This document shows positions 1 through 64,000 of a stretch of 64,000 bases of DNA, in pieces (the stretch's first letter is position 1; each line of letters begins with the position of its first letter). The DNA comes from Spirochaetia bacterium (GTDB lineage: Bacteria > Spirochaetota > Spirochaetia > DSM-16054 > Sediminispirochaetaceae): positions 224,557-288,556 of the forward strand of contig JAXHMY010000009.1 of NCBI GenBank assembly GCA_034520965.1. Reading direction: 5' to 3'. Position numbers and translations under genes: made by a program. Below the pieces are notes generated by a model. That model was not told where the DNA came from, did not search any database, and was given only the letters and a program-made list of their open reading frames with translations.

Positions 1-14
1 AGCTGTCTAAACGG

Positions 15-1625
15 GTGCATAAGTTTATCAGAACCTTCTTTGAAATCGACAGCTGGGATCCGGAGGCCGAAAAGGTGCTGCAGTACTGTCTGCTGGTGCT
101 TCGGGAACTGCAGGAGGCCTCCGAGAGTGCCGGGGGTATTCAGGTGGCGGATCCGTACAGCCTGTGGCTGAACCTGCTGAACCAGAGGATTTACGTGTCG
201 GCCCTGCGCACAGAGGCCATTCCGGTGTATCAGTATCGGGTATCCGCCGGCTGTACCCCCCTCTATCACTTCCTGCCCGGTGCCGGGCAGGCGCAGACCC
301 GTATAAAACACGAAGAGCTTACCTTTTTACGGGAGGATTACCGGGCACAGCTGCTGGAGCGGGAGCCGGCGGATATGTCCGGAGATTTTTTATCCGCCTA
401 CGCCCGGTCGGGAGAAACGGTGCAGTTCAGCTGCAGTGATATAGGTTTCTCAGGCCCCCAGCTTCCGCCGGGAGAATTGCTGTCCGCCGGCGCAGTGAAG
501 ACCCGCGGAATGGGTGAAGCCGGTGCACAGGACCCGTTTACCCTGGAGGAGGCCTACTGGAGCGGAGAACAGGAGTTTCCCCATAGCCTGTACCCGGTAC
601 AACAGCGGGGTTTCCGCTTTGTGGGGCAGACAGCTTTCTCGGCCAAGGGAAAAGATTTTTCAAAAACGACAGTGGATGACCCCAAGCTTTTGGCCCATCT
701 GTTTCAAATAGCCAAGGGTGATCGCGGGGCCAAGGACGGGCGTTTCTGGTTTTCCCCTTCCTCCTTCGACCAGTATGCCGGCTGTCCCTTCATGTATCTG
801 CTCAACCGCGGCCTGAAGATAGAGGAGGCGGAGTTTAGCAGCCGGTGGGAGGACCACCGGTTTACCGGCATCATGCTCCACCGGATTTTGACGGCCCTGT
901 ATAAAAGGGTGCAGGAGAAGGACGGGCGCTGGAAGCGGGAAAATCTACTGGAGTATTGGGAGCTGGCCGGGGAATTGTGCCGGGAGGAGTTTGACTACCA
1001 AGCCTCCCGGGGAAGAGATTTTATGTATCCCATCTGGAAGGGGCTGCAGGAGAACACCCGCCGGGCAGTTGAAGTGTTCGTGGAGCAGGAATCAAAGTTG
1101 TATCACGGTTATGAGCTTGCCGAGGCGGAAGAGAACCTGGGAGCTGAAATTGATGAGAACTGCGGCATTCAGGGGAGGGTTGACCGTATCTCCTGGAAGG
1201 AGGGGAGTGCTGTTATAGTGGATTATAAAAAGGGAGATCCCCCGAGCCTCTCCGATGTGTTTCAGCCCGACTCTCTGCCGCCTGTCTCGCAGCTGCCCCT
1301 GTATGCGTATGCAGCCGAGGAGAAGGGGTATCATGTGACCGGGGCCGCCTACTTCAGCATTAAAAAAGGCCGCTATACACACATGCTGCTGGATCCGGTG
1401 GCACCCATGGACACAAGCGGGGCGAAGATAAAAACCATGGTATCCCCGCAGGAGTTTCACGAGCTGAAGGAGAGGATCGTTGCGGCGGTGGGAGCAGCTG
1501 CCGAGAGCTTAAACCGCGGCGTATTTACAACTGCCGCCAGCTGCGACGGCTGCGATTTTCGTACGATCTGTCGCCGCAAGTACAATGTGCGAATGCCGGA
1601 GGTACAGCAGCATGGGAACTCTTGA
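15..1625 (+). CDS. AddB/RexB-like PD-(D/E)XK nuclease (5' end probably upstream of window)
   Basis: C-terminal nuclease motifs (FSPSSFDQYAGCP, GRVDRI, IVDYKKG, QLPLYA) and terminal Cys cluster CDGCDFRTIC; overlaps start of UvrD-like gene. Confidence 0.85.
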   Translation: MHKFIRTFFEIDSWDPEAEKVLQYCLLVLRELQEASESAGGIQVADPYSLWLNLLNQRIYVSALRTEAIPVYQYRVSAGCTPLYHFLPGAGQAQTRIKHEELTFLREDYRAQLLEREPADMSGDFLSAYARSGETVQFSCSDIGFSGPQLPPGELLSAGAVKTRGMGEAGAQDPFTLEEAYWSGEQEFPHSLYPVQQRGFRFVGQTAFSAKGKDFSKTTVDDPKLLAHLFQIAKGDRGAKDGRFWFSPSSFDQYAGCPFMYLLNRGLKIEEAEFSSRWEDHRFTGIMLHRILTALYKRVQEKDGRWKRENLLEYWELAGELCREEFDYQASRGRDFMYPIWKGLQENTRRAVEVFVEQESKLYHGYELAEAEENLGAEIDENCGIQGRVDRISWKEGSAVIVDYKKGDPPSLSDVFQPDSLPPVSQLPLYAYAAEEKGYHVTGAAYFSIKKGRYTHMLLDPVAPMDTSGAKIKTMVSPQEFHELKERIVAAVGAAAESLNRGVFTTAASCDGCDFRTICRRKYNVRMPEVQQHGNS

Positions 1626-4600
1626 TACATACCAACAGGCGGCGGTCTTAGCCGATAAGAATACAGTGGTTACCGCCGGAGCGGGCTCGGGAAAGACCAC
1701 GGTGCTGGCCGAACGATTTGTGCACTTAATAGCCGAGGGACGGGCGCGGGTAGACGGCATCCTGACCCTAACCTTTACCAGGAAAGCGGCGGCGGAGATG
1801 TACGAGCGGATTTACCGGCAGTTGGTCCAGCGAGCCGAGAGCGAGACTGATGAGCAGCGCCGGGAGCGTCTGAAGGCGGCGGTGGCGGAGTTTGATACGG
1901 CCCATATTTCTACCCTCGACAGCTTCTGTTCCCAGATAGTACGCGGCGGCAGCGTACAGTTTGGTATATCCGGGGACTTTCGGGCGGATGAGTACAGTGC
2001 CGCCCAGATGGTGGAGGAGACTTCCCTCTCTTTCCTGCTGCAGCACGCCGATGATCCCGCCCTGGAGCAGTTTCTGCAGGATTTCGGGACCCAGTCGGTG
2101 TTGGAGCGCCTGCTGATTCCACTGGCAAAACAGGAGTTTCACCTGGCGGTGGAACACGATTTTGAAGCCATGCTGGAAGCGCAGTTTACCTATCTGCGAC
2201 AGAAGGCACACAGCCTGGCGGCTAGCCTGCAGGAGAAGTACGACTGGTTTTTTACCGCCGACTTGCCCGATAAAACTTCCGTACATAAAGTGGTGAACCT
2301 GCTTAAACCACTCTCCTCTCCGGCGGCAGCGGCCGAAGAGGGCAAGTGGGGCCTGCTGGCCGATATCTGTGAGGTCAAACTGGTAAAGGGGGGCGGAAAA
2401 ACCACCGACCCCCGGCTGATTGAGCTTAAAGAAAAAATTGATGAGTGGCGGAAGGTGGTGGAGCAGCTGGGGCCGATACTGATGCTGCTGCAGAAGGAGA
2501 ATCTGTACCGCGGGCTGTATGCTCTGTTGAATGAGTATCAGCAGGAGATTCACGCAGCCAAGCGCAGCAGCGGGGTGCTGACCTTCCGAGATGTAGTGGA
2601 GATGGCGGTGCGGCTGCTGCAGGAGGATGTACAGCTGCGAAGCCACTACAAGGGACTGTTTAGCCATATCATGATCGATGAGTTTCAGGATAATAATGAT
2701 CTGCAGCGGCGCCTGCTGTTTTTGCTGGCCGAGAAAAAGAGCTGAACAGAACCGACGGACTGCCCGCGCCGGAGGAACTGGAAGCGGGAAAGCTGTTTTT
2801 TGTGGGTGATGAAAAGCAGTCTATCTACCGCTTTCGTGGCGCCGATGTGCGGGTGTTGAAGCAGCTGCAGCGGCAGTTGGAGGAGTCCGGCGGAGAGGCG
2901 CTGCAGCTGCCCAATAATTACCGCAGCCACTCAGGGTTGATCCGCTTTTTCAACACCCTCTTTGCCGAGGTGATGCAGCCGGTCGGGGGCCAGCCGGCAG
3001 GAGCAGCTTCGGTCGGAAACTGGCCGATCGAAGCGCCGGAGGCTGTCGGGAGCTCTTCAAGTGCGGCCGGCAGGACCGAAATCCCGGCCGCCGGGGTCGG
3101 TTCCGAGGCTGAGTTTATCCCCTCGAGGCTCCGCAGCAGCACCTGGCCTTTACTCCTACCGTGCGGCTGCTGTACAAACCTTATGAAAAGGATGCGGCAG
3201 GAGAGGAGAATGCCGGCGAAGAGAGCGCCGAGCAGAGCCCTCCATTACACTCAAAGGAAGCCGAGGCCTGGCACATCGTCAATTACCTCAAGGAGGTGAT
3301 CGGAGGCGGGCATTTGATGGTCCGGGATAGGTCTGTTCAGAGCGGTCCGGGGGAAAAGGAGGCTGTCCGGCGGGCTGTCTATGACGATGTAGCTATTCTG
3401 ATGCGCAGTTCCGGAAATCAGATTAACTTTGAGCGCTACATGCGGCATCTGCAGATTCCCTATAACGTCCAGAGTACCCGCAGTCTGTTTCTCGAGGCCC
3501 CTATCAACGACATGTATCAGTTTCTGCAACTGGTGCTGTATCCGAAGGATAGGGCGGCGTATGCCGCCCTGCTGCGCTCGCCCTTTGTGAATCTGTCCGA
3601 CGAGGTGACCGCCCGCATTCTGCAGGGAGAGATTTCCGAGCTAATCGCCTTTTCCCTGAGCGGTGACGAGGCCCTGTTTGCTGACGAGGGGGAGGCATGC
3701 AAGTACAAGCGGGCGGCCGAGGCGTATCGGGTGCTGCGCGATTTGGCGGCTACGGCACCGATTGCCGATATGATCCGTTACCTGTGGTACGAGGCCGGGT
3801 ATCGGTATGTAGTGCTGCGGAACCCCGATTATCACGCCTACCTGGAGTTCTACGATGCCCTGATAGAGCTGGCCCGGCGCAGTGATGGGCGTGGAGAGGG
3901 ATTGGCGAGCTTTTTGGATTTTTTGAGGGAGAACCTTGGGCAGTTTGAAAAGCTGGAAGATTTGGAGTTCATTCCGCGCCGCAGCGGTGGAGTAAACCTG
4001 CTGAGTATTCATAAATCAAAGGGCTTGGAGTTTCCGGTAGTGATTGTGGCGGATATGGGGAACTCGGGCCTGAGCGGCGGCGATGGAAACCTGTATGTGT
4101 GGGATGAAAAGTTCGGCCTCGCTCTGGCAGGCGGCGAGAAAGGATCGAAGGTACACAGTTATTTTGCACAATCTGCCAAGGAAGAGGAGGAACTGCAGGA
4201 CTATGCGGAGCTCAAGCGGCTGCTGTACGTAGCCTGTACACGGGCCGAGGATCATTTGATACTCTCGGGTTTCCACCACGGTATGAACCGGAATCTTGAA
4301 AAGAGGTCGGGCAAGAATGTGCTTCTGAATATTACCCTGCAGGCTTTGGGTTGGGACGGAGCGGCTTTGGAGGAGGAGCTGTGTGCCGAAGGGGGCTGTG
4401 AGCTGGAGATTATCCCGGAGGTGACGGAGGAGATGATAGACCGGACACGCCACGCCTCGCGGGCCCGCAGCCTGGCATCCGCCGCTCGGCGGATAGAGAG
4501 GGCGGAGCTGGTCGAGCGTAGTTTTGTACGGCGGGAGCTGACTGCAGTGGAGTTGAACCGCATGTATCTGGACGCTGGGGATGAGCATTCCGCGGCTGAG

Positions 4601-5161
4601 GGCGGTGAAGAGGAACTGCCCTCTATTGCGGTAGATCAGCTGTTGTCCGACCGGAGCGCCGCCGGCCCCTTTGGTGAACTGGTGCACCGCTGCATAGAGG
4701 CAGAGTTGACCGGCTTGCCGGGACGGGTGTCGCTGCCGCCGCTGTTTTCCGGTCTGGAGCCGGAACAGGTGGCGGAGCTTGAAGGGGAAGCGCGGCGGAT
4801 GGCGGCGGCCTTTCTTACATCGCCCCTGGGCCGGGAGGCCGCGGCGGCGGCCGAGGAGGGGACGGTAGAATCGGAGCTGCCCTTTCTGCTGCAGATAGAC
4901 GGGGCACAGGTGGTACGCGGACAGATCGATTTGCTTCTGCAGAGGCCCGGGGAGGTTTTGATTGTGGATTTTAAGACCGACCGCATCTGCAAACCCGCCG
5001 AGTATGCTGCCCAGATGGCGGTGTACCGACGGGCGGCCGCAGAGCTGTATGGGCTTCCGGCCCGCAGCATGCTGGTGTATGTGCGGGACGGCCGGGTGGA
5101 AGAGCTTTCTACCCAGGTAGAATTGGAGGGCTTGTGTGCCCGGGCCGCCTATTCTAGGTAG
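1612..5161 (+). CDS. addA: AddA/UvrD-like helicase-nuclease, split by two frameshifts (~2750, ~3140)
   Basis: Walker A AGAGSGKT, LTFTRKAA, MIDEFQD, VGDEKQSIYRFRGAD, SIHKSKGLEF, LLYVACTRA, C-terminal GQIDLL..VDFKT; spread over ORFs 1585-2745, 2802-3299 and 3161-5161. Confidence 0.8.
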
Positions 5162-6086
5162 CTTCCGCCAGAGCTGAGTAAGCCACGGCGATTTTTGCCG
5201 CCACGGCGGCGTTGTTTTTGACCAATTCTATATTCGCATTTAAGCTCTCACCTCCGGTGAGCTCCTTGATTTTTTCCAGTAAAAAGGGGGTGAGTTCTTT
5301 GCCGAAGATACCGATTCGGCGGGCTTCGTCCAGGGCTACCTCGATGGCGTTGTCGATTTTCTCTTTTTCCATTGAAAACTCTTCGGGAATGGGGTTGGCA
5401 ATCAGCACTCCTCCCTCCAGGCCGCACTTCCACTTGGAGTCCAGGATAGCCGCCGCGGCTTCCGGGGAATCTACCCGGTGATCAACTGGTAATCCGCTGC
5501 TGCTGGAATAAAAGGCCGGCATCTCTGCGGTGCCGTAGCCGAGTACCGGAACTCCCAGGGTTTCCAGGTATTCCAGGGTAAGCTGAAGGTCGAGGATGGC
5601 CTTGGCTCCGGCACACACCACCGCAACACTGCTGCGGGCAAGCTCTTGCAGGTCGGCGGAGATGTCGAAGCTGCTTTCCGCCCCGCGGTGTACACCTCCG
5701 ATGCCCCCGGTGGCAAAGACATGGATGCCGGCCAGGGCGGCGGCGATCATGGTTGCGGCCACGGTGGTAGCTGCATGAGATTTTTCGGCCAGGATAACCG
5801 GGATATCCCTGCGGCTGGCCTTTTTGATGTTCTCTGCTTTGCCTAAAAACTCAATCTGTTCTTTACTAAGACCGACTTTGATACGCCCGTCAATAATTGC
5901 AATAGTTGCGGGAACTGCCCCCTCCCTGCGGATAGTCTCTTCCAGGGCTGCGGCGGTAGCAACATTGTCCGGATAAGGCATCCCATGGGAAATGATGGTA
6001 GATTCCAGGGCCACCAGGGGCTGGTTTCGTGAGAAAGCGTTGGCAACTTCCTGGGAATAATCTAGTGGTATATCGGGTTTTTTCAT
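5154..6086 (-). CDS. psuG: pseudouridine-5'-phosphate glycosidase
   Basis: VALESTIISHGMPYP, ATTVAATM, FATGGIGGVHRG, DISADL motifs; AGGAG RBS before ATG at 6086. Confidence 0.93.
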   Translation of the reverse strand: MKKPDIPLDYSQEVANAFSRNQPLVALESTIISHGMPYPDNVATAAALEETIRREGAVPATIAIIDGRIKVGLSKEQIEFLGKAENIKKASRRDIPVILAEKSHAATTVAATMIAAALAGIHVFATGGIGGVHRGAESSFDISADLQELARSSVAVVCAGAKAILDLQLTLEYLETLGVPVLGYGTAEMPAFYSSSSGLPVDHRVDSPEAAAAILDSKWKCGLEGGVLIANPIPEEFSMEKEKIDNAIEVALDEARRIGIFGKELTPFLLEKIKELTGGESLNANIELVKNNAAVAAKIAVAYSALAEAT

Positions 6087-6102
6087 GGCAGTTCTCCTTA
6101 GC

Positions 6103-7260
6103 TTAAATGTAGTCGGAACGGGGCCTATTGGGCAAGTCGCTCCGCGCAATTCTGAGCCGCTCCAGTAGTGCCGCCCGGTTTAGTTCGGGGGCAACGGTAT
6201 GCTGTGATTCAAGGGTGAGTGCGGCGGCCGCTTGGCCCCACTGGACTGCTTCGGCCACCGAGGGTGCTCCTGGGGATGGCGCTTGGACGGTCGTCAAAGC
6301 GGCGGTGAAGCCGGCGATAAACGCATCGCCGGCGCCGTTGGTGTCCGCCGGACGGGCGGGCAGAGGCGGGTACCACCAGGCCCACCACTGAGAGCTCTCA
6401 GACAGGGAGCTGCCGGACAGGGGCTCTGCCGACGGGTTTGACAAAAGGCTGTGCCGCCGGCTGCATTGCGGGTCTCGGCTGAGCAGCAGAACCCCCTCCG
6501 CTCCCAGGGTGATGAGCAGTTGGGGAGCATCTGTGCCGCTGGATGCTGATTCAAGGGCGGCCGTGATGTCTTTGGCCAAGGCGGTGGCTTGCCCGGGCCG
6601 AGCCACAAGGCTCCTTAGAAAACGCCGCATATAAAAAATTTCAATAGAGTAGAGTGCACAAAGTTCATCCAGATTTGGGCTTATCCAGGTGCAGTACTGC
6701 AGGATTGAGGCCAGGCGGGTCGACTTTTGCACGGACACCGGCTCGGCGATGCAGGGAACCCCGTGCCGGCGAGCTGCATGGGAGAGGTAGGCGAGGGTGG
6801 TGGTACGAAGATTGGTGTCGAGGACCAGTGCGGCGGACGCGGCCAGCTGCGACTCAAGGGGCCGCAGAAGTTCGGCCTGCAGGGTATCCATGATTTCCAT
6901 GTCCGATATGGCGGAGAATAAATCGCCGGTCGCATCCTGGATGGCCAGATAGCTGCCGGTGGGGAAGCTGTCGAAGCGGAAGACGGCGGAGGTGTCGACT
7001 CCGGCGGCGGCGGTGGCGGAGAGGACGGAATCGCCGCCGCTGTCGTTTCCGGCGGCGCTGCAGAGGATTGGATTCGCCCCTAGGAGTGCCAGAGAATGGG
7101 CAATGTTGCGGCCCACCCCGCCGGGGGCCCGGTAGACCCTACCCGGATTGGAGCTGCGCGGGGTAGGGGTGGTGAAGGGCCGGGCTTTGATGTCCTCGTT
7201 TAAGCCGCCGGCCACAAACACCGCGGAGCCTTGGGCGGAACCGGGGGCCGGGTTTGTCAC
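6103..7260 (-). CDS. psuK: PfkB-family kinase, likely pseudouridine kinase
   Basis: GGVGRNIA and DTNGAGDAF PfkB signatures; directly upstream of psuG. Confidence 0.75.
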   Translation of the reverse strand: MTNPAPGSAQGSAVFVAGGLNEDIKARPFTTPTPRSSNPGRVYRAPGGVGRNIAHSLALLGANPILCSAAGNDSGGDSVLSATAAAGVDTSAVFRFDSFPTGSYLAIQDATGDLFSAISDMEIMDTLQAELLRPLESQLAASAALVLDTNLRTTTLAYLSHAARRHGVPCIAEPVSVQKSTRLASILQYCTWISPNLDELCALYSIEIFYMRRFLRSLVARPGQATALAKDITAALESASSGTDAPQLLITLGAEGVLLLSRDPQCSRRHSLLSNPSAEPLSGSSLSESSQWWAWWYPPLPARPADTNGAGDAFIAGFTAALTTVQAPSPGAPSVAEAVQWGQAAAALTLESQHTVAPELNRAALLERLRIARSDLPNRPRSDYI

Positions 7261-8282
7261 ACCTTGACTTCCCTCAGCAGTCGGCAGACTTCGTCGACAT
7301 CCTGGGTGGTAATGCCCAGGTGGGTGACCATCCGAATGGCATTACTGCCGAAGGCGCTGCACAGCACCCCCTTCTTTTTGAGCTGAGCCACGATTTGCTC
7401 GGCGGGATGGGCGGGGGTGGCAAAATAAATAATATTTGTTTCTACGTTTTTGGAGTCGATAGTGGCCCATTCCAGGGCGGAGAGGGTGTCGGCTATGCGC
7501 TTGGCATTTGCATGGTCGTCTTTAAGACGGGTAATGTTGTTCTCTAAAGCGTAGATACCTGCGGAGGCTATGATACCGGCCTGACGCATACCGCCGCCGA
7601 GCATTTTTCTTACCCGCCGGGCTTCGGCAATAAACTTGCTGGGGCCGCACAGCAAGCTGCCCACCGGTGCCCCGAGCCCTTTGGATAAGCAGAAGGTAAC
7701 CGTATCGACCAGGGAGCACATACGCTTCACCGGCAGCCCGGTTGCAACGGAGGCGTTGAACATACGCGCCCCGTCCATGTGCAGAGAGAAACCGTGCTTG
7801 TGGGCAAAATCGCTCACCAATTTAAGCTGGTTGTAGGTATAGCAGGTACCGCCCTCGCGGTTGTGGGTGTTCTCTATTTCTATCATGGTAACCCGCGGCA
7901 TAAGGTACGAGGCCGGGCGCAGATGTTTTTCAAGTTCCTCCGGGCGCAGTATTCCGCGTTCACCCTTTACCGCCACCGGCATTACTCCGGCCACACTAGT
8001 GGCCGAGGCCAATTCATAGTGGAAAATATGGCTGTTCATTTGGGAGAGGACCTCATTGCCCCTTCCGCCGTTGATATAGAGGGGAATCAGGTTGCCCATT
8101 GAGCCGGAGGGGATAAACAGTGCTTCCCTTTTGCCGGTTATTTTAGCCGCCAGCTCCTCCAGCTTATTGATGGTGGTATCTTCGCCGTACACATCGTCTC
8201 CGACATCGGCCTTTGCCATTAACTTGCGCATCTCCCGGGAGGGGAGGGTAACTGTATCACTTCTCAGATCGTAGGTTTTCAT
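7257..8282 (-). CDS. ltaE: low-specificity L-threonine aldolase
   Basis: DLRSDTVT, VGDDVY, HMDGAR, CLSKGLGAPVGS, GGGMRQAG. Confidence 0.93.
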   Translation of the reverse strand: MKTYDLRSDTVTLPSREMRKLMAKADVGDDVYGEDTTINKLEELAAKITGKREALFIPSGSMGNLIPLYINGGRGNEVLSQMNSHIFHYELASATSVAGVMPVAVKGERGILRPEELEKHLRPASYLMPRVTMIEIENTHNREGGTCYTYNQLKLVSDFAHKHGFSLHMDGARMFNASVATGLPVKRMCSLVDTVTFCLSKGLGAPVGSLLCGPSKFIAEARRVRKMLGGGMRQAGIIASAGIYALENNITRLKDDHANAKRIADTLSALEWATIDSKNVETNIIYFATPAHPAEQIVAQLKKKGVLCSAFGSNAIRMVTHLGITTQDVDEVCRLLREVKV

Positions 8283-8391
8283 TGTATGGGTACCTCTCTT
8301 TTCTTAACAGTGTAACATGCTATTCCCGGTTTTGACTATTAAGCTTGCCGAAAGCTTGCCGAAAGGGGGCGGGGCTGTCTATCTTGTGTAC

Positions 8392-9274
8392 ATGTGCATG
8401 TTATTAATTGGTCGGGATGTTCACCCCGAATATAAGCTTATTGTTGCTGCGAACCGGGACGAAAAGTATCAACGTCCGACTGCGGCGGCCCACTGGTGGC
8501 CGGGAGATCCCGTTGTACTGGCCGGGAGCGATTTGTCCGCCGGCGGTACCTGGCTCGGCATTACGAAAAGCGGCCGCTTTGCCGCCCTTACTAACTATTG
8601 GGGAGATACCGAGCAGAGACCGGATGCGCCCTCGCGGGGCGGCTTGGTGTCCGGATTCCTGGGCAGCTCCGTGCCTGCGCCGGAGTACTTTCACCAGCGG
8701 GTTCCCCGCGAGAGTTTTGGCGGTCCGGCCGGTGGAGAGACCTCCGGCCTCCGCGACGGGCCGGCCCCTGCCCGCCGCTACAACGGTTTTAATCTGGTAA
8801 TGGGGAGTGTTGACAGCTTGTGGTATTATTCCAATGTCGACGAGACCCCACCCTGTGAAATAGATAGGGGTATTCATGTGCTTAGCAACGACCTGTTTGA
8901 TGCGCCCTGGCCCAAAGCCCGTACGGCCCATGCAGGGGTGCAAGAGCTCATCGCCTCGGGCCGGGTGAATCTCCTACAGCCTGCTCGAGCTGCTCAGCTC
9001 GGCTGTGGATGAGAAGCGCCAACCGGATCCTTCCATACCGCGCTCAGCGGCCTTGGAAATTGCCAAAGCTTCCATCAAAATTGAGTTTCCCCGTTTTGGA
9101 ACCCGCTCTTCGACGGTACTATTGGTGGATAGAGCGAATCGGGTGCGGTTTGTTGAGAGGACTTTTTATCCTACCAGGGTAAACGATTTCTCGTTTACTT
9201 TAACACTTTCCCAGGGCTTCGAGGTACTCGCGCCCCCTCTTGGTAAGGTCCAAAAGATAGTCACTGCCCTTTAA
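8392..9274 (+). CDS. NRDE/TANGO2 family protein (frameshift near 8990)
   Basis: MC start, AANRDE, GGTWLG, SRG, YNGFNL; FGTRSSTV in the second frame. Confidence 0.85.
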
Positions 9275-10222
9275 CGAGACTATTACCAACCCGCGTTTCG
9301 CAGCTGCATCGGCTACTTTTTTGAGCTTTGAGTAGCCGTGCTGATGGTAATTTATGTCGGCTTTGAGCAAGCGGGTTCCGACATCCTGGAGTTTTGCTTT
9401 TTTCCCTTCGCTGGTAATGGTTTTTTCAGCGGCCTCGCGAACAGCCTTCAGGAAGGCCGCCAGAATAGTAGGAAGGGCCTGTTCCGCCGGTACCCGGGCA
9501 TGGGCAGTCAGATTCAGCATCAGGTTACGCTCTTTGAAGCGGGTGTGAACTATATCGCGTCGTTCCGCCTCGGCCAGATAGCTTCTCCAGGAATCAAAAC
9601 CGAGCCGTTTTTCATCGAAGCGTTCGTTCATCAGGCGCAGACGTACATATACGGCTTCGGGAGTTGGGTTCCGCTCTTCATTTTCAATATACAGAATTGC
9701 CTCGCGGAGCAAGTTGAAAGACTCCTCCAGGCTGAGAGTGGTTTTTTCTGCGGATTGAATATCCTCTTCAAGGGGGGCGATAGTTAAATCGCGAAAGTCT
9801 TTAAAGTTGTCCGCAAGTCCCAGCAGGTCTTCATCCGCATTTTTTGAATCGCAGATAATAGTCGTTTCCACATCATGACTGCGGATTTCCCGCAGAGCCG
9901 GAGCAAGTTTGGCAGCTCCGCTGATCAGCAGCAGTTTATGGATATGGGGGGCTCTGTTGAGCAGATCGAGTATGTGGGATCCCAAAATTACATCGATGTG
10001 TTCGCGATAGCCCCGGGGAATATGTATCATTTCAAAGGAATCTTCAAACAGCTGATGAGCGGTCGATTCAAGACCCTCCCGCGCCCAGTCGCCATATACC
10101 CAGGCTTCTGTTACCCGCCCGATCGTATGTGCATACTCCAGTAAACCCTTCATAAAGGTGGAGTTGATACTCGGAGTTACGTTTTCTATATCCCATACAA
10201 TTGCAAGAGCTTCTCGTTTCAT
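9200..10222 (-). CDS. NYN-domain protein with OST-HTH/LOTUS-like repeats
   Basis: IVWDIENV, YGDW, LLLISG; FDEKRLGFDSW and YHQHGYSKL LOTUS-like segments. Confidence 0.75.
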   Translation of the reverse strand: MKREALAIVWDIENVTPSINSTFMKGLLEYAHTIGRVTEAWVYGDWAREGLESTAHQLFEDSFEMIHIPRGYREHIDVILGSHILDLLNRAPHIHKLLLISGAAKLAPALREIRSHDVETTIICDSKNADEDLLGLADNFKDFRDLTIAPLEEDIQSAEKTTLSLEESFNLLREAILYIENEERNPTPEAVYVRLRLMNERFDEKRLGFDSWRSYLAEAERRDIVHTRFKERNLMLNLTAHARVPAEQALPTILAAFLKAVREAAEKTITSEGKKAKLQDVGTRLLKADINYHQHGYSKLKKVADAAAKRGLVIVSLKGSDYLLDLTKRGREYLEALGKC

Positions 10223-10279
10223 AGAATAGACCACCTTTTGCTGTATTATACCTGTAAAAGGCAACAAAATGCAACAAGA

Positions 10280-11581
10280 TTATTCTATCAAGACCTTGGC
10301 TCCGATTTCCTCGAGGTTTTTGAAAAAGTCAGGAAAGGTTACCGCCGCTGCTGCAGCATCATCAATGGAAATCGGTCCTTCCGCCGCCAGGCCGGCCACC
10401 GCCAAGGCCATTATCACCCGGTGGTCCCCGTGTCCTGCCACCTTTCCGCCCTGCAAGGTGCCGGTACCGTGAATGATCAGGCCGTCCTCAAGCTCTTCGA
10501 TATTCGCCCCCAGTTTAGAGAGCTCCTGCTTCATTACAGCAATCCGGTCGGTTTCCTTTTGTCGTGCCTGGGGCACGTTGCCCAGTTCCACCACGGCGTT
10601 GCTAAAGCAGGCCGCCACGGCCAAAGCCGGAAGGGCATCAGGAATATTGTTTAAGTCGAAGCTGCCCCCCTGCAGGCCGCCCGACAAACCGCCCTGCAGC
10701 GCTTTCTGCTCAGCGCCCTCAATCGCAAGTCCGGAGTCAATCTGTTCTATTTTACAGCCCATCCTCTCCAGCACCGAGACCACTTCCTTATCACCCTGGG
10801 TGTCGGTCATATCCAGGCCGTGCAGCTCAATCCGGCTGCCGGTGATCGCGGCGGCTACCATAAAAAAGGATGCGGAAGAGAAATCGCCGGGGATGCGGCG
10901 GTCGAAAGCCCGGTAGCGCTGGCCTCCGGGAATGGAGAACCTGCGGTAATCGCTGCGTTTGTAGCTTATCGACTGTGCATCCAGCCAGTCGAGGGTCATA
11001 TCGATGTAGGGGCGTTCGTAGAGCAGGGGCACCTCGATCTCGGTGTCCCCGCTGCTTAAGGGGGCGGCCAAGAGCAGGCTGGAAAGGTACTGACTGGTCG
11101 GACACTCAATCGAAGTTGAGCCCCCCTGAAGGGGGCCGCGGATGGTAAAAGGAGCGCAGCCCTCGGAGGCGGACTCCACCGCTACTCCAAGGTCCCGTAA
11201 CGCATCAAGCAGCGGAGCTGCTGAGCGACGGCAAATCTGCTCATCCCCGGTAAAGGTCACCGGGAAATCAGCCAGCGACGCCATTCCGGCCAAAAGATAG
11301 AGGCTGGTGCCGGAGTTGCCCACATCGATCGGGGTTGCCGGCGGACGCAGCTGCCCTGCAGTGCCCTTGATGCTCCAAAAATCGTTGTGCATATCGATCT
11401 CGACTCCCAAAGCTCCGCAGGCGCGCACCGCCGCGAGGGGGTCGTTTGATTCGAGGGGAAAGCGGAGGGTGCTGGTCCCATCGGCTAAACCGGCGATCAA
11501 CACCGCTCGGATCGTATGAGATTTAGAGGCGGGAATCGAGACGCTGCCGCCAACCGCCGAAGGGTATATCGTTTTTTTCAC
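10280..11581 (-). CDS. aroA: 3-phosphoshikimate 1-carboxyvinyltransferase
   Basis: PASKSHTIR, VGNSGTS, TSQYLSSLL, KETDRI, GDHRV. Confidence 0.95.
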   Translation of the reverse strand: MKKTIYPSAVGGSVSIPASKSHTIRAVLIAGLADGTSTLRFPLESNDPLAAVRACGALGVEIDMHNDFWSIKGTAGQLRPPATPIDVGNSGTSLYLLAGMASLADFPVTFTGDEQICRRSAAPLLDALRDLGVAVESASEGCAPFTIRGPLQGGSTSIECPTSQYLSSLLLAAPLSSGDTEIEVPLLYERPYIDMTLDWLDAQSISYKRSDYRRFSIPGGQRYRAFDRRIPGDFSSASFFMVAAAITGSRIELHGLDMTDTQGDKEVVSVLERMGCKIEQIDSGLAIEGAEQKALQGGLSGGLQGGSFDLNNIPDALPALAVAACFSNAVVELGNVPQARQKETDRIAVMKQELSKLGANIEELEDGLIIHGTGTLQGGKVAGHGDHRVIMALAVAGLAAEGPISIDDAAAAAVTFPDFFKNLEEIGAKVLIE

Positions 11582-11867
11582 TTTCTTACTCCGCTAAATT
11601 ATTTTACGCCATTTTAGAGCGGAGGGGTCTGCCTGTCAAATGCCTGTCAATTGGACGTGGGCTTGTCGGCTACAGGCTTGCCTGGGGAGGAGCCGGCGAA
11701 GCTGGAAAAACTGCGGTTCACAAAGCTGCGGGCTTTCATATATAAATATTACTATATAAGTACAGTTTGTACAAGCGGTTTAGCGGGGGCCGCGGGTAGA
11801 CCTAAGCTCTCGAGCCGGCCTCTGCGCCGCGTCGACCGTCGGTGCATTTCTCCCACAGACCACCGGT

Positions 11868-12650
11868 CTATTCGTAGCCGTGGAACTGGGGCGGCTTGTC
11901 CAGTTCGGCGGAGAACCACTCGGCCAGAGCTGCCATAGGATGATCAATTTTTATCACCCGGCGAATAGTGTAGGAGCACCATGCAAACTTGTCCCGGGAA
12001 ACCGCGGCGGTTCCGCTGCGCCCGGAATGCTGGTAGTTGAAAAAGCCGGTTATCCCGTCTAGAAAAAGGCGTTTTGCATAGCTGAAGTTTTTTATCTGCT
12101 GGGTGCTGGACAGCGACTGCAGGGGGTGGCGGCTGTAGGCGGAGAACAGGGCGGCGAAATCGGGGTCGTACAGGCGGCTCCAGTGAAAAATCGTCCTTAA
12201 AATAGTGGTGTTGCGCCGCTTAAGACCGTGCATCGCCCGAATCCGGTAGTTGTACATACCGCTGCTGAAAAAGGCCTGCAGCCCCACATACAGGCAGCCC
12301 CGCGGGGGCAGGCGTAGGTCAAACCCGGTTTCCCGCACCAACTGCCGGGGGTCGAAGGGCTTCGGTTTTGGGGGCCCCTGCTGGTGTGAGCCCTGCTGTT
12401 CCGAAGCGTGGTGCTGCTGGGGAGGCGGCTGGGGGGCGGCGGTTTGAGCTCCCACCAAAAGGCGGGCGGTCTCCTGCTCATACACCTGCCGCAGCTCGAT
12501 GAACTCCTCGCCGGTGCCGCCGGTGGCATCGGGATGGCAGCGCTTGCTGAGCAGGCGGTAGAAGTGGTCCAGCTCCCGCAGGCTGTAGCTGTTTTGTGCA
12601 AGCAGTGAACGCAGTAAATCGGCGGGAGTGGGGGTGGGTCTCTTTTCCAT
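11868..12650 (-). CDS. J-domain-like protein
   Basis: YRLLSKRCHPDATGG (HPD motif) near N-terminus, then Q/P-rich linker and an unknown domain. Confidence 0.6.
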   Translation of the reverse strand: MEKRPTPTPADLLRSLLAQNSYSLRELDHFYRLLSKRCHPDATGGTGEEFIELRQVYEQETARLLVGAQTAAPQPPPQQHHASEQQGSHQQGPPKPKPFDPRQLVRETGFDLRLPPRGCLYVGLQAFFSSGMYNYRIRAMHGLKRRNTTILRTIFHWSRLYDPDFAALFSAYSRHPLQSLSSTQQIKNFSYAKRLFLDGITGFFNYQHSGRSGTAAVSRDKFAWCSYTIRRVIKIDHPMAALAEWFSAELDKPPQFHGYE

Positions 12651-12689
12651 ACCTGTAAAAAAGAATAGCATAGAAATCAGGAGGATGGA

Positions 12690-13448
12690 ATGCGCTATTA
12701 TATTATTACTGGTGCAAGTCGTGGCATTGGAGCAGGCCTTGTCCGGGCCCTGCTGCAGCCGGGCAACGTGATCTTTGCCCTGGCACGGCACGAGAACCCC
12801 GACCTGCTAAAGGCGGCACAGGCTGCCGGGAGTGAACTCTCCTTTCACCGCATCGATTTATCCGAGAGCCCGGCCATCGAACCGCTGCTCAGCGAGCTGT
12901 TCAGCCGGATCGATCTGCAGCATGCCGAGGGAGTGTATCTGGTGAATAATGCGGGGGTGCTCTCGCCGATCGGTCCGCTGGAGGCCCATTCCCTTAAGGA
13001 GGATGAGTTTCATCTGCGGGTGAACCTGCTGGCCCCCATGCGGCTGACCGCCGGTTTTATAGGGCGAACCCGAGAGTTCCGTGGCCGCAAGGTGGTGGCC
13101 AACATCTCCTCCGGTGCCGCCCAGCGGGCCTACTTCGGCTGGAGCAGCTACTGCAGCGGCAAGGCTGGGTTAGAAATGTTCACCCGGGTTGCGGGGCTCG
13201 AGCAGCAGCAGGCGGACTGGCCGGTGGTGGTGTATGCGATCGCACCGGGTATTGTGGACACGGAGATGCAGAGCAAAATCCGCAAGGCCGACGATACCCA
13301 GTTTCGGGACAAGCCAAAGTTTATTCGCTACCATGAGAAGGGCTATCTGGCCTCGCCGGAGGATACCGGACGGGCATTGGCCAAAACCCTGGACGACCCT
13401 GAAATTAAAACCGGGGATGTACTCGATATTCGTGACCGGGTAAAATAG
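12690..13448 (+). CDS. short-chain dehydrogenase (benzil/sepiapterin reductase-like)
   Basis: TGASRGIG, NNAG, ISSGAA, YCSGK. Confidence 0.9.
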   Translation: MRYYIITGASRGIGAGLVRALLQPGNVIFALARHENPDLLKAAQAAGSELSFHRIDLSESPAIEPLLSELFSRIDLQHAEGVYLVNNAGVLSPIGPLEAHSLKEDEFHLRVNLLAPMRLTAGFIGRTREFRGRKVVANISSGAAQRAYFGWSSYCSGKAGLEMFTRVAGLEQQQADWPVVVYAIAPGIVDTEMQSKIRKADDTQFRDKPKFIRYHEKGYLASPEDTGRALAKTLDDPEIKTGDVLDIRDRVK

Positions 13449-13500
13449 CCCCGCAGTCGTAAACCACAGGCGTAAACCACAGACGTAAAAGGAGCTTCAA

Positions 13501-14105
13501 GTGGAGCAGCAAGCCGCATTTTTCATATTTGTCCTGGTAACCACCTTTACCCCGGACCCAACAACATCTCATCGGCGAATCTGGCGGCGTCGTACGGATT
13601 CGAACCCACCTATCGCTACCGCCTGGGCATCTTTGCCGGGGTAGCATTGCTGATGCTGGTCTTGCGCTTTTCTCTCCGGCAGCGTGATGCAGTACTTTCC
13701 GGCGGCGGAGACCTACCTGCGCTACCTGGGGGCAGCCTATATCGTGTACCTGGCGCTGAGCATCCTTAAAACCAGCTATCAGATAGATGAGACCGGCCAG
13801 GCGGTGCTGCACATGCCCTTTCTTAAGGGTATCCTGCTGCAGCTGCTCAATCCGAAGCTGCTGGTTTTTGGTATCACCGTCTATTCAACCTATTTGCTTG
13901 GGCGGATAACGGAGGCTTGGATGCTGCCCCTCTGGCGCTGCTGCTGGCAGCTACCGCCCTTGCTTCTGTGACTCTTTGGGCTCTGGGGGGCGGCGCCGTC
14001 GGCCGCTTCGCCTCACGCCGTCCAGTACGCCTGGCGCTGAATGGAAGCTTATCCTTGCTGCTGCTGTTCTCCGCCTACCAGCTTTCGGGGCTGGGGGGCA
14101 CCTAA
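13501..14105 (+). pseudogene. LysE-family translocator, several frameshifts
   Basis: FTPGPNN, LRYLGAAYIVYLA and LQLLNPK pieces in different frames; AGGAG before GTG at 13501. Confidence 0.75.
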
Positions 14106-14986
14106 TTCAGCTGCCGGCGGGCGAGTTGGGTAAGTTCGGAGTCGGCGTCCAGTTGAAGGACCATCTGCAGCGCCTGGCGGGCGTTATCCTGCTGCCCCAG
14201 CTGCTGAAGGGCGATTGCATAAAGGTAGTATCCTAGCTGTTTACGGCTGTCTGTGTTGACCTGGTAGATGTAGTTTTTTAAGTGCTCCGCTGCCAAGGAG
14301 TAGTCCCTTGCTTCGAGCTGCAGGCGACCTTTTAACAACAGAAATTCTGGGTAGACCGTACTGAACTGATTTGCTGAGTGCTGCTGAGCTATCTGCAAAG
14401 CCGGGCCCTTTTGACCGCTGCCGAGATAGGACGCGGATAGGTAGTACCAGTATTCGCTTTCATCGCTCAGGACAATGGGTTCCACTTCATTTTCCAGGAT
14501 ATCGATGGCCAGAGTAAATTCACCACTGTCATAGGCGGCGCGGGCTTCATCAAAGCTCATGCTGTCTTCTTCTATCCAGGTGATGCTTGGGTTGCCGTCG
14601 GCGACATCTCCGCGGACTCCCATCGCCTGGCTCTGGGATCGAGAAGCAGCGGAGCCCATTTTGGCTATACGGCCAAACACCGAGGATATTACCCTTGATT
14701 CATCCTGCGGCTTCTGTGAGGCAGCCGCCTGGAGACGGTAGCTTCCCGGCTTTGAGAACAGAAGGGTTGTGCCCGGGCTGCTGAACTCGGCCACGGCCCC
14801 TGGGCCAAGGCGGACCGTAGTGTCGGCGGCAAGGCTGTCACCGCTCATCAACCCTGACCAGCCGCTTTGGGTTTTAACTGACACTTCACCGTTGCTGTAG
14901 ATAAGCTGAAAATCTTCCGCGGAAAGAGCCTGGCCTGCCAGGAACAATACCACTACTACTACTAAAAGGAACAGGTGTTTTCTCAT
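14102..14986 (-). CDS. exported TPR-containing protein with FecR-like N-terminus
   Basis: signal peptide, beta-rich N-terminal region ending AMGVRG, helical TPR-like C-terminus. Confidence 0.6.
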   Translation of the reverse strand: MRKHLFLLVVVVVLFLAGQALSAEDFQLIYSNGEVSVKTQSGWSGLMSGDSLAADTTVRLGPGAVAEFSSPGTTLLFSKPGSYRLQAAASQKPQDESRVISSVFGRIAKMGSAASRSQSQAMGVRGDVADGNPSITWIEEDSMSFDEARAAYDSGEFTLAIDILENEVEPIVLSDESEYWYYLSASYLGSGQKGPALQIAQQHSANQFSTVYPEFLLLKGRLQLEARDYSLAAEHLKNYIYQVNTDSRKQLGYYLYAIALQQLGQQDNARQALQMVLQLDADSELTQLARRQLN

Positions 14987-15094
14987 AACGACCTCTCTAC
15001 TCTAAACTATAGCAGGTATTTCTGAAAAAACAACTCCGCGAGCGTGTTTACTATGTCAAAAATACAGCCCTCCGAGGCGATCCGGGGGGGGGAT

Positions 15095-15304
15095 TCAGCA
15101 GAGGCTGCCGGTGTAGTAGCTGCGGATCGCCCGGCCGGCCGAGCTGGGCGAGGCCGGCCGGGGGCTGCCCATAGTACCGGCAAATTGGGGCATCTTTGCA
15201 TATGCATAGGGGCTTTGAGAGCCTTGGTTTTGCCCGGGGGCGCTGCCGGCATGGGTGGTTGATTGCTTTGTTGCTTGATCGTTTCTCATTCGCGTGTTCT
15301 CCAT
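15095..15304 (-). CDS. small hypothetical protein downstream of trpB2
   Basis: AAGGAG RBS overlapping the trpB2 stop; 69 aa, low complexity. Confidence 0.4.
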   Translation of the reverse strand: MENTRMRNDQATKQSTTHAGSAPGQNQGSQSPYAYAKMPQFAGTMGSPRPASPSSAGRAIRSYYTGSLC

Positions 15305-15314
15305 AATAATCTCC

Positions 15315-16674
15315 TTATATTTGTGGAAGGGCTAATTCTGCTTTTCTGACGGCCTCTTCGGGGTACTCGTAGTCTTCCAGACTGCCGCTGAGGTAGGCCT
15401 GGTAGCTGGACATGTCGAAGTGTCCATGTCCCGAGAGGCCGAAGAGGATGACCTTCTGTTGACCGGAGTCGGTGCAGGCCTTGGCGGCGCGGATGGCCGA
15501 GGCGATGGCGTGGGCCGATTCAGGGGCGGGGATAATGCCCTCGGTTTTGGCGAAGAGCATGGCCGCCTCGAAGGTTTCGATTTGCTTGAGGGCCTCGGAG
15601 CGGATGACCCCGGCGTGTTTGAGGATCGAAACGATGGGCGAGGCGCCGTGGTAGCGGAGCCCACCGGCGTGAACGGTAGGGGGGACAAAGTCGTGGCCCA
15701 GGGTGTACATGCGGGTCAGGGGGATGTATTTGCCCGAGTCGCCGTAGTCGAAGGCGTAGAGGCCCTTGCTGAGGGTGGGGCAGGCCAGGGGCTCGGAGGC
15801 GATGATGTCGATGTCCCGGCCGTCCATTTTCTCGCGCAGGTAGGGGATGGCGAGTCCCCCGAAATTGCTGCCCCCTCCGTGACAGCCGATAATTACGTCG
15901 GGCTGAATGCCGAGGCTTTCGAGTACCGTTTTGGTTTCGTTGCCGATAACTGTCTGGTGGAGGAGCACATGGTTGAGCACCGAACCGAGGGCGTAGTTGG
16001 TGCCCTCCTCGGCGGCGGCCAGTTCCACGGCCTCGCTAATGGCCATGCCCAGGGAGCCGGGGTAGTTGGCTTTGTCCTTGAGGAAGCTGCGGCCGGCCTC
16101 GGTATTTTCGGAGGGGCTGGGCTGGACGTCGCCGCCGTAGGTCTGCATCATGATGCGGCGGGCGGGTTTTTGGTCGTAGCTGGCCCGCACCATAAACACG
16201 CGGATGTCCAGTCCGAAGCGCCCGCCGGCAAAGGAGAGGGCGCTGCCCCACTGGCCGGCGCCGGTTTCGGTGGTAAGCCGGGTGATGCCGGCCTGCTTGT
16301 TGTAGTAGGCCTGGGCAAGGGCGGTATTGGGTTTGTGACTGCCCGTGGGGCTGACTCCTTCGTGCTTGAAAAAGATCTTGGCCGGGGTGCCGAGGGCTTT
16401 TTCCAGAAACCGGGCCCGGATAAGGGGGGTGGGCCGGTAGCAGTGAGTAGGCCTCCATTATATCTTCGGGGATGTCGATTTCCGGTTTTTGGCTGACCTC
16501 CTGCTCCAGCAGCGAGTCGGGGAAGATCGACTGCATGGCTTGCAAGGGCACCGGCGTGCCGTCGGCGGGGTTAAGCATCGGGGCCAGCGGCTCGGGCAAG
16601 TCCGGGATGATGTTGGTCCACGTGCGGGGAATGTCTTCTGTGGGGAGTTGGAAGATTCGTCCGTTTGATTGCAT
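15315..16674 (-). CDS. trpB2: TrpB-like PLP enzyme (TrpB2), frameshift near 16440
   Basis: [14 protein letters not shown]-terminus, [52 protein letters not shown]. Confidence 0.9.
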
Positions 16675-16700
16675 GGTGCTTCTCCTTTGTGTCTTTCCAT

Positions 16701-16734
16701 AAAAAAAGCCCGGTACCTTCACAGGCCCGGGCTT
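16701..16734 (-). terminator. intrinsic terminator 2 of trpB2 leader
   Basis: minus strand AAGCCCGG..CCGGGCTT followed by U run. Confidence 0.7.
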
Positions 16735-16745
16735 GTCATTGCCAT

Positions 16746-16794
16746 AAAAAACCGCGGGCGGTTACCTCTCATAGACCGAGAGGACCACCCGCGG
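16746..16794 (-). terminator. attenuator terminator 1 of trpB2 leader
   Basis: minus strand CCGCGGGTGGT-CCTCTC..GAGAGG-TAACCGCCCGCGG-TTTTTT. Confidence 0.75.
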
Positions 16795-16815
16795 CCTTAC
16801 CGGAATACGCTTTGT

Positions 16816-16908
16816 CTAGCGGGGTTCGGAACGCGGTGCCTCTCCGCAATTCCGCCACCACCAGGAGTACATGTGAGAAATGTTATGTACAATTACTCTC
16901 TTGTTCAT
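16816..16908 (-). CDS. trpL: Trp leader peptide MNKRVIVHNISHMYSWWWRNCGEAPRSEPR
   Basis: hand translation; three consecutive TGG codons between promoter and terminators upstream of trpB2; alternative ATG at 16872. Confidence 0.85.
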   Translation of the reverse strand: MNKRVIVHNISHMYSWWWRNCGEAPRSEPR

Positions 16909-16916
16909 TGCGTGTT

Positions 16917-16945
16917 ACTATACATAGATACGGAAGATTTGTCAA
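16917..16945 (-). promoter_or_regulatory. sigma70 promoter TTGACA-N17-TATAGT
   Basis: near-consensus boxes, 17-nt spacer, 8 nt before the leader ATG. Confidence 0.8.
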
Positions 16946-16974
16946 ACAGTTTTTTTGCATTTTTTTGCTTTGGC

Positions 16975-17021
16975 GGGGCAATGGGGCATGGGGCATGGGG
17001 CATGGGGCATGGGGCATGGGG
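16975..17021 (+). repeat. heptamer tandem repeat (ATGGGGC)x~6
   Basis: read directly; seven GGGG runs. Confidence 0.9.
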
Positions 17022-17283
17022 TGGCGGAGGCTGAATTTGCGGTGTTGTTGGGTTAGAAAACCCCGTAGCTCGATGCCGTAAGTCAATGTTTTTTAGGCAA
17101 AATATTAGTGACTAACAGCATCGAGCTACAGGGGTATGGGAGCGGTAGCCCGGCACACGCGCTTTGAGCAGTATTGGGTGGGGGCAGGATTTAATAAATA
17201 TTACAAAAAAAGTAATAAATACCACCCGTTGAGAACTTTTTTCATTATATTGAAGTAGTGATAGAGTGGGAGGAGGTGTGATT

Positions 17284-18604
17284 ATGCGTATCCTCATGGT
17301 TTCTTTAACTATTTTACTAATGAGTGCTGCACTTGCCTGTGGTACCGGTACTACGGAGAAGGCTGAACAGCCGGCAGATAGGCCGGATGTCGAGTCAGCC
17401 ACTGGGTCAGAGACTGGGTCAGAGGCTGGACCGGATGTTGGTTCAGGTAGGGACAGCCACGGTCAAAGCGGCCTGATAGAGAACCCTGGGCCGATTCCCT
17501 CCGGCGCCCTTGGGGAGTTTTCTACCGACTTTACCCGCTCGGCTATTACCTTCGAGACGATTCTCTCCGGCGGTCCGCCAAAGGACGGTATTCCTTCTAT
17601 CGACTCGCCTGCGTTTATTTCAATTGAAGCTGCGGACCGGTGGATCGGCCCGCAAGAGGCTGTTCTGGTGTTACGTTATAAAGGTCGTGTGCGGGTATAC
17701 CCCCTGCAAATTCTGATGTGGCACGAGATCGTGAACGACGAAATAGATGGTACATCGGTGATCGTTACTTATTGTCCTCTGTGCAATACAGGGGTTGCCT
17801 TTAAAGGGGAAATTGACGGTCAGTCTATGAATTTCGGCACCACCGGCCGCCTTCGCTACAGTAACCTGATTATGTATGACCGGCAGAGTGAAACCTGGTG
17901 GCAGCAGGCCAGCGGCCGCGGCTTAATCGGAAAGTATGCCGGACGCTCCCTCCCAATGCTGCCGATATCAATTCTCCCGTGGAACGAGGTCCTTCGCATC
18001 TATGGAGGAACAGAATCGGGCCCGGAGGATGGTGCATCCGGCGACCTTGGTACGTTCTATACGAGTGAAAATAGCCCGGTAGAAGTATTGTCCAAGGAAA
18101 CCGGTCATTCTCGACCCTATGGGAATAATCCTTATCAAGGGTATGACACGAACAGCTCCGCCTTTCTGTACGCCGGTCCGGAGACCCCGATGAGTACTGA
18201 AACAATGGAGAGGGTGTTGGCGGTACAAGTGGAGGATGAGGAGCGAGCGTTTCCCTTTGAGCAACTGAAATCCGAGAAGGTGATACGAGGCCCTGGCAGG
18301 CGACCGCCGGGTGGTGGTGTTCTGGCAGCCGGGAACGGCCTCGGCGCTGGATGCAGGACGGCTGGCAGAGGGACGGGATGTAGGCAGCGCCCAGGCGTAT
18401 TATCCGGTTCTTGAGGACCGGGAATCCGGCAACCGCACCCCCCTCACCTTCCAATGGAACGGGGAGGCCATTCGCGATGAAGAGACCGGAAGCCGCTGGA
18501 GTGTCTCCGGCCGGGCAATCGACGGGCCCTTAGCGGCGGCTCAGCTTGAATCGCCGGTTTCTATCAACCACTTTTGGTTTTCCTGGAATGCCTTCCAAAA
18601 TTAA
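17284..18604 (+). CDS. DUF3179-family lipoprotein (frameshift near 18290)
   Basis: lipobox-like LAC, GGPPKDGIPSID, WHEIVND, TYCPLCNTG, MYDRQSETWWQQ; DEETGSRW and FWFSW in the second frame. Confidence 0.85.
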
Positions 18605-18671
18605 AAGCGTTTTTAAGGGTTTAAGTGAGGCTGCGCATCTTATAGAATGTACACAGCGAAGGAGGCGGAGT

Positions 18672-19034
18672 ATGGTGGATCATGCAGAAACCAAGAGTAG
18701 TTCGAACAGGAGACGCCGAACCAGGGTAAAGGCGGAGAAACTGCCGCCGGGAATGCGGAAGTTTCGTCTCGACTTTGGTTCCAACGAGGTTTACACGGGC
18801 ACCACTATCGATGCAAGCCTCACTAGTATATCTTTTTTTGTTGAAGTACCCACCAACCGCATCCGCGAGCACCTCGTCAAGCTCACCTCTGCAGACAAAA
18901 GGATACAGATGACCCAGGAACTTGTCTATGTAAAAGCGGTGGATCCTTCGCACTCGCGGATTAGTTTTATGCTGGAATCCGACAGCACACCGGAGATCTA
19001 CCGGCGTATTCTTAGCAAAGTGCTGAAGGGATAG
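18672..19034 (+). CDS. small PilZ-like protein
   Basis: RRRRTR followed by DASLTS (RxxxR / DxSxxG-like); GGAG RBS. Confidence 0.45.
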   Translation: MVDHAETKSSSNRRRRTRVKAEKLPPGMRKFRLDFGSNEVYTGTTIDASLTSISFFVEVPTNRIREHLVKLTSADKRIQMTQELVYVKAVDPSHSRISFMLESDSTPEIYRRILSKVLKG

Positions 19035-19208
19035 GGCATAGTCTTCAAATAGCTAAAGTAGATACAACTGTGAGTTCGCAGAGAGCATGGATGGCAGTTA
19101 AAGATAAAAAAGGAAGCCCGCTCTTTCCGGTGACCTCTTCATATACGGTCTGAGACAGGAACCTCCGGATTGTAAACGGGCTGAAGAAAATTTACTGAAT
19201 AGGTCTCT

Positions 19209-19982
19209 TTATGAAGTCTTTGTTTCCATTCGGTAGATAGCCTCAAGAACGACTTGGATTTCGTTTTCCCAACCTTTTACCAGTGATGTGTTTTCGCGGT
19301 CATATACAACCTCCCCTGTGACGAGGTTTCCGGAGACAGCTGAAATCATCCCTGCCCTTTTTTTTCTCCGCTGGCAGACGGTATAGAGGGCAGAGCTTTC
19401 CATTTCGATGTTGAGAAGTCCATAGCTGGCAAGCTTCTGTATCCACTCTTCTGTTTCTCCGTAGAAGGCATCATCAGTAGCGTTAAGGCCGTAGTGCCAA
19501 CTGTAGCCGAGCTTGGTGGACATATCTTTGGTAGTATCTATGAGAGCCCGGGTCAATTCGAAATCAGGTACCGCTGGAAACTGGTCCGGTAGGTAGAAAC
19601 GTGAGGTGCCCTCGTTTTTCATGGACCCAGTGGAGACGATGAGGTCTCCGAGGCCTATGTCTGGCTGGATAGTGCCGGTACTACCTATGCGGATAAGATT
19701 TTCTGCTCCTACATTGATCAACTCTTCAGCTGCTATCGCGGTAGAGGGGCACCCCATACCGGTTGAGGTAACAGAGATTGTTACGCCCCTGTAGGTCCCG
19801 GTAAAAGTTCGATGCTCCCTGTGGTCTGCTACTAACTTTGCGTTTTCTAAATAACCTGCGACCCTGTCTGAACGGGCGGGATCACCAGGTAGCAGCACGT
19901 ATTTGCCTATTTCCCCTGGGCTGACGTGGATGTGGTATTGGCGTATGCCCTGTGTCTCCTTATCCTTATTAAGTGTTGCCAT
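19209..19982 (-). CDS. udp: uridine/nucleoside phosphorylase
   Basis: QYHI, LPGDPAR, STGMGCPS, IRIGSTG, NIEMES. Confidence 0.88.
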   Translation of the reverse strand: MATLNKDKETQGIRQYHIHVSPGEIGKYVLLPGDPARSDRVAGYLENAKLVADHREHRTFTGTYRGVTISVTSTGMGCPSTAIAAEELINVGAENLIRIGSTGTIQPDIGLGDLIVSTGSMKNEGTSRFYLPDQFPAVPDFELTRALIDTTKDMSTKLGYSWHYGLNATDDAFYGETEEWIQKLASYGLLNIEMESSALYTVCQRRKKRAGMISAVSGNLVTGEVVYDRENTSLVKGWENEIQVVLEAIYRMETKTS

Positions 19983-20018
19983 CTACAATTCCTCCTTGTT
20001 TGATTCCATTATGATTTT

Positions 20019-21391
20019 TTATAGTAGCCCCGCCGACTGCATCAGCTGTCGACCAAGGGAAGATGCTCTTTCCAGGATCTCCTGCTTGTCCATAAGAACC
20101 TTACCGTTCTTTTTAAGGAAATTCCCATTCGCTATGGTGTTGCTTACTTTTGAGCCGTGGCTATTGTAGACCACGGCAGAGAATGCTTGGTCGGGGTGCT
20201 CTCTGTAGAATGGGGACTGAAGTCCCTCCTCTGTGTCGATGGTGATAATGTCGGCTCTCTTCCCAATCTCCAAACTTCCGATTTTTCCCTCTAAGTGGAG
20301 AGATTTGGCACCTTCTATTGTTGCCAGCCGCAGCGCCTGCCAGCAGTAAAAAAGGCTGCGTTTTCCTGCTTTTGCTTTTGAATGAGAACTCCTATCTTTA
20401 GGTCAGCCAGCAAGTCCAGTGAGTTGTTACTCTGGGCTCCATCCGTTCCTATACCTACGGTGATTCCATGGGACAATAGCTTCTGTAATGGCATTATTCC
20501 AGAGACGAGTTTAAGATTACTCACTGGATTATAAGATACTGAAGCGTTACTTTCCTTAAAGATCTGCATATCTGTCTTGTCTAGGTGGATACAATGGGCG
20601 GCAAGGACACGGTTTTCGAAAACTCCCCGGCTTTCAAGAAATCGGCTTGGGCTCATCCCCTGCTGCTCCTGCAGCATTCGGTTCTCATCTAAGGTTTCCG
20701 AAATGTGGGTATGGATAATGAGTTTGTGTTCCCGGGCTGCAGCTACAACTGCGTCCCAAGTGTCAGAATTGCAGCTGTAGGGTGCGTGAGGTCCTATGGC
20801 AGGTATAACACCCGTCTGTTCTTCGTGACCGCTATAGCGTTCGATAACTTTTAGGGCAGTCTCTAAGGTGTTCTTGCTTTCAGGAGAGGGTCCTGAGAAG
20901 ATAGATGGCGAGAGGAGGCACGTGATCCCTGTGTCCTTCACTGCCTCGGCAACATTCGCAGCAAAAAAATATTGGTCGGCGCAACTGGTTATACCGTTTT
21001 CTACAAATTCTAGGAATGCGAGACGGGCACCCCAGTAAGCGTGTTCTGCAGTTAAGTACTGTTCGGCCGGCCAGATAAGTGTCTTGAGCCAGTCCATAAG
21101 GTGAAGGTCGTCGGCCATGTTGCGAAAGAGAGGTGATACCGAATGGGTATGAGTATTTATGAGTCCCGGCATTACAATGTGGTTATCTACATTGTATATA
21201 GTACCTCTCGGTTCTACTTCGTTGGCTTTTCCCACGTTTGTGATGGTTCCATTCTCTACCACTACAGTACCACTGGGAATGACTTTGTCTTCCACGTCTA
21301 TGGTAAGTACTGTTCCTCCAACAAGAGAAAAGATGGTATCTTTTACTGATTCAGATGTGAAACTGGTTCTATGCATGTTTGACTTACTCAT
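20019..21391 (-). CDS. amidohydrolase, MTA/SAH (nucleoside) deaminase-like; frameshift near 20335
   Basis: PGLINTHTH, GPHAPY, HTHISET, AAHC, GTDGAQSNN; C-terminus (GKRADII) in the second frame. Confidence 0.85.
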
Positions 21392-22301
21392 CTGGTGCTC
21401 CTAGCGACTCTGGAGCGCGGCTCTTTCTTCCCGCCAAAACCAGGATAAGAAGGGTGACAATGTAGGGTAGCATCTGTATGAACTGATCGGGTATTTCAAA
21501 TTCGAGCATATTCAGCCTTATGGCTTGCGCAAAGGCAAAGATGAGCCCGGCACCGAAGGACCCAGCCGGGTTCCAGCCACCAAATATGTTTGCAGCCAGT
21601 GCCATAAACCCTCGGCCAGCTGTCATCCCTTGAACGAAGATATTGTTGTGCACTATAGAGAGGTAGGATCCACCTAAACCTGATAATACGCCGCTTAAGA
21701 TAACGCAGATGAAGCGATATTTCTTTATGGATATACCAGCGGTGCGTACTGCTTGAGGATGATCTCCGAGAGCCCTAAGTCTTAACCCAATGTTAGTCTT
21801 GAACATGACAAACCACGCAGTCGCTACCACTAGTATCATCAGGTAAAGAAGGGGGGTTTGGTCAGTAAAGAGATCACCAAGGTATGGAATTTTGTTTAGC
21901 AGTGGTACAGTTACCATATCGAGGGATTCTACCTGGGCAGACATTCCTTCTTTACCCCAGATAGCGCGAACTAGGATTACTGTTAGTCCTGCTGCAAGAA
22001 TGTTTATTCCTACCCCGCTTACCACTTGGTTTGCTTTGTAATGAACACTCAGGACGGCGTGGACAAGTCCAGCTAATCCTCCTAAGATCATTGCAAATAC
22101 CAACCCCATCCATGCCGAGCCGGTTAAAAAGGAACCAAGGACACCTCCGAAGGCCCCCATCAGCATCATGCCTTCAAGACCTATATTAATCACCCCGCTT
22201 CGCTCTGAAAGGGTACCTCCTACAGCGGCAAAGGTGATGGGAATGGCAAGACGAAAAGTTATGAGAACGATGTCCCAGGTTAGTACATCGAAGATCGGCA
22301 T
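21384..22301 (-). CDS. nucleoside ABC transporter permease
   Basis: ERSGVINIGLEG, NQVVSG, GRGFMALA, LPY. Confidence 0.9.
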   Translation of the reverse strand: MPIFDVLTWDIVLITFRLAIPITFAAVGGTLSERSGVINIGLEGMMLMGAFGGVLGSFLTGSAWMGLVFAMILGGLAGLVHAVLSVHYKANQVVSGVGINILAAGLTVILVRAIWGKEGMSAQVESLDMVTVPLLNKIPYLGDLFTDQTPLLYLMILVVATAWFVMFKTNIGLRLRALGDHPQAVRTAGISIKKYRFICVILSGVLSGLGGSYLSIVHNNIFVQGMTAGRGFMALAANIFGGWNPAGSFGAGLIFAFAQAIRLNMLEFEIPDQFIQMLPYIVTLLILVLAGRKSRAPESLGAPDE

Positions 22302-23365
22302 TACTTACCTCCCCTTAAACGAGTGCTAATGCTGCGAATAATACCGGGAGCCGCAACAAAAAGTATGACCAAGCCCTGGATAACAATGACGAGGTCGGAG
22401 GATATTTCGGTGGTCCGGTCCATTCTCAGTGCCCCTGCGTCTAGAGCCCCAAAGAGGATAGCCGAAAGCACCACCCCGAAGGGATGGTTTCGCCCGAGAA
22501 CCGCTACGGCAATACCGGTAAAGCCGAATCCAGGGGAATAGCCCTCGATAAAGCGGCCGTAGATGCCGTGCACGTGGGTTATTCCTGCCAGTGAGGCAAT
22601 TGACCCGCTTAAGGCCATAGCCAAAAAAGTGTTCTTTTTCCTGCCTATACCCCCTGCCTCTGCTGCGCTCGGGTTTTCTCCTACTGCACGTATTTCGTAT
22701 CCCCAGGAAGTTTTCCAGAGAAACCAATAGACAAAAAAAACCGCTGCTATGGCGATAAATAGTCCTGCAGAGAGCTGCGTTTTTTGAACTAACTTCGGGA
22801 GTTGTGCCGCTAATGGTAGCATATCAGTTTGAGCTACCATTCCGTCTGATTTGAAGGGATAGTTTACCAGGTAGGATGTGAGAAAAATCGCAACGTAGTT
22901 GAGCATGACGGTAACGATCACCTCATGGGTTTGGAAACGGGCCTTGAGAAAGCCTGGAATACCTCCCCAGAGAAAACCCACCGACATTCCGGAAAGAATT
23001 GATAGGGGTAGGAGTATGACAGCCGGAAGGAAGGGGAGGGAGAGCCCAACTATTACACCTGCTATGGAGCCGACGTAGAGCTGACCTTCAGCGCCGATGT
23101 TGAAGAGCCCGCAGCGGAAGGCGATGGCCACTGCAAGCCCGGTAAAGATGAGGGGAACTGTCTTGGTAAGTGTCCCTGCGATGCTGCGAACCGATCCGAA
23201 GGCTCCTGATAGGAGGGCTCCGTATGCCTCTACAGGCGAGTTCCCGAGGAAGAATACTATGATTGCACCCACCAAAAGAGCGAGTACTATGGAAAAGAGG
23301 GATATAATAATATCTTCTGTTATCAGTGAAACAGAGAGAGCTCGGTTTTTCACTTTGCTATTCAT
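22301..23365 (-). CDS. nucleoside ABC transporter permease
   Basis: FNIGAEGQ, EVIVTVMLNY, GFTGIAVAVLG. Confidence 0.9.
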   Translation of the reverse strand: MNSKVKNRALSVSLITEDIIISLFSIVLALLVGAIIVFFLGNSPVEAYGALLSGAFGSVRSIAGTLTKTVPLIFTGLAVAIAFRCGLFNIGAEGQLYVGSIAGVIVGLSLPFLPAVILLPLSILSGMSVGFLWGGIPGFLKARFQTHEVIVTVMLNYVAIFLTSYLVNYPFKSDGMVAQTDMLPLAAQLPKLVQKTQLSAGLFIAIAAVFFVYWFLWKTSWGYEIRAVGENPSAAEAGGIGRKKNTFLAMALSGSIASLAGITHVHGIYGRFIEGYSPGFGFTGIAVAVLGRNHPFGVVLSAILFGALDAGALRMDRTTEISSDLVIVIQGLVILFVAAPGIIRSISTRLRGGK

Positions 23366-24875
23366 TTGCTTTCTCCTCTGAGCCTGAGCCGGCCATGAGA
23401 AGACCTATTTCCCCTCTCGAAAAATTCTCACTTGCTTTAACATCCATAAATTCACCCTCGTAGAGTACTCCTATACGATCGCTGAGTTGCATTATTTCGC
23501 TTAGCTCTGCGGAGATAAGGAGAATTGCTTTCTTTTCACTGCGGAGTTCCATCAAGAGTTCGTAGACAAATTCGATCGCACCTACATCAAGACCACGGGT
23601 TGGCTGGGCGGCGAGTACGAAGACGGGGTCTCTGCTTATCTCTCTGCTAACAATCAGCTTTTGCTGATTGCCTCCAGAAAGGTATTTGATAAGCTGACTT
23701 GTGTCGGGGGTGCTAATTTTATACCGCATAACAGCTTCGGCGGTGTGTTTACTGAGACTTTTCTTTTGGATCTGTCCATGTTTGACAAATGGTTGAACAA
23801 AGTGATAGCCGAGAAGCATATTTTCTTCTAGCGAGAATCCATGCAGCATTGCTCGCTTGTGCCGGTCTGAGGGAATATACCCCATACCGGAAAGTTTACG
23901 CTTTTTTGTGCTAATCTGTGAAATATCAACTCCGTTGAGTTTGATTGAACCTCCATCTGAGGGGATGGGCCGCATACCCATCATCATCTCTTCGAGTTCG
24001 AGTTGACCATTTCCTTCTACTCCGGCAATACCGAAAATTTCACCCTCTGCGATGGAGAACGAAATAGTTTTATCGCTGTGCGGAAAGAGCTTGAGTCCCT
24101 CCACTTCTATGACTTTGGCACCCGGTTTCTGCGCCGATTTTTTTACATCGAAACTCACCTCTCTTCCCACCATGAGGAGGGCAAGTTCCCTGCGGTTGGT
24201 CGCCTCTTTCTCTCTCTCGGCAACCTTTTCTCCGTTTCTAAGGACTGTAATTCGGTCGGCGATATCCATAGTTTCTTTGAGCTTGTGGGTAATAAAGATG
24301 ATTGTCTTGTTCTGGTTTTTAAGCTCCTGAAGGGTGAGGAAGAGTTCGTCTACCTCTCCGGGGGTCAGTACGGCAGTAGGCTCATCGAGGATGAGAATAT
24401 CCGCTCCCCGATAGAGGGTTTTTATTATCTCAACCCTCTGCTTCTCTCCAACCGATAGGTCCGCGACAGGGCAGTCGAGGTCGATTTTAAAACGATACCG
24501 TTTTGCCAGCGCTCCAAGCTCTTTTCTTGCCTTTTTATAGTCGACCAAAAAGCGTCCTGTTTCCTTACCAAGGATGATATTCTCAAGAGCGGTCATACGG
24601 TTTACCAGCATAAAGTGCTGGTGAACCATTCCCATTCCCCGGGAGAGGGCATCTTTCGGGCTTGCAATGGCTGCCAACTTTCCTTTAATCAGTATCTCCC
24701 CTTCGTCCTGTTGGTAGAGGCCGAAGAGTATTTTCATGAGGGTGGTTTTACCAGCACCATTCTCTCCCAGCAGGCAGTGGATTTCTCTGCTTTTTACCAC
24801 AAAGTCAACAGATTTATTAGCTGTTACGGAGCCGAAATGTTTGGTAATACCCCTCATTTCGATTGCGGAATCCAT
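23358..24875 (-). CDS. nucleoside ABC transporter ATP-binding protein (two ATPase domains)
   Basis: GENGAGKT, VHQHFML, LDEPT, LSGGNQQK, QPTRGLD. Confidence 0.93.
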   Translation of the reverse strand: MDSAIEMRGITKHFGSVTANKSVDFVVKSREIHCLLGENGAGKTTLMKILFGLYQQDEGEILIKGKLAAIASPKDALSRGMGMVHQHFMLVNRMTALENIILGKETGRFLVDYKKARKELGALAKRYRFKIDLDCPVADLSVGEKQRVEIIKTLYRGADILILDEPTAVLTPGEVDELFLTLQELKNQNKTIIFITHKLKETMDIADRITVLRNGEKVAEREKEATNRRELALLMVGREVSFDVKKSAQKPGAKVIEVEGLKLFPHSDKTISFSIAEGEIFGIAGVEGNGQLELEEMMMGMRPIPSDGGSIKLNGVDISQISTKKRKLSGMGYIPSDRHKRAMLHGFSLEENMLLGYHFVQPFVKHGQIQKKSLSKHTAEAVMRYKISTPDTSQLIKYLSGGNQQKLIVSREISRDPVFVLAAQPTRGLDVGAIEFVYELLMELRSEKKAILLISAELSEIMQLSDRIGVLYEGEFMDVKASENFSRGEIGLLMAGSGSEEKANE

Positions 24876-24903
24876 GTCTTCCCCCAAAAATTTCAAAAGA
24901 GAG

Positions 24904-24926
24904 CCCGCCGGTTATTCCGGCGGGCG
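24904..24926. terminator. GC-rich stem-loop between BMP and ATPase genes
   Basis: GCCCGCCGG-ttatt-CCGGCGGGC. Confidence 0.55.
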
Positions 24927-24941
24927 GTGGTAAATGTTTTT

Positions 24942-26001
24942 CTATCTGTTCTTGCTGAGGAAATCCGAAACTTGGTCTATATCCGTAGGAACTACAATAC
25001 TTCCCTCTTCTATTTGGTCCTTTAGACTTTCGACTTGGGAGATTATATTTTCCGGGACATTAATGTTGCTTCCCTCAGTGCTGTAACCTATACCGCTTTC
25101 GGCAATGCCAAGAGCGTGCATACCAGGTTCAAAACTGTCATTGAGTACGCTTTTTACCGCCTGAAAACAGGCATTGTCTACACGTTTGAGCATGCTCGCA
25201 ATAATGTGATCTGGAGAAATACTGTTTTGATTGGAGTTCACTCCTATTGCATATTTAGCTTCCTCTTCCGCAGCTTTGAAAACACCAAGGCCTGAACCTC
25301 CCGCAGCGTGGTAGATGATATCGGCATCTCTTGAATACATGGTGTTGGATATCTCTTTTGCTGTGGTGGGATCACTCCATCCACCCACATAGTTGGAGAG
25401 AATCTCCATTTCGGGGTATACATATTTAGCCCCTGCCATATATCCGGCCACGAACTTCCTGATAAGAGGTATATCCATTCCTCCGACCACTCCAGTCACG
25501 GCGGACTTGTTGAGTCCAGGCAGAGCCTGTTCTTTTTCGATTAGTCCTGCAATGGCACCTACGAGAAAAGATCCCTGCTCCTCTTTGGAAACATATGAAG
25601 CCACATTCGGCTTATCCACCACCATGTCGATGATGGCGAAATTCTGTTCGGGATAATCCTCGGCTACTTTTGCAAGAGCATCAGCCTGGTCGAAGCCTAC
25701 ACAGATGATGAGTCCATACTCGCCGGTGTCGGCCATATCTCTCTGGTACACCTCATAGTCGGCGATTTCCTTCGGTTCGACGTAGTCGAAACGAATGTCG
25801 AGCTCTTCCTCTGCACGTTCCAACCCCTGATAGGTGAGATCGTTGAAGGACTGGTCTCCTGAACCCCCAGGTAGCAAGAATGAGGGCAAACTTTCCGCTT
25901 CCTTCACCCTTCTGTTCTTCTGATTGCCCGCCTGCAAAGACCATTGTCGTAAGACCGGTCAAAACCACGAGCGTGAAAATTGTGAGAAGTGTTTTTTTCA
26001 T
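24942..26001 (-). CDS. BMP-family nucleoside-binding protein (frameshift near 25870)
   Basis: signal peptide ending FAGGQSE, GDQSFND, EEQGSFLVG, AAGGSGLG, SMLKRVD. Confidence 0.88.
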
Positions 26002-26071
26002 TTCTACCTCTCCTCCTTTTATTTAGTGCCTTGTATTGTATGCGCAGATTATACAATCAGCGCTGTAAGCC

Positions 26072-27281
26072 TTATTTTCCCATGAGCTCCTCTTCAGCTC
26101 GATGGATATCTATTTTCTCTGTGTGTTCAGGAAGGATGTATTTTGCCGTTTCCTCATCTGATACGAGCACATCAATCAGCCCTGCATGCAAAGCAGCCAT
26201 GATAGCCCTCTTTTTGGTGGCTTCTGCCACGCAGATGATTGTATTATGCCGGTTTTCAAAAACTTTTTTTGAAACACCTATAACACGGTTATCTATCTCA
26301 TCCTCGATAAAGTCTCCTTTATCATTGAAAAAATGACCAAGTATCTCTCCTACGGCACCCTTTTCTCTGAGTCTCCTATAGGTAGTTGCATCTATGACTC
26401 CATTGGTAACAATACTAGAATTGGAATCGAGATTTCCCAGAGAGATAAGGAGCAGCTTCGGCTTTCCTCTCCGGTTTCGATAGCAGAGGCTATCGAAGGC
26501 TCCTTTTTGAGAATGCTTGCAGTTGTCTCTGCTTTCGACTATTGCCGGTGAGAGAATCTGTGAAAACTCCATGTTCATCTTAACCGCCAGTTTGGCTGTA
26601 GCCAGATGTGGGCTTAAATTGGAGTGACCATTGAGACCTCCAATAAGGGTTGCAGGCCTTACATTAACGTCTGTGGTACTGATAAAGTGGTCTATAACCT
26701 GTGCCACTGTTCCCCCCCAACCAACACCAATGATCTCCTGGTCAAGTGAGCGCGTACTCATTTCGCAAGTAGGCTGCTCCCGCCTGGGCAATCGATTTTC
26801 CCTTTTCCTCGTTATGGTGCATCACTTCCGGGACGATAAGGGCATCTCGGATTCTAAATTTGTGTACAATCTCCCTCTCGATTTCGAATAAATTGTAGTT
26901 GGGGTGTTTGATAAAGAACTGGATAATCTCCTGATCTCGGGCCTTCTCTAGTAGGCGCTGAACTTTTGGTCGAGATATTAGCAGTTTGTCTGCGATTTCT
27001 TGCTGGTTAAGCTGCTTTATATAGTAGAGCCAGGCGATACGGCTTATTAGATCCATATTACTGTAGTGAGCTTTGTCGGTCTTAATTTCGATATTTTCGT
27101 TCGGCTGTTTGACGTAGAACTGGATAATCTGCTGATTTCTTGATCGTTCGAGGAGTCTTTGTACTTTTGGTCGTGATATCGAAAGCCGCTGTGCAATCTG
27201 CTGTTGGTTGAGCTCTTTGATATAGTAGAGCCAGGCAACACGTACAATAATATCCTTGTCGTTGAAAGATTCGTCAGCCAT
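26072..27281 (-). CDS. SorC/DeoR-type sugar-binding regulator with two tandem N-terminal HTH domains; frameshift near 26745
   Basis: two copies of AWLYYIKxLNQQxIAxxLxISRPKVQRLLE; GVGWGGT, GAVGEILGHFF, LVSDEETA in the effector domain. Confidence 0.85.
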
Positions 27282-27303
27282 GCGCGCTCCGTTGAAATAA
27301 TGC

Positions 27304-27344
27304 TCACTCATCGATCATTTGTTGAACATATGATCGATGAGTGA
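27304..27344. promoter_or_regulatory. 41-bp near-perfect palindrome, candidate operator
   Basis: TCACTCATCGATCAT-tTGTTgAACAt-ATGATCGATGAGTGA between promoter and start codon. Confidence 0.7.
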
Positions 27345-27354
27345 ATATTTGTTT

Positions 27355-27382
27355 ATTCTATCATGGTATATTGTCCTGTCAA
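27355..27382 (-). promoter_or_regulatory. promoter TTGACA-N16-TAGAAT with extended -10 TGn
   Basis: read on minus strand upstream of the regulator. Confidence 0.65.
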
Positions 27383-27611
27383 GCGAAGATTAGAGATTTT
27401 CAATGGTGGGCAATGAAGTGCAGCTTATTAGCTTGGAGGAGGTGAAAAAATCATTTCTATGTATAGGACCATAACCAGCTGGTAGCCGTCGCACAGATAG
27501 GTACCGAAAAAACTCGTGAAAGTCTCCGGCCGCCATAACGGCGGCCATAACACCGATCTAAAAACCCAGTTCCAGCAGCCAGGCCGAGAGCAGCTTTTCT
27601 TGGAGTTCTCT

Positions 27612-30152
27612 TTAGTCCTCCAGAGGAAAGCGGACGGTAAATACCGGATACGGCTGCTTCTGCACTTCTATAGTCCCCTTTATCTGCTGTACCAAGGTAG
27701 AAACCAGTTGTAAACCCAGTGTTTCAGGATGCTCCAATTTGATTTCTTCGGGAAAGGGGTTGCCGGTATTCGAGAGGGTGAGGATGTGTTGGCCGTTCTC
27801 TTCATCTTTAGTGAGACTTACGGTAAAGCGCGCCTCTTCGCCGGGGGTAAATCCATATTTGATTGCATTAGTAGCTATTTCGTTTACCAGCAAGCCCAGT
27901 GGCATCGCAGTCTTTGTGGGAATGATTGTCTGTTCAATAGTATTGACAATGTGTACATCACGATCGGCGGTAGAATAGAACACGGCCTCTAGGAGCTTCT
28001 GAAAATAGTCTTTTACTTCAATCCGGTCTACCTCATTGTGCTGATGGAGTTTCTCGTGGACTAAGCTGATTACCTCGATTCTTTTTTTTAGGTCGGATAA
28101 ATCAAATTCAGTTTCAGAATTTTTTAGACTGATAAGCGAGGAAACCATGGCGAGGTTGTTTTTTACTCGGTGGTTGAGCTCCCGCATTAGAAAATCCTTT
28201 TCTTCAATTGCTTTTTGTAGTTGGGACTCGTTTTTCTTACGTTCGCTGATATCGGCGTGTGTACCGATAACCCGCAGGGGCTTGCCCTCCTGCGACCATT
28301 CGATTACCTTTCCTCTGTCTAATATCCATTTATATTCACCGTTTTTGCACCTCACACGGTGTTCGTTTCTATAATAAGGGGCTTTTCCGCTCAGATGCGC
28401 CTCTATATCGGCGAAGCACCTTTCACGGTCCTCCGGATGAATGCGGCTCTCCCATTCATCCAGAGTATCTCCAACCTCATCCTCGTTATAACCAAGCATC
28501 TCCTTCCACTGCCGTGAGAAAAACACTTTGTCCGTCTCTGCATTCCAGTCCCACACACCGTCTCCGGCTCCTTCGAGGGCAAACTGCCAGCGCGCTTCGC
28601 TCTCTTCAAGCCTTTTCTCCGCTCTCCGCCGTTCGCTTATGTCCCTGACAAACTCGATTACTCCTTTATCTTTCCCGTTTCCGCATCGACAAGGGGATAG
28701 CTGAAGAGCTCGACCCATTTCACCGGAGAGTTAATGTCTGCTTCGACCGGCACAATATCCGTCTCGGTTCTGCCGGTTTTCATACAGCGAAGGGAGGGAC
28801 AGGGATCACAGGGTGTATCTCTGTTATGATACGCAGAGTAGCAGCGGCTGCCGATCAGGGGCAAATTGGAGGCATACCACTTTTCCATAACCGGGTTTAC
28901 ATATCTTATGGAAAGGTCGGTATCCAACACACTTATTCCGTCTTGGATGCTCATAAAAACCGCATCCAGAAACTCCTTCGACTCTTTGAGCTGCTGGTTT
29001 TTCCTGTATTCCTCCGTTACATCACGGAAAACCAGTACCACCCCGTGCATCTCTCCCGTATCACCCTGTATGGGCGCGGCACTGTCGGCAATTTGATACT
29101 CCTCCCCCGTTTTTGAGATCAGCAGGGTATGATTTGCAAGCCCCACGATACTACCTGTTTCCATCACCCTCTTGACGGGGGATTCGAAACTCTGTCGGGT
29201 ATGTGCATTTACAATGCGGAATACCTCTTCAAGGGGTCTCCCCGCAGCCTTTTCTATCGACCACCCGCATAAGCTTTCCGCTATAGGATTCATGCGGATT
29301 ATATTTCCCCGGCTGTCCGTGGCTATAACTGCATCTCCTATAGAGTTCAGGGTAATGTGAAGGTTCTGTTCACGTATTTTTAACTTTTCTTCCGCTTGCT
29401 TGCGTTCGGTGATGTCCTCGTGAGTTCCGACAAAGCGATGGGGCACACCATTTTGATCAATATAATATAAATTGCCCTTACCCTTTATCCATTTCCAGTT
29501 GCCTGATTTGGTCTGCATGCGGAACTCAAGCTCAAAGGCCTGCCCGTGTTTCAGCTTCTCCCTTACAGTTTCTAGAGCATGCTCTTTGTCTTCAGGATGC
29601 AGAAGTTTCTCCCATGTACGGTAATCTCCCGGCAGCTCGTCAGGCTCATAACCAAGCATTTCACAGTACTTTGGGCTGAAATAGGCTTTATTAGTATCCA
29701 GGTCCCAATCCCAATAGCCGTGGTTCTCGGCATCCATTGCCAGGTTCAGCTGCTCTTCCTTATCCTGCAGCCTCTTGCGCGAATCAAACAGTTGAAAAGC
29801 CATCTGGATGGATTCACGGATTACGAACTGCACCGCTGTTTTTCAGCACATATCCGTAGCCCGTGATGGATTTTACTTTATCGACATACTCTTTTTCCGA
29901 GTGGCTGGTCAGGAATACTATAGGAAGATCGTGGGTTTTAAGGATTCTTTGGGCAGCTTCAGTGCCGTCCATCCCTTGCCCGAGGTCTATGTCCATTAAA
30001 ACAAGTGATATTTCCGGGTCGGATTCCACCGCCGTTATAGAATCTTCACCATTATAGACAGTTACTACCTCGTAGCCGTAGGATTTGAGCAGTTTGGTTT
30101 CGGACATAGCAATGAGAGCCTGATCTTCAACTAAAAGTATTTTTTTTGTCAT
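27612..30152 (-). CDS. receiver-multi-PAS-HisKA_2 histidine kinase, two frameshifts (~29820, ~28670)
   Basis: ILLVED, LMDIDL, VFLTSH; PAS motifs WDWD/HPED; ELNHRVKNN, NEIATNAIKY, LGLQLV. Confidence 0.88.
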
Positions 30153-30329
30153 AAACCACCTAATTGCACTTAAATATAATAGAGAGTATAAAGCCCGCTG
30201 TGTAGTTTTACAATGCATAAATGCAGCAGGGAAAATGAGCAGTGAAAAAGAGGGCGCATCCCCCCCTTGTCTTACAGGGGTAAAAGACGTAGCCTACTCA
30301 TACAAAGCTATATACATGAGGAGGGTCCC

Positions 30330-31844
30330 ATGGCCGAAATACACGAGGCAATATCCAGAACTTTTGACGAGTATCTTCTGCTTCCCGGGCTTACTGCAAA
30401 AGAACATTACCCTGAACAGGTGTCGTTGAAAGTCCCGGCGGCAAAATATCGGCCGGGTAAGGAAGAACCCTGTTGGCTGGGCATTCCCTTTACAAGTGCG
30501 GCGATGCAAGCGGTTTCGGGGCCTGATCTGGCCATAGCTCTGGCGCGGAAGGGGGGCTGCGCATTTACCTATTGCAGCCAGCCGGTTGAGGAGCATGCGG
30601 CGATGGTGCGGAAGGTAAAGGAGCACAAAGCCGGCTTTGTCGACTCCGACTCCAATATTGCGCCGGAAGATCCCCTGGCAAAGGCTATTGCTTTGAGCAA
30701 AAAAACCGGGCATTCTACCATTGCCGTGACCGAAGGCGGCGGGCGGCATTCGCGGCTCTTGGGAATACTCACGGACAAGGATTACTGGGAGACAAAAGAC
30801 GATCCCAAGCTTCCGGTCCGTGACTATTTTACCCCCCTCGAGAGGCTTGTGTGTGCCAAAGAGGGAGTCTCTCTGGAGGAGGCCACGGAAATACTGCATA
30901 AGGAAAAAAAGGAGTGTCTGCCGATTGTCGATGAGTCGGGCAACCTGGCATCACTCGTGTTTCGCAAGGATTATTTCGACCATAAGGCCAATCCGCTGGA
31001 ACTTACCGATGAAAAAAAGCGTCTGTTCGTGGGCGCCGCGCTGAACACCCATGACTACCTTAAGCGGGCTGAAGCCCTGATAGAAGCGGAGGCGGATCTT
31101 TTCTGTTTCGACTCCTCCGACGGGTACTCCGAGTGGCAAAAGGAGGCAGCCCTGCAGCTCCGAGGGCGTTACGGCCGGAATATCATCCTGGGCGGTGGCA
31201 ATGTGGTAAGTGCCGACGGCTTTCGTTTCCTGGTCGAAGAGGCGGACCTTGATTTTGTGAAAGTGGGCATTGGCGGGGGCTCTATTTGTATTACCCGCGA
31301 ACAGAAGGGTATCGGCCGGGGGCAGGCATCGGCGGTTATTGAAGTCGCCGCAGAACGCGACCGGTACTTTCAGGAAACCGGAATTTACGTGCCTATCTGT
31401 TCGGACGGAGGGCTGAACAACGATACCAACATTATAATGGCCCTTGCCCTGGGGGCCGATTTTGTGATGATGGGCAGATATTTCGCCATGACCGAAGAGA
31501 GTCCCACCCCCAAGGTCAACTACCGCGGAATGCTGTATAAACCCTACTGGGGCGAAGGATCCTCCCGGGCCAGAAACTGGCAGCGCTACAAGGAAAGCGA
31601 TAAAGATGAAGACGCAATGTTCTTCGAAGAGGGGGTGGATGCCTATGTCCCCTACAGCGGATCCCTCGCGGCTAAGATGGATACTAGCCTTGCAAAGCTG
31701 CGCTCGACTATGTGCAATCTAGGGGTCCTGTCTATGGACGACCTGCACAAAAACGCCCGTGCCGTGCGGGTATCCGCCATGACCCTGGTAGAGAGCGGAA
31801 CAAGCAGGGTGGAGCAGTTCGAGAGAATGCCCACCGAGCAGTAG
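30330..31844 (+). CDS. guaB: IMP dehydrogenase (CBS-containing)
   Basis: SRTFDEYLLLPG, VGIGGGSICITR, SDGG, YWGEGS, EEGVD. Confidence 0.93.
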   Translation: MAEIHEAISRTFDEYLLLPGLTAKEHYPEQVSLKVPAAKYRPGKEEPCWLGIPFTSAAMQAVSGPDLAIALARKGGCAFTYCSQPVEEHAAMVRKVKEHKAGFVDSDSNIAPEDPLAKAIALSKKTGHSTIAVTEGGGRHSRLLGILTDKDYWETKDDPKLPVRDYFTPLERLVCAKEGVSLEEATEILHKEKKECLPIVDESGNLASLVFRKDYFDHKANPLELTDEKKRLFVGAALNTHDYLKRAEALIEAEADLFCFDSSDGYSEWQKEAALQLRGRYGRNIILGGGNVVSADGFRFLVEEADLDFVKVGIGGGSICITREQKGIGRGQASAVIEVAAERDRYFQETGIYVPICSDGGLNNDTNIIMALALGADFVMMGRYFAMTEESPTPKVNYRGMLYKPYWGEGSSRARNWQRYKESDKDEDAMFFEEGVDAYVPYSGSLAAKMDTSLAKLRSTMCNLGVLSMDDLHKNARAVRVSAMTLVESGTSRVEQFERMPTEQ

Positions 31845-31885
31845 GCCATGGTTCCATCGGAAGAAGTAAGGATTCTGCCGCAGGA

Positions 31886-31925
31886 ATTCTAATTTTGGAA
31901 GTCTTTTGACTTCCAAAATTAGAAT
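31886..31925. repeat. REP-like perfect hairpin, copy 1
   Basis: ATTCTAATTTTGGAAGTC-tttt-GACTTCCAAAATTAGAAT. Confidence 0.85.
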
Positions 31926-31974
31926 AACCTCAAACCCTTTAAGCTAATTTACTTATCTTAAACAAAATGTGAGC

Positions 31975-32017
31975 ATTCGCAATTTGAAAATTTTCAAAAA
32001 ATTTTCAAATTGCGAAT
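31975..32017. repeat. second AT-rich perfect hairpin
   Basis: ATTCGCAATTTGAAAATTTT-caa-AAAATTTTCAAATTGCGAAT. Confidence 0.8.
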
Positions 32018-32058
32018 TGCTGATTCTGCCGTCTTATTGAATATTTCTGTGCTATACT

Positions 32059-33154
32059 GTGGTTATGCTTATACGAGTTTCCCTGTACAGGATTCTCATT
32101 CTTGTTGTTTTGCTCCTGTTGTTGGGAGCAATTCCTTCCTGGGCTCAGAAGAGGGCCCTGTCGGCAGACGAAGTGGAACCGATCCGACGGGATGCGGGAT
32201 GGAGAAGATATCTATTTTCTCAGTTCCTATTCCCTCTATCTGCCCGGGAAAGTGATTATACCCATGTTCATAGTGACCAATGCACGTTACCTGTACCGCG
32301 ACTTGAGCCTCTACCGAATTTCCGGCGGCGGGCGTGATAAACTGGAGCGCCTCTGGAGCTGTGGGTCCGGAGGTTTCCGGAAAGTAGGAAACCTGAAAAG
32401 CTGCCGCTATGCCCGCTCCGGGGATAAGTCTATTTCAGTTGGAGCGGCGGCTGGGACAAGGAAAAGAATGAAGGTATACACCGGGTCCTTGAATATGATC
32501 TGCTTACATCCGAAGCCCGGTTTTTCAAGGATGCGAGGTTGCTCGGAGAAATCTCGGAAGTCCTCGATGGTACCAGCATCCCGATAGACTCAAACAATCC
32601 GAAGCGTGGGGGCGGCCGGTCTGCAGCCCTTGAGCGAATGGGAGCTGCCCTCTCCCCTGGAGTACAGCTCGAGAAATCCAAGGTTCTTGAAAAAGGTTAT
32701 TATGGACCAGAAAGCTGATCGCCGGTTCAGATCCGACGCATTGGCCGAGCTGGATGCCCGGGGAGAATTGAAAACACTGCGTAAAATGCTCGCGGAGTTT
32801 GAGAAGGTCGATGATGGTACGAAAGGGATTTACAGCACAAAGTGGGAGGTATTGATACGGATGAGCGCGACCCTGAGGGGCGATAGCCCTCCGGATATCT
32901 TCAGCTCCGCCTTCGACAATGATGCCGCAGCGCTCAAAGGCTTCCTCGATGCAGGGGCGGATCCGAACAGCTCGGACGAGGCGGGTAGTACTCTTTTGAT
33001 GTATGCAGTTTTGGGCGAGGCACCCGATACCATGACCCTGCTCTTCGAAGCGGGCGCCGACCCCCAAAAAGAAACCAAGGCAGGAAAGTTCCCCTGGCTC
33101 TACGCTGCGTTGGGCCCCCTGCGGCAGCGATTCCTCAAGCTGTGGGGGAAATAG
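32059..33154 (+). pseudogene. exported protein with C-terminal ankyrin repeats, multiply frameshifted
   Basis: signal-peptide-like start; FLDAGADPN..GSTLLMYAV..LLFEAGADP in ORF 32606-33154. Confidence 0.55.
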
Positions 33155-33425
33155 AGTAGAACCGCGAAATAGTTGGCATGTAGATACATTCATTACTGTG
33201 ATTTCAGGCCATTATGGTTTTGTTTTGGTCTATTTGCCCGGTTTGAAGGATTGTGGCGTGCGACAGGTTATACCGGTTAACTCGGGGAAAGCGATTTTTC
33301 CAGTTTTGGCCTTGTGCCCCTCGATTATTTTTCCTAACTTTTTATGGTAGGGTGGACGAACGGGGTATTGAACGGGAGTTTTGGGGGAGATTGTAGACAC
33401 CTGGTTCGCTGCACGGAGGTGCATT

Positions 33426-34982
33426 ATGAAACGTGCAATTCTTGTTTTTATGTTTTCCCTGGTTTTGGCGGTAACCGCTGGTGCCGACGACGGCAGCTGG
33501 AACAAATCCTTTTCCGTCCAGGGCGGCAGCATCTACAGCGATACTGATCATCCCGACATTTCCCTTGACAAAGAACTACTGGTCTTCGATGGTGAAAAAA
33601 CCACTGCCGTATTCCTTTTTCGAAACACATCACAAAAGGCAGTCACCGTAGAATGCGGGTTTCCGGTCCGCCATGAGATTGACTGCTACGACAGCGGAAC
33701 CTACCTGAAAATTCCTTCGGGTCCCTACGGGGTAGGCAGGCCGAATGCCCTTGACTGGTTCGAAACGGTACAGCTGTACGACCCGGAAGAGATAGACGAG
33801 ACGATGTATTCCCTTCCTGAGGGAATACTGCTGAACGACTTCAACAACAGCCGGGAATTTATCGACCCCGGCGACGCTGGGGCGGAGGTGGACTTCCGGA
33901 TAAGCGTCGACGGCAGGCAGGTGCCTATCACCGGTGTGCTGCTGGAACGGTCCGCCTCAAAGCTGGGCGCCGCCATCACCTGGCATTTCCGCCATGCCCT
34001 TTCCTTTAAACCCGGAGAACTAAAGGAAGTCCGGGTGGAATACCGGCAGGACACCCTCTACGGCGGCGGTTGGGGCGATGTGTACCGCTGGGATTACATC
34101 ATAGGCACCGGGGCCACCTGGAAGGGACCGATTGGCATTTTTCTGCTGGTCCTACCCTCCGGGTGGCAGGGGTACCCGCCCTACCTGGAGCTTCTGGCAG
34201 AAACCGACGGCTTTCTGGTATTTGGCCGGCGAGACTGGGAACCGAACAGAATCGATTCCTTTTCTTTGACAGGCTTTTCCGTTGGCCACATGGAGAAGTA
34301 CGAATTTCTGGAAAACAAGCTTCCGGAGCTTAAAACCATGTGGCATACCGGCTCCCTGGAGGTCATGCAGCCCCTTGAGCCCGTACAGCCCCTGGTGAAG
34401 GGGGTGACCGCCTCCTCTTCCCTCCCCGACCGGCTGAATATTTTTACCGCTGAAGGAGTCGTGGACAGTGCGGGGTTCGGCCCCGTTTCGGCCTTCGATG
34501 GCCTTTCGGAAACCTCCTGGTGCGAAGGTGCTTCCGGCGACGGCATCGGTGAATACCTGCAATGCACCCTGGCCGAACCTGTGTGGAGTATTACCATTCG
34601 CAGCGGTTTTACCCGCTTTCCCGCCGCCGACTGGATGTTTGCAGATGATTCCTTCGAACATTCCATCCGGGACGACACAATGGGTATCAAAGACTACTTC
34701 TCCATGAACAACCGGGTGAAAACCCTGGAAATTTCCACCCCAGGCGGCGAGGTGCTGTATACCCTTAACCTGGCAGACCGGCGGGACGCCCAGACCTTCT
34801 CCGGTATATTCCTCCCGGCGAAAACCCTGCACTTTATCATCCGGGAGGTTTACCCGGGCAGCCGCTGGAGCGACACCTGCCTGGCGGATATAAGTTTTAC
34901 ACCAGTACAATCCGCACCGACCCTGATTCCATGGCTGGAGGACCCATTCTTCGAGGAGAACCTTAAGGGTTTCAGGTTTTAG
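33426..34982 (+). CDS. exported protein (DUF4424-like N-terminus, discoidin/glycan-binding-like C-terminus)
   Basis: GGAGG RBS, signal peptide, YIIGTGATWKGPI, AFDG..TSWCEG..GDGIGEY, NNRVK. Confidence 0.6.
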   Translation: MKRAILVFMFSLVLAVTAGADDGSWNKSFSVQGGSIYSDTDHPDISLDKELLVFDGEKTTAVFLFRNTSQKAVTVECGFPVRHEIDCYDSGTYLKIPSGPYGVGRPNALDWFETVQLYDPEEIDETMYSLPEGILLNDFNNSREFIDPGDAGAEVDFRISVDGRQVPITGVLLERSASKLGAAITWHFRHALSFKPGELKEVRVEYRQDTLYGGGWGDVYRWDYIIGTGATWKGPIGIFLLVLPSGWQGYPPYLELLAETDGFLVFGRRDWEPNRIDSFSLTGFSVGHMEKYEFLENKLPELKTMWHTGSLEVMQPLEPVQPLVKGVTASSSLPDRLNIFTAEGVVDSAGFGPVSAFDGLSETSWCEGASGDGIGEYLQCTLAEPVWSITIRSGFTRFPAADWMFADDSFEHSIRDDTMGIKDYFSMNNRVKTLEISTPGGEVLYTLNLADRRDAQTFSGIFLPAKTLHFIIREVYPGSRWSDTCLADISFTPVQSAPTLIPWLEDPFFEENLKGFRF

Positions 34983-35260
34983 ACCTGCCGGCGAACTAAC
35001 CCGGGGTGTCTATTGCGTGAAGTTGAGGGCAGTAGCCGTAAGGTTTTATGGTCATAGCCCACCTCAGGTTTTTGCGAAGCAAAATATCTGCTCTACCCCA
35101 TATAAGGGACTACAGACTTTTGTAGATATTCCCTTTTCAGGCGAAAGAGGCCTGGATAGCTTCGTAAAAAGCTTTAATAAGTCGATTGCCGCCGATTTAG
35201 CTAATATAAGTTTGATTTTTAGCTATTGCATGTGTTATGCTTAATCGATAGTTAGCTAAT

Positions 35261-36056
35261 GTGGAGACAGGCATGTACGTATCCGCGACCACAATGCAGA
35301 ACGGTTTCGGGAAGTATCTGAGACTCTGCAAGAAGGAAAACGTGATTATTTCGAAGAACGGGAAAAAGCGGGCCCTGTTGCTCTATTACCCGAGGAGCCA
35401 CGACGGATACGAGGGCGGGAGAGCCGGTCTGCGGCTACGAGACCAGCCCGAAGAAGCGGCCGGAAAATTGGGTGACCTACCGCGAAATTTCTTCGAGATG
35501 ACCGAAAACAAGCGAGAAACGGTATGAACTGATTGACGGTGTGGTCTGATCTTATGGCCTCGCCGGGGTTTACGCATCAGGTTGTTGTAGGAGAACTTTT
35601 GACAATTTTTAGGCACGTATTTCGAGGGTAACCAGTCATGCGCCCCCTACCTCTCCCCTTTCGATGTCGACCTTATTGAGGCAGCCGTTTGATGGAGGAA
35701 CGGAAGGTGACCGAAGGACGACATGGACGTGGTCGAACCGGGCTTGATGGTGCTCTGCGACCCGGAAAAGATGTGAACGAGAAAAAGGACCGGTAGAGGG
35801 GGACCCCGGAGCTGGTGGTGGAAATCCTCTCTCCGTCGACCAGGAGCAAGGAGCATGGTGAAAAAGCTCGATCTGTACATGGAGAGCGGTATCAGAGGAG
35901 TTCTGGATTATCGACCCGAAACTGAAAGCGGTACCGGGTGTTCGACTTCCCGGGATTACGATCTGGCTGAGGATGCGCATTTCGGTGCGGGTGAGAGAGC
36001 GGAGTCGTCCCGGTATCCCGGCCTTTCGGGGGGTGTGGACGGGCTGCTGGAGTAAC
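35261..36056 (+). pseudogene. Phd/YefM antitoxin fused to Uma2-like endonuclease, heavily frameshifted
   Basis: VSATTMQNGFGKYL..VIISKNGK; downstream pieces YELIDG, PELVVEILSPST, KKLDLYMESGI. Confidence 0.65.
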
Positions 36057-36061
36057 AGAGG

Positions 36062-36330
36062 CCTTAACCGATTATTTGAAATTGAAAAACGACGCGGGTT
36101 TGGAAAAGAGATTAAAAGCGGTACGAAGGGCCCTTGCGTATTTGGAAAAAGATCCACGACACCCATCATTGCACACACATGAATATACTTCACTTACCCG
36201 AATGTGTGGGAAAAAAGTTTTTGAAGCATACGCGGAAAATCAAGACAGCAGCGGCATATAGAATATTCTTGGCGCCACGGGTCCGGAGTCCAGGATGATA
36301 ACAATCCTGGCAATTACTTCCCATCCTTAG
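36062..36330 (+). pseudogene. RelE-like toxin remnant
   Basis: LEKDPRHPSLHTHEY, KVFEAYAEN, then YRIFW/ITILAITSHP in another frame. Confidence 0.5.
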
Positions 36331-36748
36331 CACATCTTTCGGCGGCCCCCGCCGGAGGCCGTCACCCCAGCCGCGGCCGCGGCCTCCGACCCCACCGGCA
36401 CTATAGCCCAGCCGCAGCCACCGCCTCCGGCGGGGCCGGGCTTTCCGCTGCAATGGCCTCTCCCCGGCTTCTTTTTCCGGCTTGCTCCGCGCCGCCGGGA
36501 AGCCGGGGGCCATTTCCGCTGCAATCCCTGCCGCCCGGGAAAGAGAGAAACCGGGTACTCTCATTCCCCGGCTCTGCACCCATCTCAAGTACTTTGATCC
36601 TCCATTTATCGTTCTATAGGTGTCTACCGTAAAGCAGGATACCCCTTTATACGAGAAGGGAATAGAATAGGGTTCCAGTAACAACGGTAAAAAATTTTCA
36701 TAAAATTGTGGTTTTGTAATTATTATTCATGGAGTATAATTATTATTC

Positions 36749-38289
36749 ATGAAGCAGAGTAATAGTAAGTTTTTTTCAGAGCCGGTAACGTTTTTTCACG
36801 AGCGACGGCTCCCTGAGAGGGGAATTCCCACGGGGTATGCGGCCCTCATCGATGCCTATGGTATTGAAGAGTGCCCCTTCCATGTCGCCTCTGTGCTATC
36901 GGTGGGCGCCACAGTTGATGAAGGAGAGGGGTGGTGGAGGCTGTTTACCCGCGCCACAGCCCGGAGGCTTCGCTCAACGGGCAGCTTACCTTTGCCCTCA
37001 AATACGAGGGCATCGACCTGGTTGTGCTGAACCGCCTTTTTATGAAGGTATCGATGGATGATATTGTATCGATCGTGCAAGGTTCTCCCACTGGAGTATA
37101 CGCTCGCCGGCTGTGGTTTCTCTACGAGTGGCTCACCGACAGGCGTCTGCCTCTCGAAGACCTTTCACAGAGCAGCTATGTGGAGGTTGTGGACCCGAAG
37201 ATGCAACTGACGATAACCGGAGAACGGGTAAGGCGCCAGCGGGTGGTCAATAACCTTCCCGGCACTCCACAGTTTTGTCCCCTGGTATACCGTACTGAAA
37301 AAATAGAGGAGTATTTGAATAAAAATCTCAAGGAAAAGGCCTATATGCTTATAGGCCGTATAACCCGCGATGTAGTTTCGAGGACGGCGGCTTTTCTTCT
37401 GCTGAAAGATTCGAGGGCGAGCTATCGCATCGAGGGGGAGGAGCCGCCGCAAAACCGCATTCAGCGGTGGGGTAGAGTGATCGGCGAGGCGGGTGTGATA
37501 CCCGTTAGTGTGGATGAACTGGTTCGACTGCAGAAGATCGTTCTCGGTGACAGGCGCTTCGTGGAGTCTGGTCTTCGCGAACATGGGGGTTTTGTAGGAG
37601 AGCATGATCGAGATACCGGCATGCCTATCCCAGAGCATATAAGCGCGAGGGAGGACAATCTGGAGAACCTGCTCGATGGTCTCATAAAGTTTGACAGACA
37701 GGTGCATGGGGAGCTGGACCCGGTGGTCGCTGCCGCCTGCCTCTCCTTCGGCTTCGTGTACATCCATCCTTTCGAAGACGGCAACGGACGGATTCACCGG
37801 TATCTCATCCACCACGTCTTGGCACAGGCAGGGTACAACCCGCCGGGCTTAGTCTTTCCTGTTTCCGCGATCATACTCGATCGCATAGAAGAATACAGAG
37901 AGATCCTTCAGCAGTACTCTCACAAGCTGCTTCCTCTCATCGACTGGGAAATAAGTGAAGACAATAATGTTCGAGTAAAAAACAGAACCGATGATCTGTA
38001 TCGTTTCTTCGATGCTACAGTCCATACCGAGTTCCTCTTCTCCTGTGTAGAGCGGACGATAGAGATAGACTTGCCTGAAGAGGTTGAATTTCTGAGAAGA
38101 TACGATGAGTTTCGCCTGGGAGTGGAGTCTATGGTTGATATGCCGGATGCAACCATCCATCTACTTTTCAGATTTCTCAGGCAAAACGATGGTACCCTCT
38201 CAAGACGGGCGAGAGAGAATGAGTTTGCAGAGTTGCAGGAGGACGAGGCAGAGAGGATAGAAGAGTTGTATAGAAAAACCATGGGCTAA
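36749..38289 (+). CDS. Fic-family protein (5' frameshifts)
   Basis: HPFEDGNGRIHR; FALKYEGID, YARRLWFLYEWL. Confidence 0.88.
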
Positions 38290-38382
38290 CAGGAATAGCC
38301 TGCAAAACGGAAATTACAACGGCTACAACAACGTGGCTTTCACTCTTTTTATCGTTCTTTTCTTTGTCGGCGGCTGGGCGGG

Positions 38383-39717
38383 TCAATCGCCTCGAGGAAA
38401 GCTTCGATCCTGCCGGCAAGGTAGTAGGGGAGGCTGTAGAGGGTAAAAGCCTTTCCTGACCGTGCTGTACCGTATCGGTCCTCTCCTTTCCCGCGTAGAG
38501 GCGAAACGCCGCGGAGAGCTCCGATACATCCATAAATTGGTGAAGTGACCGTAATGTGCCGGTTTTACCGGCCTTTGTCTCGATCGGATACAAGGACCCT
38601 TCAAAGGGATACACAAAATCGACCTCCGCACTCGAACCGCTTTCGCCGCACCCAGAAGCGCGGTTTTTCGAGCTTGCCGGTTTTGCGCGAAAGGAGCTCC
38701 TGCCCGACGATCTGCTCGGCGAGGCGTCCCCTGTAGAGGGAGTTCAAATCGTCTATACCTATGTCAGTGCCCTGCAGCCCGGCGGAATAGTTCAATAGTC
38801 TGTATATCGATAATCTGCAGTCGGGGCGACTCTTTCGGTCGGGGTAGAGCGGGCACGCAGGTATCTGTACTCGGATAGAGCAGATAGAGGAACATCGCCC
38901 GTTTTAGGTGTCGCAGGGCCTCGCCCATTTCCCGTGATCTGTAGTTCGAATTACCGAAGCCCTGAAATTTGATTCGAGTGCCGGTTTCATTTGCCGCGGA
39001 TTCGATTACATGGCGAAGGGATTGATAGCTCGAAGGACTGCTCGAATATTTTGCCGCATCGTCGATATACGAGGTAAGGAGCCCCTCATAGATTCTCTCA
39101 AGCCTCCTCACGTCGCCATGGGTGCGGTAGTGCGCGCACACCTCCGGCATTCCTCCGATCATGCTGTATTCGTGAAAATACTCCATTAGTGTGGTGTGTG
39201 CATAGGGTGGAACCGGTAATTTCCTGTATGCCTCGAGCGGCTTGGTGGTATCGAGATTGTCCAGATACTCTTCGAAATCGAGGGGAAAGATATACAGGTA
39301 TTCGACTCGGCCGACAGGGAAGGATACCGAATAGCTATCGATATATACTTCGAGAAGTGAGCCGGCACAGACTACCGGAAGTTCCGGTGCCTCTTCATAA
39401 AAAAAACGCAGGTATGCAATAGCCTCCGGAGAGTTTTGAATCTCATCTATACACAGCAGAGTCGACTCCTCCTGGAGATCTGCGTCTTTAAGGAAGAAAA
39501 TACCCTCGAGAAGCTTCTGAAATGGAAGATCCTGCGAGAAAATATCTCTGTCATCGCGTTTCTCGAGGTTCAGATAGATAAACTGTGTAAAGTTTTCTGC
39601 AAACTTTTCTATGGCCGTCGTTTTCCCAACCTGCCGCGCTCCCCGCAGAATAAGAGGTTTTCTCTCCTCCCGGTCATACCACTCGGCAAGGTCTTTTTCG
39701 ATTCGTCTTCTTAGCAT
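38383..39717 (-). CDS. AAA_14 ATPase with DUF4143 C-terminus, frameshifted
   Basis: GARQVGKT, IDEIQ, FPVGRV, GGMPE; GRLAEQIVGQEL and PIETKAG in other frames. Confidence 0.85.
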
Positions 39718-39875
39718 AGATAAAGTATAACATTTATAAACTTGTTTGTAAGGTTTTACCCACTAATTATTACACTATTTGTATTATATTGGGGGTAATA
39801 TAAGCTAAACCAGGTTTTTTGTGTGGAAAAGGGAAACCGGGGAGACGGGCGGATTTCCATGCTCGCTCCGCAGCG

Positions 39876-39915
39876 ATTCTAAATTTGGAAGTCTTTTGAC
39901 TTCCAAATTTAGAAT
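39876..39915. repeat. REP-like perfect hairpin, copy 2
   Basis: ATTCTAAATTTGGAAGTC-tttt-GACTTCCAAATTTAGAAT. Confidence 0.85.
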
Positions 39916-39967
39916 TCGCATCAATTTCTTTGCGGAATTTTCAATATCTCAACGTTTGGAGGCATTT

Positions 39968-40001
39968 CATTTTGGATAGTGTAATTACACTATCCAAAAT
40001 G
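39968..40001. repeat. perfect palindrome abutting the IS110 left end
   Basis: CATTTTGGATAGTGTAA/TTACACTATCCAAAATG. Confidence 0.85.
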
Positions 40002-40101
40002 AGACAATATGAAGTGACCCCCGTGTTTGCAAAATCGTGGATTAGCCTGCAAAATGGTAAAACACAATGGCAAACACGCCACATACAAACAGGAGGCCAC
40101 T

Positions 40102-41200
40102 ATGAACAGTGTAATTTATGTAGGAATGGATGTCCACAAGGAGACGGTATTCATCGTCGGGTATAAGAATGGCGAACAGGTCCCATCGATAGTCGTTCAG
40201 AAGAAAAACAGGGAAAGTGAGCTGCGCAAATATTTTAAGAAGCTCCAGGAAAGGGTGAGCTTCTGTGCTGCTATGAAGCAGGGGCCAAGCGGTTACAGTA
40301 CCTATCGGATGCTCGAAGGTATGGGCATTGCCTGTCTTGTTGCAGCCCCGGGACTGATTCCAAAAAAACCATCAGAGCGAATAAAAACCGACAAACGGGA
40401 CGCCGACATGCTTGCCCGTAATTTGCGTTCCGGACAGTTCGACAGGGGTTCACATTCGCACCAGAGCCGATGAGGCGGTGCGTGAGTTTCTGCACGTCAG
40501 GGATGATGTACAAAGACGAGCAGAGACGCTACAAGCAGAAAAATCTCAGTCTTCTGCTTCGTCATGGTCTGATCTACCGTGATGGGGATAATTGGACAGG
40601 AAAACACCGACTGTGGATTAAGAAAGCCATCGCAGAGCTCAACTCATTGCAGAAAGAGACTGTAAAGGAGTACCTGGGGCATCTGGACTACATCACTGAA
40701 AATATTAAACGAATCGACCAGCGCATTGAAGCCCTTGCCTCTGAAGGGCGCTATAGGGAAAAGTGAAAAGGCTGATGGCCATTAAGGGGATTGGAACCTT
40801 TACCGCTTATCGATCATTGCCGAAATAAGTGATTTTCGGCGATTTGCCAAGCCCTCGCAGTTCATGAGTTATCTTGGTTTGGTACCGGCTGAACACTCCA
40901 GTGGAGAACGTCGTCGTCAGAACGGAATTACAAAATCAGGAAATAAGCGTTTGAGGCGCCTGTTGGTAGAAAGTGCCTGGCATTGTTGCACCTGATGATC
41001 CCTCCTCAAAGCGACTGATAAAACGAAGACGAGAAGTAGATCCTCAGGCAAGAGCGTATGCCGATAAAGCAGGGAAAAGACTTTCGCGGCGATATCAGCA
41101 CCTTCTGTTTACAGGAAAACCTTCACAGAAGGTTGCTACGGCAGTTGCACGTGAGCTTTGCGGTTTTATTTGGGGAGTAATGAGAGAACAAACAACGTAG
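40102..41200 (+). CDS. IS110 DEDD transposase/recombinase, several frameshifts
   Basis: YVGMDVHK, APGLIPKKP..IKTDKRDA, GLVPAEHSSG..GITKSGN, AVARELCGFIW. Confidence 0.9.
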
Positions 41201-41209
41201 AGGTTTAAC

Positions 41210-41440
41210 TGAGTTTTGAAACCGAGGGGTAGAATGGATAGAGGAATACGAGAAGAAGCGAAGGAGAGATCCCTTCGAGCTATTCTGAAGGCCTCTCTTT
41301 TGGTAGGAGGGGATGCTTCGAATTGAGACAGAGGCAAGCTCCCGCCGATCACATTCAGCTGCGCAGATAACTCAATCACGCAGAATATCGGTCTGTACAT
41401 CGGCGGTTGCATGTATTCACTACTATCTTTTTCTCCCTCT
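41210..41440 (+). ncRNA. candidate bridge/seek RNA of the IS110 element
   Basis: structured right end, e.g. CCGCCGAT..TGCG..CGCA..ATCGGCGG stem with large internal loop; position as expected for IS1111-type elements. Confidence 0.55.
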
Positions 41441-41792
41441 CGGTCTTATAAAGAAGGGGGTCTGATAAACTTTTACTATAGAATACTTGACAAGGGTGAC
41501 AACATAGATCAGAGACTAGCTGCGCCGCTGCTCCGGGAAAAGGGTTTACCGGAGAGGACTACCGATGGCCGATTCTACGAAGAAAGATCGGGAATCATTT
41601 TCTCTACACCGGTATGCATAAAATCTCTTCTTAAACTCTGTCGAGTTAGCATATCCAAGGAATAAAAACAGCAATGTCTCCTTTTCGGAAAGTTCTTCAT
41701 ACTTCAATCATACTAAACCATTGCAAAGTCGGGCTAATCCGGATACCGATTACCGTTTCAAAACGGACAGTCATTCCGGCGCAAAGCGGACT

Positions 41793-41872
41793 GATTTGTG
41801 CCGATTTTGGGCGGCAGGCCTCAGTTTTCCCCAGTTTTCGCCTTGACGCCTCGGATAACTTTTCCTATCATT
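41793..41872 (+). repeat. 80-bp promoter-bearing repeat, copy 1 (TTGACG-N17-TATCAT)
   Basis: near-identical to 55887-55966. Confidence 0.85.
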
Positions 41873-41889
41873 GATTGACGGTACACACT

Positions 41890-42333
41890 ATGGCTCATGA
41901 CGCAGAAAAGCTCCGTAGCATTATCACACTTGACTCGGAACTCAACAAGATCCAGGACGTTGATATTCTCCTTGAACGGATCCTGACCGAGGCGCGCCGC
42001 GTCGCAAACGCGGACGCCGGTTCAATTTACGTGGTTGACGGTGACGAGCTGGTTATCAACTACGCGCAGAACAACACCAAGCAGGAGGAACTCCCGACGG
42101 GGCAGAAACTGATCTACCGCGTCTTTCGGGTGCCGTTGTATACCGCCACCGTGCCCGCATACGCCGCCACCAAGGGGCAACCGGTCAACATTTCCGACGT
42201 GTACGAGATTCCCGCCTCGGCGCCGTACGGCTTTCATCCCTCCTACGACACGCTCTCCGGGTATCGCAGTCAGTCGATGCTGGCGATTCCGCTCAAGATT
42301 AACACCGGGGAGAACAGCAATGAATTTTATTGA
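41890..42333 (+). pseudogene. GAF-domain N-terminal fragment (HD-GYP phosphodiesterase-like), truncated
   Basis: DILLERILTEARR..ADAGSIY, NISDVY, GYRSQSMLAIPL, then runs into the next gene. Confidence 0.7.
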
Positions 42334-42874
42334 GCTTGCCGAACAACGCTACAGCCTGAGGAAGTATGCCGATACTCCGGTGCCCGGGGAGGCAGCTGTA
42401 CGCTGTGCAGAGGCTGCCCGGCTTGCCCCATCCGCCTGCAACGCTCAGCCATGGCACTTTGTCCTGGTGGACAAAGCGGAGAAGATTCGCGAACTGGGGA
42501 AGGCGGCCACTTCGCCCGGACTGCCAATAAACTCCTTCGTCCGAAAGGTACCGATGATCGCGGTGCTGGTAACGGAAAAGCCCAATATAACCAGTCGCAT
42601 AGGGGCGTATCTGAAAAATATCCCCTTTCACTTTACGGACACCGGGATAGCTGCCGAACACTTCTGTCTGCAGGCAACGGAGGAGGGGATGGGAAGTTGC
42701 ATGATCGGGTGGTTTGATGCAACACGGGTGAAGAATATACTCGGTGTCCCGGAAGCAAAGACCATTGCTCTGCTCATAACCCTTGGATACCCTGCAGGGG
42801 AGAAGATACCGAAGAAGAGGAGAAAGCCGATTGAAGAGATGCTCTCCTGGAACGGATACGTGAAAGAGCTGTGA
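42320..42874 (+). CDS. nitroreductase family protein
   Basis: RYSLRKY, APSACNAQPW, GMGSCMIGWF, LGYP. Confidence 0.9.
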   Translation: MNFIELAEQRYSLRKYADTPVPGEAAVRCAEAARLAPSACNAQPWHFVLVDKAEKIRELGKAATSPGLPINSFVRKVPMIAVLVTEKPNITSRIGAYLKNIPFHFTDTGIAAEHFCLQATEEGMGSCMIGWFDATRVKNILGVPEAKTIALLITLGYPAGEKIPKKRRKPIEEMLSWNGYVKEL

Positions 42875-42902
42875 CCCGCGTTTTCTTGAAGTTGAGGACG
42901 GT

Positions 42903-43097
42903 ATGGTAGGCTGGTACACGCTTGTCATTGGTTCAGTAGCGGCCATGTTCGTTGTTATGTTTCTGGGTGGCGATTCGAATGTCGCTGGAGTAACGGTGCT
43001 CTTGCTTTTGGCTGTGTTCCTTTTGATTGTGCTCTTTTCCGGTTGGGTCTGGAAATCGTTGATAGTCCATCGAAAAAGACTGCGAAGTGACCAATAG
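42903..43097 (+). CDS. small membrane protein
   Basis: two hydrophobic segments; GAGG RBS. Confidence 0.4.
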   Translation: MVGWYTLVIGSVAAMFVVMFLGGDSNVAGVTVLLLLAVFLLIVLFSGWVWKSLIVHRKRLRSDQ

Positions 43098-43398
43098 ACG
43101 ATGTAAAAATACAGAGTAATCTGCGGTAATTAATGAAGCACTATAACGAGCATTTCAAGGAAAACGTGCATATGCCGGACGCTTGCCCGGGCAGGAGCCG
43201 AAGGCTCCGACCAGGGTTCGATGCATGCGTCTTCCTGGCAGAGCTCACACCCGGTCGCAAGGGCGCTACGGATCGTACTCTTTCCGAGACAGGTGCGTAC
43301 CGCAGCCTGTGAGGAACGCACCGACAATCAAAGGTGCCTGGTAGACCATGCCACATTGTCGGGATCGTTCCTCGCTTCGGTCCGGTACGACCCTCGAT

Positions 43399-43538
43399 AT
43401 GACATACTGCTTAGGAGGGAAACTTTCTATCTTTATTAGACATATTAGTCTTGTGTACTGGGGATTAGTGGTCCTATCGGCGACGATTTATCATATAGGG
43501 CATATACTTCATGTCATAGTGTGGTAATTTGTTGTAAT
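43399..43538 (-). repeat. tRNA-Arg-fragment/arm repeat copy A (most degenerate)
   Basis: ATGACATACTGCTTAGGAGG followed by sequence homologous to copies B and C. Confidence 0.75.
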
Positions 43539-43630
43539 CAAGAGCGAATACAATTTCATTATAGCTGGTTTCGATCAGGACAAAAGGCCCATTTGCTTGT
43601 TATACTAAACGTAGAGGGGTTGTTTGTGTA

Positions 43631-43885
43631 ATGAATCCGGAGAAAGTTTTACGTCTAATAGTACAGGGCAGGAAGGGGATCCGTTTTTCCGACTTTATCA
43701 GGCTCATTGAAGCATTTGGTTTTACCCTTGACCGCGAAAGCGGGAGTCATCATATTTTCAAGAGAGAAGGAATAGAAGAGATGGTCAACATTCAGAATTA
43801 TAAAGGAGAGGCAAAGCCGTATCAGGTCCGCCAGTTCCTGGAAATAGTCGAGAAATACGGATTTTCATTGGAGAAAAGAGAATGA
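43631..43885 (+). CDS. hicA: HicA-family toxin
   Basis: GFTLDRESGSHHIF, AKPYQVRQ. Confidence 0.88.
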   Translation: MNPEKVLRLIVQGRKGIRFSDFIRLIEAFGFTLDRESGSHHIFKREGIEEMVNIQNYKGEAKPYQVRQFLEIVEKYGFSLEKRE

Positions 43886-44097
43886 AAGATTACTATATCA
43901 GCATTTTCTACAGTGAGGAAGATGAAGCATATGTGGCCGATATTCCCGACCTCAAATACTGTTCTGCAGTGGGTGAAACTCCTGAACAAGCCCTGCAGGA
44001 GGTCCTTCAGGCGAAAGAGGCCTGGATAGCTTCGGCAAAAGCTTCGAATAAGCCGATTCCCTCTGCCAGATTCAAACCTGTTCATTATCAGGTCTAA
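43882..44097 (+). CDS. hicB: HicB-family antitoxin
   Basis: YVADIPDLKYCSAVGETPEQAL..PIP; ATGA overlap with hicA. Confidence 0.88.
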   Translation: MKDYYISIFYSEEDEAYVADIPDLKYCSAVGETPEQALQEVLQAKEAWIASAKASNKPIPSARFKPVHYQV

Positions 44098-44146
44098 GTG
44101 TTCTGTCCCGGTCTTTTACGAGTTTTTGTCACACCCAGGCGAAAGA

Positions 44147-44173
44147 AAAGGCTCCTCATTATGAGGAGCCTTT
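44147..44173. terminator. hairpin/terminator after hicB
   Basis: AAAGGCTCCTCA-tta-TGAGGAGCCTTT. Confidence 0.7.
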
Positions 44174-44188
44174 GTATATAATTATAAT

Positions 44189-44230
44189 TACCCGGACGCG
44201 ATTCGAACGCATGACCTACTGCTTAGGAGG
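44189..44230 (-). tRNA. 3' half of tRNA-Arg(CCT), fragment only
   Basis: minus strand CCTCCTAAGCAGTAGGTCATGCGTTCGAATCGCGTCCGGGTA: anticodon loop and T-arm. Confidence 0.8.
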
Positions 44231-44406
44231 GAGACTTTCTATCTATATTGGACATATTAGTCATGTATAGTAGAGAATTTGAATATGAAAAGGGCCATTT
44301 CTTCATATAGTTCATATACGTTGCGACAAAGTGATGTGAATTTGATGTGAGTCTGAATCATTGGGAAGGGCCGCTGCTCTCTTCCAACTGAGCCCGAAGT
44401 CCCAAT
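44189..44406 (-). repeat. tRNA-half-bounded repeat copy B
   Basis: tRNA 3' half, ~130-nt core, then tRNA 5'-half-like GGGACTTCGGGCTCAGTTGGAAGAGAGCAGCGGCCCTTC. Confidence 0.8.
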
Positions 44407-44959
44407 AAAACTCTTTACAACAACATTGCGATCCCTTATTCTAATCAAAATGTCTGATTATGAAAAAATGGAATTGAGTCTAACGTTCGAAACATTTCCT
44501 CGGTGCCCATACTGTAATTATAGATTAGAAGAATCCCCAATAAGGCTATAAACTGCCCAAACTGTGCTAAACAGATTGAAAAGAAAGACTTTTCAAAGAA
44601 GGTGTATTTAAGTCTTAGAATTCCTGAAAGTATTTTTACAACTACCGCTTTTATCTAACCATCTCGTTGTGGGTTGTTCAGAGAAGATGCTAGTGGTGAG
44701 GTAAATTTAGTCCTCAAAGTAGTTCGAGATGTGTCGAAAGGGAATACAGAAATTTTTTTGAAAGAAGTAGTGGTATCAATGTGTATACAATGGTTAATAC
44801 GTTAAGTGAACTGATGTATTAGCTTGATGGATAATATCTTTATTTCTAAAAAATGTAATTGCAGCATTGATTCTAAGTTCAGTCTTGCCAAACGTAATAA
44901 TGATCGAAATGGCTTTGCTTATCGTTTTCGTCTTGAGACATCATACTTTTTGAGTATGC

Positions 44960-45116
44960 GCATTGTGACGTCGTGGGCCCGGCTATATTCCATCTGGATA
45001 CTGCGTCGCCGATCGGTCTCTTCGATCGCCTGCTCCATCGCCTTGGAGTGGCGGTCGGCGTACATAATCACCTTGCCGTGTTCATTCTGGGCCGCCCGGC
45101 CGATGATCTGGATCAG
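44960..45116 (-). pseudogene. uvrB: isolated internal fragment of uvrB
   Basis: hand translation [46 protein letters not shown]-rich patch in AT-rich DNA. Confidence 0.85.
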
Positions 45117-45721
45117 ATTTTATCGGTTAGTTTATTGTGAGAGACCTTCCATTTTATCTAAATTTAGTGTGTAGAAAAGTGTTTTATCTAAGTCAGGATT
45201 AATAGAGATTCTACAGAGTTCGTTTGCCGCTTATAGAGGCCGTATGCCGACAAATCAAAGACGTCGAGGAAATACGGCTCTACCAGATTTTTCAAGATTT
45301 CTCAGTCGGTACAGCCTTTGCAACACCGTTTTAGTGAAAACCAGGAATATTTTAGAAATATTCGTTCGGCATAGATTGTTCACTCAACGAATCGTTGACT
45401 GATGTCATTTTGAGACAACTCGAATTGATATCACCTTCCACGCCAAATCTAATGTAATCGGCAAGAAGTTGGTGTTCATCCAATACACTGCGTACGTTAT
45501 TTTGAAAATTCATAAGGATTTTAACCATCGGCCCCAAAAAAAAATTGCGGTATGCACAGTTTGTCCATGATAAAACAAGCCCCTTACTGCAATGGAGATG
45601 GATGTATTCTACAGTTGATTCGAATCTCCGACCTATAATTACTTCTTTCTCAGACAACCCACTACCAAATAAAAGTTTGCGAAAGCAGCCTTCTATATCT
45701 TAGAATTACAGCATGGAGGGC

Positions 45722-46270
45722 ATGATGAAACACGGATGCAAGAAACCAAGAGGGTGTCTGATGATTGAGCATCGTCTCATTGAGCGTGCGGTTGATTTGA
45801 TGCGGAAGGAGAAGGAGCGGCTCGCAGGTGGCGGAGAAATCGATCCGATTGCTATAGATACCCTTGCTGACTTCATTCAGGACCTATGCTGACCGCACCC
45901 ATCACGGTAAAGAGGAAGATATCCTCTTCGAGCACCTCGAGAAGCGGGACCTTTCTAAGAGTGAACGACAACTGATGGAAGAGTTGATTGAAGAGCACAA
46001 ACTGGGGAGGAAGCTTACGAAACAGCTCGTAGAGGCTGAAAAAAAGGGTAGTAGAGGCCAGTAATAGCCTGTCAGAAGTGATGGATGCGATGCAGCGATT
46101 GATCGACTTCTATCCAAAACACATAGAGAAGAAGATGATCATTTCTTTCCTGATACAGAGCGTCACTTTAGCTCGAAGGAGTCAGATGCGATGGTGGAAC
46201 GTTTACGCCTTTGATCGTGGGATAATCCATGAGAATATAAGGAGGTGGTACGACGAGTTTTACCTAATAT
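45722..46270 (+). pseudogene. hemerythrin-like domain protein, frameshifted
   Basis: LMIEHRLIER, YADRTHHGKEEDILF, EEHKLGR, YPKHIEK. Confidence 0.8.
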
Positions 46271-46443
46271 TGAGACAACGAAATCCGGGAGACACGCACC
46301 TTTGCTTTTCCGCTGCAGAGGGCCATCATTCCTGTTATGAGGATGCGAAAGGGCGATTTATGTGCCGGTCTCTCCAATTTTTGTAGTTTCAGACTTGCGC
46401 TCGAAGAATAATTTACTATCATTGAAATTATAGGAGGAAGAAA

Positions 46444-46869
46444 ATGCTTATTCGTAATGCCAAAGCTGCATGGAAAGATACAGTCTCAAAAGGAAAAGGT
46501 GCCGTTGAGCTCGGAAGCGGAGCCTTTAAGGGCTCGTACTCTTACGGTTCTCGATTCGAGGAAGAACAGGGAACCAATCCGGAAGAACTGATCGGGGCTG
46601 CTCATGCCGGTTGTTTTTCCATGGCCCTCTCTTTGGAGTTGGAAAACGCCGGATATACGCCGGTGTCAATCGCCACCCAAGCGAAAGTTCACTTGAATGC
46701 CAAAGAGCTTGAGATTTCCCAGATCGACCTGATAACGGAAGCGCAGGTGGAGGGCATCGAAGAGAGTGAGTTTCAGAAGATTGCTGAAGGCGCAAAAAGC
46801 GGTTGTCCCGTGAGTAAAGCGCTAGGCGGTGTGAATAACATCAATCTCACCGCCCGACTGCAGAAGTAG
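46444..46869 (+). CDS. osmC: OsmC peroxiredoxin
   Basis: SRFE..GTNPEELIGAAHAGCFSMAL, CPVSKAL; AGGAGG RBS. Confidence 0.93.
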   Translation: MLIRNAKAAWKDTVSKGKGAVELGSGAFKGSYSYGSRFEEEQGTNPEELIGAAHAGCFSMALSLELENAGYTPVSIATQAKVHLNAKELEISQIDLITEAQVEGIEESEFQKIAEGAKSGCPVSKALGGVNNINLTARLQK

Positions 46870-47038
46870 CGAGCCTGGTCTCAAAGAAAATCCGATCTGT
46901 TTGGGCCGATCATTCATCTGCTTGAGAAATTGAGGGATAACCTGAATTCATATAAAAACTTGGGGCTTGATATGAGTCGGCGATTCGTATCAAGCTTTAT
47001 AAACACTGAAACAGAATTCGCGGCCCATTCAGCTTTAT

Positions 47039-47085
47039 TACGTCCAGCAGAATTCGAACCTGCGACCTACGGCTTAGAAGGCCGC
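47039..47085 (-). tRNA. anticodon arm and 3' half of tRNA-Arg(TCT), fragment only
   Basis: minus strand GCGGC-CTTCTAA-GCCGT-AGGTC-GCAGG-TTCGAAT-TCTGC-TGGACGTA. Confidence 0.8.
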
Positions 47086-47249
47086 CTTTTTACCTATATT
47101 GGACATATTAGTCATGTATCAGTAGAATTTGAATATGAAAAGGGTCATTTCTTCATATAGTTCATATACTTCATGTCAAAGTGTTGTAACTTTGTTGTAA
47201 CTTCCTATTCAAGCAGTTGTCAGTTTCCAACTGAGCCGACAGTCCCAAT
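47039..47249 (-). repeat. tRNA-half-bounded repeat copy C
   Basis: core highly similar to copy B; ends in GGGACTGTCGGCTCAGTTGGAA. Confidence 0.8.
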
Positions 47250-47431
47250 TGAAAATACAATGCTGCACGCTTTCTCAGTTAAATTCACGCCTTTCCTCTC
47301 TTGAAGCAGATTCCCCTCTTTCATACTATCAGACCCGGGAAGGCAATTTTACCGATTTCGGTCTTGCGGTCCTCGATCACTTTTCCTATTATTTGGAGCG
47401 CGTGAGCTGATCGTCATCAAAGAGGGAGCAA

Positions 47432-48901
47432 GTGTTGCAAAACGATGAAAATATTTTCGAAGGTTTGGTAACGAATGAGCGTACCTACACAGAATTATTC
47501 CGGAACTTGTGTCGGTATAGGTTTTTTCGAGATGAGTTCGCACGGTTCGTGATAGAGGGTAGTAAGAAGGATGAAACACAAACTACACCGGCGTTATCCG
47601 GGTTCTCGTTCACTTTTCCTCAGATTGATACGCAGTGGTATGCTGAAGATTCAGGAACCTACCCCGACGTCGTGATCGATACGGACGATCTTCGACTCGT
47701 GATAGAGATGAAGACGAATACGTGGACCGGGTTTCAACCATCGCAACCCGAAACCTACCTCGAGGACTTGGCCCATCACAAGGCTGAGGTGAAAGGACTT
47801 CTTCTTCTCATGCCAAAGTATCACTCGCATGAACGTGCCATTACTGACAAAATCGACAAGTCACGGAATGACGCCGATGAGCAGCTGTTAATCCTTGTCC
47901 TTTATTGGGAAGATTTCATTCAAAGATTGATGGATGCGGGAGCACAAGAACTAAATTCGGTTTTCCGCGATTACATAGATCTATCAAATGAATGGTTTGC
48001 TAATGGGAGGATCATTCTGAGGCCTACCCAATGTTCGACGCTTCAACAATCGATGGGACAGGCTCTGTTCTCACTTCGGGCCTTGATAGAGGTGATCCAT
48101 GCACGGTTTTCGAGTTCCAGCAGTACAAAATTGAGTCGGATAAAGATGACCGACTACGACTTCGGTTTCTTCATCTCCGATGCCGACAAGACGATCGGAT
48201 ACTTTGGAGTTGCCAACTTCGCGTGGATCTATGGTCCATCACCGCTGTTGATAGGGGGCCATCCGCACTACGTGAAAACCAACAACACCGCCAATTTGAT
48301 CCCAGCTGAAGATGAGGATGGGCTGCACTACTGGGGAGTACCACGAAGCTTACTTGCCAGGCCGACGGCCCTCGACGAGATCGCGGAGCTTGTGGTAACG
48401 ACATTCAATGCAGATCAAAGAGGAAAAGGCGAAGTCGAGGATGACGTTCAGTTTAATGAAGCAGTTCTCACCACGCTATTTGACACGAAGGAAGGACCGT
48501 CTGCCTTTCAAAATCTTATCAGGACCGTCGATCAGACTAAGGTAGCTGCTACCGGAGCGGATCAAAACGTCACCATAGAAAATGCGGCTTCTCGATGGGA
48601 GCACTCGCTCTCTTTTTCCGTAGATGGGAGAGAGGTGGCCGGTATCGGGATCTTTTTCGGAGATTGGAAGAAGAAGGGCATGCCGCTATGGGTTGGCGTA
48701 CCCGAGCGTAGATTGAAGAGCCTACAGAAATCGTCGTGGAAAGGAACAGTGTCGGATTCCTATTATAGGGAACCGGAAAAGGGTGGTAAAAACCCATGGG
48801 TATACCGTGCTGTCGATCTCGAGCGGCTATCTGAACAAGATAATTTGGTTGAGTTCGTCCTGCGAATACTTGGAATGCTTGGTCTCAAAACGAATTTGTG
48901 A
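47432..48901 (+). CDS. PD-(D/E)XK nuclease-like protein
   Basis: NERTYTELF, PDVVI..LVIEMK, QPETY; C-terminal region unknown. Confidence 0.6.
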   Translation: MLQNDENIFEGLVTNERTYTELFRNLCRYRFFRDEFARFVIEGSKKDETQTTPALSGFSFTFPQIDTQWYAEDSGTYPDVVIDTDDLRLVIEMKTNTWTGFQPSQPETYLEDLAHHKAEVKGLLLLMPKYHSHERAITDKIDKSRNDADEQLLILVLYWEDFIQRLMDAGAQELNSVFRDYIDLSNEWFANGRIILRPTQCSTLQQSMGQALFSLRALIEVIHARFSSSSSTKLSRIKMTDYDFGFFISDADKTIGYFGVANFAWIYGPSPLLIGGHPHYVKTNNTANLIPAEDEDGLHYWGVPRSLLARPTALDEIAELVVTTFNADQRGKGEVEDDVQFNEAVLTTLFDTKEGPSAFQNLIRTVDQTKVAATGADQNVTIENAASRWEHSLSFSVDGREVAGIGIFFGDWKKKGMPLWVGVPERRLKSLQKSSWKGTVSDSYYREPEKGGKNPWVYRAVDLERLSEQDNLVEFVLRILGMLGLKTNL

Positions 48902-48917
48902 GTCTGAGCAAACTTGG

Positions 48918-49257
48918 TCAATCTCCATACTCAATAAGGCTACCTTCTGAATAGACATCGTTTCCTGTTCTCAGTATTAGCCGAAGTTTACCATTTACGG
49001 TATTCATAGTATTACTTTGATCAAATCTCCAATTCCTAATACTATTCAGTATTTCATTATCTACTTCTTCATTTCCGGAACCATCAATTACTTCGATAGA
49101 AGAGACTTTCCCGTCGGGATGAAGTATAAATGAGAACGTTGTAATTACTCTTGATCGTAACAATCTTGTTTGTTCTGTAGTTAATTCAGGCATAGGACTT
49201 TTTAATAATGTTCGAGAATCGTTACCTTCTATGGCTAATGACACTGATGAGTTTGTT
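48918..49257 (-). pseudogene. TonB C-terminal-like domain; 3' part of the gene interrupted by IS21
   Basis: FILHPDGKVSSIEVIDGSGNEEVDNEILNSIRNWRF; in frame with 51484-52225 after IS removal. Confidence 0.7.
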
Positions 49258-49318
49258 TGTCAACAGCGGTTTAAAAGTTCCGCTTTTCAACGGTGTAGCG
49301 GTTCCGCTTTTTAGAGTT

Positions 49319-50083
49319 TTACATAGGGTCAACGACCCCGATTTTCAGCCGGTCTTTCATACGGTATGAATCTCCTTTTAGGCTGAATACATGTGCATGA
49401 TGGAGAAGCCGATCGATGGTGGCTGTTGCAATAGCTTCCTCTGCCAGGACCTCCGCCCAACGACCAAAAGCCTTATTAGTAGTGAGAATCATACTGCCAT
49501 ATTCGTAACGGGCATTGACCACTTGGAAGAGAAGGTTCGCTTCTTCTTTCGAGAGATTCTCGTAACCGACTTCATCGATGAGGATCAGATGTGGTTTTCT
49601 TAGCCATGTCAGTCGGCGTTTCAAACGCCCCTGTTCACGTGCCCTTTTAAGTCCTTCGATCAAATCTATACAGCTGGTGTACCAGACAGTGAACTCGGTC
49701 ATGCACGCTTTGTACCCCAAGGCCAGCATGAGGTGGCTCTTGCCCAGGCCGCTGGGTCCCATGAGCACCACATTCTCTTTCCGCTCTATGAAGCTCAGTG
49801 AGGACAGTTCGGCAAGCTGACGGGCCGACAGGCCCCCTTTGAGCCAGGAGATATCAAAGTCCTCCAACCGCTTTACCGCAGGCATCCCCGAGAGCTTCAG
49901 GCGACTTCGAGCAGCCCTCTCTTTGCGGGGAAAGTATTCGAGCTCCAGCAGGTCTGCAAGGGACTGCAGAAGGGTTTTGTCACTATGGCTCTGCTCTTCG
50001 AGATAACTTTCCAGAGAGGCGGCCATGAACTGCAGACCCATCTCCTGCATACGGGTTCCTACCGTTTCGCTGAGTGCATTCAT
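49319..50083 (-). CDS. istB: IS21 helper ATPase
   Basis: GPSGLGKS, LIDEVGY, LTTNK..W, IDRLLHH, GDSYR. Confidence 0.95.
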   Translation of the reverse strand: MNALSETVGTRMQEMGLQFMAASLESYLEEQSHSDKTLLQSLADLLELEYFPRKERAARSRLKLSGMPAVKRLEDFDISWLKGGLSARQLAELSSLSFIERKENVVLMGPSGLGKSHLMLALGYKACMTEFTVWYTSCIDLIEGLKRAREQGRLKRRLTWLRKPHLILIDEVGYENLSKEEANLLFQVVNARYEYGSMILTTNKAFGRWAEVLAEEAIATATIDRLLHHAHVFSLKGDSYRMKDRLKIGVVDPM

Positions 50084-51359
50084 GAGGCCGCTCCTACCAG
50101 CTGATCGTAACAGGCGGGACTGCGTGTTTCCACCGATGTGGCTATTAGCTCATCAAGAATCTGCGGGTCCAAGTCACCTCCTGTGGTGCTTTTTTTACCG
50201 TAGGCCGTCGTTCGGCTTTCCAACGCTCTATGAGGCTTTCGGTATCCTCCTTGCGTATATTCATCTCCCGAGCCCCTTTGTCGAAAGGGTAAACTCACGC
50301 AGCAGCAGATTCTCCTGAGTGAATACCTGAGAACGGTAGTTGAGGGTATTTATTTTAGAGTAACCATTTGGCCGATATGCTCGGCAGGCACACTGTATTG
50401 GTTCGTCTGATAGGTCAACTTCCCCTCCCTGGAGACCACCAGGCCCACCCATCTCCCGTACATCGGGGGCAGCCTCCGGTACCCAGGTATTCATATAGGG
50501 CTTCTCCTCGGCAAACCTCTCGGCACGTGTGCTGCGAATACCGCCGATCTGCTGCGCATCTATCTTTTAAGCCAATCGGCGACTTCTCCGTTAAGCTCCT
50601 CGAGTGTCGTTCCAGCTCGATTCTCCACTCTCGGTAGAAAGTTATGCGCCAAATAGCCGATAAACCTCTCGACTTTGCCTTTCGTTTGAGGCCGGCGGAC
50701 CTTACACCTCAGAGGCGTAAACCCACAGGCCGAGGCCAATGAGAGAAGCCCAGGATTTACGATCCAACTGCCGCCCTGATTCAGCCAGGCGGTTTTCATG
50801 TTGTCGTAAGAGTATCTCTCTGGGCACAGCTCCAAACCAGGCAAAGGCCGCCAAATGTGCCAACAACACCGTCGAAAGCCTCATGTTGGTGGTAAACAGC
50901 ACGAAAGGCCGTCGACTGTAGCCCAACAGCATGACAAATGCATAGAGTTTCTGCATCCTCCCCTCGATAAGCCAGCTTCCACACTCTTCCAGTCGACCTG
51001 GGCTTGTCTGCCTGGCTCGGTTTCAAAGCGCAGCACCGCTTTGGTGATCACTTGCTCCCTGACCCCTCGGGCATAGTCCCGTAGATAGTCATCCCTCCCC
51101 CATACCTTTGACTTTTGAGCCGCTCATACAGCAGCACCAGGTTGGTGTAGGGATTCTCTTCGATCGTCTCATCGATTATTCGGTGAAACGGCTCGAGAAT
51201 GCTGCGACGCTTCTTTCGAGCTCTTGCTCCAAAGTCTTCTTTCAGGTACTTTCGTACCATACGGTCACTGACTCCGAGCTGTGCTGCGATGTCTTTCTGT
51301 CTGTGGCCTTCTCTGGCCAGGATGCGAGCTATATGCATCCGATCTTCCTTTCGACACAT
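50080..51359 (-). CDS. istA: IS21 transposase, multiple frameshifts
   Basis: N-terminal HTH, RFETEPGRQAQVDW, LGYSRR, YDNMKT, PQTKGKVER. Confidence 0.9.
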
Positions 51360-51483
51360 TTGGGCGGTTTCCTTTTGTGGTGTATTTTGGTCAATCCCAC
51401 TATAGGTTATCCGCCCTTATTTGTGTCGTAAAAGCGGAACTTTTAAACCGTCGATATCCGGAACTTTATCACCGTTGCTGACA

Positions 51484-52225
51484 CTTTGTTGTCTCAATCT
51501 TAACTGATGGTGTTTTTTCTAACGCTTTTGCCCAGTCTTTATAGCTCGTTTGAAATAGAAAGTCTTGAGTGAGAAAGGTATAGTTTGGATCGATGTAGTA
51601 GTTATCCTTCAACCATTTTTCATACGTCTCTATAAGACTTTTATCTGAAGTGAGTATATCTCTCAGTTCATTAGCATTACGGAGGTAGAAAGAATACTTT
51701 TCTGCTGGTTCCCATCCCATTGATAGGGTTTGATTGCTGAATTGAGAGAGGAATTGTTTTGTCTCTCGGAATTTGTAAAGGTAATATTTCTCAGGATATT
51801 TAAAAGTTAGATAGAGCGCTATCGCCCTGACATCTTTGTGGTAGTGCTGTTTTCTCTCGATCTCTTGTGGCTTCACCTGGTTCAAATAAGACAGAAACTC
51901 ATCACTTTTTTCGATAAAGATATTTATTCTCTCTTCTAAAGACTTATCCTCGTTAAAAAGATTACGAAACATACTTCGAACAGATTCTTGATCGAGTTCA
52001 ACAAGCTCAATTATCATCGTTTTGGGATAATATTGCTTAGAAGCCCATAGATTATCCGATTCAGCCTGAAGGCTCTTATCAAACATTTCCTTGAAGTCTT
52101 CAGCCTCTATATCCCAGTTATCTTGAAAGTTTTTTAGAGCCTCTAATTTGTACCTTTCGTCTGTGTTACCTTCAGCGAAGACTTTCTTACTCTTCGATAT
52201 ATGGTTTTAACTTTGACTCATTCAT
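51484..52225 (-). pseudogene. McrB-N-terminal-like domain gene (5' part), 2-nt deletion near start, cut by IS21
   Basis: ERYKLEALKNFQDNWDIEAEDFKEMF, MFRNLFNE, HYHKD, YLTFKYPEKYYLYK resemble N-terminal domains seen on McrB-like GTPases (recalled, not searched). Confidence 0.5.
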
Positions 52226-52274
52226 ACTACTATCTCCATCAGAATTTTATAATTTAGCGCTAATTCCAAGATCG

Positions 52275-53852
52275 TTATCTACCTATCGCTTCACGAGTTC
52301 TTCGTACAATAATTTCACCGTTTATAATTTTTTCTTTTGCTTTTTGTACCGCATCCCTAACATCATTAGGTACCATGTCGTCAAAATTGTGAAAAGGTGA
52401 GATACCCACAGCATCCTGCTGAAGACCGTAAACTTTGGTACCACCTTCGAAATTGCTATTAACCACAGACTGAACTAATAAATACACTGATTGTGAAATC
52501 TTCTTTTCAGCAGAAGTAAGTACGGTATCCGGGGCAACGTTATTTTGGTCGACATCAACACCGATTGCCAATACACCTTCCTCCTTCGCCGCCTGGATAG
52601 CACCAAGGCCTGACAGGCCAGCGATGTGGAAAATAATATCAGCACCCTTATCGATCATAGCAAGAGCAGCTTCTTTACCCTTTTCCCGGTCAACAAAAGT
52701 CCCAGCAGTTTTGGACAGAACCTTACAGTCTGGGTTTACGCTGTGTACCCCCTGAATAAATCCGACCTCGTAGTTTTCTACAGGAGGAATCAGCATACCA
52801 AGAACAACACCCACCACATTTTCATCGTTGATTTTATCGGTTTTATCTGCATGCTTCTTTGTCATCATACCGGCTACGACACCTGCCAAATATCCAGCCT
52901 GCTCTTCTTTATACAGCATTCCTTGAAAGTTTTTTGGATCATTTTCTCCAGCACCAATATCAATTCCAGCAAAATAGGTATACGGCATATTGCTGGCAAC
53001 CTCTTTTACAGCCGATTCCATCAGAAATCCGACTGCAAATACGATATCAGAACCGTCCTCCGCCAATCCAGTAAGGTTGGGAATGTAATCGGTTTGCTGC
53101 ATTGACTCAATAACCTTGATTCTAATTTCCTCGAGTTTTTCCTCAGCCATTAGCAGACCCTGATAGGCTCCGTCGTTGTAAGATTTATCACCTAAACCTC
53201 CAACATCGGTAGCCATAGATATAAACTTGCTTTTATTGTAAACCTCAGGAGTATACGAGGAAACATTTTCATAAGATTTATAGTTTTGCAAAATCTTACT
53301 CAGTCCTTCTATATTATATTGACTTTGCCTATAATAATTAGTCTCATTATATATTTTAATCACCAAATTGTTTGATTCGGTAATAGCGTTATAAAAGTAA
53401 AAAGGATTATCAGAATACTTAATTAAGTAATCATTTATGAGTTTCCATCTTGTTTTTATTCTTTCATTGTGTGAACCATATTCTACCTGTACAGTGTTAG
53501 TTTTATTTGCCAGATCTAAAGAGTTTTGTAATCTTATAAATACATTTGAATTAGAGAGATCATTATTTATAACCTCTATTATTAACTCTGAGGACTCATC
53601 CTCATTACTTTTAATGATAAGTAGCTTGCTTGAATTTTCTTTAATTTGTATGTTATCAAAACTCGTCTCTCTTTCGAATAACCAAGATCCATTATCTCTT
53701 ATTATTATTTTCTTCCCCGTACTTAACTCGAACATATCATCAGCAAATATCGTACAGGAAATAAAAACAGATAAAACAACTACAATAATAACTTTACTTT
53801 TTAGATTGACCATAAAAACTCCTAAAACAATAATTAACTTTTTTCGTGCCAC
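52275..53852 (-). CDS. chimeric exported protein: unknown AT-rich N-terminal domain plus BMP-family binding domain
   Basis: DVGGLGDKSYND, EEQAGYLAG, AGLSGLG, IGVDVDQ from about residue 210 onward. Confidence 0.8.
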   Translation of the reverse strand: MARKKLIIVLGVFMVNLKSKVIIVVVLSVFISCTIFADDMFELSTGKKIIIRDNGSWLFERETSFDNIQIKENSSKLLIIKSNEDESSELIIEVINNDLSNSNVFIRLQNSLDLANKTNTVQVEYGSHNERIKTRWKLINDYLIKYSDNPFYFYNAITESNNLVIKIYNETNYYRQSQYNIEGLSKILQNYKSYENVSSYTPEVYNKSKFISMATDVGGLGDKSYNDGAYQGLLMAEEKLEEIRIKVIESMQQTDYIPNLTGLAEDGSDIVFAVGFLMESAVKEVASNMPYTYFAGIDIGAGENDPKNFQGMLYKEEQAGYLAGVVAGMMTKKHADKTDKINDENVVGVVLGMLIPPVENYEVGFIQGVHSVNPDCKVLSKTAGTFVDREKGKEAALAMIDKGADIIFHIAGLSGLGAIQAAKEEGVLAIGVDVDQNNVAPDTVLTSAEKKISQSVYLLVQSVVNSNFEGGTKVYGLQQDAVGISPFHNFDDMVPNDVRDAVQKAKEKIINGEIIVRRTREAIGR

Positions 53853-53872
53853 ACTTATTGCCTATAATAAAT

Positions 53873-53901
53873 AGACTAAACCCATACAACTCAGTTGTCC
53901 A
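53873..53901 (-). promoter_or_regulatory. promoter TGGACA-N17-TAGTCT, copy 1
   Basis: boxes and 17-nt spacing conserved in copy 2 at 63962-63990 despite spacer changes. Confidence 0.65.
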
Positions 53902-53905
53902 TCCC

Positions 53906-53933
53906 AAAAGAGTACACCCGGGTGTACTCTTTT
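53906..53933. other. 28-bp perfect palindrome (11-6-11), candidate recombination site
   Basis: AAAAGAGTACA-CCCGGG-TGTACTCTTTT; right arm recurs at 57926-57936. Confidence 0.7.
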
Positions 53934-54074
53934 ATAGCCTCCTACTTATATCGCTCATCAGTATTACCTTCCGCGAAGACTTTCTTATACTCTTCGATAT
54001 ATGGCTTATAGCTTGGACTCATTCATACTACTTTCTCCTCATTATGAGGATAAGGCATGATCTGAGAGTTGTCT
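53923..54074 (-). repeat. copied gene-start module, copy 2
   Basis: homologous to 52135-52237 and 57926-58081; RBS then broken MNESKL.. reading frame. Confidence 0.85.
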
Positions 54075-54104
54075 ATGTTATATCGGAATCGTAGCCTATC
54101 GATA

Positions 54105-55599
54105 GGTAGCTGATTAATTTTATGGGGGGATAAAGACTATTAATTTCTACACCTAACTGGTAAAATCTTCTCAGTACTTATAGGGAGGGAAGAGATGAGC
54201 ATACCAGAGGAAGTGATAGATCAGATATTTGAAGAGGTAAAAGAAGAAATTAAAGGGCAAAAGGCCCTTTCAAGTGAAGAGCCGCAGACGTTTCATGACA
54301 TTGAAGGGTCGATCTTAGCTATTCGCAAACGGTTCTCAGAACGCCTAGCAGAAGTTGCAATGGAGTATGAGGGGCAAAAGGAACAAAAAAAAACTGCCCA
54401 ATTTGCGGAGGATCAGCAGAGAGCAAGGGGAAGAAAAAAAGGCAGTTAGTAAGCCCCCTGGGCGAACTGAGAGTGAAAAGAAGGGTCTACAAATGCAAAG
54501 ATTGTAATCACTATTTCTATCCCTTGGATCACCATCTTGAAATAGCTCGCAGTAGTGCAAGTAAGCGTTTCGCAAAAATAAGTGCAATGATGAGCGTCTT
54601 TGCTCCATTCGAGCATGTACGCACCATGCTCAGCGAGACACTGGATATACAAGTCAGTCGAACATTTCTCAGCCAGATAGCTCACCGAATCGGCTCGAAG
54701 TTCTATCAACAAGCCCAACAGAACCAAGAAACCTCTCTATCTGAAGATCAAGGGCCGGAAACACTGTATATACAGGCCGATGGGGCAATGGTTCCGATCA
54801 GTGGAGAAGAAGGGCTGGAATTCAAGGAAAATAAGTTAGGTTTGGTCTTTAGTGAAGAGGATATTGAGCATAGAAAAACAAAAAACGGGAAGGAGCATAC
54901 AAAGATTCACCACAAGCGCTTTACTACCAGCCTGGCAAAAGGAACAGATGAGTTCAAAGAAATGCTCCATAACTCAGCCAAGAGCAAGGGGTTAGAGCAA
55001 GCGAAGACTACCATTTTCTTAAGTGATGGGGCCAGCTGGTTGAGAAAATATCGTCGTGAGTACTATCCCGGGGCGATTCAGATTCTCGATTGGTACCATG
55101 TGGTTGATCACTTATGGGCGACTGCACATAAATTATGGGGAGAGACGCAGAAACAAAAATCAGAGAAATGGGTAGAGCCTCTAAAGGATTTACTATGGGA
55201 AGGAAAAACCATTGAGGTTTTGGATAGGATTCGAGAGCACGCATTAAAGCGAAAGAAAAATCAGACCCCACTTTGGGAATTACACACGTATCTGTTCAAT
55301 AATAAAGATTTTTTGCGCTACCCTGAGTATCGAAGTAAAGGCTACTACATAGGAAGTGGTGCAATTGAGAGTGCAAATAAGTATGTGGTGACCAATAGAA
55401 TGAAAATGGCTGGAATGAGGTGGTCAATTCAAAAAGCAAACTCTCTGATCTGGCTCAGATGCAAGTACTTTGAAGATCAATGGGACTCAACCTGGGAACA
55501 GATAGAATCTTCGTGAGTATCTTGATTGGAATCCTGAAGAGGAGATGGAAAAATCTGCTTAACTGTGGCTTCTTGCCCCCACAAAATTAAACCGCCACC
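54105..55599 (+). mobile_element. ISKra4/ISLre2-like (UPF0236, IS256 superfamily) element
   Basis: imperfect terminal IRs GGTAGCTGATTAATTTTATGGGGG / CCCCCACAAAATTAAACCGCCACC; 8-bp duplication TATCGATA at 54097-54104 and 55600-55607. Confidence 0.88.
54195..55516 (+). CDS. transposase, two ORFs joined by a -1 shift at A9C
   Basis: CPICGG..CKDC, ADGAMVP, SDGASW, LDWYH, IGSGAIES, RMKMAGMRW. Confidence 0.88.
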
Positions 55600-55886
55600 T
55601 ATCGATAACTCATGTACACCAATTCGAGAACGTAGAACTATTAAATCACTATTTGGCATATAAAAGGATTGCGAGCACAGGTTATGTTTCTCAAAAGCGT
55701 AAGAAGCTGGCTTTGATCCGAATTCGCTGAACTGATTTTTTCTTTTTCACTCACGTATTGGTCAGCGAGCGGGGCACGCTCCTTTCTCCAATGCTTTCAG
55801 GTCGTTTGTGCGTGTATTACAATCAATCGGTCCGTTTTGAAGGGTTTTGTAGACCAACAGGATGAGCCTGTTCGCTCCAGAGTGGC

Positions 55887-55966
55887 GATTTGTGCCGATT
55901 TTGGGCGGAAGGCCCCCGTTTTCACCAGTTTTCGCCTTGACGCCTCGGATAACTTTTCCTATCATT
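55887..55966 (+). repeat. 80-bp promoter-bearing repeat, copy 2
   Basis: near-identical to 41793-41872. Confidence 0.85.
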
Positions 55967-56051
55967 TTAATCAGCAACAGAATTTATAAAATGAGAAAAG
56001 AAAAGGAAAATAATTAGATTTGACGTAACGAAATAGCCGGGAGGAGGCAAA

Positions 56052-56294
56052 ATGATGGTTAAAGTAGAAATCTGTGCAGGCAGCCACTGCTCGCTTGTCG
56101 GAGCTTTAGATATTTTAGAAACTTTAGAAGAACTGCAGGAAGATTATCCAGAGCAGATTGAAATTAAAAAAACTGAATGTATGGATAAATGTTTTGATAT
56201 GAAAAACGCGCCTGTTGTTAAAGTTGATGATGAACTGATTACTGGTGCTCAAACTCAGGTGGTAATCAGTAAAGTAATGGAGAGGATAAAATGA
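56052..56294 (+). CDS. thioredoxin-like [2Fe-2S] ferredoxin (NuoE-like small subunit)
   Basis: ICAGSHC..CMDKC..APVVKVD; GGAGG RBS. Confidence 0.8.
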   Translation: MMVKVEICAGSHCSLVGALDILETLEELQEDYPEQIEIKKTECMDKCFDMKNAPVVKVDDELITGAQTQVVISKVMERIK

Positions 56295-57810
56295 GTAAAC
56301 TAAAGGGTATCTTTACAGATATAGTAAAAATACGAAGAATGGTTTTTGCTGAGCTGGCAAGGCTGGCTCTTAAAGATGCAGATTATGAAGAATTTGATAA
56401 AATTCCCTTTAGAATTATTGATACTGAAGAGGCTACATATCGTTCAAGTATTTTTGAAGAAAGAGCGATAGTTGCCGCCAGAGTTCGAATGGGATTGGGT
56501 ATGGATTATGAAATAAATCAGGAACATAAACTTTTATCAGAAGGGATGTAGAGAATTTTCTTAAAAATGATAATCAACTGAAAGAGCCGCTGGTTAATGT
56601 TATTCGTTTTATTTGCGAAAAATGTCCGACTAATGCTCATTTTGTAACTAATAACTGCCGTAAATGTCTGGCTCATCCCTGCAGTATTGTCTGTCCGGTG
56701 GATGCAATTACCATTGAAGAGGAGGCGGCTGTTATTGATCAGGAAAAATGTATTAACTGCGGCAAATGTAAGGAGGCCTGTCCTTATGAAGCAATAGTTA
56801 ATTATGAGCGCCCCTGTGCTGCAGCCTGTGGCGTTGATGCGATAGAAAGTGATGACTATAATCGGGCTAAAATAAATCAGGATAAATGTGTCAGCTGTGG
56901 TCAGTGTATTATTGCTTGTCCTTTTGGGGCTATTGCTGATAAATCAATGATCTATCAGCTGCTTAAGGATATCAAAAGAGGAGAAGATGTGCGGGCAATT
57001 ATTGCTCCTTCTTTTGTCGGTCAGTTTGGTCCTTTAGTCTCTCCCGAAAAAGTTATAGCAGCACTTAAAGTACTGGGAATCGAAGAAGTGAGAGAGGTTA
57101 GTTTAGGAGCAGATGATCAATCTTTACATGAAGCTGAACTTTTTGCTGAAGATATTCCGGATGAGCAGCCATATCTCGGTACTTCCTGCTGTCCTTCCTG
57201 GACTTATGTGGCAGATAAACATGTGCCAGAAACAAAAGATAATATTTCAGAGTCGAGTTCTCCAATGATTTTTGCAGCTCAATCTGTTAAAGAAGATAAT
57301 CAGGACAGTAAAGTTGTATTTATCGGTCCCTGTGTTTCCAAAAAGCTGGAAGCATTAAGCGAGAAGGTAAGAGCTGAAGTCGAATATGTAATTACCTTTG
57401 AAGAACTGGCCGCTATGTTTGTGGCTGCTGATATTGAGCTGACCAAAGTTGAGGCTGAAGAAGAAATTAATGATGCATCTTACTACGGCCGTGAATATGC
57501 TAATGCCGGTGGAGTAGCAGAAGCAATCAGACAGAATTTAAAAGAGAAGTATGATATTGATCCACCTGTCGCTAAAGCTGATGGACTGGCAGACTGTAAG
57601 AAAACTTTAACTAAGGCCAAAGCTGGTGTGCTCGATGGTCATCTGATTGAAGGAATGGCCTGTGAGGGTGGCTGTGTTGGTGGGCCCGGAGCCTTACTGG
57701 CAACTAATAGAGGGGCTAAAAATGTGAAAAAGTTTGCTGATGAATCTCCCTATAAATTTGCCTTTGAGAATGATAAATTAAAAAAAGATCGAAATGATAA
57801 TAATGAGTAA
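56291..57810 (+). CDS. monomeric [FeFe]-hydrogenase (group B-like) with 4Fe-4S dicluster domains; frameshift near 56550
   Basis: H-cluster motifs TSCCPSW, GPCVSKKLE, EGMACEGGCVGGP; CxxCxxCxxxCP ferredoxin motifs. Confidence 0.88.
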
Positions 57811-57925
57811 TAGTTTTTCAAAAGTAAAAATCAGTTACTTTAAACTTCAAAAAGTTAAGATATTAATCAACTCATTCTAAATTCCTCATTTTTATTATGC
57901 TACTTTAATAAAGATGATGCCCAAG

Positions 57926-58081
57926 TGTACTCTTTTATTGAATCCCATTTGTATCGCTCGTCAGTCAGTGTTACCTTCAGATATGACCTTCTTATACTCT
58001 TCGATATAGGGCTTTAGTTTAGACTCATTCATACTACTTTCTCCTTATAAAAAGGATAAGGCATGATTCGAAGTGTTGTCT
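57926..58081 (-). repeat. copied gene-start module, copy 3
   Basis: MNESKLKPYIEEYKKVISEGNTD*, ends at the TGTACTCTTTT arm. Confidence 0.85.
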
Positions 58082-58713
58082 TACTTTCTAAGAATGGTAA
58101 AATAAGCTTCATCGTTTATACTTTTTCTATTCTTTTTCCATCTATAATATAATTTTGATTGTTTTCTTATGTGTTCGATATCTGTCTTATGCTTATGTTG
58201 TAAAGAATCAATTACTTGTACTTTACTAATCATATATGGCATTACATCTGCACATAAATCATTATTTAATGAAATGGGAATAAAAACTTCTCCTACGCCT
58301 CTTTTAGGCACCTCTATAGGTTCAGTAGTGAATGGTATAATACAATGATTCAGTCCAAATACACCCCACCTCAATGATACGCGAACTATGGTTACTGGAT
58401 TATTACTGAAGTTTTGCAACCTTATCCAAAGAAAGGTTTTTTTATTTGTAATCCACTCATGTCTAAGTAATCTGAACGATTTCTTTATTACACTTTCTTT
58501 CTTATTTCTATCTATAAAACTTATCCATTCAGAAGGTACTGGAAAAGCATCTTTTGGAGTTATTTTAACAACTTCATTGGGTACAAGCCATGTAGTTCCC
58601 TTTATCTTTAGCCATCTTTTTCTGTTTATTTGTATAATTGAATATATAGCAAAAATTAGAGAAACAATTACACTAATTGCTGTCCAATTAATTGGTAACA
58701 ATTTGAACATCAT
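58081..58713 (-). CDS. hypothetical protein with N-terminal membrane anchor
   Basis: 210-aa AT-rich ORF, GAGG RBS, hydrophobic N-terminus. Confidence 0.6.
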   Translation of the reverse strand: MMFKLLPINWTAISVIVSLIFAIYSIIQINRKRWLKIKGTTWLVPNEVVKITPKDAFPVPSEWISFIDRNKKESVIKKSFRLLRHEWITNKKTFLWIRLQNFSNNPVTIVRVSLRWGVFGLNHCIIPFTTEPIEVPKRGVGEVFIPISLNNDLCADVMPYMISKVQVIDSLQHKHKTDIEHIRKQSKLYYRWKKNRKSINDEAYFTILRK

Positions 58714-58849
58714 AAAACACTTATCCTCTCAGTAGATTTAAATTATGATATAATTAAGAGTTCGGCTGGATTGATATATGAGTTATTAATTTGCAAAGCA
58801 CCATAATTTTCCCCTATTTGGTTCTTGTAAAAAAAGATATTATTCTGTC

Positions 58850-59892
58850 CTACGAACCCCATACATTTACTGACCGGGCGTCAAAAATGTGGACTTTGCA
58901 GTCAAAATCATCAACGATACTCTCAATGTGTTCTCGGTCTTTCTCAGAATAGACTCCTATATAAATACTCCACAGCTTTGGGGGACTCTTCTTGCCATGT
59001 TTTGCTGCCTTATTAATGGCATCTATGAGATGTGTATCATATTCGCCGAAGTTGAAGCCAAATGTCACAAGTGATCCTGTGATCTTTGTACAGTTGTTCA
59101 AAGCAAAACGCTAAATACTGGTTGTGCTTGATATGGGTAAGCTTTTCTCGCCATTGCCAGCAGTCACGAAAATTGGATATTCTTTTCGCTCCATTCGCTT
59201 GTTGATGTTCTCAAGAAGAAGGTGTTCGCTGTCATACTCCTCTTTAACAATTTCGATTCCGGTATCGAATATCGGAAGTGCGCCATGCAGGTAGTAAATA
59301 GTCTGCTCTTCCTTGTGCTTTCCCCATCGAAGTTCCGAGTATTCTAGTTCATCTTCCGGCACCCATTCGTCAAGATTCTCTCGATCTCGGCCAAATCCAT
59401 CGACAGAGTTTTGGATCTTGTTGCGTAACAAAATCCAGTAAAGCAGAATGTCATAGTATGTGTGGTGAACACTTTGCCGCCATTTTCCAAATACCATCTT
59501 AAGAAGGAAGCACACGCTTCATTCTTATTATCGGAGATCTTAAAAACGTGCTCTGGATGAAGTTCTTTTACAGCATCTATGAGGCTCGCTTTTAGCTGAG
59601 AACTTGCAGAATCAATACGCTCCTGTAGTGATTGATCTGCGCCGAGCGCCTCTACTAATTCTGAAAAGTTATCGAGCTGTTGCATCACAAGCTCAAAGTT
59701 CTTTGTGTTGACTATTTCGAATAGCTTTGACAGCAATTCGTTGTCAATTTTAGCTATAAATTGATGCAAAGCATTATATGAGAAGATTTCCGCATCGAAG
59801 GCCATACTAAAGCCATTGCCAAGAAGCAAATTTACATCGCGGTCTTTCTTCCTTAATTCTTTCTGTATGCCTGGATATGTTTCAAGTTTCAT
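58850..59892 (-). CDS. DUF4917-family (SIR2-like) protein, two frameshifts
   Basis: LLLGNGFS, YDILLYW, DGFG, YYLHGAL, FGFNFGEYDTH. Confidence 0.75.
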
Positions 59893-60098
59893 AATGTTTT
59901 TTCTTAAACTGCTGTAGAACTATCGAGCAGACCTGTTTTCCATTGGTCTGTGAATCTCAAATCATAGCCCGTTTTATTCTTCACCCTCTAATCTTTTTCC
60001 TATGATTTTAGACATGCTAATTCTGCTGGTCCGCTTCTCTCTTGCTCTACCTCTGAAGGCCTTATATATGCTATGTGGCAATGCATATATCTTCTAAA

Positions 60099-60893
60099 TT
60101 ACTTTGAATAACTAACTCTTGTAGGTACAACCCCATTTGCACCAATCTGTTTTTTCCTCCAATCAACAATGAACTTATAAGCTGCTTGTTGAATTGTATC
60201 TAACCTATCTGTTACATATTCGATTTCTTTAACACTAATATTATTAAATCCATGCGCAATACTATTTCTAAGACTGTTATTATCATCAATCCAATTTTCA
60301 TCTCCATTAATTATAGGCCATTGGTTATTATCACCCCATAAGAGTTTAAAACATTCCCAAATTTGGCTTATAGTACCTTTTTTTGCAGTATCATTTTTTG
60401 GATGGTATTTAGTTGCTATTATTTCAATACTATTCCAATAAGCCAAGAACTTATCGAATGGATCTTCTGTGTTTAACCCTTTCCTATACCAACTTAATGA
60501 TCTTTGAAAGTGTGGTTTATCAAGAATTCTCCAAGATTCATAATAAGCATGTGCAAATTCCTTTTTGTCTATGACGCGTCTAACTTCGTATTCTTCTATA
60601 TGAATATTTTCATAATTGCTTATTTTCAACGGTAAATTTATTATTATTGCAAGATAATCAATAATTCTGCCAAAAAATAGTATTGCAGCCTTTTTTGCTA
60701 AATCTTCGGATATGGCTTTAGCTGTAACATATACTTTCAAACCTTGTGTTTTATTATTTATAATTTCTATATCACTGTAAAAAGGATCTCTGTCTGCTTT
60801 CCACTCTTTTTTTGCACTCATCTTGAAGCGATTATTAATAGAGATAGGTCCTTCTATATATAAAGTTACGATCCAAATCGTATTATCACTCAA
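60099..60893 (-). CDS. HEPN-domain protein (MauJ/ApeA-like)
   Basis: SLSWYRKGL..DKFLAYWNSIE and RNSIAH (Rx4H). Confidence 0.7.
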   Translation of the reverse strand: MSDNTIWIVTLYIEGPISINNRFKMSAKKEWKADRDPFYSDIEIINNKTQGLKVYVTAKAISEDLAKKAAILFFGRIIDYLAIIINLPLKISNYENIHIEEYEVRRVIDKKEFAHAYYESWRILDKPHFQRSLSWYRKGLNTEDPFDKFLAYWNSIEIIATKYHPKNDTAKKGTISQIWECFKLLWGDNNQWPIINGDENWIDDNNSLRNSIAHGFNNISVKEIEYVTDRLDTIQQAAYKFIVDWRKKQIGANGVVPTRVSYSK

Positions 60894-60940
60894 ACATTTA
60901 CCTCTTTTTATTAATATATAAAATCAATAATAAATTCTCA

Positions 60941-61745
60941 TTATTTTCCATATTGTTTCACTAATGAACCTATTAAAAAATCTGTTAATGTTTTACTTGC
61001 ATTAACTGCTAACATTGCATGATGTTTTTCAGGATTATATTTTCCTTGGATGTGAATCACTCATGTCATTTCGCATATTTGATAATCCATTTACTATCGA
61101 ATTTAGTCCAGATAGTATTTGCTTAATTGAATCGGGATAATCTTTATTCTTAAAATCTAAATTTAAGATATTTTTTATTCTTTTATATGCAGCTAATAAG
61201 TCTCCTTTGTGGATATAATTTTTATCATATTTACTTAAAATATCTAACATGACTGCTTCACACAGAGTTCTAGCATTCGTTATTGCTCCATCGTAATCAT
61301 TATCAATTATTTTTTGATCACATTTGTTTAATTGTTCAGAAACATAATCATTTTCAAAAGCTTCAATATTTTCTGCTTCTATAACCTTTTCTTCAATTGT
61401 ATATATTTTAGTAATCTTTTTATTTTTTTCTAACTTATATCCATCATATTGCAGTAGTTCATTAACCTTTTCTATTGCATAATCAATATCATGTTCCGTA
61501 TCAAAGAAATGTCTCGGATGAAAAATTTCTTCTAATAATCTGGTTAATTGCTCTGTTCCATTAATTTCAGACAGTTTAATTTCAGTATAATACCATCTAG
61601 ATGGAAATCCTTTACCATAAACATCTCTTGATCCATAACTATTAAACAAATCTACAAGGTTTGGTCCACTTAAATATGGTGTGTAACCAGAATCACCGCA
61701 AATAATTTTTGATAAATGCTTTATTGTAAAATCTGATAATTTCAT
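60941..61745 (-). CDS. abortive-infection family protein (AbiJ-type N-terminal domain plus Abi_C HEPN); 1-nt frameshift near 61040
   Basis: YLSGPNLVDLFN, FPSRWYY, LQYDGY, GAITNARTLCE, RNDMSDSH; tail HHAMLAVNASKTL in another frame. Confidence 0.8.
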
Positions 61746-61765
61746 TTTTCTTCTCCATTATTGCC

Positions 61766-61868
61766 ATATAACATTCACTTGAGTCGCCTGGCGTTAAGCT
61801 GGCGCGTGTTCTTGCGTAAGCAAGAACCGTGACAGTAGCCACGACTGCTCCATTTGCTTGTTATACTG
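61766..61868 (-). other. integron attC site
   Basis: minus strand CAGTATAAC (R'')..GAGCAGTCG..GTTCTTGC-ttac-GCAAGAAC..CGACTC..GTTATAT (R'), ~100 bp, between a stop codon and the next RBS. Confidence 0.82.
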
Positions 61869-61872
61869 TAAA

Positions 61873-63794
61873 CTATGTTAAAAATTTCACAATTCTTTTT
61901 TCTATCCCGTCTTTTAATTTTCCAAAAAAAAGGCGTAGAGTAAAACCAAATCCAATATTCAAAATCGTTAGTACAGCCAACACACCCTGGATTGTATATT
62001 TTATTATCTTATTACTAATACTAGTATGCGTTAATATAATACAAGCTATAAAAATTACAGCAACTATTATCGCAAAGATGTAAGTTATGATTTTAGAAAT
62101 TAATGAAGAGCGTAAATGTACTTTATTTATAACCTTTCTGCTATTTTCTATAGCTTTTTCTTTTTTTTCATTAATTGAAACTAATTCACTAATCTCTTTA
62201 TTCTTTCCATCAACAATATTATGAAACTCATCTTCTAATGGCTTAGATACATCCCTTTTAAATTCCTCTAGCATCTCTTGAGGCAGCTCATCATCAAAAA
62301 CATCTGGATTTCCGAACACTTTATCCTCAAGCTTATCTATTGCGGCCTGAGTTTTCATAAAATAAAATTCTGCCTCAGTTATAGCGTTATCATCTTTTAA
62401 CTTTTTGAGCTCGTGTATATATCTATTTACGAGTTCATGGTTTGGTTCTAAAAAAGAAATCGTATCTGTGATGATCTTTTTTTCGTAATTCTTCAATTAT
62501 TGGTGGATCTATCTAACCATACATGTGTTCCGACGAATACATCGGTCACACATTCAGGTATATAGAATCTGCCTTTTTCTTCTAAAATATAATTCCTAGA
62601 AGAGCGAGCTAAAGCACTATTGGTAGTGATAAAAACAGCATTACAATTTCTTAGTGAGGAGAAAAAATGACCTTTTCTATATTGCCTGATGCGTGAGATT
62701 GATTTTACATCTCGAAGTATTACATTTCTTTTTTTCCATTGCAAGAACGTATCTTGTTGAATATTATATTCTTCTAAAATTAATTCTTCTAATCTTTTTT
62801 CATTTATAAACTCATCAAGTTCTTTCAACTCTATTGTGCCGTCATACGTTTTTATGCCATACTCATTAAGAGTTTTCTCTAATTTTGCTTTGATTAACAT
62901 AATATCACTTGCAGAGTATTTCTCTTCAATGAAGAATTTCAAAGAAGGTCCGATGTACTGCAAGCTACTTTTATCACGCCCAATGAGTCGAATTGATTCA
63001 TCTAAGATATGATTTGCCTCATCGATTGTGTGTTCAAAGACTTTAATCTTTGCCTTATTCTTCTTTAACATTACCAATAATGTCTCATAATAGCCCTGCT
63101 TCTCTTTACCTTCTAAGCCAATCAATCGAAGCAGCAATCTTGTATCTAGGAAAATAGAACTATTCTTTAATGATATCCTTCGATTCTCTATATTTGAGAA
63201 AAATATTGTTGATGCAAATAAGTACCCGACAGCTAATTCTACTATTATTCTAAAATCATGCTCCCTGTTATTATATAATTCAGTTATATATTTGTAAAAA
63301 ACGTATTCTTCCTTTTGGCTTACGCTCGTTTCCGGCAATATAGATTCACTTAGTATTAGTAGTTCTGCATCATATTTTTTTAAGTATGAGATTATTATAT
63401 CTGTAACTTTTTCTTCAGATATTTTTATATTATAAACATCTAAGCAAAATTTACAAAAATCATCATATATATACTCAATTTCCTTCTCTTTTTGTTTTAC
63501 ATGTTCTGTAAATGCGAATTTATCTATTTTACTTTCAATGAAAATGTAGTTGTCACTTGATTTTTTGATTAGCTTTGATCGCATGCCTCGACTAAGAATG
63601 GATCGAAGTGCATGATATGGTATTTTTATACCGTATTTTTCTTTGAAATCACTCTGTATCTTTGGTATATCAACACTTTTGTAACTCTTTTCCTTAGCTA
63701 ATGACGCTATAAAAGGTAAAAAAGTATCTAAGTAATCTCTGCCGTGTTCAATATTGGCCTTTAACACTGCTACACATTTAACCGTTTCGATCAT
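61873..63794 (-). CDS. large PIN-like protein with two C-terminal TM helices (ORFs 62493-63794 and 61873-62496, likely one frameshifted gene)
   Basis: IFLDTRLLLRLIG, DVKSI, FITTN; hydrophobic C-terminal pair. Confidence 0.55.
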
Positions 63795-63828
63795 CTTTTC
63801 TCACCCTATTTTTTTTATCAGTATAACA

Positions 63829-63848
63829 TTTATATTCGGCAGAACCAT
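63829..63848 (-). other. R' crossover site (GTTATACTG) of a truncated attC or attI-like site
   Basis: exact 9-nt complement of R'' at 61860-61868; no upstream R'' found within ~150 nt. Confidence 0.65.
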
Positions 63849-63961
63849 GCTAATTATATCTCATCACTCATCATTAGTCAGAAGCAATAAACAGTGATTA
63901 CTTACCATATAAAACCGCAAAATAGCTACATAACATCATATACAATGCCTTACTATCTTGT

Positions 63962-63990
63962 AGACTAAACCCTCATACCTCAGCTGTCCA
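63962..63990 (-). promoter_or_regulatory. promoter TGGACA-N17-TAGTCT, copy 2
   Basis: homologous to 53873-53901; points into the cassette array. Confidence 0.6.
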
Positions 63991-64000
63991 GCCTTAAAAA

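Follow-up and report, generated by a model that had tools for sequence, protein, structure and literature searches.

Gain and reordering of multi-gene blocks that lack a recombinase are a largely open question in defence islands. In pdif modules, cargo blocks lie between recombination sites and carry no recombinase of their own. The crossover sites of serine resolvases and invertases are dyads of 26-28 bp with a 2-bp core, whereas tyrosine recombinases with an overlap of 6-8 bp do not usually leave the switch within a 4-bp core. Insertion of IS1397 takes place in the loops of REP hairpins, with a duplication of 3-4 bp. The dif site is 28 bp long (PMC3025954). Tandem accretion of tRNA-targeting integrative elements (IME/CIME) is described in PMC5704250, and the bioRxiv report 10.1101/2022.09.11.507474 describes integron cassettes that enter genome sites outside attI.

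Here a stretch of 64,000 nucleotides (the window) from a salt-pan spirochaete, which reaches into a mobile island with blocks of mostly anti-phage genes, was compared with these systems. The genome assembly comprises 3.35 Mb and is 86% complete; the window belongs to contig C9, and its position 64000 is the end of that contig. All parts of the locus but one, the unexplained joint, are known from islands and integrons; it was seen in one genome. We tentatively favour, with a probability of about 0.45, the reading that stacked blocks were joined at a palindrome by a dedicated site-specific system.

Palindrome sites at the joints between cargo blocks

A sequence-only reading had described a perfect 28-bp palindrome, with the same right arm recurring at 57926-57936 (in a site placed at 57909-57936), as a repeated joint between cargo blocks. 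Palindrome and second arm are present as described, and further copies of the joint with different cargo were found on contig C8. The sites and their immediate neighbours are:

53906..53933, no strand: S1, perfect 28-bp palindrome with 12-bp arms flanking CCGG, the intact form of the joint
57921..57936, no strand: S2, half-site with one exact 12-bp arm and a differing core; foreign DNA is joined at the hairpin-loop position
C8:4-31: S3, near the start of C8, with a promoter beside it
C8:19023-19050: S4, 19 kb beyond S3, on the mcrC stop codon
57886..57917, plus strand: weak AT-rich hairpin 3' of the hydrogenase, 12 pairs (z -1.36 over a 101-nt stretch, not significant alone)
63996..64000, no strand: five A at the contig end, likely the outer edge of a further site
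47039..47106, minus strand: tRNA-Arg-derived att remnant at the left end of the island (Rfam tRNA match; 87% over 47-48 bp to the tRNA-Arg(TCT) of C8)

The 12-bp arm occurs exactly five times in the genome, every time at these joints, against about 0.4 occurrences expected by a rough estimate. Perfect palindromes as such are common here, 14 of the 33 that measure at least 20 bp reaching 28 bp. S1 is predicted to fold into a terminator-like hairpin (centroid -15 kcal/mol, z -2.7). The degenerate left arm previously assigned to S2 did not stand: nine of its eleven bases come from the 3' arm of the hairpin at 57886-57917, and S2 is thus a half-site, for which no partner half was found in the genome. 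Its arm is exact over 12 bp and the change falls at the loop, which makes it a second, separate junction.

S3 and S4 are both poor hairpins, with two inner pairs each. When their halves are exchanged at positions 12-16, and only there, S1 results letter for letter together with a second palindrome of nine pairs, so that the switch point is bounded to the central CCGG. A T run closes this rebuilt palindrome, which would stand 3' of the mcrC stop codon. Among random half-pairs drawn from island DNA, 18 of 2,000,000 reached nine inner pairs. Judged as terminators, S1 folds, S3 and S4 fold poorly, and a stop codon precedes only the rebuilt site. Like the contig end at 63996-64000, C8:3-7 and C8:19047-19051 consist of five A/T. 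Equivalently, the C8 block can be viewed as bracketed by a perfect 24-bp inverted repeat. Since the swapped halves restore both S1 and a second palindrome, the 19-kb block likely entered by one central crossover, and the two half-and-half sites on C8 are likely to record blocks swapped at the exact centre of the palindrome.

All four sites lie inside or beside an integrase-primase element at tRNA-Arg, a setting that the sequence-only reading had overlooked. C8 carries the tRNA-Arg(TCT) gene (C8:30689-30764), an integrase, a primase and a rep-O-like gene. As in tRNA-targeting elements, the integrase adjoins the tRNA and a tRNA-derived direct repeat, on the same strand, occupies the far end; the choice of this remnant as the one closing the element depends on the contig order. 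An Rfam search returned nothing besides the remnant. The end of C9 probably joins the start of C8, which begins CTAAAAAGAGTACA and carries the same site and promoter as the window. If the contigs join, this start matches the GAGTACA predicted past position 64000, and the C8 block is oriented opposite to the window blocks. The join shows one discordant base and two rival contig ends.

Copied mcrB starts, cargo and integron cassettes

The gene-start copies noted to the right of both arms are real (about 53934-54075 and 57937-58080, 82% alike over 158 bp), as is the one at 52132-52237, and the copied gene is mcrB, which had not been recognised. The supposed long version starting at 52225 carries a frameshift near codon 12, and an IS21-family element truncates it at 51483.

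51484..52225, minus strand: M0, 5' part of mcrB, frameshifted and IS21-truncated, 88% identical to the McrB of C8
53934..54075, minus strand: M1, decayed mcrB start with promoter-like sequence, RBS and the first ~32 codons; S1 is joined at a Lys codon
57937..58080, minus strand: M2, second decayed mcrB start, with the arm joined at the same base as in M1
49258..51483, minus strand: IS21-family element truncating the window mcrB (terminal inverted repeat, IstB, 98% copies on C2 and C3)
52275..53852, minus strand: block 1 cargo, a 525-aa protein with a C-terminal Bmp domain (PF02608); no attC in the attC scan
54097..55607, plus strand: ISKra4-family element just upstream of M1 (inverted repeats; NF033572 above cut-off)
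56052..57810, plus strand: 2Fe-2S ferredoxin-like gene and a broken [FeFe] hydrogenase of Halanaerobium type (Pfam)
58081..61745, minus strand: defence-type cargo, namely a 210-aa protein without assigned family, DUF4917/PDC-S21 (split), a MauJ/HEPN-like protein and AbiJ

The C8 protein scores as McrB and its gene precedes mcrC. M1 and M2 are both frameshifted, and one has a stop. Over 31 codons they differ by 8 silent and 5 replacement changes, and M0 and M1 by 11 silent and 2 replacement changes. The four mcrB starts are mosaic, with 3' variants common to M1 and M2 and middle variants common to M1 and M0. The arm was also considered as native mcrB coding sequence and rejected, the next residues in the McrB alignment being F in 82 of 83 rows and Q in 74 of 83. 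In the hydrogenase block, the protein is 90% identical to one from Halanaerobium saccharolyticum, and the DNA was matched in none of 16 genomes of the same family. Enzymes of IS200/605, IS110 and RIT elements are present in the genome, none linked to the palindrome site.

The promoter pattern TGGACA-N17-TAGTCT was found on the minus strand at both places where it had been reported (53901-53873 and 63990-63962); a promoter scan gave 46 sites against 44.6 expected.

53873..53901, minus strand: P1, promoter-like by sequence pattern
63962..63990, minus strand: P2, promoter-like, heading a ~185-bp module that is 79% like C8:28-206
63821..63834, minus strand: attI-like point of cassette entry; the crossover lies between 63827 and 63826
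61873..63794, minus strand: first cassette gene, one gene of a ~645-aa family broken into 433 + 207 aa (19 relatives of 452-670 aa, most 624-670)
61766..61866, minus strand: attC of the genome's integron family (attC scan; aligned with attC of C8 and C3)

The genes directly behind two promoters are integron cassettes, a nature that had escaped the sequence-only reading. The window cassette starts with TTATAC, complementary to its own attC inverse core, and its entry position corresponds to C8:192|193; both first cassettes, behind P2 and P3, thus start at the same base of the promoter module. The start core is the complement of the cassette's own inverse core in 15 of 18 adjacent cassettes, compared with 37% at random. 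Both marks of a CALIN are present, an attC with core and inverse core and a complementary cassette start. No intI lies beside the array; it is located on C3, where it is split by a frameshift, and the P2/P3 entry point is little like the attI of C3. The cassettes were likely loaded from elsewhere in the genome, by its own integron integrase acting behind the two promoters. The 19-kb C8 block holds a promoter, cassettes and mcrBC.

Explanations of the joints

In the favoured reading, the 28-bp terminator-like palindrome would be the block-joining point within the tRNA-Arg integrase-primase element, and a putative recombinase supplied in trans would make site-specific crossovers at the central CCGG. 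Closed into a circle at the terminator of its own mcrC, the 19-kb C8 block would have gone into a site of S1 type. Sites of this type would also have taken up the block with the hydrogenase and the one at 58-64 kb, and their symmetric core would permit either block orientation. The mcrB starts would be what remains of sister units after loss of their mcrBC body at a match of 4-5 bp to the arm; ordinary recombination may also use them as homology. One contig of run X2 agrees with the window as far as 58080 and has different sequence beyond, upstream of M2. The mcrB start meets the arm at the arm's outer edge, a crossover at another point. Independent central junctions number only two, in a single genome. 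The stacked blocks carry no integrase, and any enzyme would act in trans. No recombinase tied to the site was found in the genome (86% complete): there were no matches for serine recombinases (PF00239, PF07508) or for telomere resolvases of the ResT/TelK type (PF16684), and the 15 tyrosine-recombinase matches have other evident roles or none known, while a switch confined to 4 bp would be unusual for enzymes of this class with a 6-8-bp overlap. A fuller version is doubtful, in which a two-tier platform would combine a trans recombinase, stacking and flipping promoter-cargo-mcrBC blocks at a symmetric 4-bp core in a terminator palindrome, with an integrase-less attI at each promoter, reloaded with defence cassettes by the chromosomal integron.

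The exact site pattern was absent from 400 genomes of the phylum, and neither the site nor the gene start was found in 60 relatives, one of which gave a weak 26-bp match outside the site. A scan of 185,579 genomes returned one unrelated terminator-like match, in Bacteroidaceae. In viral contigs, searches with the McrB start, the McrB alignment and the primase gave no relatives; the arm-plus-promoter pattern gave four matches there, none with a left arm or GC core. Related primases occurred in 8 of 400 genomes and related integrases in 4 of 16, and the site was missing in all six stretches around them. No S1-like 28-mer (at most 9 mismatches) was present in eight primase loci or six longer stretches, and four of four distant mcrBC loci from metagenomes lacked the site. 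A palindrome behind the G353 primase proved to be a different repeat. Word searches of the literature showed no such site among the results listed. Of the claim for an undescribed recombination system, the repeated joint and the differing cargo were borne out. Neither another genome with the site nor, among the matches listed, an empty or circular form turned up, so that an active undescribed system is at most a candidate.

It is quite possible, though somewhat less likely than the favoured reading, that there is no dedicated system. The palindromes would then be related intrinsic terminators of sister islands and the mcrB starts deletion relics. RecA-type exchange between mcrB starts would have built the stack, together with a rare crossover or break at a hairpin loop, once or twice. 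The rebuilt palindrome with its T run on the mcrC stop codon fits this, as do the promoters that follow the hairpins like operon boundaries, the mosaic mcrB starts, the missing recombinase and the Bacteroidaceae match, a near-identical palindrome 3' of a stop codon. By our estimate CCGG makes up one fifth to one quarter of the bases identical between the two hairpins, and one chance crossover there is not extreme. However, two separate junctions fall at the loop, the reciprocal exchange gives a clean product on either side, and the C8 block passed over much longer stretches of homology, ~150 bp in the mcrB start and ~185 bp in the promoter module. Most differences between M1 and M2 are silent, yet both end at the same base, and a consensus scan for intrinsic terminators did not list S1 among its matches. 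Were this explanation true, the island would be of an ordinary kind, heavily rearranged, and its terminators would have served as break points now and then.

Less likely by far is an integrative unit that targets mcrB at codon 32-33 and supplies a replacement promoter and start, leaving the displaced start before the palindrome. The minus-strand order in block 1 (displaced start, then site, promoter and cargo, then a new start that leads into the mcrB body), the mostly silent differences between starts and the non-native arm agree with it. It leaves S3/S4 and S2 unexplained, no block contains an integrase, and the four outside mcrBC loci have no displaced start.

An assembly artefact, with several strains collapsed around the hairpin into hybrids and breaks, is very unlikely. 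Contigs do break at the site, frameshifts are many, and C9 holds a 4.9-kb inverted duplicate. Contigs from X1, possibly the sample from which the genome came, depart from the window to the left of S1 but scarcely to its right. Against this, the modules are 79-86% alike rather than identical, the cargo is distinct, S4 and S1 are contig-internal, and every one of the 30 bins across 46500-64000 is covered by X1 contigs. The X1 depth drops at S1 from ~8 to ~5, a summed contig depth that gives no copy number and carries no weight here. One X2 contig continues 13 letters past 64000. Among the X1 and X2 matches listed, the window sites showed no empty site, circle or flipped block.

Xer/dif sites used by the host XerCD, or Mu/Tn7/Tn552-type ends, as the sequence-only reading had suggested, are largely refuted: the 28 bp can be read as 11-6-11, XerC and XerD genes lie on C8 (the XerD copy broken in the assembly) and TGT...ACA ends exist at 57926 and C8:14 if the contigs join, but the host dif (C2:178561-178588, chosen among 25 candidates for its place at the GC-skew switch) shares only 8 of 28 bases with the site in either orientation, published spirochaete dif predictions are conventional, and the flanks CCCAAG and CCCGGT show no 5-6-bp target duplication. 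Repeat searches, which can miss short degenerate repeats, listed no repeated transposase sites inside the ends. An IS481/Mu-C-like element in mcrB has its own ends.

Comparison with known systems

The C8 block could be read as an IS1397-type loop insertion, with TG...CA ends, inverted repeats of 7 bp and a duplicated CCGG in the S1 loop. Its ends, however, resemble the target arm itself (9/12) and have no counterpart among the IS ends seen in the region, and no transposase belongs to them. Sites of serine resolvases and invertases share the dyad size, hybrids that switch in the central 4 bp and a symmetric core that would allow both orientations, but no PF00239/PF07508 gene was found here and no accessory subsites were recognised. 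With Xer/dif and pdif the locus has in common a 28-bp site, cargo between sites and no recombinase of its own; it differs in being unlike the host dif, in its GC-rich symmetric core and like arms, and in lying away from the terminus. As the joints can be read to the base, the 28-bp substrate is defined and the list of candidate enzymes is short.

Like tRNA-targeting IME/CIME and phage-satellite-like elements, the island has a tyrosine integrase at a tRNA 3' end, tRNA-derived att repeats, primase and rep genes, defence cargo and serial att remnants. In contrast to these, the stacked blocks have neither att nor integrase, and the place of stacking is an additional palindrome within the element that bears no relation to the core of the tRNA att. 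With CALIN/SALIN and attG insertions it shares attC cassettes away from intI. Unlike in these, the promoter module exists in two diverged copies whose first cassettes differ but entered at one and the same base; at the crossover the C8 copy has A, not G. Such same-base entry amounts to attI-like behaviour without a neighbouring intI, and an island-borne entry point of this kind, detached from intI, would open mobile DNA to cassettes from a chromosomal integron.

Palindromic sites and the probable exchange of their halves

The palindromic sites S1 and S2, the promoter-like motifs P1 and P2 and the copies of a gene start described in the sequence-only reading were all present at their positions. 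The 12-bp arm of the palindrome, AAAAGAGTACAC, has exactly five copies genome-wide, each at one of these joints or at a counterpart on contig C8 (S3 and S4).

Features of the window and of contig C8
S1, window 53906-53933: perfect palindrome
S2, window 57909-57936: half match to S1
S3, C8:4-31: AAAAGAGTACAC CCGG TGGGACTCTTTT, at the start of contig C8
S4, C8:19023-19050: GAATTAGTCCCA CCGG GTGTACTCTTTT, overlapped by the mcrC stop codon
P1, window 53901-53873: promoter-like motif
P2, window 63990-63962: promoter-like motif
M0, window from 52225 downward: mcrB gene start
M1 and M2: mcrB gene starts adjoining S1 and S2, respectively
M3, C8:9120: fourth mcrB gene start
attC site, window 61766-61866
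attC sites, C8:1341-1463 and C8:2688-2819, plus one truncated copy and one degenerate end

S3 and S4 have only two inner pairs each. When their halves are swapped at positions 12 to 16 of 28, and only there, S1 is obtained letter for letter. The second product is a palindrome with 9 inner pairs, which would sit immediately after the mcrC stop codon and have a T run at its end; among 2,000,000 random half-pairs drawn from island DNA, 18 reached this number of inner pairs. The two products are not independent, since they are the same fact as a perfect 24-bp inverted repeat that flanks the 19-kb C8 block. Given that the block's promoter end is contiguous with its mcrC end on C8, the block would most simply have entered as a circle, closed at the mcrC terminator, that recombined with an S1-type site inside CCGG. 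We favor a dedicated recombinase working at the site in trans (probability roughly 0.45). Rare crossovers between related terminators, combined with RecA shuffling, are a quite possible alternative; the second product would lie where a terminator of mcrC is expected.

At S2, the 12-bp arm is kept exactly and foreign DNA follows from the loop position on. Of the 11 bases taken for a degenerate left arm, 9 lie in a weak hairpin downstream of a hydrogenase that is 90% identical to a Halanaerobium protein. S2 thereby counts as another junction at about the loop position. The Halanaerobium-type ferredoxin-hydrogenase pair (window 56052-57810, 90% identity, broken near 56550) lies directly behind a host repeat that recurs at 41793-41872, and represents a putative cross-phylum capture. 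The host also carries a REP-like family of perfect palindromes (26-46 bp, core TTGGATAGTGTAATTACACTATCCAA, about a dozen copies) at window 39967-40002 and at other places on C1, C2, C3 and C8.

The copied gene start and the second gene on C8 are mcrB and mcrC. M1 and M2 meet the arm at the same Lys codon, and the residues after it are not those of McrB, which has F in 82 of 83 rows and Q in 74 of 83. M0 and M1 differ by 11 silent and 2 replacement codons of 31, M1 and M2 by 8 and 5 of 31. Because the four starts are mosaic and differ mostly at silent positions, they appear to have diverged as working genes and exchanged sequence. The join lies at the arm's outer edge and not at CCGG, and a deletion of mcrBC across a 4-5-bp match would be its simplest cause. 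We regard a unit that targets mcrB as an improbable explanation. One contig of run X2, from the same sample as run X1, follows M2 up to 58080 and then continues into other sequence, a divergence seen in this single contig.

The C8 block, its cassettes and the tRNA-Arg element

The final base of the window is also the final base of contig C9. On C8, S3 is followed by the P3 promoter module, which is 79% like the window's final 186 bases, and then by low-GC cargo, M3, an IS481/Mu-C-like element interrupting mcrB, the rest of mcrB, mcrC and S4. The interrupting element holds a RIT trio. RIT copies (99.9% identical) are found at L001:10802-14286 (L001 being the C8 stretch) and G000 C3:385381-388867, both inside an IS481/Mu-C-like transposase gene and with a 26-bp palindrome at one end. 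The region past S4 contains tRNA-Arg(TCT) and the genes of a rep-O-like protein, a primase and a tyrosine integrase. Four palindromic repeats of 20 bp each lie upstream of the rep-O-like gene (L001:19374-19492, 320 bp from S4) and are likely an origin or operator.

A remnant of tRNA-Arg(TCT) at window 47039-47106, on the same strand as the C8 tRNA, together with the C8 integrase and tRNA-Arg places the joints within the cargo of an integrative element at tRNA-Arg. The end of C9 probably joins the start of C8 directly: GC skew is positive on both, att and tRNA are in register and a five-A run matches, although one base is discordant and att remnants facing a contig end are present at the starts of C1 and C9, too. 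Such remnants occur in series with common flanking repeats (window 43399, 44211 and 47062; C1:29176-62574; C9:26922-26968), and C1 carries a second near-identical integrase, an arrangement that reads as tandem accretion at tRNA-Arg. The 4.9-kb stretch 44382-49261, including an att remnant, is repeated inverted at C9:24741-29623 (98.6%), near the contig's other end, with different cargo beyond the two copies; a large inversion, a second island or strain mixture may account for it. Island cargo at 52275-53852 encodes a fusion of ~210 aa of unknown sequence with a C-terminal Bmp solute-binding domain.

The attC sites behind P2 and P3 belong to the family of the C3 array, which has at least 21 sites and adjoins an intI split by a frameshift in this assembly. 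Sites in the C3 integron (G000 C3:40600-81000) are about 130 bp long, and a lone attC lies at C2:425974. Among adjacent cassettes of these arrays, 15 of 18 begin with six bases complementary to their own inverse core, compared with 37% under random pairing. On this rule the first cassette after P2 requires TTATAC and that after P3 TTAAGT, each found once in its leader and at the same place in the common module (63826, C8:193), so that the module would serve as a promoter with an attI but no intI. Three observations speak against this reading: the P2/P3 similarity continues about a dozen bases past the entry point, C8 carries A in place of the expected G, and the module bears little resemblance to the C3 attI. 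In each block, recognisable cassettes cover no more than the first one to three genes; among the others are AbiJ, PDC-S21, an OLD/Gabija-like ATPase and a TIR-like gene. The first cassette gene after P3 (L001:223-1314) opens with a 48-bp (16-aa) tandem repeat and has no match in Pfam or PADLOC.

Distribution and candidate enzymes

The exact site pattern, which covers S1 and S3 only, was found in 0 of 400 genomes of the phylum, and site or gene start in 0 of 60 relatives. Among 185,579 genomes there was one match, terminator-like, in a Bacteroidaceae genome. The closest outside McrB proteins are about 50% identical; the site was absent from all four metagenome loci with mcrBC and from six stretches of related elements in other spirochaetes. 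Genome G353 holds a related integrase-primase element at tRNA-Thr, with nested palindromic repeats immediately after the primase (L053:4745-4859). Logan contigs of X1, which may derive from the source sample, span 30 of 30 bins of 46500-64000, with no joint at the sites among the matches listed. We consider an artefact very unlikely.

Tyrosine-recombinase matches in the genome number 15 and include XerC, XerD, the two RIT copies, three tRNA-linked integrases, IntI and one stand-alone gene at C1:864.9-865.9 kb. The latter (L043:2850-3923) has an N-terminal extension of ~95 aa, scores under all NCBIfam cut-offs and is a candidate for the trans-acting enzyme. A switch inside four central bases is less easily explained by a tyrosine recombinase than by a serine-type or 4-bp staggered cut. 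No gene for such a cut, and no match to the resolvase, large serine recombinase or telomere resolvase families, was found in the genome (86% complete).

A relaxed dif search yielded 25 candidates, one of which (C2:178561-178588) lies at the GC-skew switch and is likely the chromosomal dif site. Spirochaete dif sites predicted in PMC3025954 are likewise of conventional type. The families named in the sequence-only reading (Xer/dif, Mu/Tn7/Tn552) are the least probable explanation: S1 has only 8 of 28 bases in common with the candidate host dif, and Tn7/Mu-type ends were rejected because there is no target duplication.

Comparison with known systems

The pattern is precise and testable, yet comes from one genome with two independent junctions, in which no enzyme is tied to the site and no sign of current activity was seen. 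Other systems for comparison are pdif modules, serine res sites, IS1397 and telomere resolvase sites. The frame is of a known kind: tRNA-targeting elements with stacked att remnants are described in PMC5704250, and cassettes away from intI in bioRxiv 10.1101/2022.09.11.507474. These known kinds account for the frame, but not for the central crossover in its terminator-like palindrome.
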